Below, piece after piece: positions 1-49,837 of a stretch of DNA of 49,837 bases; within the stretch, counting starts at the first letter, position 1; every line of letters begins with the position of its first letter. Origin of the DNA: a virus; UHGV virus genome UHGV-1368916, one strand, 5' to 3'. The notes under the pieces were generated by a model that saw nothing but the letters and a program-made list of their open reading frames with translations, made no database searches and was not told the origin of the DNA. Made by a program: the position numbers and the translations under genes.

Positions 1-572
1 CGCTCAACAACCACGTGGTGAATGCCTTCTCGCTTCATGCGAGGGTCATAATTCGCGAAATACCATGCATCCTTACCGGTTACCCACATGCTGAATTGCA
101 CCTGGGCCATGTAGGCGGATTTGATAGCCTCGAAGCCGCCAAGCCGGAATTTCATGAAGTCGCGAGAGGTGAAAGGGCACTTCAGCTCAAGGCCGCGACC
201 ATCACTGCACAGACCGTCCGGTGAGCAGGCGGTGCGCATGCCTTCGTCACGGAAAAGGATCGGCGACTCGGTTACCTGCACGTCGGTGGTGAACTCAAAC
301 AGGGTGCGAGCATCGGCCTCATACTGTTTCCCCCAGGCCAGCGCCTTGGCGTTAACTTCCGGCGCCGCGCCGGTGCAAACCTCTGCGAGCAGCGTGTGGA
401 AATAAGAAATTTTCATGTCAGTCCACTTGGTGCCTGATCTAGGCTTCGAAATGACGTTATGGACTTCCGAGGCGGTGATCACGCCAAGGCGTAAGCGGTG
501 CCAGGATTCATCACCCTGTTCAACGCCGGTAACATCAATGCCAGTGCGTGCAAGGATAATTTCTGGTGTCAT
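1..572 (-). CDS. exo: Lambda Exo-type 5'-3' exonuclease, N-terminal segment (aa 1-190). The CDS continues at 49729..49837 across the circular junction.
   Basis: The reverse translation [47 protein letters not shown]...[61 protein letters not shown] matches lambda Exo almost residue for residue. The start codon at 570-572 overlaps the bet stop (ATGA). Confidence 0.85.
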
Positions 573-1414
573 GCTGCCACCTGCGCTTTTTTCTGGAGGA
601 AGCTAAAGCCTTTCTGTGCTTCTTCTTCGGTGAGCTGTGATGCCTGGAAAATGTCTCGCTTGAAGATGTTGCTGCACAGAGGCAGGAAGTCCTGTTCCCA
701 GTCCTTATTCATGGACGTCAGGAGGTCAGTAATTGCCTGCAACGTTTCCTCACTGGCCACCAGGGGAAGCGCCTCTGTCGTGCTGCGCGGCGTCACGTCA
801 CGCGCATCCACTTCCAGCGTTTTACCTTCCATCTCTTCGGCAGTGGGCTGCTGGCCAATTTCAGGCCATGCCTTACGCAGAGCCTGAGCCTCGGCACACT
901 TCGCCAGCTGGCCATAAGGGCGCTTTTTCCACATAGCATTTGGCGCGGTAGTGTCGCGGCCGGCGGTGGCGTAGTTTTCAACCCAGTATTCTTTCGCACT
1001 GAATTCGACGATCTCCCCGCTCGGCATGCGCTTGCTGACCGTGTACTTGCACCATTGAGGAACAGTCACCTCAATACCGGTAAGCGTCAGAGTGACGTCC
1101 GGGCCGAACTCTGGTTCTTTTGCGCCAGCGTAAGAACCGGAGCGATCGGCTTGAATCCGATAAAGCCCGATGCCAGGCATAACCACATCGCGCCACTCGC
1201 TTTTACCCGACTTCGAGTCCTTAACGCTCATTGGCACCAGATGAACGGGCTTCAGAAGCGGATCGAGGTTTCTGGCCCGGCAGTAGTCCAGCGCCATCAT
1301 TACTGATTCGTCTTTGGCGCCAGGGTAAATACTGTTTTTGAGGGCGCTCCAGGTGGCGCCGTCAATGCCTCGCTCAGCAAGAGAGCTGGCTGTAATCACA
1401 AGTTCGTTAGCCAT
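569..1414 (-). CDS. bet: RecT/Bet-family single-strand annealing recombinase
   Basis: This 281-aa protein has the C-terminus [40 protein letters not shown], matching the lambda Bet C-terminus (DLLPLCSQIFRRDIRASSELTQAEAVKALGFLKQKAAEQKVAA). It lies between gam and exo and is translationally coupled to exo. Confidence 0.85.
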
Positions 1415-1429
1415 TGCTATTCCCCAAAG

Positions 1430-1720
1430 TTAAAACGGGCAGCCGGTGCGGTGGTCCCAGTCGTATTCCGCCTGGGCGTAAGCTACTGCCGAGATGAGAT
1501 CGTTATATGCCTCGCCAGCTGCATCGCTGCGGAGGCCTTCGTATGGGCTTTTGTCCATCGGTACAGAGAAGCGGAACAGGCCTGACGGCTCTTTCGGCAG
1601 AGCGTCGATAATTTCCTGCGCCCGATCGTCAATCCACTTTTGCTTCTCTTCGGTGAGCGTTTGCTCGGCCCACTTACGCTCTTCGATTACGTCGTATGCG
1701 CGGTATGCGTTCATAACCAC
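1430..1720 (-). CDS. gam: Gam-like host RecBCD inhibitor (GamS-sized, 96 aa)
   Basis: The N-terminus MNAYRAYD...W...EEK...DD parallels lambda GamS ([34 protein letters not shown]). It sits immediately upstream of bet in the leftward operon. Confidence 0.6.
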   Translation of the reverse strand: MVMNAYRAYDVIEERKWAEQTLTEEKQKWIDDRAQEIIDALPKEPSGLFRFSVPMDKSPYEGLRSDAAGEAYNDLISAVAYAQAEYDWDHRTGCPF

Positions 1721-1721
1721 C

Positions 1722-2690
1722 TCAGTATTTGATGGTTGTAGCCGGGACTTTCCCGAGAGCTACAGCAATGATGCAGGCTTTAGCCCATTCATGAGGGATG
1801 CCCTGATTGATAAGAGCCTGTACCGCTGCTGAATTTATTCCGCGGCGATGTTCAACATCAGCGGCGCGGCGCGATTCTTCTTCGGCCTTGCGCTTCTCCT
1901 CCGCCAGGCGGGCCAGTTCGCGTTGCTCTGCCTCGCGGCGGATGCGATCGGCTTCTTCCTGTGCCTTGCGGCGTTCTGCTTCCACAGCGGCCTGCTTTTC
2001 ACGCTCAGCACGTTCAGCTGCTTCTCGCTGTTCGCGCTCGGCTCGCTCTTTGGCCAAAATCGCTTCGCGCTCTCTGGCGGCTGCAGCGTCAATTTCACGC
2101 TGTGCCTGTTCTGCTGCCTCACGTTTCGCTTTCTCTTCTGCCTGGCGCTTGATCTCTTCTTCGCGGGCAATGCGCTGGCGCTCGGCTTCTGCTTTTTTCT
2201 CGGCCTGCTCACGGTCGAAAGCGTCATTCATCAGGAGGGCCATTTCGTGGTCAGACTCAATACGAGCTGCCAGCTGCCGATCGAACTCTTCATTCATGGC
2301 CAGCGCTTCGGCATGCAGTGCGTTCATGGCTTCTTCGGCCTTAATGCGTTCCTGCTCGGCCTCCCATTCGGTCAACGGCTTACGTGTCGCATCGCGCAGC
2401 TCGTCACATGCGTCAACGAACCGCTTAATTTCCGCCTCAGCAGGGCGCACAGCCTCTTTAAGGCGTTTCAGGTACTCGCGCCCCGGCTTTTCGATTGCCG
2501 TCTTGCTGCGTGATACCTGCGCCGCCAGAGACGCAACACGGTCACGCCCTTTCTTGGTGGTCAGGTCCGGAACCTCGTTCACGGCCTGTCGAATCTGCTC
2601 CAGGTAAGCGTCAAGACCGCCAGCCCGGTACAGGGTCGGCGCCTGCTCTGGTTTTATTTCAATGACGGTTAAATCCATTATTTCGCTCAT
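1722..2690 (-). CDS. Hypothetical coiled-coil protein with a Glu/Ala/Arg-rich low-complexity core
   Basis: A good RBS (AGGGGA) precedes the ATG at 2688-2690 (MSEIMDLTVIEIK...). The central ~150 aa are EAERQRIAREEEIKRQAEEKAKREAAEQAQREIDAAAAREREA-type repeats. The protein ends 2 nt upstream of the gam start. Confidence 0.55.
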   Translation of the reverse strand: MSEIMDLTVIEIKPEQAPTLYRAGGLDAYLEQIRQAVNEVPDLTTKKGRDRVASLAAQVSRSKTAIEKPGREYLKRLKEAVRPAEAEIKRFVDACDELRDATRKPLTEWEAEQERIKAEEAMNALHAEALAMNEEFDRQLAARIESDHEMALLMNDAFDREQAEKKAEAERQRIAREEEIKRQAEEKAKREAAEQAQREIDAAAAREREAILAKERAEREQREAAERAEREKQAAVEAERRKAQEEADRIRREAEQRELARLAEEKRKAEEESRRAADVEHRRGINSAAVQALINQGIPHEWAKACIIAVALGKVPATTIKY

Positions 2691-2778
2691 GGTTTCCCCT
2701 GAAATTTGGTTGTAAGAATCCCCGGCGCGATGAAAGCCGCCTGATAGCTCAGTTAATTTCGTGCGCTGATATGCGCGG

Positions 2779-2973
2779 TTAATGCGTCCCGGCTGGCACC
2801 AGGTTCGGCAACAGGTCGCGTGCCTCAAATGCTTTGCGAATGTGGCGCAGGTTGCCCTGCGGTTCGAACCAGAAGGTGTCCTTCAGGTAGTCACGTGAAA
2901 CCTTCCAGGTGGCGCCTGTTTTAGCGTTACGCATCATCACGGCGCGTCCGCTGTTAGGAATTGAGTTAGCCAT
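2779..2973 (-). CDS. Hypothetical 64-aa early-left protein
   Basis: An ORF that is translationally chained with the two upstream small ORFs. I recognise no family. Confidence 0.45.
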   Translation of the reverse strand: MANSIPNSGRAVMMRNAKTGATWKVSRDYLKDTFWFEPQGNLRHIRKAFEARDLLPNLVPAGTH

Positions 2974-3076
2974 TGAACACCCCCGTAACGTGCAGAATTT
3001 TGATAATCAACGCTGTCCAGATAACGCCGCAGATCAGCAGGAAGTAAATCAGTGAACGAATGCCATTTCTGCTCAT
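2966..3076 (-). CDS. Small hydrophobic peptide (36 aa), probably single-TM
   Basis: Reverse translation gives MSRNGIRSLIYFLLICGVIWTALIIKILHVTGVFNG. The ATG overlaps the stop of the upstream 38-aa ORF (ATGA). This is the position lambda uses for kil/cIII-type small proteins. Confidence 0.35.
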   Translation of the reverse strand: MSRNGIRSLIYFLLICGVIWTALIIKILHVTGVFNG

Positions 3077-3189
3077 GCTGAACCACCAGGCATCAGGCAG
3101 AATGCGCTTGCTATCAGTACGCATACGACGATGGCGAATGCGTGTGCCAGAAACTTAAACCACTCAGTTTTATCTTCTTCACGGATCAT
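3073..3189 (-). CDS. Small hydrophobic peptide (38 aa), probably single-TM
   Basis: Reverse translation gives MIREEDKTEWFKFLAHAFAIVVCVLIASAFCLMPGGSA. A strong RBS (AAGGTGAAGAG) precedes the ATG at 3187-3189. It is the first gene downstream of the candidate pL/OL region. Confidence 0.4.
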   Translation of the reverse strand: MIREEDKTEWFKFLAHAFAIVVCVLIASAFCLMPGGSA

Positions 3190-3271
3190 CTCTTCACCTT
3201 TGCCTTAAAGCCGGCCAGCTGAGCATTGTTATGATTATCCGGCGTTGCCGGTGTTGTTTGGATGAGATGAT

Positions 3272-3352
3272 AATAGCAATGAGTATTAACCATAGCAATA
3301 CGTATTGATATTAATTGATAGCATTTGCTATTAAATAACTGATAGCTAAATG
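3272..3352. promoter_or_regulatory. Candidate OL operator cluster and pL region: three to four related sites (AATAGCAATGAGTATT, ATAGCAATACGTATTG, GATAGCATTTGCTATT).
   Basis: This is an AT-rich intergenic region. Its half-sites (ATAGCA / CAATAC / GTATT) recur in the cI-cro intergenic region at 5334-5398, as expected for a shared CI operator motif. Confidence 0.5.
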
Positions 3353-3405
3353 AATTTATTTTTTGTTATTGTGCTGGTATGCTCAAAAAAAACACAGGAG
3401 GCTAC

Positions 3406-3582
3406 ATGAGACCGCCGATCACAAAGGAAGAAGTCGAGTTGCTGATGCAGGATATGGAGATGCTGGCAGAGCAGCAGCTAGTAGGGCTGGAGGCGTTAGA
3501 GGCTCTGAGACTGCTGGAGATGCGCAGACAGACCGGTAAGCTGGAGGCTATAAAGCGATTGATATCGCATGGAAAGGAGTAG
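3406..3582 (+). CDS. Small coiled-coil protein (58 aa) on the opposite strand, between OL and the rex-position gene
   Basis: AGGAGG sits 5 nt upstream of the ATG at 3406. The product is MRPPITKEEVELLMQDMEMLAEQQLVGLEALEALRLLEMRRQTGKLEAIKRLISHGKE. The gene is convergent with the 306-aa gene and shares a hairpin with it at 3590-3612. Confidence 0.4.
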   Translation: MRPPITKEEVELLMQDMEMLAEQQLVGLEALEALRLLEMRRQTGKLEAIKRLISHGKE

Positions 3583-3623
3583 GGCAGTGAAAACCCGGCG
3601 CAGGGGCCGGGGTGTAAAGGTGG

Positions 3624-4544
3624 TCAATGTGGCTTAGGAAGTTCTGGTTTCTTAACTGCCTCAACAATTCTTAATGCATCAGCTGCTGAAATCGCTCCAT
3701 CGGCGGACTTCTTAGATAAATAATCTCCAAGACGATTAGGAATGTATTCATTTTGCATCCACCGTCTAAACAACCCTAATGCGTCATCCGGGTAGATCCA
3801 GGCGTCAACAGGGCCTGCACGATGTTGAGGAAACCAGTCTGGATAAACATGTGGCGACTTTGTGCGCTGGCCATACTTTTCGTCACAACCATTCGCGACC
3901 CAGTGTTTTGACCACATGGTGCCAACACTTATATCTGGAATTGCCGAGGGACCAAAGTCAAAGTTACCTTTAACCATTTTTAATGAAAGATCTGCCATTT
4001 CTCTAAATACAGAAAAATATCCAAATGGAACCTGATCATTCATTAATAGTCTTTCATGGAAGCACTCAAGAGCGCCCCTCTGTGGGTTCTCTGGGTCAAT
4101 CCCTACACTTAAGTATATGAATCTACGCAGTTGAGAACCCGCTAACTTACGAAAGTTAGATAAAGCTACTTCACGACTACCCTGAATAGCTTCAAATGCG
4201 TAATACTCAAGAAAGGCCATGCAGACAACATCAGGGAATGCGTTTGTCTCTGTGCCTTGAATTACTGTCTTATGAAATAATCGGTTGAGATTTAATCCTT
4301 GCTCTCTAAGCTTTTGGTCTATGAATTGGCCTCTGGGTTTCGTCCTTTCATCGTCCCAGTTTGAGGCGAGCCGAAGGAGAGCTGCATGGTCCACGCCACA
4401 TAATCTAGCCAAACCTCGCTGAGTTAAAAATGGAGACCCATCATTCATAACGCCCATTTGAATGCCATCAACATCGGCTTCTTTTATCGGGTATAGTTCC
4501 ATTTGTAGCTGGTGACCAGATAATGCCAAAGGTAAGTTATCCAT
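3624..4544 (-). CDS. Hypothetical 306-aa protein in the rexAB position (immediately downstream of cI, AT-rich)
   Basis: A clean ORF starts 79 nt after the cI stop on the same strand. Its GC content is visibly lower than that of its neighbours. The N-terminal stretch LYPIKEADVDGIQMGVMNDGSPFLTQRGLARLCGV loosely resembles Bro-N/AntA-type DNA-binding folds. I recognise no other domain. Confidence 0.65.
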   Translation of the reverse strand: MDNLPLALSGHQLQMELYPIKEADVDGIQMGVMNDGSPFLTQRGLARLCGVDHAALLRLASNWDDERTKPRGQFIDQKLREQGLNLNRLFHKTVIQGTETNAFPDVVCMAFLEYYAFEAIQGSREVALSNFRKLAGSQLRRFIYLSVGIDPENPQRGALECFHERLLMNDQVPFGYFSVFREMADLSLKMVKGNFDFGPSAIPDISVGTMWSKHWVANGCDEKYGQRTKSPHVYPDWFPQHRAGPVDAWIYPDDALGLFRRWMQNEYIPNRLGDYLSKKSADGAISAADALRIVEAVKKPELPKPH

Positions 4545-4622
4545 TTGAATTCCTTAATTATTGTGATGATGACCACCTTGTTGTGTCAAATCGCCAAGGC
4601 ATCTAATCAGGCCACTTGCTTG

Positions 4623-5321
4623 CTACCCATGCTTCCTGTACGTCTGCGGCATGCTGCCGATCACCTTGCCGAACACGAACACCCGGTTCATCTCGTCTTT
4701 CTCGATCGGGTCCCACGCCGCATAGCTCTTGTTATCGGAGATAACCAGCAGCTTGTCCTTCATCTTCTGCAGGCGCTTGACGTGAGCGGTGTCGTCGTAC
4801 AGGAACGCGTATATCCCGTCGCCGTCGAAACTCTTTACGCTGATGTCGACGAAGAGCAGATCACCAGGCTCAATCGTGCCAGACATGCTGTCGCCCCGGA
4901 CGTTGATGATCCTGATGTTCTCGGCCTTTCGTCCATCGAACATGTGGCGCGCTTCCGCTGGATCATACTCAACAGAACGGAGAATCTCGACGAACTCCTG
5001 GTTCACAATGCCCGGTCCCGCGCTGACCATAAGGTCCAGAACATCAATCCTGAATGTATCGGTATCATGGCTTTTAACCTGGGAAGCGCGAGGTAGTTGG
5101 CCATCATCGCGCATCGGTCCATTTCCGGTTGATAACCATTCAGACCTGACGCCCAAAGCATTAGCTATCTCGACAATTTTTGTTGAACCCCTGGCGTTTC
5201 CACTCACCAGGCGCCAAATGGTCGGCTGAGCAATACCTGAGGCCTTCGCAAGCGCCCCTTGTGACATTCCGGCCGAAGCCATGGCCTCGTTTAAACGATC
5301 TGCAAGAGTTTCTTTTTTCAT
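4623..5321 (-). CDS. cI: CI-type prophage repressor (N-terminal XRE HTH plus C-terminal S24 LexA-like peptidase)
   Basis: The sequence MKKETLADRLNEAMASAGMSQGALAKASGIAQPTIWRL is an HTH. GDSMSGTIEPGDLLFVD is the S24 Ser motif and VKRLQK carries the catalytic Lys. The gene is divergent from cro. An alternative upstream ATG at 5384 would add 21 aa but would run through the operator region. Confidence 0.85.
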   Translation of the reverse strand: MKKETLADRLNEAMASAGMSQGALAKASGIAQPTIWRLVSGNARGSTKIVEIANALGVRSEWLSTGNGPMRDDGQLPRASQVKSHDTDTFRIDVLDLMVSAGPGIVNQEFVEILRSVEYDPAEARHMFDGRKAENIRIINVRGDSMSGTIEPGDLLFVDISVKSFDGDGIYAFLYDDTAHVKRLQKMKDKLLVISDNKSYAAWDPIEKDEMNRVFVFGKVIGSMPQTYRKHG

Positions 5322-5432
5322 AATCTCAAATTTATACGCTTGCGTATTACTGGTCAAAACACGTTTTGCTATTGCTAAAACCAATACGCATTGCTATTAT
5401 CACTTTGCACCAATACTTATAGGAATTGGAAC
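5322..5432. promoter_or_regulatory. OR operator / PRM-PR divergent promoter region
   Basis: It contains ATACGCTTGCGTAT (5334-5347, palindrome), TTTTGCTATTGCTAAAA (5364-5380) and AATACGCATTGCTATT (5383-5398). The last is the reverse complement of OL site AATAGCAATGAGTATT except for one base. Confidence 0.55.
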
Positions 5433-5660
5433 ATGACGAACAAAACCATCCAGAAGGCAATTGATATCGCTGGCAGTCAGAAAAAATTGGCCGATCTGTG
5501 TGGCGTAGCGCAGCCGACAGTTTGGCGCTGGCTGCATGGCGGCGGAATTGATGCTCGCTATGTAATGAAAATTGTGTCTGCGACTAACGGCAAGATTAAG
5601 GCGGCAGAGATCCGGCCTGACCTTGCGCAGTTGCTGAGCGCGCATTCACCGGCCGCCTAA
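5433..5660 (+). CDS. cro: Cro-like HTH regulator (75 aa)
   Basis: The product is MTNKTIQKAIDIAGSQKKLADLCGVAQPTVWRWLHGG, a Cro/YdaS-type HTH. It is the first rightward gene, opposite cI. Confidence 0.7.
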   Translation: MTNKTIQKAIDIAGSQKKLADLCGVAQPTVWRWLHGGGIDARYVMKIVSATNGKIKAAEIRPDLAQLLSAHSPAA

Positions 5661-5699
5661 CCCGCGGCCTTTCAATCAACACCAGAGGAAGTATCACAA

Positions 5700-5921
5700 A
5701 TGGAGAGTTCAACGACACGCAACAAAGTGGAGGCTCGCAGGATAGAAAGCTGGTTACACAGCCAGATAGCTGAACTGGGAGCCACGAATATCGCCAAAGT
5801 GGCCGGAGTGAATAAGTCGACGGTGAGTCGCTGGCGGGAAAGTCTGCTGCCGAACATGTCGCTACTGCTGGCCATCCTGATTTCTAACAGGCCGGGAGAG
5901 AAAGGTGATTTTGAAGCATGA
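5700..5921 (+). CDS. cII: CII transcriptional activator
   Basis: The stretch ARRIESWLHSQIAELGATNIAKVAGVNKSTVSRWRESLLPNMSLLLAILIS aligns with lambda CII (ALRIESALLNKIAMLGTEKTAEAVGVDKSQISRWKRDWIPKFSMLLAVLEW). Confidence 0.8.
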   Translation: MESSTTRNKVEARRIESWLHSQIAELGATNIAKVAGVNKSTVSRWRESLLPNMSLLLAILISNRPGEKGDFEA

Positions 5922-5937
5922 GTGGAAACAGAAAGGC

Positions 5938-5970
5938 GAAAGCCGCAGTGCGGGAACACTAACGGCTTTC
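5938..5970 (-). terminator. Candidate OOP-like antisense RNA terminator hairpin (GAAAGCCG...CGGCTTTC), with a T-rich tract on the minus strand
   Basis: An 8-bp inverted repeat lies just 3-prime of cII. Read on the minus strand it is followed by CGCCTTTCTGTTTCC, as for lambda oop/t_o. Confidence 0.25.
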
Positions 5971-6006
5971 TACGCGAATTAACTGGATCAATTCACAGGA
6001 GTAATT

Positions 6007-6861
6007 ATGGCAAATACTGCCGAAGTAATCAATTTCCCTGTGCCTGTCGTGGCACTACAGGAGCTGCGCGTGGCAGATCTCGACGATGGGTTTACGCGCA
6101 TCGCCAATGAGCTCCTTGAAGCTGTCATGCGTGCAGGTTTGTCGCAGCATCAGCTTTTGGTGTTCATGGCTGTCATGCGCAAAACATACGGCTTCAACAA
6201 GAAATCTGACTGGGTCAGTAACGAGCAGCTCTCGGAGCTGACCGGCATTCTCCCGCATAAGTGCTCAGCTGCAAAAAGCGTCCTGGTTAAGCGGGGGATA
6301 TTAACTCAAACCGGTCGCGTAATCGGGATTAATAAAGCGGTCAGCGAATGGTCATCTTTACCCGTAAAAGGTACGGAAAAAGGAGCTTACCTGAAAAAGG
6401 TAACATTACCCGAATCAGGTAAGAAAAGTTTACCCGAATCAGGTAACGCCTATTACCCGAATCAGGTAAACACAAAAGACAAACATACAAAAGACAATAA
6501 AGACAATATTAATAACCCCCCTAAATCCCCCCGGGCGGTTTCGTTCGATGCGTTAGCTGTTCAGTTGCCTGACTGGCTTTCTGCAGAAATCTGGTCGTCA
6601 TGGGTGGCATATCGTCGCGACCTGAAAAAGCCGATCAAGTCTCAGCAGACGGTCACCCAGGCTATCAACCTGCTGGACCGCTGCAGACTGAACGGTTACG
6701 CGCCCGAAGAAATTATCAACCGCAGCATCGCCAATGGCTGGCAAGGCCTGTTTGAGCCAAATAGTGCCAAGCCTCAACCAAGTCAACAGGTGCGAGTTGC
6801 CGAAAATTTCGCAGGGAAGGATTACGGGCAGACTGAAATCCCATCATGGGCGAGGGACTGA
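6007..6861 (+). CDS. O: Replication initiator, lambda O homologue
   Basis: The N-terminus MANTAEVINFPVPVVALQELRVADLDDGFTRIANELLEAVMRAGLSQHQLLVFMAVMRKTYGFNK aligns with lambda O (MTNTAKILNFGRGN...NVADLDDGYARLSNMLLEA...LAILRKTYGWNK). The iterons lie in the linker. Confidence 0.85.
   Translation: MANTAEVINFPVPVVALQELRVADLDDGFTRIANELLEAVMRAGLSQHQLLVFMAVMRKTYGFNKKSDWVSNEQLSELTGILPHKCSAAKSVLVKRGILTQTGRVIGINKAVSEWSSLPVKGTEKGAYLKKVTLPESGKKSLPESGNAYYPNQVNTKDKHTKDNKDNINNPPKSPRAVSFDALAVQLPDWLSAEIWSSWVAYRRDLKKPIKSQQTVTQAINLLDRCRLNGYAPEEIINRSIANGWQGLFEPNSAKPQPSQQVRVAENFAGKDYGQTEIPSWARD
6387..6520. repeat. Replication origin: three perfect copies of the iteron TTACCCGAATCAGGTAA (6406, 6430, 6453) plus one degenerate copy (6387), followed by an A-rich tract (6470-6520).
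   Basis: Seen directly in the sequence. The 17-bp direct repeats are spaced 23-24 bp apart inside the O coding region. They encode the LPESGKKSLPESGNAYYPNQV linker and are followed by AAAAGACAAACATACAAAAGACAATAAAGACAATATTAATAA. This is the same architecture as ori-lambda. Confidence 0.7.
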
Positions 6862-6863
6862 TC

Positions 6864-7715
6864 ATGGAACTGGAAGAAAAAATCACAGCCATTGAGCGGA
6901 TGCTTGATCAGCTGAGTAAGCCACCTGAGCAGATCGCTAATTGCGAGCTGGTTTGTGAACGCGTGTTCTGCGAAAAGCATGGTGAATACGAGCAACGCAA
7001 GCGGATGTTTACTAACGGCATTGTCAAGATGCCATCACCACCTACGCGCTGCCCGGGCTGCCTGGAAGACGAACTGAATTTTCTGAAGGATGAAAAGGTT
7101 CGCTGGGATAAGCGAGTTCGCCAGCAAACTGCAGAAAGGCTGCTTCGCCAGCTGGACATACCAGAGCGCTTCTCCACGTGCACTCTGGACAGCTACAAGC
7201 CTGTTGGGAAGGATTCTGAGAGAGCACTACGGGTCTGCCAGGCCTACGCATCGAAATGGACTGATCGCCTCCAGCAGGGCGGTGGGTTGGTTATGTGTGG
7301 CAAGCCTGGTACCGGTAAAAACCACCTTGCGCTGGCCATTGCCCGCCATGTGATTGAGCACCACCAAAGCTCGGTCATTTTCACGACGGCGCTGAAGATT
7401 GCCCGGGAGTTTAAGTCGACCTGGTCAAAAACAGCCACGCGCACTGAGGATGAGGTGATCCGCTACTTCACGAAGCCAGACCTTCTGATTGTCGATGAGG
7501 TTGGTGTGCAGTTTGGCAGTGAAGCCGAGAAGATGATCATGTTTGAAATCATCAACACCCGCTACGAGCGTCTGAAGCCGACGATCCTGATCAGCAACCT
7601 GCCGAAAGATGAGCTGACGCAGTTTATCGGCGAGCGCGTCATCGACCGCATGAACGACGGCGGCGGCTGCACGATTTCGTTTACCTGGGACAGCTATCGG
7701 GAGAACCGGTCATGA
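6864..7715 (+). CDS. DnaC/IstB-like AAA+ helicase loader (replication protein)
   Basis: It has a Walker A motif (CGKPGTGKNHLALAI) and a Walker B motif (LLIVDEVG). It is coupled to the O stop. The ATG at 6864 is preferred (GAGGGA RBS) over the one at 6846. Confidence 0.8.
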   Translation: MELEEKITAIERMLDQLSKPPEQIANCELVCERVFCEKHGEYEQRKRMFTNGIVKMPSPPTRCPGCLEDELNFLKDEKVRWDKRVRQQTAERLLRQLDIPERFSTCTLDSYKPVGKDSERALRVCQAYASKWTDRLQQGGGLVMCGKPGTGKNHLALAIARHVIEHHQSSVIFTTALKIAREFKSTWSKTATRTEDEVIRYFTKPDLLIVDEVGVQFGSEAEKMIMFEIINTRYERLKPTILISNLPKDELTQFIGERVIDRMNDGGGCTISFTWDSYRENRS

Positions 7716-8005
7716 CAGGAAAAGACGCAATTCTGAACTACCTGAAAACGCATAAAACCTGCAGCTCTCCAGATGTAGCTGCAGCTTCCGGGATGACGCA
7801 TACCTGCATCAACCAGGCTGCAAATATCCTGGCAAAGCAGGGTGTTCTGGTAGCTGAAGCTCGGGTGTGGCGGACGGTTTACTACCGGCTGGCCACTGAG
7901 GAAGAAATTTCAGGCAGAAAGAGCACGAACCAGATTTTCAACGAGTGTCGGCAAAGCCCGGCGATGAAGCGGGTACTGGCTGTTTACGGGAGAACATCAG
8001 CATGA
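7712..8005 (+). CDS. Hypothetical protein (97 aa)
   Basis: Its start overlaps the stop of the preceding gene. I recognise no family. Confidence 0.45.
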   Translation: MTGKDAILNYLKTHKTCSSPDVAAASGMTHTCINQAANILAKQGVLVAEARVWRTVYYRLATEEEISGRKSTNQIFNECRQSPAMKRVLAVYGRTSA

Positions 8006-8358
8006 CTATCACACTACAGGCAGTAAACGAGCTCATCGCCTCCCTGGAGAACGCAGGCGAGCTGTCGATCAAAGAGACAAAGGTTATGGCGCTGGCGAAA
8101 GCGTTTAAGCAGCTGGTTGCGGAGAATGTGGAGCTGAAGCAGTCAGAGCGAGAGCTCGACAATACGTGCGCTGAAGAATTCGGTCAGGACTGGGTTAGCG
8201 AATTGACCGAAACCCCCGCCACCGATCGCATCGTAGCCGAAGCCGAGGCGCGCGGAATTGAGAAGTTCGCGAAAAAGCTTGAGTCACGTGGCAGGCATCA
8301 GGACTACGTTGCAATTGCCAACGCATTCGCCAATCAGCTGCGCGAGGGGGCCAAATGA
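8002..8358 (+). CDS. Hypothetical protein (118 aa)
   Basis: The ATG at 8002 (MTITLQAVNELIASLENAG...) overlaps the upstream stop. Confidence 0.45.
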   Translation: MTITLQAVNELIASLENAGELSIKETKVMALAKAFKQLVAENVELKQSERELDNTCAEEFGQDWVSELTETPATDRIVAEAEARGIEKFAKKLESRGRHQDYVAIANAFANQLREGAK

Positions 8359-8615
8359 GCATTGCCACTTATCTCAATACCGGTTTAGCCATTCTGGGAT
8401 GGGCATACATCATGGTTAAAACAGGCCAGTGGATTACCAAAAATGCTCTGAGGCAGTGGGACAAGCGTCGTAAGGAATCTCGTCGCCAGAAAGCTGTGAA
8501 TGAGTTTTATGACGCCTTTGAGCTTAACAGCCTGGAACCTGGCTCTACCGTTCGCCTGGCCACTAAAGGCGACCTGACAATCATGATGTTCCGCAGCGAG
8601 GGGGCCGACAAATGA
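8355..8615 (+). CDS. Hypothetical small membrane protein (86 aa)
   Basis: The N-terminus has a hydrophobic helix (YLNTGLAILGWAYIMV). The gene is coupled to its neighbours. Confidence 0.45.
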   Translation: MSIATYLNTGLAILGWAYIMVKTGQWITKNALRQWDKRRKESRRQKAVNEFYDAFELNSLEPGSTVRLATKGDLTIMMFRSEGADK

Positions 8616-9364
8616 TCCACTTCCACGGAGGCCCAATAACCCCCGACACCTGCGCGCTGAAGGCATGGAAAGGCCGGCACGCATTTATCTCTTTCGCGAA
8701 CTCAGGTCAATTAGCGCTGGCTAGCGAAGTTACTCAGTCATTTGCTCTGGATAACGGCGCATTCAGTTTCTGGACGAAAAAACGAGTTGTGGACTGGAAC
8801 GAGTATTACCGGTTCGTCGAGCGTTGGGCTAATCACCCGCGGTTCTCATTCGCCATTATCCCGGACGTTATCGGCGGTAGTAGCGAAGAAAACGATGCGC
8901 TGATTGCAGAGTGGCCGCACGGAAAGTTCATTGGGGCGCCAGTGTGGCACATGAACGAACCAGACGAGCGGTTTATTCAACTCTGCAATGAGTTCCCCCG
9001 CGTGGCGATCGGCAGCATGGGAGAATATGACGCAAAGCGGCCGCGCCGCTGTGTGGCTCGCCTGCGTGACTTAATCCGGCATGTTGTGGATGAGAACGGC
9101 TACCCGATCTGCAAACTGCACGGCCTACGTATGCTCAATGCCGATATTTTCCGCCATATACCGCTGTCATCAGCTGATAGCACAAACGTGGCCCGCAATA
9201 TCGGTATCGATAAATCATGGCAGAAATCAGCCTATGCACCGGCCAGCAAAGAAACGAGAGCCGCTGTACTCGTTGAGCGTATCGAGTCAATGAACAGCGC
9301 CAGTGCGCTCAACTATAACGCCGAACGCGACCGCTTTATGCCGCAATTGGCCTTTGAGATTTAG
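8612..9364 (+). CDS. dpdA: TGT-fold protein, DpdA-like (7-deazaguanine DNA transglycosylase family). It has no zinc-binding C-terminal domain.
   Basis: Motifs in the tRNA-guanine transglycosylase order are present: ALDNGAFSF (cf. TDSGGFQV, catalytic Asp), AIIPDVIGG (cf. MIFDEC), VAIGSMGEY (cf. AVGGLAVGE), KLHGLRM (cf. YLMGVGKP) and SSADSTNVARNIG (cf. DCVMPTRNARNG, nucleophile Asp). Confidence 0.55.
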   Translation: MIHFHGGPITPDTCALKAWKGRHAFISFANSGQLALASEVTQSFALDNGAFSFWTKKRVVDWNEYYRFVERWANHPRFSFAIIPDVIGGSSEENDALIAEWPHGKFIGAPVWHMNEPDERFIQLCNEFPRVAIGSMGEYDAKRPRRCVARLRDLIRHVVDENGYPICKLHGLRMLNADIFRHIPLSSADSTNVARNIGIDKSWQKSAYAPASKETRAAVLVERIESMNSASALNYNAERDRFMPQLAFEI

Positions 9365-9374
9365 GGAGTCAACC

Positions 9375-9809
9375 ATGACTAATATCACCGAACTGGCGCA
9401 GAGAGCCAGAATCAATGCTGAATGCGGTGAGCATCTTTCCCCGGCGGAGACCATGGAGCTGGTAGAGGCACTGGAGAATTCAGAATCACGGCTTCATGAG
9501 GTCGCCGTAGCGTGCGCAACCGCAGAGCAGGCGCTGGAGAAGGCGCAGCAGCAAACGACTGAAAGCGAAAATCGCGTTCGCAAGCAGAATCGCCACATCT
9601 GTGAGCTGTTCGACGATAACACAGCACTGCGCCAGCGCATCGCCGGGCTGGAGTCCCGCACCGTCACCGTGAAGCTGCCGAAGCTCAAAATGCTCGAAGA
9701 CTATCTCGCAGAGGTAGCCATTGAAGAGCGGAAACAGATTTTGGTCGGCGTGAAACTTGAGTTTCATCGTGCGTGTGTTGCCGCTGGCATCAAGGTGGAG
9801 GCTGAGTGA
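9375..9809 (+). CDS. Hypothetical coiled-coil protein (144 aa)
   Basis: The RBS GGGAGTCAACC precedes the ATG at 9375. The upstream in-frame ATG at 9303 would overlap the DpdA-like gene. Confidence 0.45.
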   Translation: MTNITELAQRARINAECGEHLSPAETMELVEALENSESRLHEVAVACATAEQALEKAQQQTTESENRVRKQNRHICELFDDNTALRQRIAGLESRTVTVKLPKLKMLEDYLAEVAIEERKQILVGVKLEFHRACVAAGIKVEAE

Positions 9810-9979
9810 TGCGTAAATTCAAAGTGACCATTGAGACCGGGATTGTTGGCGGAAATTTCGAGGAAATATTCGAAGTTGAAGATGATGCAACCGATGAAGA
9901 GATTGCAGCAGAAGCTAAGGATATTTTCCTGAATCAATGCAATTACGGCTACAGCGAAATTACCGGGGAGACTGAGTGA
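9809..9979 (+). CDS. Small acidic protein (56 aa)
   Basis: ATGA overlaps couple it to both neighbours. The product is MRKFKVTIETGIVGGNFEEIFEVEDDATDEEIAAEAKDIFLNQCNYGYSEITGETE. Confidence 0.35.
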   Translation: MRKFKVTIETGIVGGNFEEIFEVEDDATDEEIAAEAKDIFLNQCNYGYSEITGETE

Positions 9980-10191
9980 TGGGCATAACTGAAGGGTTTT
10001 GCGCTGACCTGTATTGCGACTGTGATGGCTGTCAGTCAGGGAAAATCTATCCGCAGGGGCAGGCTGATTTTATTGGCCGGAATATGACCGACATTTCTCA
10101 GCAGGCGCGCAAAGCTGGCTGGCGCATCAGCAAAGACCGCCAGCGTTGCTATGCGCCGGGCCACAAAATTTCACGGGGAGCCAACCAATGA
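9979..10191 (+). CDS. Small Cys-rich protein (70 aa), possibly zinc-binding
   Basis: It contains CADLYCDCDGC...RCYAPGH. The ATG overlaps the upstream stop. Confidence 0.4.
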   Translation: MGITEGFCADLYCDCDGCQSGKIYPQGQADFIGRNMTDISQQARKAGWRISKDRQRCYAPGHKISRGANQ

Positions 10192-10694
10192 CCAGCAAAT
10201 TAACCAGAGAGCCAATCACTCACAAATTGAAAATTTACCCTGAATTCTTCTCTGCTGTCTGTACTGGCGTTAAACGCGCGGAGCTGCGTAAAAATGACCG
10301 TGATTATCGTGTTGGCGACACTCTTCACCTGATGGAGACACCGCGCGGTAGTTGTCATCAAACGGGAGAGTTTATCAATGTGAAAATCACCCATATCGCT
10401 GACGTTGGCGAATGGATGCCGGGTTATGTTCTGCTGAGTGTTGAGCTACAGGAGCGCCGCAAGGCCAACAGCGATCCGGTGGCGTACATCAGCAAAGCAG
10501 ACTTTGATGCCGGTTTTCCGCATATCCTGGCAAGAAGGGATTTCAACAAGGCTTGCACTATGCCAGTCTACGCCGCCCCGCAGCCAGCGCCGGTAGTGCC
10601 GGATAAAATGACAGCGATTGTTAAGGATGAGGCCGAGTACGTAGAAGGCTGGAACGCCTGCCGCGCCGCCATGCTCAACGGAGGTAAGTCATGA
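10188..10694 (+). CDS. ASCH-like DUF3850 domain protein
   Basis: The N-terminus HKLKIYPEFFSAVCTGVKRAELRKNDRDYRVGDTLHLME matches the DUF3850 / ASCH beta-barrel signature. Confidence 0.5.
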   Translation: MTSKLTREPITHKLKIYPEFFSAVCTGVKRAELRKNDRDYRVGDTLHLMETPRGSCHQTGEFINVKITHIADVGEWMPGYVLLSVELQERRKANSDPVAYISKADFDAGFPHILARRDFNKACTMPVYAAPQPAPVVPDKMTAIVKDEAEYVEGWNACRAAMLNGGKS

Positions 10695-11362
10695 AAGACA
10701 AGCTACTGCTACTCAGAAACCAGCTGAAGATGGGGCATAGAATATCATTCGCTGAAGCAATGCTCCTGCAGAGAGCTATCGACATTCTTGTGAGTAAGGC
10801 TGGCAACCTTCCGGTTAACGATGTCACTGCTGGTAAACTGTTTACCAATGGTGATGTCGTTACCGTTGAGTCGCTGACCACCATCAATCCCGCGCCAACT
10901 CTGGATTTATTGCCAAAAAACGCCGAGTCGCTGACCGGCAATTCTCCGGCAAATCCGGATTGTTGGTGCCGCACATGCCGTCCTGTGGTCTTGAATGATA
11001 TGCGCTTCGTGGTGTGCCCAGACTGTGGAAACAAGCGATGCCCGCGAGCGAATGACCATAGAAATTCCTGCACCGGAAGCAATGAGCCTGGTCAGGAAGG
11101 AAGTGCGTATCCGGATAACCAGCAGTCACCTGGCAGTGAACCCGCTACCGTGCCGGGTAAATGGATTCCGGTAAGCGAGCGGATGCCTGAAAAAGGGCAG
11201 GCGGTGCTTGTGTACAGGCCTAAAGCGCATGAAGGTGGCGACTCGGATGTAAGGGTTGCTGTATACGGTAGACATAATTTTGAGCATGGTTTTGGTTGCT
11301 ATTGGGAGCCGTCGCACTGGATGCCGCTGCCAGCCGCCCCGCAGGAGGTTGGTGATGCCTAA
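10691..11362 (+). CDS. DUF551-domain phage protein with an N-terminal Cys cluster
   Basis: The C-terminus WIPVSERMPEKGQAVLVY...YWEPSHWMPLP is DUF551-like. The Cys cluster is CWCRTCRP...CPDCGNKRCP. Confidence 0.5.
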   Translation: MKDKLLLLRNQLKMGHRISFAEAMLLQRAIDILVSKAGNLPVNDVTAGKLFTNGDVVTVESLTTINPAPTLDLLPKNAESLTGNSPANPDCWCRTCRPVVLNDMRFVVCPDCGNKRCPRANDHRNSCTGSNEPGQEGSAYPDNQQSPGSEPATVPGKWIPVSERMPEKGQAVLVYRPKAHEGGDSDVRVAVYGRHNFEHGFGCYWEPSHWMPLPAAPQEVGDA

Positions 11363-11397
11363 ATCCCCCGCAGAACGCAAAGCCTCCAACTGAAATC

Positions 11398-11423
11398 AAA
11401 CCCCTCTCCGGAGGGGTTTTTAT
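11398..11423 (+). terminator. Rho-independent terminator (CCCCTC tccg GAGGGG plus T5)
   Basis: A perfect 6-bp GC stem with a tetraloop and a T run, directly after the gene ending at 11362. Confidence 0.6.
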
Positions 11424-11519
11424 CGTATATGCTCATTTTGCTTTTATCCCCGTAACGGGCGATAATTACCTCGTCAGCCTGAGCAACTGACACGATTATC
11501 CGGCGCCAAGTGGGGACAC

Positions 11520-12116
11520 ATGGCGCAAACACTGCAATTTGAGAAGAGTTATCAAAACGTACTGATTCCCGCAGAGCCGGGAACCAGCGAATACCTGCAA
11601 CTTATCCCGGTGGGGCAACTGCTTTGCGGTGAGTTCCGCAAGCCCAGGAATTACGCATTCCACAAGAAGTTCTTCAAGCTTCTGACTCTCGGTTATCACT
11701 ACTGGACGCCTTCCGGTGGCCTCATTGAGCCCGCTGAGCGCACCCTCATATCCGGGTTTATCGACTTCCTCTCATCCGACTTCGATCAGCGCGCTGCGCT
11801 CCAGAACGCCGCGGAGATGTATCTCTCCTCTGTCGGTATTTCTCGTTCCCGCGATATGGCGCTGCTGAAACACTTCGAATCCTTCCGCGAGTGGGCAACC
11901 ATTCAGGCTGGCTTTTACGACGAATACCAGATGCCTGACGGCAGCCGTCGTCGTGTCGCAAAGTCGATCTCCTTCGCCAGCATGGACGACAGCCAGTTTA
12001 ACGGCGTCTACAAATCAGTGCTGAATGTGCTCTGGAACTACATTCTGCGTCGCAAATTCCACTCGCCAGCTGAGGCTGAAAATGCCGCCAGTCAGCTGCT
12101 GAGCTTTGCGGGGTGA
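11520..12116 (+). CDS. Hypothetical nin-region protein (198 aa)
   Basis: A clean ORF after the terminator. I recognise no motif. Confidence 0.5.
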
Positions 12117-12289
12117 TGGCTATGCAATGTCTTCTCGCCAAAGTAATGGATCGCGGCATCTTCCGCGTTCCCGCTCGCCGCAAGCGCAAGGTCGAAGTTA
12201 AGCCTTCCGATATCCCCACCTTTCACTATACGGCTCACCTGGCAGATGTCCGCTGGTTGCGCCGCGCTGCCAGAAGGAAAATCGCATGA
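12116..12289 (+). CDS. Small basic protein (57 aa)
   Basis: ATGA / ATGAG overlaps couple it to both neighbours. The product is [32 protein letters not shown]... Confidence 0.3.
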
Positions 12290-12954
12290 GCATCTATCAA
12301 CGCATCAACGGCGCTGACTGGCGCAATATATGGGTAGTCGGCGATCTGCATGGCTGCTACACGAACCTCATGACCCAACTCGGCAAGGTGGATTTCGACC
12401 CGGAGCAGGACCTGCTTATCTCCGTTGGCGACCTCATCGACCGCGGATCAGAAAACGTTGAGTGCCTGGAGCTCATCACAATGCCGTGGTTCCGCGCCGT
12501 TCGTGGAAACCATGAGCAGATGATGATTGATGGCCTGTCAGCGCATGGCAATGTTAATCACTGGGTGGCTAACGGCGGCGGGTGGTTCTTCTATCTGGAC
12601 TACGACAAAGAGATTCTGGCTAAAGCGCTGGCTCACAAAGCCACTGAGCTGCCGCTGATCATCGAACTGGTGACCGGCGACCGCAAAGTGGTCATCTGTC
12701 ATGCTGACTACCCGCACAACGAATATGAGTTCGACAAGCCAGTACCAGAGGAAATGGTCATCTGGAACCGGGATCGGGTGAGTGATGCGCAGGACGGAAA
12801 CGTTAGTGAAATCACTGGTGCCGACCTGTTTATCTTCGGTCACACCCCGGCGCGGCAGCCCCTCAAGTTCGCCAACCAGATGTATATCGACACCGGGGCT
12901 GTGTTCTGCGGCCGCCTGACCTTGGTGCAGATCCAAGGTGGTGAGCATGCGTAA
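12286..12954 (+). CDS. Ser/Thr protein phosphatase (lambda NinI / PP-lambda family metallophosphoesterase)
   Basis: The motifs GDLHGC, GDLIDRG and GNHE are present. Confidence 0.85.
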
Positions 12955-13585
12955 ACCAGCACGTCGTAAATGCGCCCACTGCAGGGAGTGGTTCCATCCG
13001 GCCCGGGAAGGGCAGGTGGTATGCAGTTTTGAATGCGCCAGCGCGATCGCTAAAAAACAGACGGCAAAAGCCCGTGAAGCGGCGAAGGCCAAAGCGGTGA
13101 AGCGCCAGCGAGAATCCGAGAAAGAAGGGCGCCAGCGTCGCCGGGCCAAGCGCGAGTCATTCAAGACAAAGGCCCAGTGGGATAAAGAGGCTCAGTCGGC
13201 TTTCAACCGGTATATTCGCATTCGTGACGAAGGTAAGCCCTGCGTCAGCTGCGGAAGCCCGCTCATCGGCAAGAGCAACTACCTGACCGGCAGCGCCATT
13301 GATGCCAGTCACTACCGTTCCCGCGGCGCGGCGTCTCACCTGAAATTCAACGTGTTCAATGTCCACTCCGCCTGCACCCGCTGCAACCGGCAGTTGAGCG
13401 GCAACGCTGTTGAATATCGCATTCACCTGATTGAACGCATTGGCCTGGATCGCGTTGAGCGCCTTGAGGCTGATAACGAGCCGCGCCGGTTCGACATTCC
13501 CTACCTGCAGCGAATCAAATCCATATTCACCCGCAGAGCCCGCGCGCTGGAAAAGCGCCGCGCCCGCCATCAGGAGGCCGCATGA
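12947..13585 (+). CDS. ninG: NinG (Rap) recombination-associated protein
   Basis: The stretch [35 protein letters not shown]...CVSCGS...[48 protein letters not shown] aligns with lambda NinG ([33 protein letters not shown]...CISCGT...[48 protein letters not shown]). Confidence 0.85.
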
Positions 13586-13722
13586 GCCGTGACGTTATCG
13601 AACGCATCCGCGACCGCTGGCAAAAGCTGCGTCTATGCCGGCACCGTGGCACCGTACTGGTTGACTACCGAATTTTGAAGAATTTCGTCCGCATCTATCA
13701 GGCTTCAGGAGAGAAAGCATGA
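13582..13722 (+). CDS. Small protein (46 aa), NinH position
   Basis: It is coupled to ninG and to the following gene. I recognise no family. Confidence 0.3.
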   Translation: MSRDVIERIRDRWQKLRLCRHRGTVLVDYRILKNFVRIYQASGEKA

Positions 13723-14408
13723 ATACCCAGTACCTTGAGTATGTTCGCCAGCAGCTGATAGTGGCCACCGCGGATCTGAGCGGTGCGACGAAAGGACAGT
13801 TGGTTGCTTTTGCAGAGAACGCACAATTCACCGCTACGGCGCGCAGCCGGGGAAGGAAGAAAGTAGCCGATCCGGTAACAGGCCGCATGGTAAACCCATC
13901 CAGCCCGCCAATCCCCGGGCAGCAGTCGCGCGCAAAAGGTTCATCAATCGCTCTCGTTCTGCCCGTTGAGTACTCGACGGCAAGCTGGCGCCGGGCTCTG
14001 CTGTCGCTGGAAGAGCATCAGAAAGCCTGGCTGCTGTGGAATTACAGCGAGAACATCCGCTTTGAATATCAGGTCGCGATAACACAGTGGGCATGGGAAG
14101 AATTCCGTGATCAACTCGGCGCTAAGAAAGTGGCCGGCAAGACGATGGAGCGGCTGAAGAAACTGATATGGCTGGCGGCGCAGGACGTGAAAGCAGAGCT
14201 GGCGGGTAAGTATGTATACCAACACCAGGATCTTGCAGCCCTGTGTGGCGTTAAGCCTGATAACTGGTGCCATAACTACGCTGATTACTGGCGGGCTATG
14301 TGCGCCATTTTTAAGCGGCTTGATAGCGACTCTCTTCTCTGTGCCGTGAGAACACGATCACAACAAAAAGCGACTTTTTCGCAGCAAGGTCTTGCAAAAG
14401 TCAATTAA
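13719..14408 (+). CDS. Candidate late-gene antiterminator Q
   Basis: This call is positional. It is the last gene of the nin-like block, followed by a structured non-coding region, tRNAs and the lysis cassette. I do not recognise the Q family from the sequence alone. Confidence 0.4.
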   Translation: MNTQYLEYVRQQLIVATADLSGATKGQLVAFAENAQFTATARSRGRKKVADPVTGRMVNPSSPPIPGQQSRAKGSSIALVLPVEYSTASWRRALLSLEEHQKAWLLWNYSENIRFEYQVAITQWAWEEFRDQLGAKKVAGKTMERLKKLIWLAAQDVKAELAGKYVYQHQDLAALCGVKPDNWCHNYADYWRAMCAIFKRLDSDSLLCAVRTRSQQKATFSQQGLAKVN

Positions 14409-14474
14409 ATGCGTCATATTTGAGTCTACTTTGATATGCTGCCTTAACTTTAAGTGGCGGCATGAAGAATAAAA

Positions 14475-14510
14475 AGGCCCTGGCGGAAACGTCGGGGCTT
14501 TTCCGTATCT
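14475..14510 (+). terminator. Hairpin plus T-run downstream of the Q candidate (GCCCTGGCG gaaa CGTCGGGGC TTTTCC). It may be a tR-prime-like terminator of a short late leader.
   Basis: An imperfect GC-rich stem followed by TTTTCC, about 70 nt after the Q stop. Confidence 0.3.
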
Positions 14511-14829
14511 GGAGGGTGAAAAAATGCATAAATAAACGGTAAGACCGCAGCCGCAAGGCAATGGAGCAGTCGTGATGTTCCCCTGAGTCGCCATTGAGCG
14601 AGCCTGTGTAGCGACGGGTCAAGGTTCTTATATCAAAAGAAGCTCCGGTAAAGCAGCGCGAATGCCAGACGTGCACCGGTTATAAGCGGCGATGATGCGG
14701 CATGGACTCAAGGGCATGAGCGCGGACCACTGCGAGAGTGTGGTTGTGCAATCCGGTCAGGGCTCTTGGGTAGAGACGTGCTGCACGACACGTCGACACC
14801 CGCAGCGCAAGAGCCCTGAACCAGATTGA

Positions 14830-14904
14830 GGGTCGATCGTATAAAGGTAATTACGGCAGGCTGTTAACCTGCTTATCGTGGTTCGATTCCACGTCGTCCC
14901 GCCA
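14830..14904 (+). tRNA. tRNA-Asn (GTT anticodon), with one U-U mismatch in the acceptor stem
   Basis: By hand folding, the acceptor is GGGTCGA/TCGTCCC. The anticodon arm is GCAGG-CTGTTAA-CCTGC. The T arm is CGTGG-TTCGATT-CCACG. It has a G discriminator and an encoded CCA. Confidence 0.5.
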
Positions 14905-14910
14905 AATTAC

Positions 14911-14986
14911 GGAGCTCTGGCGTAGATGGTTCGCGCGGATGCCTGAAGAGTATCAGGAGATGGTTCGATTCCATCGGGCTCCACCA
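14911..14986 (+). tRNA. tRNA-Phe (GAA anticodon), 76 nt with encoded CCA
   Basis: By hand folding, the acceptor GGAGCTC/GGGCTCC pairs fully (one G-U). The anticodon arm is GATGC-CTGAAGA-GTATC. The T arm is GATGG-TTCGATT-CCATC. U8, A14 and G18 G19 are present. Confidence 0.5.
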
Positions 14987-14991
14987 AATTA

Positions 14992-15067
14992 GCCGGCTTA
15001 GCTCCAATGGTAGAGCAGTCGCCTTGTAAGCGAATGGGTAGCGGTTCAAGTCCGTTACCGCCGTCAC
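14992..15067 (+). tRNA. tRNA-like element with a Thr(TGT)-type D-arm and anticodon arm, but a non-complementary 3-prime acceptor strand. It may be a pseudo-tRNA.
   Basis: The 5-prime portion GCCGGCT-TA-GCTCCAATGGTAGAGC-A-GTCGC-CTTGTAA-GCGA and a T arm AGCGG-TTCAAGT-CCGTT are canonical. The following ACCGCCG cannot pair with GCCGGCT, and no CCA follows. Confidence 0.25.
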
Positions 15068-15087
15068 TTTTACCCTTGGTATTACTT

Positions 15088-15111
15088 CCCGCCTTGAGCG
15101 GGTTTTTTTTT
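15088..15111 (+). terminator. Rho-independent terminator (CCCGC cttga GCGGG plus T9)
   Basis: Seen directly, after the tRNA cluster. Confidence 0.6.
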
Positions 15112-15249
15112 CGCGCTTCGCATGCGCATCCAAATAACGTCGAACCAATCACTTTGAAATGAGCCTTTGAGGAAGTCAGTTAGTGCTGGCGAGCCTCGAC
15201 GGGCTGATTTCCTATGCGACAAAGGTTCATCTCAAAGAAGGTAAACGCA

Positions 15250-15837
15250 ATGCACGACTCAACGAGCGGGTTGGTCTTTGGGGTTGGCAAACTCGATGTG
15301 CACCCCGTTATCAATAAAGGAGTAAAACTCAGATCATACAGAGTATGGTTTGGGATGCTGAAAAGATGCTACGGAAAGGGAACAGCATTTAAAAGTGAAT
15401 ACCAAGGATGCTCAGTCGATGAACAATGGCATAAGTTCAGTAATTTTCAGCAATTTTACGACAAGAACTACTTCGAAGGCGCCGAGTTAGACAAGGATTT
15501 GCTTTATCTGGGCAATAAAGTTTACTCAAAAGATAGGTGCGTTTTCATTCCGCCATTCCTCAACGCCTTTATCACTGTTAGGCCGCCAAGAAACAACAAC
15601 CTTCCGATTGGCGTATACCAAGTTAGCAACAGCCGGAAGTATCAATCAGAAATACAAGTTAATGGCGAAAGAAAATATTTAGGACTCTTTGAAGATCCGC
15701 ATGAAGCTCACTCCGCTTGGTTTAATGAAAAGCTGAAGATGGCAATCTCCTACAAAGAGCTGTGTGATTCTCTGCACCCTGATTTGTATGGCGGACTCAT
15801 AACCAAAATAGAAAGCATGCGAGTCTATCCGGATTAA
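15250..15837 (+). CDS. AP2-domain DNA-binding protein (homing-endonuclease-like), AT-rich gene between the tRNAs and the holin
   Basis: The stretch GVYQVSNSRKYQSEIQVNGERKYLGLFEDPHEAHSAW fits the AP2 fold. The N-terminal region carries YRVWFGMLKRC...W..F..F. GC content is clearly lower than in the flanking genes. The alternative ATG at 15214 adds 12 aa. Confidence 0.55.
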   Translation: MHDSTSGLVFGVGKLDVHPVINKGVKLRSYRVWFGMLKRCYGKGTAFKSEYQGCSVDEQWHKFSNFQQFYDKNYFEGAELDKDLLYLGNKVYSKDRCVFIPPFLNAFITVRPPRNNNLPIGVYQVSNSRKYQSEIQVNGERKYLGLFEDPHEAHSAWFNEKLKMAISYKELCDSLHPDLYGGLITKIESMRVYPD

Positions 15838-15954
15838 TAATTCTACATTTTCAGGGCCCCTGGGAATCACCCTCGACGCTTTGTTGGTAAATCAGCCCGA
15901 CGGCCCTGACCTTCTCACACACAGCTTCCCGATCTTTCATCGGAGGCGGTAACT

Positions 15955-16272
15955 ATGGCTAAGCGTATGCAAGACAAAGAGAGCATTGCCGGGATGTCCT
16001 GGCTGGTTCTGCTGATCATTGCTTGCTGGGGTGGACTTGTCCGCTACCTGATAGATGTGAAGCAGAGCAAGGCGACGTGGAGCTTGATCAATGCTCTTGC
16101 CCAAATGGTGGTTTCAGGGTTTACCGGCGTTATTGCTGGCCTGGTGAGCATTGAAAGCGGACTGAGCATTTACATGATTCTGGCAACCGCGGGGATAAGC
16201 GGCGCGATGGGTTCCGTGGCGTTGACATATTTCTGGGAGCGTCTGACGGGGATTAAAGATGCAAATCAGTAA
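15955..16272 (+). CDS. Holin (105 aa, two or three TM segments)
   Basis: The RBS GGAGGCGG precedes it. Hydrophobic segments are WLVLLIIACWGGLV, VVSGFTGVIAGLV and IYMILATAGISGAMG. It lies immediately upstream of the lysozyme and overlaps it. Confidence 0.7.
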   Translation: MAKRMQDKESIAGMSWLVLLIIACWGGLVRYLIDVKQSKATWSLINALAQMVVSGFTGVIAGLVSIESGLSIYMILATAGISGAMGSVALTYFWERLTGIKDANQ

Positions 16273-16708
16273 TAACGGTATCGCGCTAATTAAGCGATTT
16301 GAGGGTTGTCGGTTAACTGCATATCCCGACCCGGGCACCGGCGGTGATCCCTGGACGATAGGTTACGGCTGGACTGGGAAAGTCGACGGCAAACCTATCA
16401 AGCCCGGAATGAAGATTGACGACGCAACGGCGGATCGCCTGCTGCGCACTGGCGTAGTGAGCTTTGACCAGGCGGTAAGCAAGATGCTCAAAGTCTCCGT
16501 TACCCAGAACCAGTACGACGCGCTTGTGTCGCTGGCCTACAACATCGGTACGCGAGCGCTATCCACATCAACGCTGATGAAGAAGCTGAATGCGGGCGAT
16601 GTGAAAAGCGCAGCTGATGAGTTCCTTCGCTGGAACCGGTCAGGCGGCAAGGTAATGGCTGGGTTAACGAATCGCCGCAAGGCAGAGCGTGAGGTATTTC
16701 TCTCATGA
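16259..16708 (+). CDS. Endolysin, T4-type lysozyme (GH24)
   Basis: The sequence IALIKRFEGCRLTAYPDPGTGGDPWTIGYGWT has the catalytic Glu-Asp-Thr context. The stretch YDALVSLAYNIG is also present. Confidence 0.9.
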   Translation: MQISNNGIALIKRFEGCRLTAYPDPGTGGDPWTIGYGWTGKVDGKPIKPGMKIDDATADRLLRTGVVSFDQAVSKMLKVSVTQNQYDALVSLAYNIGTRALSTSTLMKKLNAGDVKSAADEFLRWNRSGGKVMAGLTNRRKAEREVFLS

Positions 16709-16911
16709 AACTCGTTGATGACTGGAAAAGCGCATGGCGCTGGTTCTCCATGCATGCACTGGTGCTGGCCGGGATTATCCCCACGGTATGGGCCGAGCTA
16801 CCGCCAGACCTTAAGACCGCAATCCCTCCGGGTGCGATGGGTGCCATTACAGCGGTAATCGCTGCATGCGGCGTGGTTGGTCGTCTGGTTAACCAGAGTA
16901 AGCCGCAATGA
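16705..16911 (+). CDS. Small two-TM membrane protein in the lysis cassette (68 aa)
   Basis: The product is MKLVDDWKSAWRWFSMHALVLAGIIPTVWAEL...AMGAITAVIAACGVVG. It is coupled between the lysozyme and Rz. Confidence 0.4.
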   Translation: MKLVDDWKSAWRWFSMHALVLAGIIPTVWAELPPDLKTAIPPGAMGAITAVIAACGVVGRLVNQSKPQ

Positions 16912-17318
16912 CTGCCGAAGCCATTCTGGCGCTGGTTAAAAAGTTCTGGCTGCCGGCTATCATGGCCGTGCTGATTGGTACGCTGGCTATCGCTGCCAGC
17001 CACTACAAAGACAAAGCCGAGCAGGAAAAGCAGCGAGCCGATGGAGCCGAACAGCAGGTAAACGCAGCTCAGGCCATAATATCCAACGTTCTGACCACCA
17101 TGACCATCTTCAACACCATTGTAGAGGCCAATCAGCATGCAAAAGAGCAGATCGCACTGGACGCATCGGGAGCCTCGGCTGATATCCGGGTTGCTGTTGC
17201 GAATGATGATTGCACTAATCGCCCTGTGCCTGCTGGCGCAGTTAAGCGGCTGCAACAATTCGCGAACGGTCTACGTCAAAGTGCCGGAGGTCCCGCTACC
17301 GGCCAACCTGACGGCTGA
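16908..17318 (+). CDS. Rz: i-spanin (Rz-like)
   Basis: The N-terminus has a TM helix (LPAIMAVLIGTLAIAA) followed by a charged coiled coil. An o-spanin gene sits in the +1 frame. Confidence 0.65.
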   Translation: MTAEAILALVKKFWLPAIMAVLIGTLAIAASHYKDKAEQEKQRADGAEQQVNAAQAIISNVLTTMTIFNTIVEANQHAKEQIALDASGASADIRVAVANDDCTNRPVPAGAVKRLQQFANGLRQSAGGPATGQPDG

Positions 17319-17454
17319 CACCCCGCAACCGGAAATCCCTGACAATCTGACGTGGGGCCAGAGCCTCGATTTAAACGTCAGCCTGCTATCAGCGCTGGGG
17401 CAGTGTAACCGCGACAAGGCCGACATCAGGCAGGCAGAAGCAAAACGTCAGTAG
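17203..17454 (+). CDS. Rz1: o-spanin lipoprotein (Rz1-like), overlapping the Rz 3-prime end
   Basis: The N-terminus MMIALIALCLLAQLSGC carries the lipobox LSGC, followed by Pro-rich mature sequence. The reading frame starts inside Rz and extends past it. Confidence 0.55.
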   Translation: MMIALIALCLLAQLSGCNNSRTVYVKVPEVPLPANLTADTPQPEIPDNLTWGQSLDLNVSLLSALGQCNRDKADIRQAEAKRQ

Positions 17455-17776
17455 GGCATTACAGAGCCACTTCAAGAGGTGGCTCGACAATGTCACAACG
17501 AGGTAATCCATATGCGCACTACTGGAATCCTAATGGCGGAAATTACGCTTCGCCCATATATGAAGCCGCTGCTCATCCTTTCAGTGCTTTTGCGCTGGGG
17601 CTGGCTCACTAAGAAGTGCATCCGGATTACCCCTGTAATTGGCAAGCAGGCGTAAATATAAAGTTCTGCAAACGGTGCCATAAAAGCGCCATTGACAGAG
17701 TTTTATGTAAGTTTTCTGATTCGCTTGTCTCGAAATTGCCGGGTAAGTATCAAAGTAAACCAGAGGATTGTTCTGT

Positions 17777-18412
17777 ATGGCTGAAAATGACAACCGCAGG
17801 CCATACCCTCCCGCCAACTTCACTGGCGAAAACTGGTTGCCATATACCCGGCTGATTCCTGCCGCCGAAATTGGTGAGTGGGTTAACCAGAACATCCTCT
17901 CCGAAGACGGACGAATCCATAACCCTGACCATGCGCACTTGCTCGATGCTGATGTCGCGTTCATGTGGGCCTCTGGCTCATTCGCCAAAAGCGGGCGCAT
18001 TGTGCTGGGTCAGTGTGAACAGGTAATGATGCGCGCCGGCGGCTGGCAGAAGTCCCGCATGGAGCAGCAGATGCATGAATGGTTCGGTCGTATACCGAAG
18101 TTCATCATCACTCTGGCTGCTGACTACTGCGAGCAATGCAACGATCTGGAGTTCTGCGCACTGGTAGAGCATGAACTTTACCACATCGCCCAGGCTACCG
18201 ATGACTATGGCGCGCCGAAGTTCAACAAAGAGACCGGAATGCCGGTACTCAAACTTCGCGGCCATGACGTCGAGGAGTTCGTCGGAGTAGTTCGGCGTTA
18301 CGGCGCCAGCAAAGACGTGCAAGAGATGGTAGATGCGGCGAACAGGCCGGCGGAGGTTGCTCATATCGATGTTGCCAGAGCGTGCGGGACGTGCATGCTG
18401 AAGTTGGCATAA
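17777..18412 (+). CDS. HExxH-motif protein (putative zinc metallopeptidase-like) between the lysis and terminase genes
   Basis: A single HELYH sits at ALVEHELYHIAQ. The in-frame ATG at 17768 is an alternative start. Confidence 0.5.
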   Translation: MAENDNRRPYPPANFTGENWLPYTRLIPAAEIGEWVNQNILSEDGRIHNPDHAHLLDADVAFMWASGSFAKSGRIVLGQCEQVMMRAGGWQKSRMEQQMHEWFGRIPKFIITLAADYCEQCNDLEFCALVEHELYHIAQATDDYGAPKFNKETGMPVLKLRGHDVEEFVGVVRRYGASKDVQEMVDAANRPAEVAHIDVARACGTCMLKLA

Positions 18413-18443
18413 ATTCAGGACTAGTTAGGACGGATGGTGAATT

Positions 18444-18923
18444 ATGGCGGCATTAAAACCAGAGATTAAAGCCTTCATAGTTCAATCAGTTGCGTGCTTT
18501 GATACCCCCTCTCAAGTGGTCGAGTCCGTCCTGAAAGAATTTGGTGTTCAGATTACCCGCCAACAGGTTGAGCAAAACGACCCGACGAAGATAAGCGGCA
18601 AGGGCCTGGCGCAGAAATGGGTCGATCTCTTCAACCGTACCCGTGACCGCTTCCTCAACGAAATTTCCGACATCCCAATCGCAAACAAGGCGTACCGGCT
18701 TCGCGTTCTGGACCGCATGGCTGCGCGCGCCGAGGGAATGAAAAACCTCGCGCTCACCGCTGAGATTATTGAGCAAGCCGCCAAGGAATGCGGAGATGCC
18801 TACACCAATAAGCACAAGTTTGAACATTCCGGCCCAAATGGTGGCGCCATCCAGACGATCACCATGAGCAAAGAGGAATACAAGTCCGCACGGCAGGAGA
18901 TGATGGAGGATGACGACTGCTGA
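18444..18923 (+). CDS. Putative terminase small subunit
   Basis: A 159-aa protein immediately upstream of, and overlapping, the large terminase. The RBS GGATGGTGAA precedes it. Confidence 0.45.
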   Translation: MAALKPEIKAFIVQSVACFDTPSQVVESVLKEFGVQITRQQVEQNDPTKISGKGLAQKWVDLFNRTRDRFLNEISDIPIANKAYRLRVLDRMAARAEGMKNLALTAEIIEQAAKECGDAYTNKHKFEHSGPNGGAIQTITMSKEEYKSARQEMMEDDDC

Positions 18924-20373
18924 GCAAAAGGCGTTTGCCAGAAAGGTGGAATGTGAGGAGGACGGGCTTTACTGCGCTCGATATTTCTTCAAGCAGCGCA
19001 CCGGCGGCAAGATGATAGTTGCGCCTCACCACAAGGTGATTCAGAAAACACTGGATCGCGTCATTGATGGTGAGATTCAGCGCCTAATTATCAATGTCCC
19101 CCCTGGCTATACGAAGACGGAGCTGGCGACCATCAATATGATGGGCCGAGGACTGGCGCTTAACTGCCGGGCCCGCTTCATGCATCTGTCCTATTCTCAT
19201 AACCTGGCGCTGCTGAACTCTTCCACCGCGCGCGGAATGATTAAGTCGCAGGCCTATCAGTCAATGTGGCCGATGGCGCTGCGTGATGATGCAGACAGTA
19301 AGGCTATGTGGTGGACTGAACATGGCGGCGGCGTTTATGCGTCGTCAGCTGCCGGGCAGGTTACGGGCTTTCGCGCCGGACACATGGAACCAGGCTGGCA
19401 GGGCGCGCTGATTATCGATGACCCGGTTAAGCCGGATGATGCTTACTCTGAGATCGTCCGCGACGGAGTCAATAACCGTTTCAACGAGACAATCAAATCA
19501 CGACTGGCGATCGAGACGACGCCGATGATTGTCATCATGCAACGAATCCACTACCACGACCTGAGCGGCTATCTGTTGCGTGGTGGGAGTGGGGAAAAGT
19601 GGCATCACCTGAATTTGCCGGTGATTATCGATAACAGCCGCAGCTACGAAGAAACATATCCAGAAAACACTCACGCTATCCCGATTGACCACGGCCTGCC
19701 AGATGGCTGGCTATGGCCGTTTAAGCATAACGAATCGCACCGTGTATCTCTGTTCTCTCACCGGCGCACCGCCGAAGCTCAGTACATGCAGAACCCAAAA
19801 CGCTTCAATGCGGAGGGGGCTCTGTGGAACGAGGAGATGATCAGCGCCGCTAGGGCGCTCAATATCACTGAAGAGCTTACGCGAACGGTTATCGCAATTG
19901 ACCCGCAGGCCACGAACAGCGAAGAAAGCGACGAGACAGGCATCATAGCCGCCAGTGTTTACGGTACTGGAGACCGAAGGCAATACTCTGCTGATGGCGA
20001 TTACAGCGGAAAATATTCACCTAACGGCTGGGCGACAAAGGCAATGGAGGCTTACGACCTTCATGAGGCTGACGCGATCGTCATTGAAACCAATCAGGGC
20101 GGAGACATGGCTGAGGACACGCTAAGAAACGCTGGGTTTAAGGGGCGGATTATCCGCGTACACGCCAGTAAGGGTAAATTTGCCCGAGCAGAGCCAATTT
20201 CAGCACTCTATTCGCAGGGGCGGGTTGCCCATCACGGCAATCTCTACAACCTCGAAAATCAGCAAATGGAATACATCCCAACTACCGCCAAAAAATCACC
20301 CGATCGGCTTGATGCTCTCGTATGGGCAATGACTGAGTTAAGTGGTCAGGGCGTCGGTACAGTATTCTTCTAA
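18910..20373 (+). CDS. Terminase large subunit
   Basis: A 487-aa protein. It has a Walker A-like stretch (INVPPGYTKTELATINM) and a C-terminal nuclease region (AIDPQATNSEESDETGI...IVIETNQGGDM...DRLDALVWA). Confidence 0.85.
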   Translation: MTTAEQKAFARKVECEEDGLYCARYFFKQRTGGKMIVAPHHKVIQKTLDRVIDGEIQRLIINVPPGYTKTELATINMMGRGLALNCRARFMHLSYSHNLALLNSSTARGMIKSQAYQSMWPMALRDDADSKAMWWTEHGGGVYASSAAGQVTGFRAGHMEPGWQGALIIDDPVKPDDAYSEIVRDGVNNRFNETIKSRLAIETTPMIVIMQRIHYHDLSGYLLRGGSGEKWHHLNLPVIIDNSRSYEETYPENTHAIPIDHGLPDGWLWPFKHNESHRVSLFSHRRTAEAQYMQNPKRFNAEGALWNEEMISAARALNITEELTRTVIAIDPQATNSEESDETGIIAASVYGTGDRRQYSADGDYSGKYSPNGWATKAMEAYDLHEADAIVIETNQGGDMAEDTLRNAGFKGRIIRVHASKGKFARAEPISALYSQGRVAHHGNLYNLENQQMEYIPTTAKKSPDRLDALVWAMTELSGQGVGTVFF

Positions 20374-20385
20374 GGAGCATCGCCA

Positions 20386-21855
20386 GTGAGCGAACAAGAT
20401 AACGGCCTTCAACTGGCTGTGAACAATCTCGCCACTGAAATGCGGCGAGCGAATTACCTTAACGCCATCGGTATCGGCGGGGGCAATACCAAGCGCCCGA
20501 CGCTCTATCAGGAGTTTGGTTACCCGCGCACCATTACCTTCCATGACTTTTACAACATGTACCGGCGCAACGCCGTCGGATTCGCTGTGGTGCATCGCCT
20601 TCTGGATGGATGCTGGCAGGACTATCCGGTCATCGTTGATGGTGATGAGTCCCAGGAGGCGAAGAAAACTAACCCGTGGGAAAAGAAAGTCACCAGGTTC
20701 ATGAAAAAATGGTGGCCGAAGGTGAAGGATGCCGATCGCCGCAATATGGTGGGGCGCTACTCCGCGCTGTTACTGCAGATCAAAGATAACCGGCCATGGA
20801 ATGAGGAAGTAGACACTTCCCTTGTGAGGAGTCTTGGCGAGGCAGCGCTGGTTAAACTCATCCCAGTGTGGGAGCCGCAACTGACTGTTGCCGAATGGGA
20901 TAACGATCGCCAGTCCGAGACGTTCGGCCAGCCGAAGATGTTCAACTTCAACGAGCAGCCGGTAGGAGATGAGGCTTTCGTCGGACCGACTCGCGGCGAG
21001 CCAGTGCATCCGAGCAGGGTGATCCTGTTCTGCGAAGGATCGGAGGATGACAACGTTCTGTCGGGTATCCCGCTTCTTGAGGCCGGATACAACAAAGGGC
21101 TCGACCTTGAGAAGATTTCTGGCGGTGGCGCTGAGGGCTTCCTGAAGAATGCCAGCCGGCAAATCGCGGTCGAGTTCAGCAAAGAAACAGACATGGCTAC
21201 GCTGTCCGATCTGGCGAAGAAGGCTGGTTATGCTGACCTCGGCGAAGCGATGGGCGATAAGGTCAACAAGCTTAACCGCGGCACCGATGCAGCGGCGGTC
21301 ATGCAGGCCGGGCAGATGCACGTTCTGAGCGTGACACCCGGCGACCCTGGGCCGACGTGGGAAGTCACCGCGAACGAGCTGGCGGCATCAGTGCAAATCC
21401 CTTTCACCATCCTGTTTGGGCAGCAGACCGGACGCCTGGCGAGCGATGAGGATAAAACAGACTGGGCCATTCGCCGCAATACCCGCCGCAACGGCTTCCT
21501 GACTGACCGAATCACAGCCTTGCTGGAGCGCTTCTGGACCCTGGGCATTATCGATCCGCCGACAAATGGAGAGGTCACCATTTCATGGACTGACCTGCTT
21601 GCACCTGGCGAAAAAGAGAAAATCGAGAACGCTTCGAAACTGGCCGATATCGTGCAGAAAACGTCGGGCTTCTATGGTGGCGAGCCGCCATTCACGGCCA
21701 ACGAACTTCGCGAGATTGTAGGCCTTGACCCTCTGCCTGAGCCAAAGCAGCCACCTAACCCGAATGACAAGGTGACAACCGATGATCCACTGGCCGATGA
21801 CGCCGGAGCAGACGGCAAAGGTGGGGCTGCCGATAGTTCCGCGCAGCAAGGTTGA
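20386..21855 (+). CDS. Portal protein
   Basis: A 489-aa protein directly after TerL and before the Mu-F-like head protein. It has an acidic C-terminus. Confidence 0.7.
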   Translation: MSEQDNGLQLAVNNLATEMRRANYLNAIGIGGGNTKRPTLYQEFGYPRTITFHDFYNMYRRNAVGFAVVHRLLDGCWQDYPVIVDGDESQEAKKTNPWEKKVTRFMKKWWPKVKDADRRNMVGRYSALLLQIKDNRPWNEEVDTSLVRSLGEAALVKLIPVWEPQLTVAEWDNDRQSETFGQPKMFNFNEQPVGDEAFVGPTRGEPVHPSRVILFCEGSEDDNVLSGIPLLEAGYNKGLDLEKISGGGAEGFLKNASRQIAVEFSKETDMATLSDLAKKAGYADLGEAMGDKVNKLNRGTDAAAVMQAGQMHVLSVTPGDPGPTWEVTANELAASVQIPFTILFGQQTGRLASDEDKTDWAIRRNTRRNGFLTDRITALLERFWTLGIIDPPTNGEVTISWTDLLAPGEKEKIENASKLADIVQKTSGFYGGEPPFTANELREIVGLDPLPEPKQPPNPNDKVTTDDPLADDAGADGKGGAADSSAQQG

Positions 21856-22786
21856 CCCGACTCGATCAGCGAAGCAGGTCAGCGTGATGTTCCGGGATAT
21901 CGAGGTCCGGTATCTCGGTATCAAGCGCGCTCTGAAATCGCTCTTCGACCAGCGCCTGACCGGGAGAGAGCGAGAGGTTAACAGCCACAACTGGCACTTC
22001 CTGTGCCACGTTAACGGCGCCGAGCCAACGCTCTACCAGGTCAACGCCGGCAAGTTTATCTACGACATGTCAGCACAGGAGATGGCCGACCTGCTCGAAG
22101 CGGTGCAGGCCATTCTCGACGATTACCTGCTGGAAGGCGGAGAACAAAACCTGTGGGCGATGGATTACGTCGTCGCAGAAGCTCAGCGCGGAACGCTGGA
22201 GGCATACAACAACCTCTCGCAGCAGTCGCAGGTGTACGCCAGCCAGACAACTCTCTCACAGCTTCTGAGTAGCCCCGCTTATCAAAATCAGATAGCGGCG
22301 GCCAGGCTGACAACGTTCAGTGACTGGAAGGTCATCAGTGATACCGCGCGCGGCGACCTGACCAACATCATCACCGATGCGGTGGCGCGCGGAGTTAACC
22401 CACGGGAAACGTCTGGCGTCATCAGCAAGCGCCTCGATGTTTCGATGTCGAAGGCCAAGACCATCGCTCAGACTGAGCAGGTCGGCGCACTGCGGCAGGC
22501 GCAATGGAACGAAACGGACTGGGCAGCGGATCGGCTTGGCCTGAATACTGGCCTGCTGTGGCTATCTGCGCTCAAACCGACCACGCGCAGCTGGCATGCC
22601 AGCCGTCACGGAAAGGTCTACACCACCGAGCAGGTGCGAGACTTCTACGCCGAGAACGGAAACCGGTACAACTGCTATTGCAGCCAGATTCCGGTGTTGC
22701 TCAATGACGACGGTAGCATTTTCAATCAGGGGTTGGCTGAGAAGCTGGAGAAAGAACGTAAAAGTTGGTTAGAGACGACACCATAG
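21797..22786 (+). CDS. Head morphogenesis protein (Mu gpF / SPP1 gp7 family)
   Basis: The C-terminal stretch SWHASRHGKVYTTEQ is typical of the family. The alternative ATG at 21782 overlaps the portal 3-prime end. Confidence 0.65.
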   Translation: MTPEQTAKVGLPIVPRSKVDPTRSAKQVSVMFRDIEVRYLGIKRALKSLFDQRLTGREREVNSHNWHFLCHVNGAEPTLYQVNAGKFIYDMSAQEMADLLEAVQAILDDYLLEGGEQNLWAMDYVVAEAQRGTLEAYNNLSQQSQVYASQTTLSQLLSSPAYQNQIAAARLTTFSDWKVISDTARGDLTNIITDAVARGVNPRETSGVISKRLDVSMSKAKTIAQTEQVGALRQAQWNETDWAADRLGLNTGLLWLSALKPTTRSWHASRHGKVYTTEQVRDFYAENGNRYNCYCSQIPVLLNDDGSIFNQGLAEKLEKERKSWLETTP

Positions 22787-22827
22787 AATGATGATAGATT
22801 TGAATCTCATTAAAATTGGAGGTTCAG

Positions 22828-23304
22828 ATGTCCAGATATGATGAGCTTCGGAGTGCGGCATTAAGGAAAAGTCAGAAAGAAGACTTGTACTGGAGTGGTT
22901 TGTATAAGGTCTATAATAAATTCAATAAGGATTTCTCAGAATTCCTTGGCGTCAACAACGAAATAATTAAAGATTCATCAAATGAACGAATTCCAGTGCT
23001 AACAATTGGCGTTTATGATGAGGAAAAGCAATGCGTTGATGATGCCTTTGACAGCCAGTTGCCGAAGGATAATAATTTTTTATGCTTCTACTGCTGCCTG
23101 AGAATAGGTGGGGTGGGTGCAAGTGACGGCACATCAAATATATTATTTGATATAAACGTCTGCAGAGACGGAGATGAATATGATTTTGTATCCAATGCAT
23201 TAACAAATACAATCAAATGCTATGAAGTTGACGGTAATGTAGATATGACTCGTTTCTTTGAAGCCATATACAACAAAATCATTACAGATTTAAACACACG
23301 GTAG
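22828..23304 (+). CDS. Hypothetical 158-aa protein, a very AT-rich gene inserted in the head module
   Basis: The RBS GGAGG precedes the ATG at 22828 (MSRYDELRSAAL...). It has its own terminator at 23324-23346. Its base composition differs strikingly from the flanking structural genes. I recognise no family. Confidence 0.55.
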   Translation: MSRYDELRSAALRKSQKEDLYWSGLYKVYNKFNKDFSEFLGVNNEIIKDSSNERIPVLTIGVYDEEKQCVDDAFDSQLPKDNNFLCFYCCLRIGGVGASDGTSNILFDINVCRDGDEYDFVSNALTNTIKCYEVDGNVDMTRFFEAIYNKIITDLNTR

Positions 23305-23323
23305 TGTTTTATATACATGAATA

Positions 23324-23346
23324 GGTCGCCACGGCGGCCTTTTTTA
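23324..23346 (+). terminator. Rho-independent terminator (GGTCGCC acg GCGGCC plus T6)
   Basis: Seen directly. A near-identical hairpin recurs at 28467-28490. Confidence 0.5.
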
Positions 23347-23376
23347 TTGCCTGAAATCCACTAACGAGGACCCAGC

Positions 23377-24762
23377 ATGAAACGCAACCGCGTTAACGTG
23401 CTGACCGTCGTCAACTCCGCTTCAAACATCACTACTGAAACCATCGACGGCAAGCCACATATCGTGGTTCGCGGCATCACGCCTGTCGTGGACGATATCG
23501 TGATGAACCGGAAGTTGTACCCGGCAGCAGAAATCGAAAAGGCCTACAACACGCTTGAGCGTAACCCGATGCCGCTGGGCCACCCGAAGGTTGACGGCAA
23601 GCATGTGTCTGCTCGCGATGTCCGGGCGGTGAATGAATATCACGTAGGCGCATGGCTGCAGAACGTCAGCCATGAAGGTGGGAAGGTGACGGGTGATATG
23701 TACGTTAACCGCCAGTACGCCGAGTCAAGCGAGAAGGGCAAGCGCCTGATTAACCGCCTTGATGAGATGATTGCCGGTACCAACTCAGAACCCATCCATA
23801 TCTCCACAGGACTGTTGTATTCCGGCATTGCTGCTAATGGCGAGTCGAAGGGCAAGAAGTACAACGAGATCGCCACCAACATGATGTTTGACCATGTGGC
23901 GGTGCTGCTCGACGAACCCGGCGCCGGAACGCCTGCAGAAGGCGTCGGCATCTTCGTGAACTCAGAAGGTAATGAGCAGCAGATCGAAGTTGCTCGCCTT
24001 GCTGATGGTATCGACTGCACCCGTGAAGGTCTGCTCAACAAGACCAAATTCTTTTTCACCAATGCCTCCAACTTCTCTTTTGACGACATTTCACGCGCTA
24101 TCAGCGACAAGCTTCGCGAGGGTGACACAGAAGATAAGTGGCTATGGCCAGAAACGGTGTGGCCAGACAGCTTCATCTACCGCGATGACACCAGATACCT
24201 AAAGCAGAAGTACCTCATCGATGATGACGGCAAAGCCGTGTTCGTCGGCGAACCTGTAGAAGTCGTGCGCAAACCCATTGAGTACGAGATTAAAACCAAC
24301 GGAGAGAACGATCCGATGAAAGAACTGATTATCAATGCGCTCCAAGCCGCTGGTAAGCCGACTGAAGGCAAGTCCGATGCCGAACTGATGGACGCTTACA
24401 ACCAGCTGGCGGCAGAGAAAGCAGCAGCCAAGAAAGAAGGTGGCGATGAAATTGATCCCGCTACCGGCAAACCTAAGAAAAAAGAGCAGGCCAGCAACAG
24501 CGAAGAAGTGCCGGCGTGGTTTAAGCCATTTGCTGATGATTTGGCAGCCGTTAAGTCAGGCCTGGCAGTGAATTCTGACAAAGAGAAAGGCGAAAAACGC
24601 GCTGCCGTAAAAGCGAAATTCGGGCTGGATGACCTCGCAGTGAACGCTCTCGACGGCGCTGCCCTTGATGGCCTGTTTGCTCAGTGTCAGACATCTACCG
24701 GCCTGAATGGTGCATTCCGCCCGGTCAACAACAACGATTCTTTCAGCGAAATGCCGGAGTAA
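23377..24762 (+). CDS. Putative prohead protease / scaffolding fusion protein
   Basis: A 461-aa protein. The N-terminal ~250 aa are globular. The C-terminal third is Ala/Lys/Glu-rich (AAEKAAAKKEGGDEIDPATGKPKKKEQ...), as in scaffold domains. It lies between the Mu-F-like and capsid genes. Confidence 0.45.
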   Translation: MKRNRVNVLTVVNSASNITTETIDGKPHIVVRGITPVVDDIVMNRKLYPAAEIEKAYNTLERNPMPLGHPKVDGKHVSARDVRAVNEYHVGAWLQNVSHEGGKVTGDMYVNRQYAESSEKGKRLINRLDEMIAGTNSEPIHISTGLLYSGIAANGESKGKKYNEIATNMMFDHVAVLLDEPGAGTPAEGVGIFVNSEGNEQQIEVARLADGIDCTREGLLNKTKFFFTNASNFSFDDISRAISDKLREGDTEDKWLWPETVWPDSFIYRDDTRYLKQKYLIDDDGKAVFVGEPVEVVRKPIEYEIKTNGENDPMKELIINALQAAGKPTEGKSDAELMDAYNQLAAEKAAAKKEGGDEIDPATGKPKKKEQASNSEEVPAWFKPFADDLAAVKSGLAVNSDKEKGEKRAAVKAKFGLDDLAVNALDGAALDGLFAQCQTSTGLNGAFRPVNNNDSFSEMPE

Positions 24763-24765
24763 AAA

Positions 24766-25197
24766 ATGGCTAAAGACGGGAAACACGTAATTCACGCGGG
24801 CGGTATTTTCCCCAACCCGCAACTTAATCGTGAAGGTTCTGCGGCCGCAGCGTTTCTGCCGGGTACCGTTATTTTCTTCAGTGCAGCTAAGCCGACTCCG
24901 TCGGTTGACGGCACCGAAGATGCGATCCTCTACGTCGCTAACTACGACTATCTGCGCTGCAAAACAGTTGACGATGCCTATGCTATCGGCGACTGGGTGG
25001 TAAACATCCAGCCAACTCCGGGCGTATTCCTCAACGTTCGCGCTGCCGCCGGCACCTACACCAAAGGTCAGCCGGTTTCTGTGGCCAACGGCCAAATCAA
25101 AGCACTGGCAGCAGATGAAACCATCTTTGCCTATGTCGAAGAAGACAAGTCCCTGACCGCTGCAGCAGGCGATCTGGTTCGCGTCGTGTTCAAGTAA
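24766..25197 (+). CDS. Putative head decoration / accessory capsid protein (143 aa)
   Basis: A Gly/Ala/Val-rich beta-type sequence, positioned directly upstream of the major capsid gene. Confidence 0.35.
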   Translation: MAKDGKHVIHAGGIFPNPQLNREGSAAAAFLPGTVIFFSAAKPTPSVDGTEDAILYVANYDYLRCKTVDDAYAIGDWVVNIQPTPGVFLNVRAAAGTYTKGQPVSVANGQIKALAADETIFAYVEEDKSLTAAAGDLVRVVFK

Positions 25198-25208
25198 GGA
25201 GAGACTGA

Positions 25209-26306
25209 ATGTTTGTATTTTCCACCCGACGCGCGACTGAGACGGGCAACCTCGAAGCGAACCAGGCGCAGTTCAATGAGCTGCAACAGGCTCGCAATAT
25301 GAGTGCTCAGGCCGTTGCTGATTTCGTATCCCGCACCCGCTGGCGTGGTGATGCGGCAAACACTCCGGTGCTGGACGCGACGAACGCTGTCGACGATATC
25401 CGCCGCCTGTATCGAGCTTATGATCAGACTGTGCTGGCTGAATTCGAACCGACTACTGAATTCACTCTGCTTAACGACCTGATCCCGTTGTCCCGCTCTG
25501 TCCGTCTTGAAGAGTCCGTGTACGAGTATGCTCGCACCGGTGGCCGCGGCTGGGCGCATACCTCCATGTCCGGCCAGATTGGTGCGGCGCTTGATGCGCG
25601 CGCGTACACCTTCGACGGTACTATGGTTCCGATCCACGACTCTGGCTTCAAATTCCAGTGGCGTGACCCGATTTTCAACAAAGGCTCCGCTCTGGCTTCT
25701 CTGGCCGATGCTCAGCGCGGCTCTGTTGATGATGTTCGTCGTCAGTACGTGGATTACGTCTTCAACGGTTTCCGCGATTCCGCCGGCAACTATATCGCCT
25801 TCGATGGCAAGACCTGGAAGGGCGTCAAAGCCGATGAGCGCGTACAGATTGTAGATCTCAGCGCTTCCGGCCTGAACATCGACTTCACCAGTGCCAGCGC
25901 AACGGCGGAGCAAATTCGCAACGCGGCTATCGCACTGCGCGACGTGATGAAGCTGACCAACCTGCAGTATGCGCAGCAGACCTGGTATGTTTCCGGTGAG
26001 ATCACCTCAAACCTGGAGCGCTACTTCAGCGACAATTACCAGTCTGACACCATTCTGCAAGAGTTGCTGAAGCTCTCAGGCATCGCTGCCATCAAAGAAG
26101 ATGCGCAACTTTCCGGTAACCAGATCCTGATTGTTCCACTGACGGCCGGTGTTATCGCTCCGATTGTCGGTCAGGCTGTCGGTACCGTTGCTGACCCTCG
26201 CCAGTTCTATAACAGCGATTACGTCTGGCGCACCTGGGGCGCGATGGGTCTGATGGTTAAGACCGACATCAACAATCGCAAATCCGTTATCTACGCGCAC
26301 AGCTAA
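25209..26306 (+). CDS. Major capsid protein
   Basis: This call is positional. A 365-aa protein following the protease/scaffold and decoration genes. Confidence 0.55.
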   Translation: MFVFSTRRATETGNLEANQAQFNELQQARNMSAQAVADFVSRTRWRGDAANTPVLDATNAVDDIRRLYRAYDQTVLAEFEPTTEFTLLNDLIPLSRSVRLEESVYEYARTGGRGWAHTSMSGQIGAALDARAYTFDGTMVPIHDSGFKFQWRDPIFNKGSALASLADAQRGSVDDVRRQYVDYVFNGFRDSAGNYIAFDGKTWKGVKADERVQIVDLSASGLNIDFTSASATAEQIRNAAIALRDVMKLTNLQYAQQTWYVSGEITSNLERYFSDNYQSDTILQELLKLSGIAAIKEDAQLSGNQILIVPLTAGVIAPIVGQAVGTVADPRQFYNSDYVWRTWGAMGLMVKTDINNRKSVIYAHS

Positions 26307-26315
26307 GGGGGATTT

Positions 26316-34820: not shown

Positions 34821-35795
34821 ATGACAAGTTTAGCAATTGCAGATCGTACAATCAACGTGCCTTTCTATGGCGATTCTCTTTTTGTAGTTGAGCATAACGG
34901 CGAGGCCTACACGCCGATGAAACCGATTGTTGAGGGGATGGGGCTGGACTGGAAATCTCAGCACAAAAAGATTTCTCAGCGCTTTTACAAAGGTATGGTG
35001 GAAATCACCATACCCTCAGTTGGTGGTATTCAGTCAATGATTTGCCTCGCCCTGCGCAAGCTGGCAGCCTGGCTGAACAGCATCAGTCCCAACAAAGTCC
35101 GTCCTGAAATTCGCGATAACGTCATTCGCTACCAGGAAGAGTGCGACGATGTTCTTTACGAGTACTGGACGAAAGGCGAGGTTAAGAACCCACGTAAGGC
35201 TAAAAAGTCACTCCCCGGTAAAATCACTTCAGAGCAACAGGAAGCAATTAAGCAACTGGTAATGACTCGCGGAAAGGCGCTGCCGAAAGAGAATCAGGCC
35301 AAAGCGATGATTACCATGTGGTCTTCACTGAAATCTCACTTTGGTTGCAGTTATAAAGAAATCAACGACGACCAGTTTACCGAGGCGCTTTCTATCGCTG
35401 CGCGTGTGCCTCTTGAGGGTGAATTCCTTGGCAAGCAGGAAACGCTACCAGCACCTAAGTTTGACGTAAACATTCCGCTTCAATGGTGGATCGATAACAA
35501 CCCGTTGGTTCGCAGTGGCAACCTCTCATTTGGCAGGGGCTGCACTGCTCCTGCACTGGATGTGACGATGGATATGCTTTGCGGCGATAACTCGACCTCT
35601 GCGGCCATTCGCCTGATTAACGTTCTGGAGGAGGCTGGCTTTGACGTATCAGCGCCGAAGGCCGAAATTGTAGCGATGCGCAAACATCTGGGTAATGTCG
35701 AGTACGGCATGAAGGCTATCGCAGACGCTTGCCGCCGGGCGGGGAATAAAACCATCTCGTTCCGTGGCGGAAAGGCTGAATACGTAATTGGTTAG
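34821..35795 (+). CDS. ant: Antirepressor (AntA/Bro-N N-terminal domain plus KilA-C-type C-terminus)
   Basis: The sequence INVPFYGDSLFVVEHNGEAYTPMKPIVEGMGLDWKSQHKKI is an AntA/Bro-N motif. Confidence 0.7.
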   Translation: MTSLAIADRTINVPFYGDSLFVVEHNGEAYTPMKPIVEGMGLDWKSQHKKISQRFYKGMVEITIPSVGGIQSMICLALRKLAAWLNSISPNKVRPEIRDNVIRYQEECDDVLYEYWTKGEVKNPRKAKKSLPGKITSEQQEAIKQLVMTRGKALPKENQAKAMITMWSSLKSHFGCSYKEINDDQFTEALSIAARVPLEGEFLGKQETLPAPKFDVNIPLQWWIDNNPLVRSGNLSFGRGCTAPALDVTMDMLCGDNSTSAAIRLINVLEEAGFDVSAPKAEIVAMRKHLGNVEYGMKAIADACRRAGNKTISFRGGKAEYVIG

Positions 35796-35798
35796 GGG

Positions 35799-35845
35799 CC
35801 TACAAAAAATTGTAGGTCAAACGGGTTACAAAAATCTTGTAACCC
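35799..35845. promoter_or_regulatory. Two adjacent 18-23 bp AT-rich palindromes (CCTACAAAAAATTGTAGG and GGGTTACAAAAATCTTGTAACCC). They may be a regulator binding-site pair.
   Basis: Seen directly between ant and the tape measure gene. Neither is followed by a T run. Confidence 0.3.
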
Positions 35846-35854
35846 ATGACGCAA

Positions 35855-35878
35855 ACCTCGCTTCGGCGGGGTTTTTTA
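35855..35878 (+). terminator. Terminator (CCTCGC ttcg GCGGGG plus T6)
   Basis: Seen directly. Confidence 0.5.
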
Positions 35879-35893
35879 TTGCCCGGGGGATGC

Positions 35894-38464
35894 ATGGCTG
35901 AAGGTGAAAAGGTTGGTGGAATTTATATAGAGATTGAAGCGGAAACTGCTAAATTGCTTACTGGTCAGCAGCAGGCAAACAAAGCTTTAGATAGCATCGG
36001 TGATCATGCACAAAAAACAGCAGGCCAGTTAAATAAACTTGATACTCAGGTCAGCGCCACCGCTAAGGGCGTATCTTCAGGTTTTAGATCCAGTGTTCAG
36101 CAAGCTGGTTACCAACTTCAAGACTTCATTGTTCAGGTGCAGGGCGGGCAGTCAGCGCTTGTTGCTTTTAGTCAGCAAGGGTCGCAGCTAGCTGGGGCAT
36201 TCGGGCCGGGCGGTGCTATCGTCGGGGCGCTAATCGCGCTTGGAACTGTTGTTGCAGGGACTTTAATTTCCTCTCTTAATGGTGGGAAAAGCGCAATGGA
36301 TGCGCTTAAAGATGCTGCCGAGAGAATGAATGATGTTATCTCTGTTTCCTCTCAGGGTATCGCTGCACTATCTGACAAATACGCAAACCTTGCCAGGGTC
36401 AATGTCACGGCAGCAACACTGCTGAGAAACCAGGCTCTAATTGAATACAATCAGGCAATTTCAAAGATACCCAAAGCGATAGGTGATGCAGCTGACTCTG
36501 TTCTCTCATTTGGCGACAAAGCCATATCGGCATTAGGTGGCGGATATGCATCGGTTGAGGGATTTAATGATCGCCTTAAATCGCTGAATATAACTACTGA
36601 TGATTACAGTTCGGCAATGAAGCAAGCGTATGGCGCCGGAATGAATTTCCGAGCAACGGCTGACACTATTGGCAATACTGTCGGTGCCGTAGCCTCTAAG
36701 TTGGGGATATCAGAAGAGGCGGCATTTGGTCTTACTAAGCAACTCGCAGACCTTAGTGACAACCCGTCTCCGCAGGCATTGCAAACACTTGTTTTGAGAA
36801 TTAATGAAATCATCAACTCCTCAAAAAATGCAAAGCCAGAGTTGATTGAGCTATACAATAAACTCGCAGATTTGTCTACCGGCGCATCAAATGCCGCCGT
36901 TAATTTTGAGATACTGAAAAAATCAACAGATAACCTGACCTCTGGGCAAAAAAGTTTAATTCAACAGTCCGAAAGGAACCTAGCGCTATCTAAACTACAA
37001 GGTGCCGCAAGGGCAAGATTAGCGGCTCAATTTGCGGCTGAGGACGCGGGATTCTCTAAAGACGATCCGCACACTAAGCGAATGATGGATGATGCCGCTG
37101 CAACCTTTACCAATCTGGACTCGCAGAAGAAACTGAAAGCGGAGCAGAAGAAAGGCGAGAGTCAGGCAGAGAGAAATGCAAAAGTTGTTGAAGAGTACAG
37201 CCAGAAAGCGAAATTGGCCGCCGATTCGACAAGCGAACTCTCGCGCGAGCAGGCGATACTGGCAGCTAAACAGAAGTTAACGAACGCCACACCACAACAG
37301 GTTGCTCAAGTTGAACGTGATGCAGCGGCTGCATGGGATACGGCGAACGCCCTTAAAGCCCAGGCTGCTGCACAAAAACTCCTCCCTGAAACAAGAGAGA
37401 ACGCCTCTTATCAACAGGATATGAAGGATTTGAAAACTGCGCTCGATGGGAAGAGGATTACCCAGCAGCAGTACAATCAGACCAGCGAACAACTGGAGCA
37501 ACAACACCAGGCTAATCTGGCTAAGATACGCGCTCAGCAAAATGTAAGCCCCATGCAGGAAGCTCAGGGGCAGATTGACCCGGTGCAGCAGCTGGCCAAC
37601 CAGCACGCGCAGGAGTTGGCGTTGATTCAGCAGTTTGAGCAGCAAGGAGTTCTCGCCCATGAGAATGCATTAGCGCTGAAAAATGCCGCTGACCGGCAGT
37701 ATGAGCAGCAGCGGATCGCAGCTCAATGGGAAATCCTCAGCCAGCAGAGCCTCGGTTATAACATGCTGACGAGTGCGGTGGACGCCTTTAGCGGGAATGC
37801 CTCCAATGCAATCACCGGCCTGCTAACCGGCACAATGTCAGCACAGGAGGCGATGCGGTCGCTCGGTAACACCATCCTGAACAGCGTGATCAACAGCATT
37901 GTCCAGGTTGGCGTCGAAGCGCTGAAAAACTACATTCTCGGTCAGACGCTCGGCGCGGCATCGGTGGCGACCTCAGTCGGACTGGCGGCAACTACCGCAT
38001 CGGCCTGGGCTCCGGCGGCCGCGATGGCATCGCTCGCCTCGTTCGGTGCTAACGCTGGCCCGGCTGCTGCTGGTATCAGTTCGACAGTTGGGCTTGCCAG
38101 CGGGCTTGCGCTTGCCGGCGCCCGCTACAACGGCGGCCCGGTCTCAGCCGGCGGCCTGTATCAGGTCGGCGAGAAAGGTAAACCAGAGATCTACCAGGCC
38201 AGCACCGGCAAGCAGTACATGATCCCCGGCGATAACGGGAAGGTCATCAGCAATAAGGACATGCAGTCAGGAGGAGGGATCAGCGTGCAGGTGAACGTCA
38301 TCAACCAGTCTACCGGTGCCACTGTACAGAGTGCCGATGGCTACATGCAGGACGGTAGCGCTGTGGTGGACTTGCTGATCACCGATATGGAAAGAGGTGG
38401 CCCGGTATCATCTCAGATGCAGCAGACATTTGGCCTGAATCGTAAAGCATCGGGTGCTTATTGA
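35894..38464 (+). CDS. Tail tape measure protein
   Basis: An 856-aa protein that is alpha-helical and Ala/Gln-rich. It has a Gly/Ala-rich hydrophobic segment near the C-terminus (GLAATTASAWAPAAAMASLASFGANAGPAAAGISSTVGLASGLALAG). The ATG at 35894 follows the terminator. The ORF-track start at 35846 lies inside the terminator. Confidence 0.85.
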   Translation: MAEGEKVGGIYIEIEAETAKLLTGQQQANKALDSIGDHAQKTAGQLNKLDTQVSATAKGVSSGFRSSVQQAGYQLQDFIVQVQGGQSALVAFSQQGSQLAGAFGPGGAIVGALIALGTVVAGTLISSLNGGKSAMDALKDAAERMNDVISVSSQGIAALSDKYANLARVNVTAATLLRNQALIEYNQAISKIPKAIGDAADSVLSFGDKAISALGGGYASVEGFNDRLKSLNITTDDYSSAMKQAYGAGMNFRATADTIGNTVGAVASKLGISEEAAFGLTKQLADLSDNPSPQALQTLVLRINEIINSSKNAKPELIELYNKLADLSTGASNAAVNFEILKKSTDNLTSGQKSLIQQSERNLALSKLQGAARARLAAQFAAEDAGFSKDDPHTKRMMDDAAATFTNLDSQKKLKAEQKKGESQAERNAKVVEEYSQKAKLAADSTSELSREQAILAAKQKLTNATPQQVAQVERDAAAAWDTANALKAQAAAQKLLPETRENASYQQDMKDLKTALDGKRITQQQYNQTSEQLEQQHQANLAKIRAQQNVSPMQEAQGQIDPVQQLANQHAQELALIQQFEQQGVLAHENALALKNAADRQYEQQRIAAQWEILSQQSLGYNMLTSAVDAFSGNASNAITGLLTGTMSAQEAMRSLGNTILNSVINSIVQVGVEALKNYILGQTLGAASVATSVGLAATTASAWAPAAAMASLASFGANAGPAAAGISSTVGLASGLALAGARYNGGPVSAGGLYQVGEKGKPEIYQASTGKQYMIPGDNGKVISNKDMQSGGGISVQVNVINQSTGATVQSADGYMQDGSAVVDLLITDMERGGPVSSQMQQTFGLNRKASGAY

Positions 38465-38520
38465 TATTATTCAAAACCCACTATCCTCGTCATCTTCCTT
38501 CACTAGATTTATGCAGATTG

Positions 38521-38763
38521 ATGATTAGTTTTGATGATTTTATAACCCCAAGAATTCTTTCATGGCTTTATGGGCTGACATTGGTTGGTTTTTTCTTCGT
38601 GGCAATTTTAGCTGCGTTAGGTGGTGATTATGCGAAAACCATCATAATGTTACTTATGGCTTTATTCAGCCGGATATTCTTTGAGGGTCTGATGGTGGTC
38701 TTCAAGAATAATGAGTACCTAAGGCGCATTGCTGAGGCTCTTGAAAAGCAGCAACAAAAATAA
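38521..38763 (+). CDS. Small AT-rich two-TM membrane protein (80 aa), with its own terminator
   Basis: The product MISFDDFITPRILSWLYGLTLVGFFFVAILAALGG...IIMLLMALFSRIFFEGLMVVF has two TM segments. It is inserted between the tape measure and tail-tip genes. Confidence 0.5.
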   Translation: MISFDDFITPRILSWLYGLTLVGFFFVAILAALGGDYAKTIIMLLMALFSRIFFEGLMVVFKNNEYLRRIAEALEKQQQK

Positions 38764-38767
38764 CTAT

Positions 38768-38790
38768 ACCCGCTCCGGCGGGTTTTTTTA
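38768..38790 (+). terminator. Terminator (CCCGC tccg GCGGG plus T7)
   Basis: Seen directly. Confidence 0.6.
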
Positions 38791-38804
38791 TGCCCGGAGG
38801 AAAC

Positions 38805-39281
38805 GTGGCAACAGTTCAATACCCTCCGTTCCTGCCGCTTCCCCAGCGCGCCGATCAGAACATGACGCAGGATACAGCCTGGCAGACGACGCAAACGGCG
38901 GTCGGCCCCCTGATAATCACGCCGATCACTACGGACCTGAAAGCAACCTGGACGTTGCAGTGGATTTTCACACTGGCCCAGGCTGAGCGATTTAAGTCGT
39001 GGCTGCGCTCGCCGACATACTGCGACCGCGGGCGTAACTGGTTCCAGATGCCGATCGACCTGGGTGATACGCAGGGCGTGCAGCAGCAGACGCTGCATTT
39101 CGTCGATATGCCGGTGCAGACCAGCAAAAACGGCAACATTGTCACCTGGACCGCAACGGTCATCAGCAACGGTATCGAGGACATTACTGAGGACTACGAT
39201 GACTGGATTGTTGAGGCCCAGCCCGGCTACGGATACTGGCTGGATTACCTGATCACCGAAGTTATGCCGAGGGCTGACTGA
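38805..39281 (+). CDS. Putative minor tail protein (158 aa)
   Basis: The RBS CGGAGGAAAC precedes a GTG at 38805. It is the first gene of the tail-tip block. Confidence 0.4.
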   Translation: MATVQYPPFLPLPQRADQNMTQDTAWQTTQTAVGPLIITPITTDLKATWTLQWIFTLAQAERFKSWLRSPTYCDRGRNWFQMPIDLGDTQGVQQQTLHFVDMPVQTSKNGNIVTWTATVISNGIEDITEDYDDWIVEAQPGYGYWLDYLITEVMPRAD

Positions 39282-39751
39282 TGCCGACATTGAGAGAGTG
39301 GAAGGAGCGCCGGCCGGCGAGCGACATCAAACAGACGGTGGAGTTTTATCACCCTGCGTTTGGTTATTACCGGGTGGTCAATAACCTGTTCCGCCCGGCG
39401 ACGTTCGGCGGAAACTCCTTCGAGCCAGCGCGGTTCAGTGTGACCGAGCCGGCACAGGATGGAACTGCGGTCATATCCATGACGATCACCTTTGTCGCCG
39501 CGACGGAGCATGTCCGGCAGACACTGAAAAGCTGGCGCGGGGCGGCGCGGATGACGCCGATCCAGTGCCTTTACCAGCAGTGGGACGATATCGGTGATTC
39601 AGCATCAATGAAAGACTGGACGCTGTTCGTAAGCGATATATCCGCCGACGCCAATAACGTGACGGTCAACGCCGGATTCACCAATCCTCTGACGCTGGCC
39701 AACCCCATCATTTACACAACCGAACTCTATCCCGGACTGAAAACATCATGA
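39281..39751 (+). CDS. Minor tail protein (DUF1833-like, 156 aa)
   Basis: Its position and size fit this role. It is coupled to its neighbours. Confidence 0.45.
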   Translation: MPTLREWKERRPASDIKQTVEFYHPAFGYYRVVNNLFRPATFGGNSFEPARFSVTEPAQDGTAVISMTITFVAATEHVRQTLKSWRGAARMTPIQCLYQQWDDIGDSASMKDWTLFVSDISADANNVTVNAGFTNPLTLANPIIYTTELYPGLKTS

Positions 39752-40143
39752 CACAAGACGAATTTATCCGGCTTGTTAACGGCAAGCCGTGGGCTAACCG
39801 CGCCTGCAGTTTTGACGAGATGGATTGCTGGGCGCTGGTTGTCCTGTATTACCGGCATGTTCTGGGGCTTGAGCTGCACCATGTGCCGGGCTACGAATCC
39901 GGGTCTGACTTCATTACCTGCCATGAGCAGGAAGTGGAGCACTGGCGACCGGTACCGGCGGCGGTAACGGGATGCATTGCTGTTTTCTACCGCGGCGAAG
40001 TCCCGGCGCATATCGGCGTAATGACGAGCCCGGTTAAGTGCCTGCACGCCCGGGGGGAGTTCGGTTTCGTGCGCAGCGACAATCCGCTGGCGCTTCTTAA
40101 AGTCTACAGCCGCGTGGAGTACATGGTGCATGGTTCGATATGA
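39748..40143 (+). CDS. NlpC/P60-family tail-associated peptidase
   Basis: A catalytic Cys lies in FDEMDCWALVVLYY. His residues lie in PAHIGVM and CLHARGEFGF. Confidence 0.6.
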   Translation: MTQDEFIRLVNGKPWANRACSFDEMDCWALVVLYYRHVLGLELHHVPGYESGSDFITCHEQEVEHWRPVPAAVTGCIAVFYRGEVPAHIGVMTSPVKCLHARGEFGFVRSDNPLALLKVYSRVEYMVHGSI

Positions 40144-42604
40144 ATTGCAGCGCCTGCCTGGCGCACCGAAGCAACGCGGCACCATTGAGGCCGGGACGCC
40201 CCTGATTGAGCTTCTCGACTCACTGAAGCTGCATAACGATGTTGTGATTAAGCTCAACGGCAGAGAGCTTACTGACGACTTCGATATAGCTTATCCGCTG
40301 CGTAAAAATGATGTGGTCCTGGTGTTCGACCAGCCAGAGGGTGGGGTAGGGAAATTAATCAGCACCATACTGCGACCAGTCACGAAAATCCTTTCTGGCG
40401 CGATGAAATTGCTTGGGCTTGCGCCAAAATCAGGCAGTATTTCTGTTGCCACCGGAGATTCGCCCAACAACGATGTAACCCAGCAAACCAATCGGGCAAG
40501 ACTTTATAAAGGTCGTCCGAATATTTATGGGCAGGTGCGCTCTTATCCTGATCTCATACAGGAATCGATGTTTGAATACATCAATAACAACAAAATGGTG
40601 ACGGAATGGATGGAGATTGGCTACGGCCATTACAATATTTCATCAGTTCGTTACTCTGAATCCTCGCTGGTTGCTCTGGCTGGCGCCACTTATCAGATAT
40701 TTCAGCCTGGAGAAGTTATAGGGGAAATCATCCAGGGTTACGCGTTCGATGACGTTGACGGCCAGGAATTGCCAGGCACTAACGAGCAGACAACGGATAT
40801 TACTAATCAGGCAACAACTAATTCACTATTAACGGGTGCATTTGCTGGTGGTCAGTTCTACGCGAAAATAGCCAAAGCCAACGATTTTGATGTTTTCTAC
40901 GACACCCCCAAACCATTTGCAGTAACCGTTACTGTTAACGTCACATATAACACCGCGAGTGGATCTGTCACGAAAGACATTAATGTTACCGCCAATCTGT
41001 TTCGGTCTGAAATTTCAGACGATGGAGCTCTACTTGATCCACTGGAATACTACGAATTCTGGTTTAGCGGTCTGGGTGGGGCTGATTTTGCGGCTCTTCC
41101 CGCTGATGCTGTAGTGAACGGCACGCTTTTCACCATAACGCAGTACGGCACGATTGCTGTAGGTCCTTTCTTTGCCGCGCTGGAAGGAGATCAGTTGTGG
41201 ATTCACTTGTACGCAAACGAAAACGGTGGGTATGACGGTCCGGCAAGATTAACCTGGTGGAAAGTTGATGAGGACAACGACCAGATCCCGGGTACAGAAG
41301 AGAGTATGGATGTGAACGTCCATAACGATGGCCCCAACCAGGATTACATCTATCGGACCTATAAAATCACTCCAGCAGCCGGGTTCGGGCGTTACGCCTT
41401 TAAGGGGGAGAGAACGAATAACAGCGCCAGCGATTCAGTCCTGCACCTGTCTGGCGCTCACTCTGTTACTGTTCGTAAGAACGTTGTTTATCCTGATGAT
41501 ACGATTGTTCGCGTGACAGTCCGTCAGACAGAAACACAGACTGTTGCATCCGAACGTAAATACAACTGCCTGGCGCAGCGGAAAGTCATTTCGTGGTCAC
41601 CGTCTAGCGGCATTGACTACACATTGCGTGCCAGTCGGTCATTTGCTGATGCCGTTCTGCATGAGTGGGTAATGACTGGAAAGCAGGACCCCGCGCGGTT
41701 GGATTTGCCGTCGCTCTACGCCATTAAAGACACCCTGCCTGATGTACAGCTTGGATATTTTGACTGGACCTTCTCCGATGCAACCCAGCCGCTAGGTGAG
41801 CGTATACAGACCATCTGTAACGTAGCCCGCGTGAGTTTCAACTGGATCGGTGATGTTCTGACGTTCTGGCGTGATGAAAGGGTTGCTAACCCTGATGCAG
41901 TTTTCGCCCGATCAAACATGTTCTGGGATGAATACAAGTTGTCATGGAAAATGTCTTTACCTGGTGGGTATGACGGCGTCACGCTTGATTACGTTGACCC
42001 CTCAACTAACAAAAAGACCTACATCTATCTGAGCGTTGGCAGCGGCGGGATTAATGAAGTAGCTGATGCAACGGTAAATGCAATGCAGGTGAGTTTGTCC
42101 GGCTGCCGCAACAGGACTCAGGCGGTTGATCGGGCATGGCTAGAGGCGCGCAAAATCCTCTACTCACGTCTCACAATGACAGTCAAAGTACTGGAATCGA
42201 CGCAGGTGGTTCGCGGTACGGTTGTGCAGTGTCCTGACCTGTACGACAACAAGCAGCAGAACGGCTATATCACAGGGCGCTCCGGGGATGTGTTCTCGAC
42301 CTCTGAGCGTATCGACTTCTCATTCGGGGATATGTGGGTGGTGATGACCGACAGTCTCGGCAATTACCGCGGTCGCTGGCGAGCCTATCCGGTAAGCGGC
42401 AAGCCCAAAGCATTCCAGGCTGCAGCCGATACCTTCGATCTGAACATTTATGACCGCGAAAATGTGCAAAACCCCAGCCGGTATTTCATCGCTACCGACT
42501 CGGAACTCAACTCCACAATCTGGCGCGTCGATAGCGCCAAGCCTAACGGTGACGATACTCAAACGCTATCCCTGACTGAGTATTCAGACTCGATTTATCC
42601 GTAA
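40130..42604 (+). CDS. Tail tip / host-specificity protein (gpJ-like central fibre), 824 aa
   Basis: Size and position support the call. Confidence 0.65.
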   Translation: MVRYELQRLPGAPKQRGTIEAGTPLIELLDSLKLHNDVVIKLNGRELTDDFDIAYPLRKNDVVLVFDQPEGGVGKLISTILRPVTKILSGAMKLLGLAPKSGSISVATGDSPNNDVTQQTNRARLYKGRPNIYGQVRSYPDLIQESMFEYINNNKMVTEWMEIGYGHYNISSVRYSESSLVALAGATYQIFQPGEVIGEIIQGYAFDDVDGQELPGTNEQTTDITNQATTNSLLTGAFAGGQFYAKIAKANDFDVFYDTPKPFAVTVTVNVTYNTASGSVTKDINVTANLFRSEISDDGALLDPLEYYEFWFSGLGGADFAALPADAVVNGTLFTITQYGTIAVGPFFAALEGDQLWIHLYANENGGYDGPARLTWWKVDEDNDQIPGTEESMDVNVHNDGPNQDYIYRTYKITPAAGFGRYAFKGERTNNSASDSVLHLSGAHSVTVRKNVVYPDDTIVRVTVRQTETQTVASERKYNCLAQRKVISWSPSSGIDYTLRASRSFADAVLHEWVMTGKQDPARLDLPSLYAIKDTLPDVQLGYFDWTFSDATQPLGERIQTICNVARVSFNWIGDVLTFWRDERVANPDAVFARSNMFWDEYKLSWKMSLPGGYDGVTLDYVDPSTNKKTYIYLSVGSGGINEVADATVNAMQVSLSGCRNRTQAVDRAWLEARKILYSRLTMTVKVLESTQVVRGTVVQCPDLYDNKQQNGYITGRSGDVFSTSERIDFSFGDMWVVMTDSLGNYRGRWRAYPVSGKPKAFQAAADTFDLNIYDRENVQNPSRYFIATDSELNSTIWRVDSAKPNGDDTQTLSLTEYSDSIYP

Positions 42605-42690
42605 CACACAGCGGTAATTACCAACCTTCGCGCACACCATCAGATTCACTTCTGAGGGCTTCGTGCGCCTTTTATAGGGCGACATGCACA

Positions 42691-44556
42691 ATGGCAGAAG
42701 TACCGTTACCAACTCCAACCGACAACCCGGTGCCCAGTACTGATATCCGGGACGCAGTTTATGCTGGCGCCATGCTGGATAAGGTTGTCACCAGTACCGA
42801 ACCGACATACATCGATCGTCTCGGCGGCGAGCACTACACCGTAGACGGAATGAAGGCGGAAGGGGATAAGGTCGTTGAAGAAACGCGGCAGAATCTGATC
42901 CCTCTCAGCCGGCAGTATATGACCTTGGCAGATGCTCAGGCAGACATTGCTAATATTCCTGAGGGTAGCACCACTTATGTTCGAAGCTCAGACGATAGTG
43001 CCCTCGCGTTCGAGGTCATGAACGTTGGCGGAACGCTGCAGCCTACCGGACGTCAGATGCCCTCAACGTGGATATTTGCAGGGGTAAGATTTCTTAGTGG
43101 ATACGGAGATGAAAAATTCGTAATCATAGGCACTGATTATCAGGTCCTTGAATACGGCAATGATAGCGACAGAATGCGCGATGCTGGGGCAGATATCAAA
43201 TATGGTTACGGTATCCCAGGCAAGCCATTATCTGTAATGGGAAGCGATAACCAGATGGCGTCTTTTTTAACTACTGATTCTTTAGAAGATGCCGGATGTT
43301 CTATTTTAAAGGGCTACTCATCTTCGCCATTCGCTATTCTCGGAAGCGACGATCAATTGCTACTGCCAGGGGGCGGTGGCTCCCAGGCGGCATCAAGTTT
43401 GCCAGAGACTGGTCTTCTTGATTACATGATCGCGATGCAAGAGAGGGCATATACAGGAGGATACCTCACTATTTTTTGTCAGGGTGACTCTCTCACTGCA
43501 GGCACGGGGGGGTTGGGTGCCATTGACGCTATGTACAGCCTTTTTGCAGCAAATCTTGGGCATGGGGGTATCGGTTATTTTGCACCGTCAAACGATAACA
43601 CAGCTTCCCGAGACTTGCTGAATATGGAGCTGGTCTATACGGGGTGGGTCGATAACCAGACCTACGGGAAAAAATGCGCACCATTGAGTTTTGCTCTTGT
43701 TCCGTGGGCAGGTCGCACTAATTTATTTTTCCGGGTAAAAGATGCGTCCCGCAGCAACCCAGTTTACCAGCACGATGTTGTCGAGGTCGGTTTTACTGGT
43801 ACCGGAGACGCCGGAACATCTAGTCAGTTCCGGTTCCGTGCAACCGACAGGAATGACGACGGCTCTACCGGCCCGGCGGGTTCCGGGGAATGGCAAACAG
43901 CCACAATACCGAATAACCCTGAGGGTAGCGAGACGATAACAATCGTCAGGGTGGAGGGCCTGGGGCCGAACTCAGGTCGATTCGCCCTGGAAATTGAACC
44001 TCCCGCATCTGGTCAGGCAGGTTATCCTGCGCTGATAAGCTTCAACTGCATCAACTCTGCTGGCGGTGTGCGGGTTATCAGGTACGCAAGAGGCGGTGCA
44101 ACATTTCAGTATTTCATGAATCAGACAGCGTCTTATCAGCAATACTGGATACAATATTTTCAGCCGGATGTCGCGTTTATTAATCTCGGTGAGAATGATT
44201 ACGCGCTGTCAGATACAGATTTTATGGCCGGTTACAGCGCCATTGTTGAGCGGGTGCAGGATGCTTTGCCGGGTGTGCCTGTGTTTCTGGAGCGCTGGTA
44301 CAGCGACAACCATATTAAGCGCGACGCGGTCTATGATGTCATTCAGGCTAAATACGGCATGCTGGGGTTTAATGTTCGTGACCTTATCCGCAGCTCTAAC
44401 TACGCATTCCAGAACGGTTATGCCTATTCCACCACCAATCCGGCAGACCCGCACCCCAACGCACGCGGAGCCAGAATTATTGGCGCGTATCAGGCGAAAC
44501 GCGCACTCCTGAACTACGCCGTACAATCTCTCAGAAAGGAACAACAAAATGGCTAA
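42691..44556 (+). CDS. Tail fibre / tailspike with a C-terminal SGNH/GDSL hydrolase (esterase) domain
   Basis: The N-terminus MAEVPLPTPTDNPVPSTDIRDAVYAGAMLDKV is a conserved phage fibre anchor. The C-terminal third carries GDSL block I (IFCQGDSLTAG), a Gly block (YARGGATFQY), a GxND block (NLGENDYAL) and the DxxH catalytic pair (NPADPHPNARGARIIG). Confidence 0.7.
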   Translation: MAEVPLPTPTDNPVPSTDIRDAVYAGAMLDKVVTSTEPTYIDRLGGEHYTVDGMKAEGDKVVEETRQNLIPLSRQYMTLADAQADIANIPEGSTTYVRSSDDSALAFEVMNVGGTLQPTGRQMPSTWIFAGVRFLSGYGDEKFVIIGTDYQVLEYGNDSDRMRDAGADIKYGYGIPGKPLSVMGSDNQMASFLTTDSLEDAGCSILKGYSSSPFAILGSDDQLLLPGGGGSQAASSLPETGLLDYMIAMQERAYTGGYLTIFCQGDSLTAGTGGLGAIDAMYSLFAANLGHGGIGYFAPSNDNTASRDLLNMELVYTGWVDNQTYGKKCAPLSFALVPWAGRTNLFFRVKDASRSNPVYQHDVVEVGFTGTGDAGTSSQFRFRATDRNDDGSTGPAGSGEWQTATIPNNPEGSETITIVRVEGLGPNSGRFALEIEPPASGQAGYPALISFNCINSAGGVRVIRYARGGATFQYFMNQTASYQQYWIQYFQPDVAFINLGENDYALSDTDFMAGYSAIVERVQDALPGVPVFLERWYSDNHIKRDAVYDVIQAKYGMLGFNVRDLIRSSNYAFQNGYAYSTTNPADPHPNARGARIIGAYQAKRALLNYAVQSLRKEQQNG

Positions 44557-45226
44557 AACGACTTTCCTGCAAATTCCCGTAGCTGTTAACAGCGGCATCG
44601 CGTCAACTTATTCCGAGCGCGACGATAAAACCTGTCGCTGGGACCCATCACATTATTTTGACTGGCGAGTATCTACCGTAGCAGACCGAGCTGGGGATAT
44701 GGCCATCTCGTTAGGTTCCGCTATTTCGGAATCCACGCTGAACGGCATTAAGACGATGAAAAGCGCGCTGACTGCAAACGGTGGCGTCACATCTGAAAAT
44801 GTCTACCCCGCTACAGCGGCAAACGGCTATTGCTACGCCTTCGCTTTCAAGCGAGATAACACCACACAAGCTACCTTTTTAATCGCGGGGCCCCATCTGC
44901 GGTTACAGGCACAGACAGATAACAAGCTCTACTATTACAAAACAGGGTCATCAACCCAGCAGGGAGGGGTGGCCTTATCCACAGGCATTGACCTCGTGAT
45001 CGTGAACTACGACCCGGTAACTGACACTGAGACGGTGTATGTCAATGACGCGACCATGACCGTAACCGGGGCATCCGCAATCACGTATCAAAACTACCCC
45101 ATGAACCTGGCGGCGACTGCCGCGAATAACGTAAACTACGGAGAAATTCTCATCTTTGATGCAGTGAAGTCAGTATCTGATATTGCTGCGATTAAAGCGT
45201 ACTACAGAGAACAATACGGCAACTGA
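44549..45226 (+). CDS. Hypothetical 225-aa protein downstream of the tail fibre
   Basis: An overlapping start (ATGGCTAA) couples it to the fibre gene. Confidence 0.45.
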   Translation: MAKTTFLQIPVAVNSGIASTYSERDDKTCRWDPSHYFDWRVSTVADRAGDMAISLGSAISESTLNGIKTMKSALTANGGVTSENVYPATAANGYCYAFAFKRDNTTQATFLIAGPHLRLQAQTDNKLYYYKTGSSTQQGGVALSTGIDLVIVNYDPVTDTETVYVNDATMTVTGASAITYQNYPMNLAATAANNVNYGEILIFDAVKSVSDIAAIKAYYREQYGN

Positions 45227-45297
45227 TTGTCAACCGCTTGACCTTCCATTCTAATAAAACTACTGTATATAACAACAGTATTTATCGGAGTGAAGAC

Positions 45298-45537
45298 ATG
45301 CATCGACAGTCAGACATCAATCAGGCATTCCGCGAGTCGGTATTGCGCAACTCCAAAGGTTTTCAGTACCTGCACACAAAGGATTTTGTGTCAGCGCTGC
45401 GCCGGCGTGGGCTGCACTTTACCGACTCAGAGGCTAATGCGTGGATATCTAGAGAGCAGACGTACTTTGTCGACAAAACCACCTACCATAGCGAAAACCG
45501 TTTGTGGATGATGGCCAACATGGGGAGGGTGATCTAA
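45298..45537 (+). CDS. Hypothetical 79-aa protein
   Basis: The RBS GGAGTGAAGAC precedes the ATG at 45298. Confidence 0.4.
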   Translation: MHRQSDINQAFRESVLRNSKGFQYLHTKDFVSALRRRGLHFTDSEANAWISREQTYFVDKTTYHSENRLWMMANMGRVI

Positions 45538-45854
45538 TGGGATTCCCTTCACCCGCGACGGACTACGTAGAACAGCGCCTGTCCGTTAACACGATCTGCA
45601 ATGTCGGGCCTAACACCCTCCTGTTCGAGCGTTCTGGCGGTTACGTTGTACTGGATATCTCCCTGAAGCCAAAGCAGGGTAGCCAACTGCTTATACAGCA
45701 CGGCGGCGGGACGGAGCTTGCCAAGCTGAGAGGAAGGTCACTGATTACCGAAGATGGCGAAGCGATCGAGGGTGAAGCCCTGGGCGATGTTACTGTCATC
45801 GGCGTCGTGACGTTTACTATCTGCGATGTGCGCCAGGACAATGCGGTTGTTTAG
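45538..45854 (+). CDS. UmuD-prime-like protein (S24 family). It is encoded starting exactly at the UmuD self-cleavage site.
   Basis: MGFPSPATDYVEQRLSVNTICNV aligns with UmuD C24-G25 FPSPAADYVEQRIDLNQLL. LLIQHGGGTELAKL carries the Lys. VIGVVTFTI matches VFGVVIHVV. The strong RBS GGGGAGGGTGA sits 8 nt upstream of the ATG at 45538. The position aligned to the GDSM serine reads SGGYVV. Confidence 0.55.
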
Positions 45855-45857
45855 TTG

Positions 45858-45959
45858 CCGTAGATGAGTTGAAGAGTTCGTGGTTGCTGTGTCGTAGATG
45901 TGGCGTGACAGGGATGCACGATAAAGACAGGGATGTATTCAAACGACACGAAACGACAC
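45858..45959. repeat. Short direct repeats in the attP arm (CGTAGATG x2, GACAGGGATG x2, AAACGACAC x2). They are candidate integrase arm-type sites.
   Basis: Seen directly between the last b-region gene and the attP core. Confidence 0.35.
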
Positions 45960-46017
45960 AAAACCGGATGCGAACGCGGAAAACATGTGTGATTACAGTG
46001 TGTTATTTAACGCTCTA

Positions 46018-46066
46018 CTTTCTTCTAAGCCGTAGGTCACAGGTTCGAATCCTGTAGGGCGTGCCA
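46018..46066 (+). other. attP core: the 3-prime ~49 nt of a tRNA-Arg(UCU) gene (anticodon loop CTTCTAA through the T arm, acceptor and CCA)
   Basis: TTCTTCTAAGCCGTAGGTCACAGGTTCGAATCCTGTAGGGCGTGCCA has a T arm ACAGG-TTCGAAT-CCTGT and an acceptor strand AGGGCGT-G-CCA. No matching 5-prime half lies upstream. It ends 16 nt before the int stop. Confidence 0.6.
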
Positions 46067-46081
46067 TTAAGAAACAGTAAC

Positions 46082-47245
46082 TTACGCCAGTTTTAAACCA
46101 GCCTGATTTCCTCCTTGTGTCGTATTTGTGTCGCTAGCGCCAAAAATGGCGTCAATTTTCCGTGCGTGTTCGGTCAAATGGTTCGGCGCCAGGTGAGCAT
46201 AACGACGTACCATCTCGATGCTCTCCCATCCTCCCATTTCCTGTAAAACAGAAAGCGGGACGCCGGACTGAATCAGCCAGCTCGCCCAGGTGTGCCGGAG
46301 GTCGTGAAAACGGAAATCCTCGATCCCCGCTTTTTTCAGACCGGCGCGCCAGGCGTTATTGTCATCCACCCGCATTTTTCTCACCGCGGGCGTCAGCGTT
46401 CCATCCGGGCGATGTCTTGCGGTGGTGTGAACGAACACCCACCGGGAGTGCTTCCCTATCTGATCCCTTAATACCCTGCATGCGGTATCATTCAGAGCTA
46501 CGCCAATCGCCTTGCCCGCTTTTGCGTTCTCCGGATTTACCCATGCAACCTTTCTCTGCATATCGACCTGTTGCCACTCAAGCCCGATGATGTTTGAGCG
46601 GCGCAGGCCGGTCGCCAGTGCAAATATCACCACTGGCTTAATGCTCTCCGGCATGCACTCGATCAACCGCTCAGCTTCTTCTCTGGTCAGCCACCGTATC
46701 CGCTTACTGATCGGCTTGCGGGTTTTGATAACAGGGGCTGTTTTTATCCAGCCCCAGTCATTCGCCGCGGCCCTGAGAAGGGATCGAATGAAGGAAAGGT
46801 GTTGCGCCTTCGTCGCCTGAGAAACCTGCCGTGGTTTGTATTCAGGAACCGGCTTACCTTTCCTCAGCGCGGCATCGCGTTTACTCTCCCACACCTGCAG
46901 ATGCTTACGGTTGATCATCCCGTTAACAGCTTCGTGAACCTCCTCCGCCTTTATCTTCGAGACATCACGACCGGAAAAATGCCGCAACCAAAACTCAATT
47001 TTGGTTTTGTCATCATCCAGCGATCGCTTATGGTCTTTCTCCCGCAACCACCGGATACAGCATTCTTCAAAGGTTCTGACGGGAAGGTCGCCGATCTGGT
47101 CAACCCGCCACGCTTCCGCCTTCAGTTTGTCGTGGAGCTCCTGAGCCTGCTTTTTGTCCCCCGTGCCAAGAGATCGCCTAACTCTTTCTCCTGACGGCGT
47201 AAAGAAATGACAGTGCCACACGCCGCCCCTGAGGGTGATTGACAT
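46082..47245 (-). CDS. int: Tyrosine integrase (phage integrase family)
   Basis: The catalytic residues are R ([15 protein letters not shown]), HDLRHTWAS and RRYAHL (Tyr nucleophile). The N-terminus has a SAM-like arm-binding region. Confidence 0.9.
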
Positions 47246-47457
47246 AAAACTTCTCCTTTATGTTCACCCGCGTTCGCGATGACAGGATCGCGCGGGGTTT
47301 TCAAATATGCAATACACGCAGCCTCGGTCGTTCTGTACTTATTGCCGACCTTGCGGCCGGCGAGCTCCCCAGACTCAATCAGGCGGTAGATCACCCGCGC
47401 AGACACGATGAGCAAATCGGCGGCCTGCTGTGCTGTTATCGGTTTGTCAGATGCCAT
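47122..47457 (-). CDS. xis: Excisionase / AlpA-type HTH DNA-binding protein
   Basis: [38 protein letters not shown] is an Xis/MerR-type winged HTH. The RBS GGAGGTGAT precedes it. Its 3-prime end overlaps the int start. Confidence 0.6.
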
Positions 47458-47458
47458 A

Positions 47459-47677
47459 TCACCTCCGATGCTTACCGCGTAATTCCTCTTCTTCTTGGCA
47501 ATCAGCGCAGCGCTGACAGCCCGCCACAAGTTCCCGGCGCCGCTCGGGTATCTCTTCCCCGCAGTCGCGGCAGTGAGTAGCCGAAACTGCGTTATGGTTG
47601 ATGCGGCATTTCGCAATTGCGGCTTCCCGCTGGAGTTCTTCCAGCTCGTTGGCCTGATCGATGATTTCTGCGCTCAT
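47459..47677 (-). CDS. TraR/DksA-family C4 zinc-finger protein (72 aa)
   Basis: The sequence CRDCGEEIPERRRELVAGCQRCADCQ carries the Cys quartet. ATGA overlaps couple it to the upstream gene. Confidence 0.6.
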   Translation of the reverse strand: MSAEIIDQANELEELQREAAIAKCRINHNAVSATHCRDCGEEIPERRRELVAGCQRCADCQEEEELRGKHRR

Positions 47678-48156
47678 GCTGTAGTCCCCTTCACGAAAAT
47701 TACCCAGTGCGTTTTGTCCGCTTTCCCTGTTCGTTGCCAGATGGCTGGCTTCTCGTCGGTCAGCGCCAGTATCTGGCTCACCGGTATCTGGGTTTCGTTC
47801 CATTTGAAGATGAGTACGCCGTGTGGCCGCAGTACTCTGAACGCTTCTTTGAAACCCGCACGCAGGTCATCGTGCCAGGTGTCTTTGTTCAGGCGACCGT
47901 ATTTCTTACCCATCCAGGCGTTTTCGCCCACTCGCTCAAGATGAGGTGGATCGAATACCACCACCGGGAAAGAGGAGTCAGCGAACGGCAGCGCGCGGAA
48001 GTCGGCGATAATGTCCGGGCTGATAACCAGGCTGCGCCCGTCGCATAGTTTGTGCTGCTCAGCACGGATATCACTGAATACAGCGCGCTCATCCTGTTTA
48101 TCGAACCAGAACATGCGGGAGCCACAGCACATGTCGAGGATGGTTTGTTCGCTCAT
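47674..48156 (-). CDS. Small DNA methyltransferase-like protein (DPPH motif)
   Basis: The N-terminus MSEQTILDMCCGSRMFWFDK is SAM-binding-like. PVVVFDPPHLE has a DPPY-type motif IV. Confidence 0.5.
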   Translation of the reverse strand: MSEQTILDMCCGSRMFWFDKQDERAVFSDIRAEQHKLCDGRSLVISPDIIADFRALPFADSSFPVVVFDPPHLERVGENAWMGKKYGRLNKDTWHDDLRAGFKEAFRVLRPHGVLIFKWNETQIPVSQILALTDEKPAIWQRTGKADKTHWVIFVKGTTA

Positions 48157-48638
48157 GCTGCACCGCCCTTTATCCGGGAAATAACTTCTTTGGCGACCTC
48201 TAACCGGCCCCATGTAGAGTTAGGCTTATCTGGTTGTGGGTAGGTATGTTTGCTAACGATATCGGTCATCTCTTCGAGCGCTGCCAGCAACTCGTCGCGC
48301 TGCCCGGCGACTTTCGCATGCTCAAGCGCAGCGTTTTCCAGCTGGGCCTTGTGCTTCTTGTGAGCCTCATAGGCGTGCCAGGACTGGCCTTTGCGCACGC
48401 TTTCGGTGATATCGTTCACCTGCTCAGGCGTCAGCGTGGTCAACGGCTGGGCTGGGTAGATCATCACCTGCCCGGCGTCCCAGTCAAAGCCAGGATGAAT
48501 AGCCTCGACAGCAACGTATGGCGATGCACCAATGCTGCCTGGCGAGTGGATGGAGATGGTAATCTCAGAGTCGCGCCGCTGCGTTGTTGAGCTGGACCAG
48601 ATACGGGTTACCAGCTCAGTGAATTTGGAGAATCTCAT
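48153..48638 (-). CDS. Hypothetical early protein (161 aa)
   Basis: It is ATGA-coupled to both neighbours. Confidence 0.45.
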   Translation of the reverse strand: MRFSKFTELVTRIWSSSTTQRRDSEITISIHSPGSIGASPYVAVEAIHPGFDWDAGQVMIYPAQPLTTLTPEQVNDITESVRKGQSWHAYEAHKKHKAQLENAALEHAKVAGQRDELLAALEEMTDIVSKHTYPQPDKPNSTWGRLEVAKEVISRIKGGAA

Positions 48639-48835
48639 GCTGCACCTCCTTGGCCGCAGACTAAAAATGAGCAGTCTTTCTTGTGCTCGTTACAAGACCA
48701 GACCACTTCGTCATCACCACGGAAAACATTTACTTCCACCGTGGTTTTAAACTTCGCAACTGCACCGCACTTGCATTTGGCAGAGGTGTTTTTGCTTTTG
48801 GCGGCAACACTGCCGACTCTTGGGTATTTGCTCAT
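48635..48835 (-). CDS. Small Cys-rich protein (66 aa)
   Basis: The product is MSKYPRVGSVAAKSKNTSAKCKCGAVAKF...WSCNEHKKDC. The start was chosen at the ATGA overlap with the upstream gene. The longer ORF-track start at 48958 overlaps that gene. Confidence 0.35.
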   Translation of the reverse strand: MSKYPRVGSVAAKSKNTSAKCKCGAVAKFKTTVEVNVFRGDDEVVWSCNEHKKDCSFLVCGQGGAA

Positions 48836-49053
48836 GATTCCACTCCGTAGCGGCCGCTCAGCCGCCCAATAACACTGACAAATTTCACCAGACTGACACC
48901 CATCGGCCGGACCTTCTCGTAGTGCTTGCGAAGGATGGGGGGGCATACAGCGTTCCACTTCGGTTTAGGCTTTACGCTCATCGCTTTGGTTATCTCTTCT
49001 GCGCAGCGACGAGCCTGGGCGCGGAGAGCGTTTTCCTTTTCTTCTGGCGTCAT
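48832..49053 (-). CDS. Hypothetical 73-aa protein
   Basis: It is ATGA-coupled to its neighbours. Confidence 0.4.
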   Translation of the reverse strand: MTPEEKENALRAQARRCAEEITKAMSVKPKPKWNAVCPPILRKHYEKVRPMGVSLVKFVSVIGRLSGRYGVES

Positions 49054-49577
49054 GCTGCCTCCAGACTCCCGATCCGCTTTAACTCAGCCAGCGATACAGT
49101 CGTGATGATGTGTCGCGTGGTGATGTACGGGCGCCAGATAAACAGGAGCGAGCCTTTGGGGTTGCTCTTGCGCTTTCCTGTAACGGATGCCGGAACAAAC
49201 TGAACGCGACCTCCGGTTATGAGTCTGAGTTCATCAGCTGATTGTCTGGCTGAAATAAACCAGCCGGTAGAGATGTCAGCAGGTAACAGCATCACTACGG
49301 CCTGAGACTGCTGCCGGGATTGCTCGGCTGCCTTTTCCACCCACGGCCCAATATCGGAATAGGGTGGGTTACACCAGATAGCCCCATATGACGTCCATTC
49401 GCTGTTCAGCGAGTCATCCAGCTCAGTGAGATAGTGAGCGCATAGCGCGTTACTCTCAGAGGCTGCAGCATCCAGCCAGAAGCCAAACTCGCGGTCGAGC
49501 GCGTTGAAAATTTCAATCGGTGTTTGCCAGTAGTCACGTTCATTTTTTGGAGTTTTCGATCCGCCATAATCAGTCAT
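49050..49577 (-). CDS. Phage Dam-type DNA N6-adenine methyltransferase
   Basis: The motifs DYWQTP and WCNPPYS (NPPY motif IV) are present. The protein is 175 aa. Confidence 0.8.
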   Translation of the reverse strand: MTDYGGSKTPKNERDYWQTPIEIFNALDREFGFWLDAAASESNALCAHYLTELDDSLNSEWTSYGAIWCNPPYSDIGPWVEKAAEQSRQQSQAVVMLLPADISTGWFISARQSADELRLITGGRVQFVPASVTGKRKSNPKGSLLFIWRPYITTRHIITTVSLAELKRIGSLEAA

Positions 49578-49732
49578 TGCGTACCTCTTTTCGTGTCCAG
49601 CTCTTCGGCCAGTCTTTGAGCCTTTAACGGGTTTCTTACCACTTCACCAGATGGCATTAGCCAGCCACGATGAAGGACGGAGTACATACACTTCACTTTT
49701 CCTACGGTTATGGCGTCGCGGTAATGTTTCAT
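49574..49732 (-). CDS. Small protein (52 aa) between exo and dam
   Basis: The RBS GGGGAG precedes it. The ATG overlaps the exo stop (ATGA). The stop overlaps the dam start. Confidence 0.35.
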
Positions 49733-49837
49733 TTCCACTGCTCCCCGAAGGTGAAACCGATCTCCGACAGCGATTCATCCATCTTGCTGATGAACTCCGG
49801 CACCATTTCGTTGAAGTCGGACATGTATTTGTCGTCG
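49729..49837 (-). CDS. exo: Lambda Exo-type exonuclease, C-terminal segment (continues from 1..572 across the circular junction)
   Basis: The reverse translation [35 protein letters not shown] matches the lambda Exo C-terminus ([35 protein letters not shown]). It is in frame with the N-terminal segment when the window end is joined to the window start (681 nt, 226 codons, the same length as lambda Exo). Confidence 0.85.

Follow-up and report, generated by a model that had tools for sequence, protein, structure and literature searches.

The exo gene and the gene content of the window

The window analyzed here, the whole 49,837-nt stretch of UHGV virus genome UHGV-1368916, begins and ends inside a single gene, exo, which encodes a lambda-type exonuclease on the minus strand. 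The 5' part (1..572) comprises the ATG (572-570), residues 1-190 and the first two bases of codon R191, and the 3' part (49729..49837) completes this codon with its third base and continues through residues 192-226 to the stop codon (49729-49731), so that the two parts have phases of 2 mod 3 and 1 mod 3, respectively. With the window closed from base 49837 to base 1, the 572 nt and 109 nt yield an ORF of 681 nt (226 amino acids plus stop), in which residues 1-190 are read from 572..3 and residues 192-226 from 49836..49732, and codon 191 (CGC, Arg) is cut by the join between CG and C, with bases 2 and 1 at the window start and base 49837 at its end. The protein context of the join is IHHVVVE-R-DDKYMSD. 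The initial annotation had assigned the minus-strand translation of 572..1 to the N-terminus of lambda Exo and that of the last 109 nt to its C-terminus, had proposed that the two are in frame once the ends are joined, with these residues at the junction, and had given the product the length of lambda Exo; the reconstruction agrees with it on each of these points.

The alignment of the joined protein to lambda Exo (PDB 1AVQ/6M9K) covers residues 1-226 of both proteins without gaps (E = 2.6e-135), and 190 of the 226 residues are identical (84%); the protein also matches the Pfam family YqaJ. The residues R28, D119, E129 and K131 of lambda Exo are all identical at the same positions; in the lambda Exo structures, the last three are catalytic and R28 binds the 5'-phosphate. 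The product is a member of the lambda exonuclease (YqaJ / PD-(D/E)XK) family, and 5'->3' dsDNA exonuclease activity is predicted for it. The gene is real, intact and ordinary, and its split is a linearization artefact devoid of biological meaning.

Next to exo, on the same strand, lie the genes for its partner, a RecT-family single-strand annealing protein (569..1414; Pfam PF03837, E = 2.3e-27), and for a GamL-like host nuclease inhibitor (1430..1714; PF28165 on the identical gene in contig L032), and exo is an ordinary member of this Red-like recombination module (Gam-RecT-Exo). As in the Red system of lambda, a Gam-like inhibitor is encoded upstream and the module belongs to the early left operon, between int and cI; the two differ in that the annealing partner is of the Bet family in lambda and of the RecT family in this phage, and in that two DNA methyltransferase genes separate exo from int here. 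In relatives, the product of 569-1414 is annotated as ‘Bet' although it is a RecT-family protein, and the module is a hybrid of a lambda-type Exo with RecT.

Read from the phage attachment site (attP), the typed genes start with int, xis, a TraR-like protein, the two methyltransferases, exo, recT, gamL, a BstA_C-domain protein and cI, the gene for a CI-type repressor with HTH and S24 peptidase domain matches (4623..5321, minus strand). From there on, with all the coordinates that follow on the plus strand, come cro (a Cro-like HTH protein, 5391..5660), cII (5700..5921; PF05269), the replication genes for an O-like initiator (6007-6861) and a DnaC-like helicase loader (6846-7715; PHROG matches phrog_678 and phrog_50 for the pair), a nin region (NinB, NinI-like and NinG) and a Q-like late antiterminator (13719..14408; phrog_304). 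Genes for tRNA-Asn, tRNA-Phe and an HNH endonuclease are followed by the lysis cassette (holin, lysozyme, a DUF7940 protein and a spanin-like DUF2570 protein, 15955..17318), a metallopeptidase, a DUF2280 protein that is the putative small terminase, TerS, by position only (18444..18923), and a T1-like large terminase, TerL, that is neither of the lambda gpA nor of the HK97 type (18910..20373). The ES18-like head module (portal, SPP1 gp7/Mu F-like protein, DUF2213 protein, decoration protein and major capsid protein, 20386..26306) leads to the neck and tail proteins, including the major tail protein (28515..29267; phrog_853), then to a Rha-like regulator, an insertion sequence (IS) and an Arc/Arc/Ant module and, finally, to the tape measure, the minor tail proteins, an 824-aa tail tip protein, a 621-aa fibre or spike and downstream genes (35846..45226). 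All lambdoid modules are present, each once. No host genes were found among the approximately 60 genes typed (a few small ORFs lie outside the typing), and wherever a scanned protein matched any family, the match was to a phage family. The prophage ST101-KPC2phi6.1 (MK448231.1), taken from att to att, maps onto the window from 46022 to 49837 and on from 1 to 46022, monotonically save for one small module swap. That host flanks are lacking, as initially proposed, is borne out both by this single rotation and by the exclusively phage family matches.

Several genes deserve mention on their own account. Adjoining cI, 3624-4544 (minus strand) encodes a 306-aa protein that gave no match in the Pfam scan at E <= 0.01; a BstA_C domain is matched on the identical gene in L032, and the protein is a candidate for a prophage-encoded BstA-type abortive-infection defence. 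In the nin-like region, a 250-aa protein (8612-9364, plus strand) matches PHROG 887, ‘queuine tRNA-ribosyltransferase', and could be involved in DNA or tRNA base modification. Q is closely followed by the two phage tRNA genes, for Asn(GTT) and Phe(GAA) (14830-14986), in a place where MK448231.1 has four (Asn, Phe, Thr and Arg).

The tail region contains a complete IS of 1,056 bp (32966-34021, within window positions 32957-34030), with perfect 18-bp terminal inverted repeats (GGCTTTGTTGAATAAATC) and a flanking 9-bp direct repeat (GATCAACAA) that resembles a target-site duplication. Its DDE transposase is encoded at 32998..33966, and the element, which on its left reaches into the 3' end of the ORF at 32525..32980, is presumably IS903-like (IS5 family). 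Two regulatory loci are likewise embedded in the tail gene cluster, namely the Rha-like regulator (30190-30747) and a P22 immI-like module (34102-35795) of two Arc-family repressor genes and a P22_AR_N antirepressor, which occupies another position in MK448231.1. Within the tail tip gene (40130..42604), a 34-nt tandem duplication of 42124-42157 seems to be present in some otherwise near-identical contigs, to judge from overlapping BLAST segments in L038; gene calling splits the 824-aa protein into two, of about 670 and 142 aa, in L036, L038 and L039, and the MEGAHIT contig L037 begins at window position ~42101, about 20 nt upstream of this stretch. A frameshift polymorphism is one possible reading of this variation, and a switch in a host-range gene another. 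The 621-aa fibre or spike (42691-44556, plus strand) has weak GDSL-lipase/esterase matches and may be a receptor-binding protein that deacetylates capsule or O-antigen.

The end-to-end join

No direct overlap of 8 nt or longer is left between the window ends because a 99-nt terminal repeat of the source contig had already been trimmed. The source is Ga0495776_010468 from JGI 3300045988 (L034; 49,936 nt), the record coordinates of which coincide with those of the window; its last 17,246 nt correspond to window positions 32691-49837 followed by 1-99, so that the window equals this contig minus a 99-nt direct terminal repeat. Where a de Bruijn assembler follows a circular path, an overlap of one k-mer remains, and a repeat of this length is such an overlap.

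The exact protein sequence of the tail fibre (42691..44556) retrieved 19 contigs. One of these, NODE_270 (ENA ERZ1745642; 49,892 nt), runs over the join for 21,866 nt without a mismatch or a gap. A start at 17968 and a 55-nt terminal repeat were predicted for it beforehand, and comparison of both contig ends bore out the prediction (repeat at 17968..18022), so that another assembly closed the circle elsewhere. The net unit, 49,892 - 55 = 49,837, is base for base that of the window, and all 31,387 of the 31,387 bases compared are identical. The sample identifiers of Ga0495776_010468 and NODE_270 differ, and the two may share a cohort or even reads. Three further contigs, L037 (MEGAHIT, 49,829 nt), L033 and L039, span the join at 99.8-100% identity, and altogether five contigs besides the source, built with different assemblers (SPAdes, MEGAHIT and a scaffolder), do so with 2-22 kb on each side. 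Record names place several of the contigs in human gut runs of PRJEB6456.

The arrangement across the join is also that of the relatives. For an 835-nt query spanning the join, 27 phage records gave a single uninterrupted alignment; most of them are Klebsiella prophages, with 93-96% identity. The exact 50-nt join string lies in the interior of 28 IMG/VR contigs, all of them colinear across it; these 28 are mosaic relatives at 92-97% identity and not the same phage. A scan of the GTDB representative genomes with the 50-nt string gave 0 matches, the phage genotype being absent from the representative set.

The window ends are contiguous. The closed circle proposed in the initial annotation is upheld by the 99-nt repeat of the source contig and by a second assembly with the same net length of 49,837 and another break point, with the refinement that ‘closed circle' describes the assembly map and not necessarily the physical molecule. 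The further claim, that the record is a complete circular phage genome and not a chromosomal fragment, likewise holds, given the single attP, the lambdoid modules present once each and the absence of host genes among those typed.

The attachment site, the integrated copies and the origin of the circle

The attP core (46022..46068, plus strand) is a 47-nt sequence that occurs once in the window and consists of the 3' 45 nt of a host tRNA-Arg(UCU), from the anticodon loop to CCA, plus TT. Beside it lie the genes for a tyrosine integrase (46082..47245, minus strand; PF00589, E = 1.1e-41; phrog_1) and for a 111-aa excisionase that overlaps the int start (47122..47457, minus strand; TIGR01764, 36.5 bits against a cut-off of 28.8; HTH_17). 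Several prophage records end at window position ~46022, adjoining the integrase gene, and in Klebsiella pneumoniae CP125156.1 a related prophage directly follows folD and a complete tRNA-Arg(TCT). At base level, attL consists of the 5' half of the host tRNA, the core and the int-side arm, and attR of the fibre-side arm, the core and host DNA; the basis for attR is the related prophage in CP125156.1 only, and attL was derived also from integrated copies of the same phage, L061 and L062. The site in the window combines the fibre-side arm (40/40 identical to attR), the core and the int-side arm. It is attP, as the initial annotation had it, and neither attL nor attR, the left arm being the phage arm of attR and the right arm that of attL. 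A linear prophage bounded by attL and attR is ruled out by the single copy of the core and by the phage DNA on both sides of it.

L061 and L062 match the window at 100% identity as far as the core and then run on into the full tRNA-Arg(TCT) and folD-ybcJ-cysS-ppiB-lpxH. The same phage thus also occurs integrated, and it is a temperate phage that integrates at a tRNA-gene attB, argU (tRNA-Arg(UCU)), beside folD in Klebsiella. The neighbouring accessions ERZ27239401 (L061) and ERZ27239412 (L037) have the phage in the integrated and in a near-circular form, respectively, and ERZ1741984 contributes the contigs L062, L052 and L038. In the relative L036 (JGI 3300029076; locus 11932-14024), the tail genes are 98.6% identical, and a different integrase, with an Arm-DNA-binding domain, follows after window position 45829; this contig also bears an extra Collar-domain fibre gene and exemplifies the exchange of att/int modules at the boundary between fibre and att.

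Two contigs, L063 and L064, start, and another, L038, ends exactly at the edges of the att core, as they should if attP and attL/attR forms are present together and make the assembly graph fork there. By the SPAdes coverage given in the record names of ERZ1741984, the phage contigs (11.5 and 13.1) stand at approximately twice the contig with attL and host DNA (5.9), a ratio that fits free phage DNA as well as a tandem lysogen. The mix of integrated and circular forms of the same phage across samples hints at induction in situ or at mixed states.

All this fits best a window that is, with high confidence, the full non-redundant 49,837-bp genome of a lambdoid temperate Klebsiella siphophage, obtained as a metagenomic circle that was opened arbitrarily inside exo and stripped of its 99-nt overlap. 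The attP circle would derive from free phage DNA, be it the excised circle, replication intermediates or virion DNA, and this free DNA would have outnumbered the integrated form; virion DNA that is permuted and redundant as a result of headful packaging would alone suffice to make assemblies close into a circle. With the record opened inside exo and the 99-nt k-mer overlap removed, exo would then seem split over both ends.

The main competitor, which we consider very unlikely, is a tandem lysogen (or polylysogen), in which two prophages are arranged head to tail and attP lies between the copies, such that short reads would assemble into a circle without any free phage DNA. The phage does integrate, a tandem junction would reproduce the exact attP, and the breaks at the att core in some samples show that attL/attR forms coexist with the phage sequence. 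However, both circular contigs run straight through attP and break in exo and at 17968, whereas attL and attR at similar depth should branch the graph at the 47-nt core, as in L038, L063 and L064. The initial annotation had named an identical second exo in a tandem prophage as an example of what would speak against it; the integrated copy in L061, with one exo that is contiguous and 100% identical across the join, removes the variant in which a tandem prophage has a duplicated exo at the window ends. A tandem arrangement would, in any case, leave the sequence-level claims of that annotation unchanged.

Still less probable is a phage-plasmid, that is, a circle stably maintained as an extrachromosomal episome and not an excised or virion genome. 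This would agree with the fact that more than one assembly has a circular contig with attP and free of host DNA, but the genes typed include none for partition or plasmid replication, the replication genes are of the lambda O/DnaC-like kind, and the reading is rejected on account of the intact int, xis and attP and of the integrated copies at 100% identity. A scaffold-end or assembly artefact, with ends that are not adjacent and an in-frame exo produced by the collapse of two exo-sharing phages, could appeal to exo being a conserved mosaic joint and to a related phage contig (L008) in the same JGI dataset, but it is hardly credible and effectively refuted by the five other contigs that span the join at 99.8-100% identity, one of them chromosomally integrated, and by a unit length that agrees to the base.

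With the complete phage genome as the preferred reading, the interpretation of the window is fixed: the att site at 46022-46068 is attP, host flanks are absent, and neither exo, which is intact, nor any other feature near the ends is truncated. A more speculative extension, possible and yet rather doubtful, is that the integrated and attP-circle forms in related gut metagenomes reflect a Klebsiella prophage that, in the human gut (probably that of infants), is induced in situ or persists in a carrier state or as an episome. The genome also has the candidate BstA-type defence gene and the IS.

Packaging and the relationship to known phages

The terminase genes are where the initial annotation had suggested looking for cos or pac signatures, and the search gave neither a cosN signal above chance nor a convincing pac repeat. 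With up to 2 mismatches allowed, lambda cosN has 7 matches in the window against 4.6 expected, none of them upstream of TerS; the repeats around the terminase genes are only short and at chance level, and no pac site was identified among them. The only Pfam domain of TerL is Terminase_6C. TerL matches the T1 TerL (E = 1e-35, 27% identity over the N-terminal 285 aa), and its more distant relatives include T1-like phages and mycobacteriophages; among the reference phages, it has no match to lambda gpA, to HK97 gp2 or to the terminases of ES18, Sf6 and SPP1. Neither TerL nor the putative TerS matches a PDB sequence, and NCBIfam leaves the terminase untyped. The putative TerS (DUF2280) is widespread, the protein look-up returning only Klebsiella chromosomes, and the literature on DUF2280 and the terminase and on packaging in Klebsiella lambdoid phages yielded nothing usable. 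The portal, the gp7-like morphogenesis protein and the DUF2213 protein match the ES18 portal, gp6 and gp7 with E = 5e-72, 1e-54 and 2e-35, respectively.

With no gpA-family TerL and no cosN near the terminase genes, packaging of the lambda cos type is not indicated. T1 and ES18 are headful (pac) packagers, and the T1 record annotates a 2.8-kb terminal repeat. Given the resemblance of TerL to that of T1 and of the head module to that of ES18, packaging is probably headful, with linear virion DNA that is circularly permuted and terminally redundant; DNA of this form would account for an assembly that closes into a circle and is opened at an arbitrary point. The portal and head proteins are homologous to those of ES18 and encoded in the same order, at an identity of only 27-36% in the ES18 and T1 matches, whereas the ES18 TerL and TerS are unrelated to those of this phage, the TerL of which is homologous to that of T1.

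The closest relatives are lambdoid prophages and phages of Klebsiella pneumoniae such as ST101-KPC2phi6.1, ST16-OXA48phi5.2, phage 2/2b/6 LV-2017, Kp4856-1 and vB_Kpn_RAH1, which share the gene order from int to the tail fibre, the argU att core and the integrase (95% identity over int), with 83-99% nucleotide identity in the shared modules; the TerL of Kp4856-1 is 99.4% identical to that of this phage. The phage and plasmid collections contain no record of this genome (best coverage 39-48%), and a single relative covers at most 46% of either window half, the window being a mosaic. The exo gene is a conserved mosaic joint in this group, with 92-97% identity just over exo and homology often ending at its borders. 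Compared with these relatives, this genome has in addition the IS, the BstA_C-domain gene, a distinct fibre and an Arc/Ant module in another position; the records of the relatives are linear and cut at att, whereas the window is a record of the circular form with attP. The Klebsiella lambdoid prophages are a well-sampled group, to which this phage adds another mosaic, with nothing new in kind.

The value of the circular-genome result is one of bookkeeping and not of biology; it also gives the host site, argU, and the probable packaging mode. Metagenomic viral contigs with direct terminal repeats (DTR) are taken as ‘complete circular' by the criterion used in tools such as CheckV. The same situation obtains here, with a repeat equal to the assembler k value (99 nt, and 55 nt in the second assembly). 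Circular terminal-repeat contigs of this type are already known in kind, and the window differs from them in nothing beyond the prior removal of the repeat.
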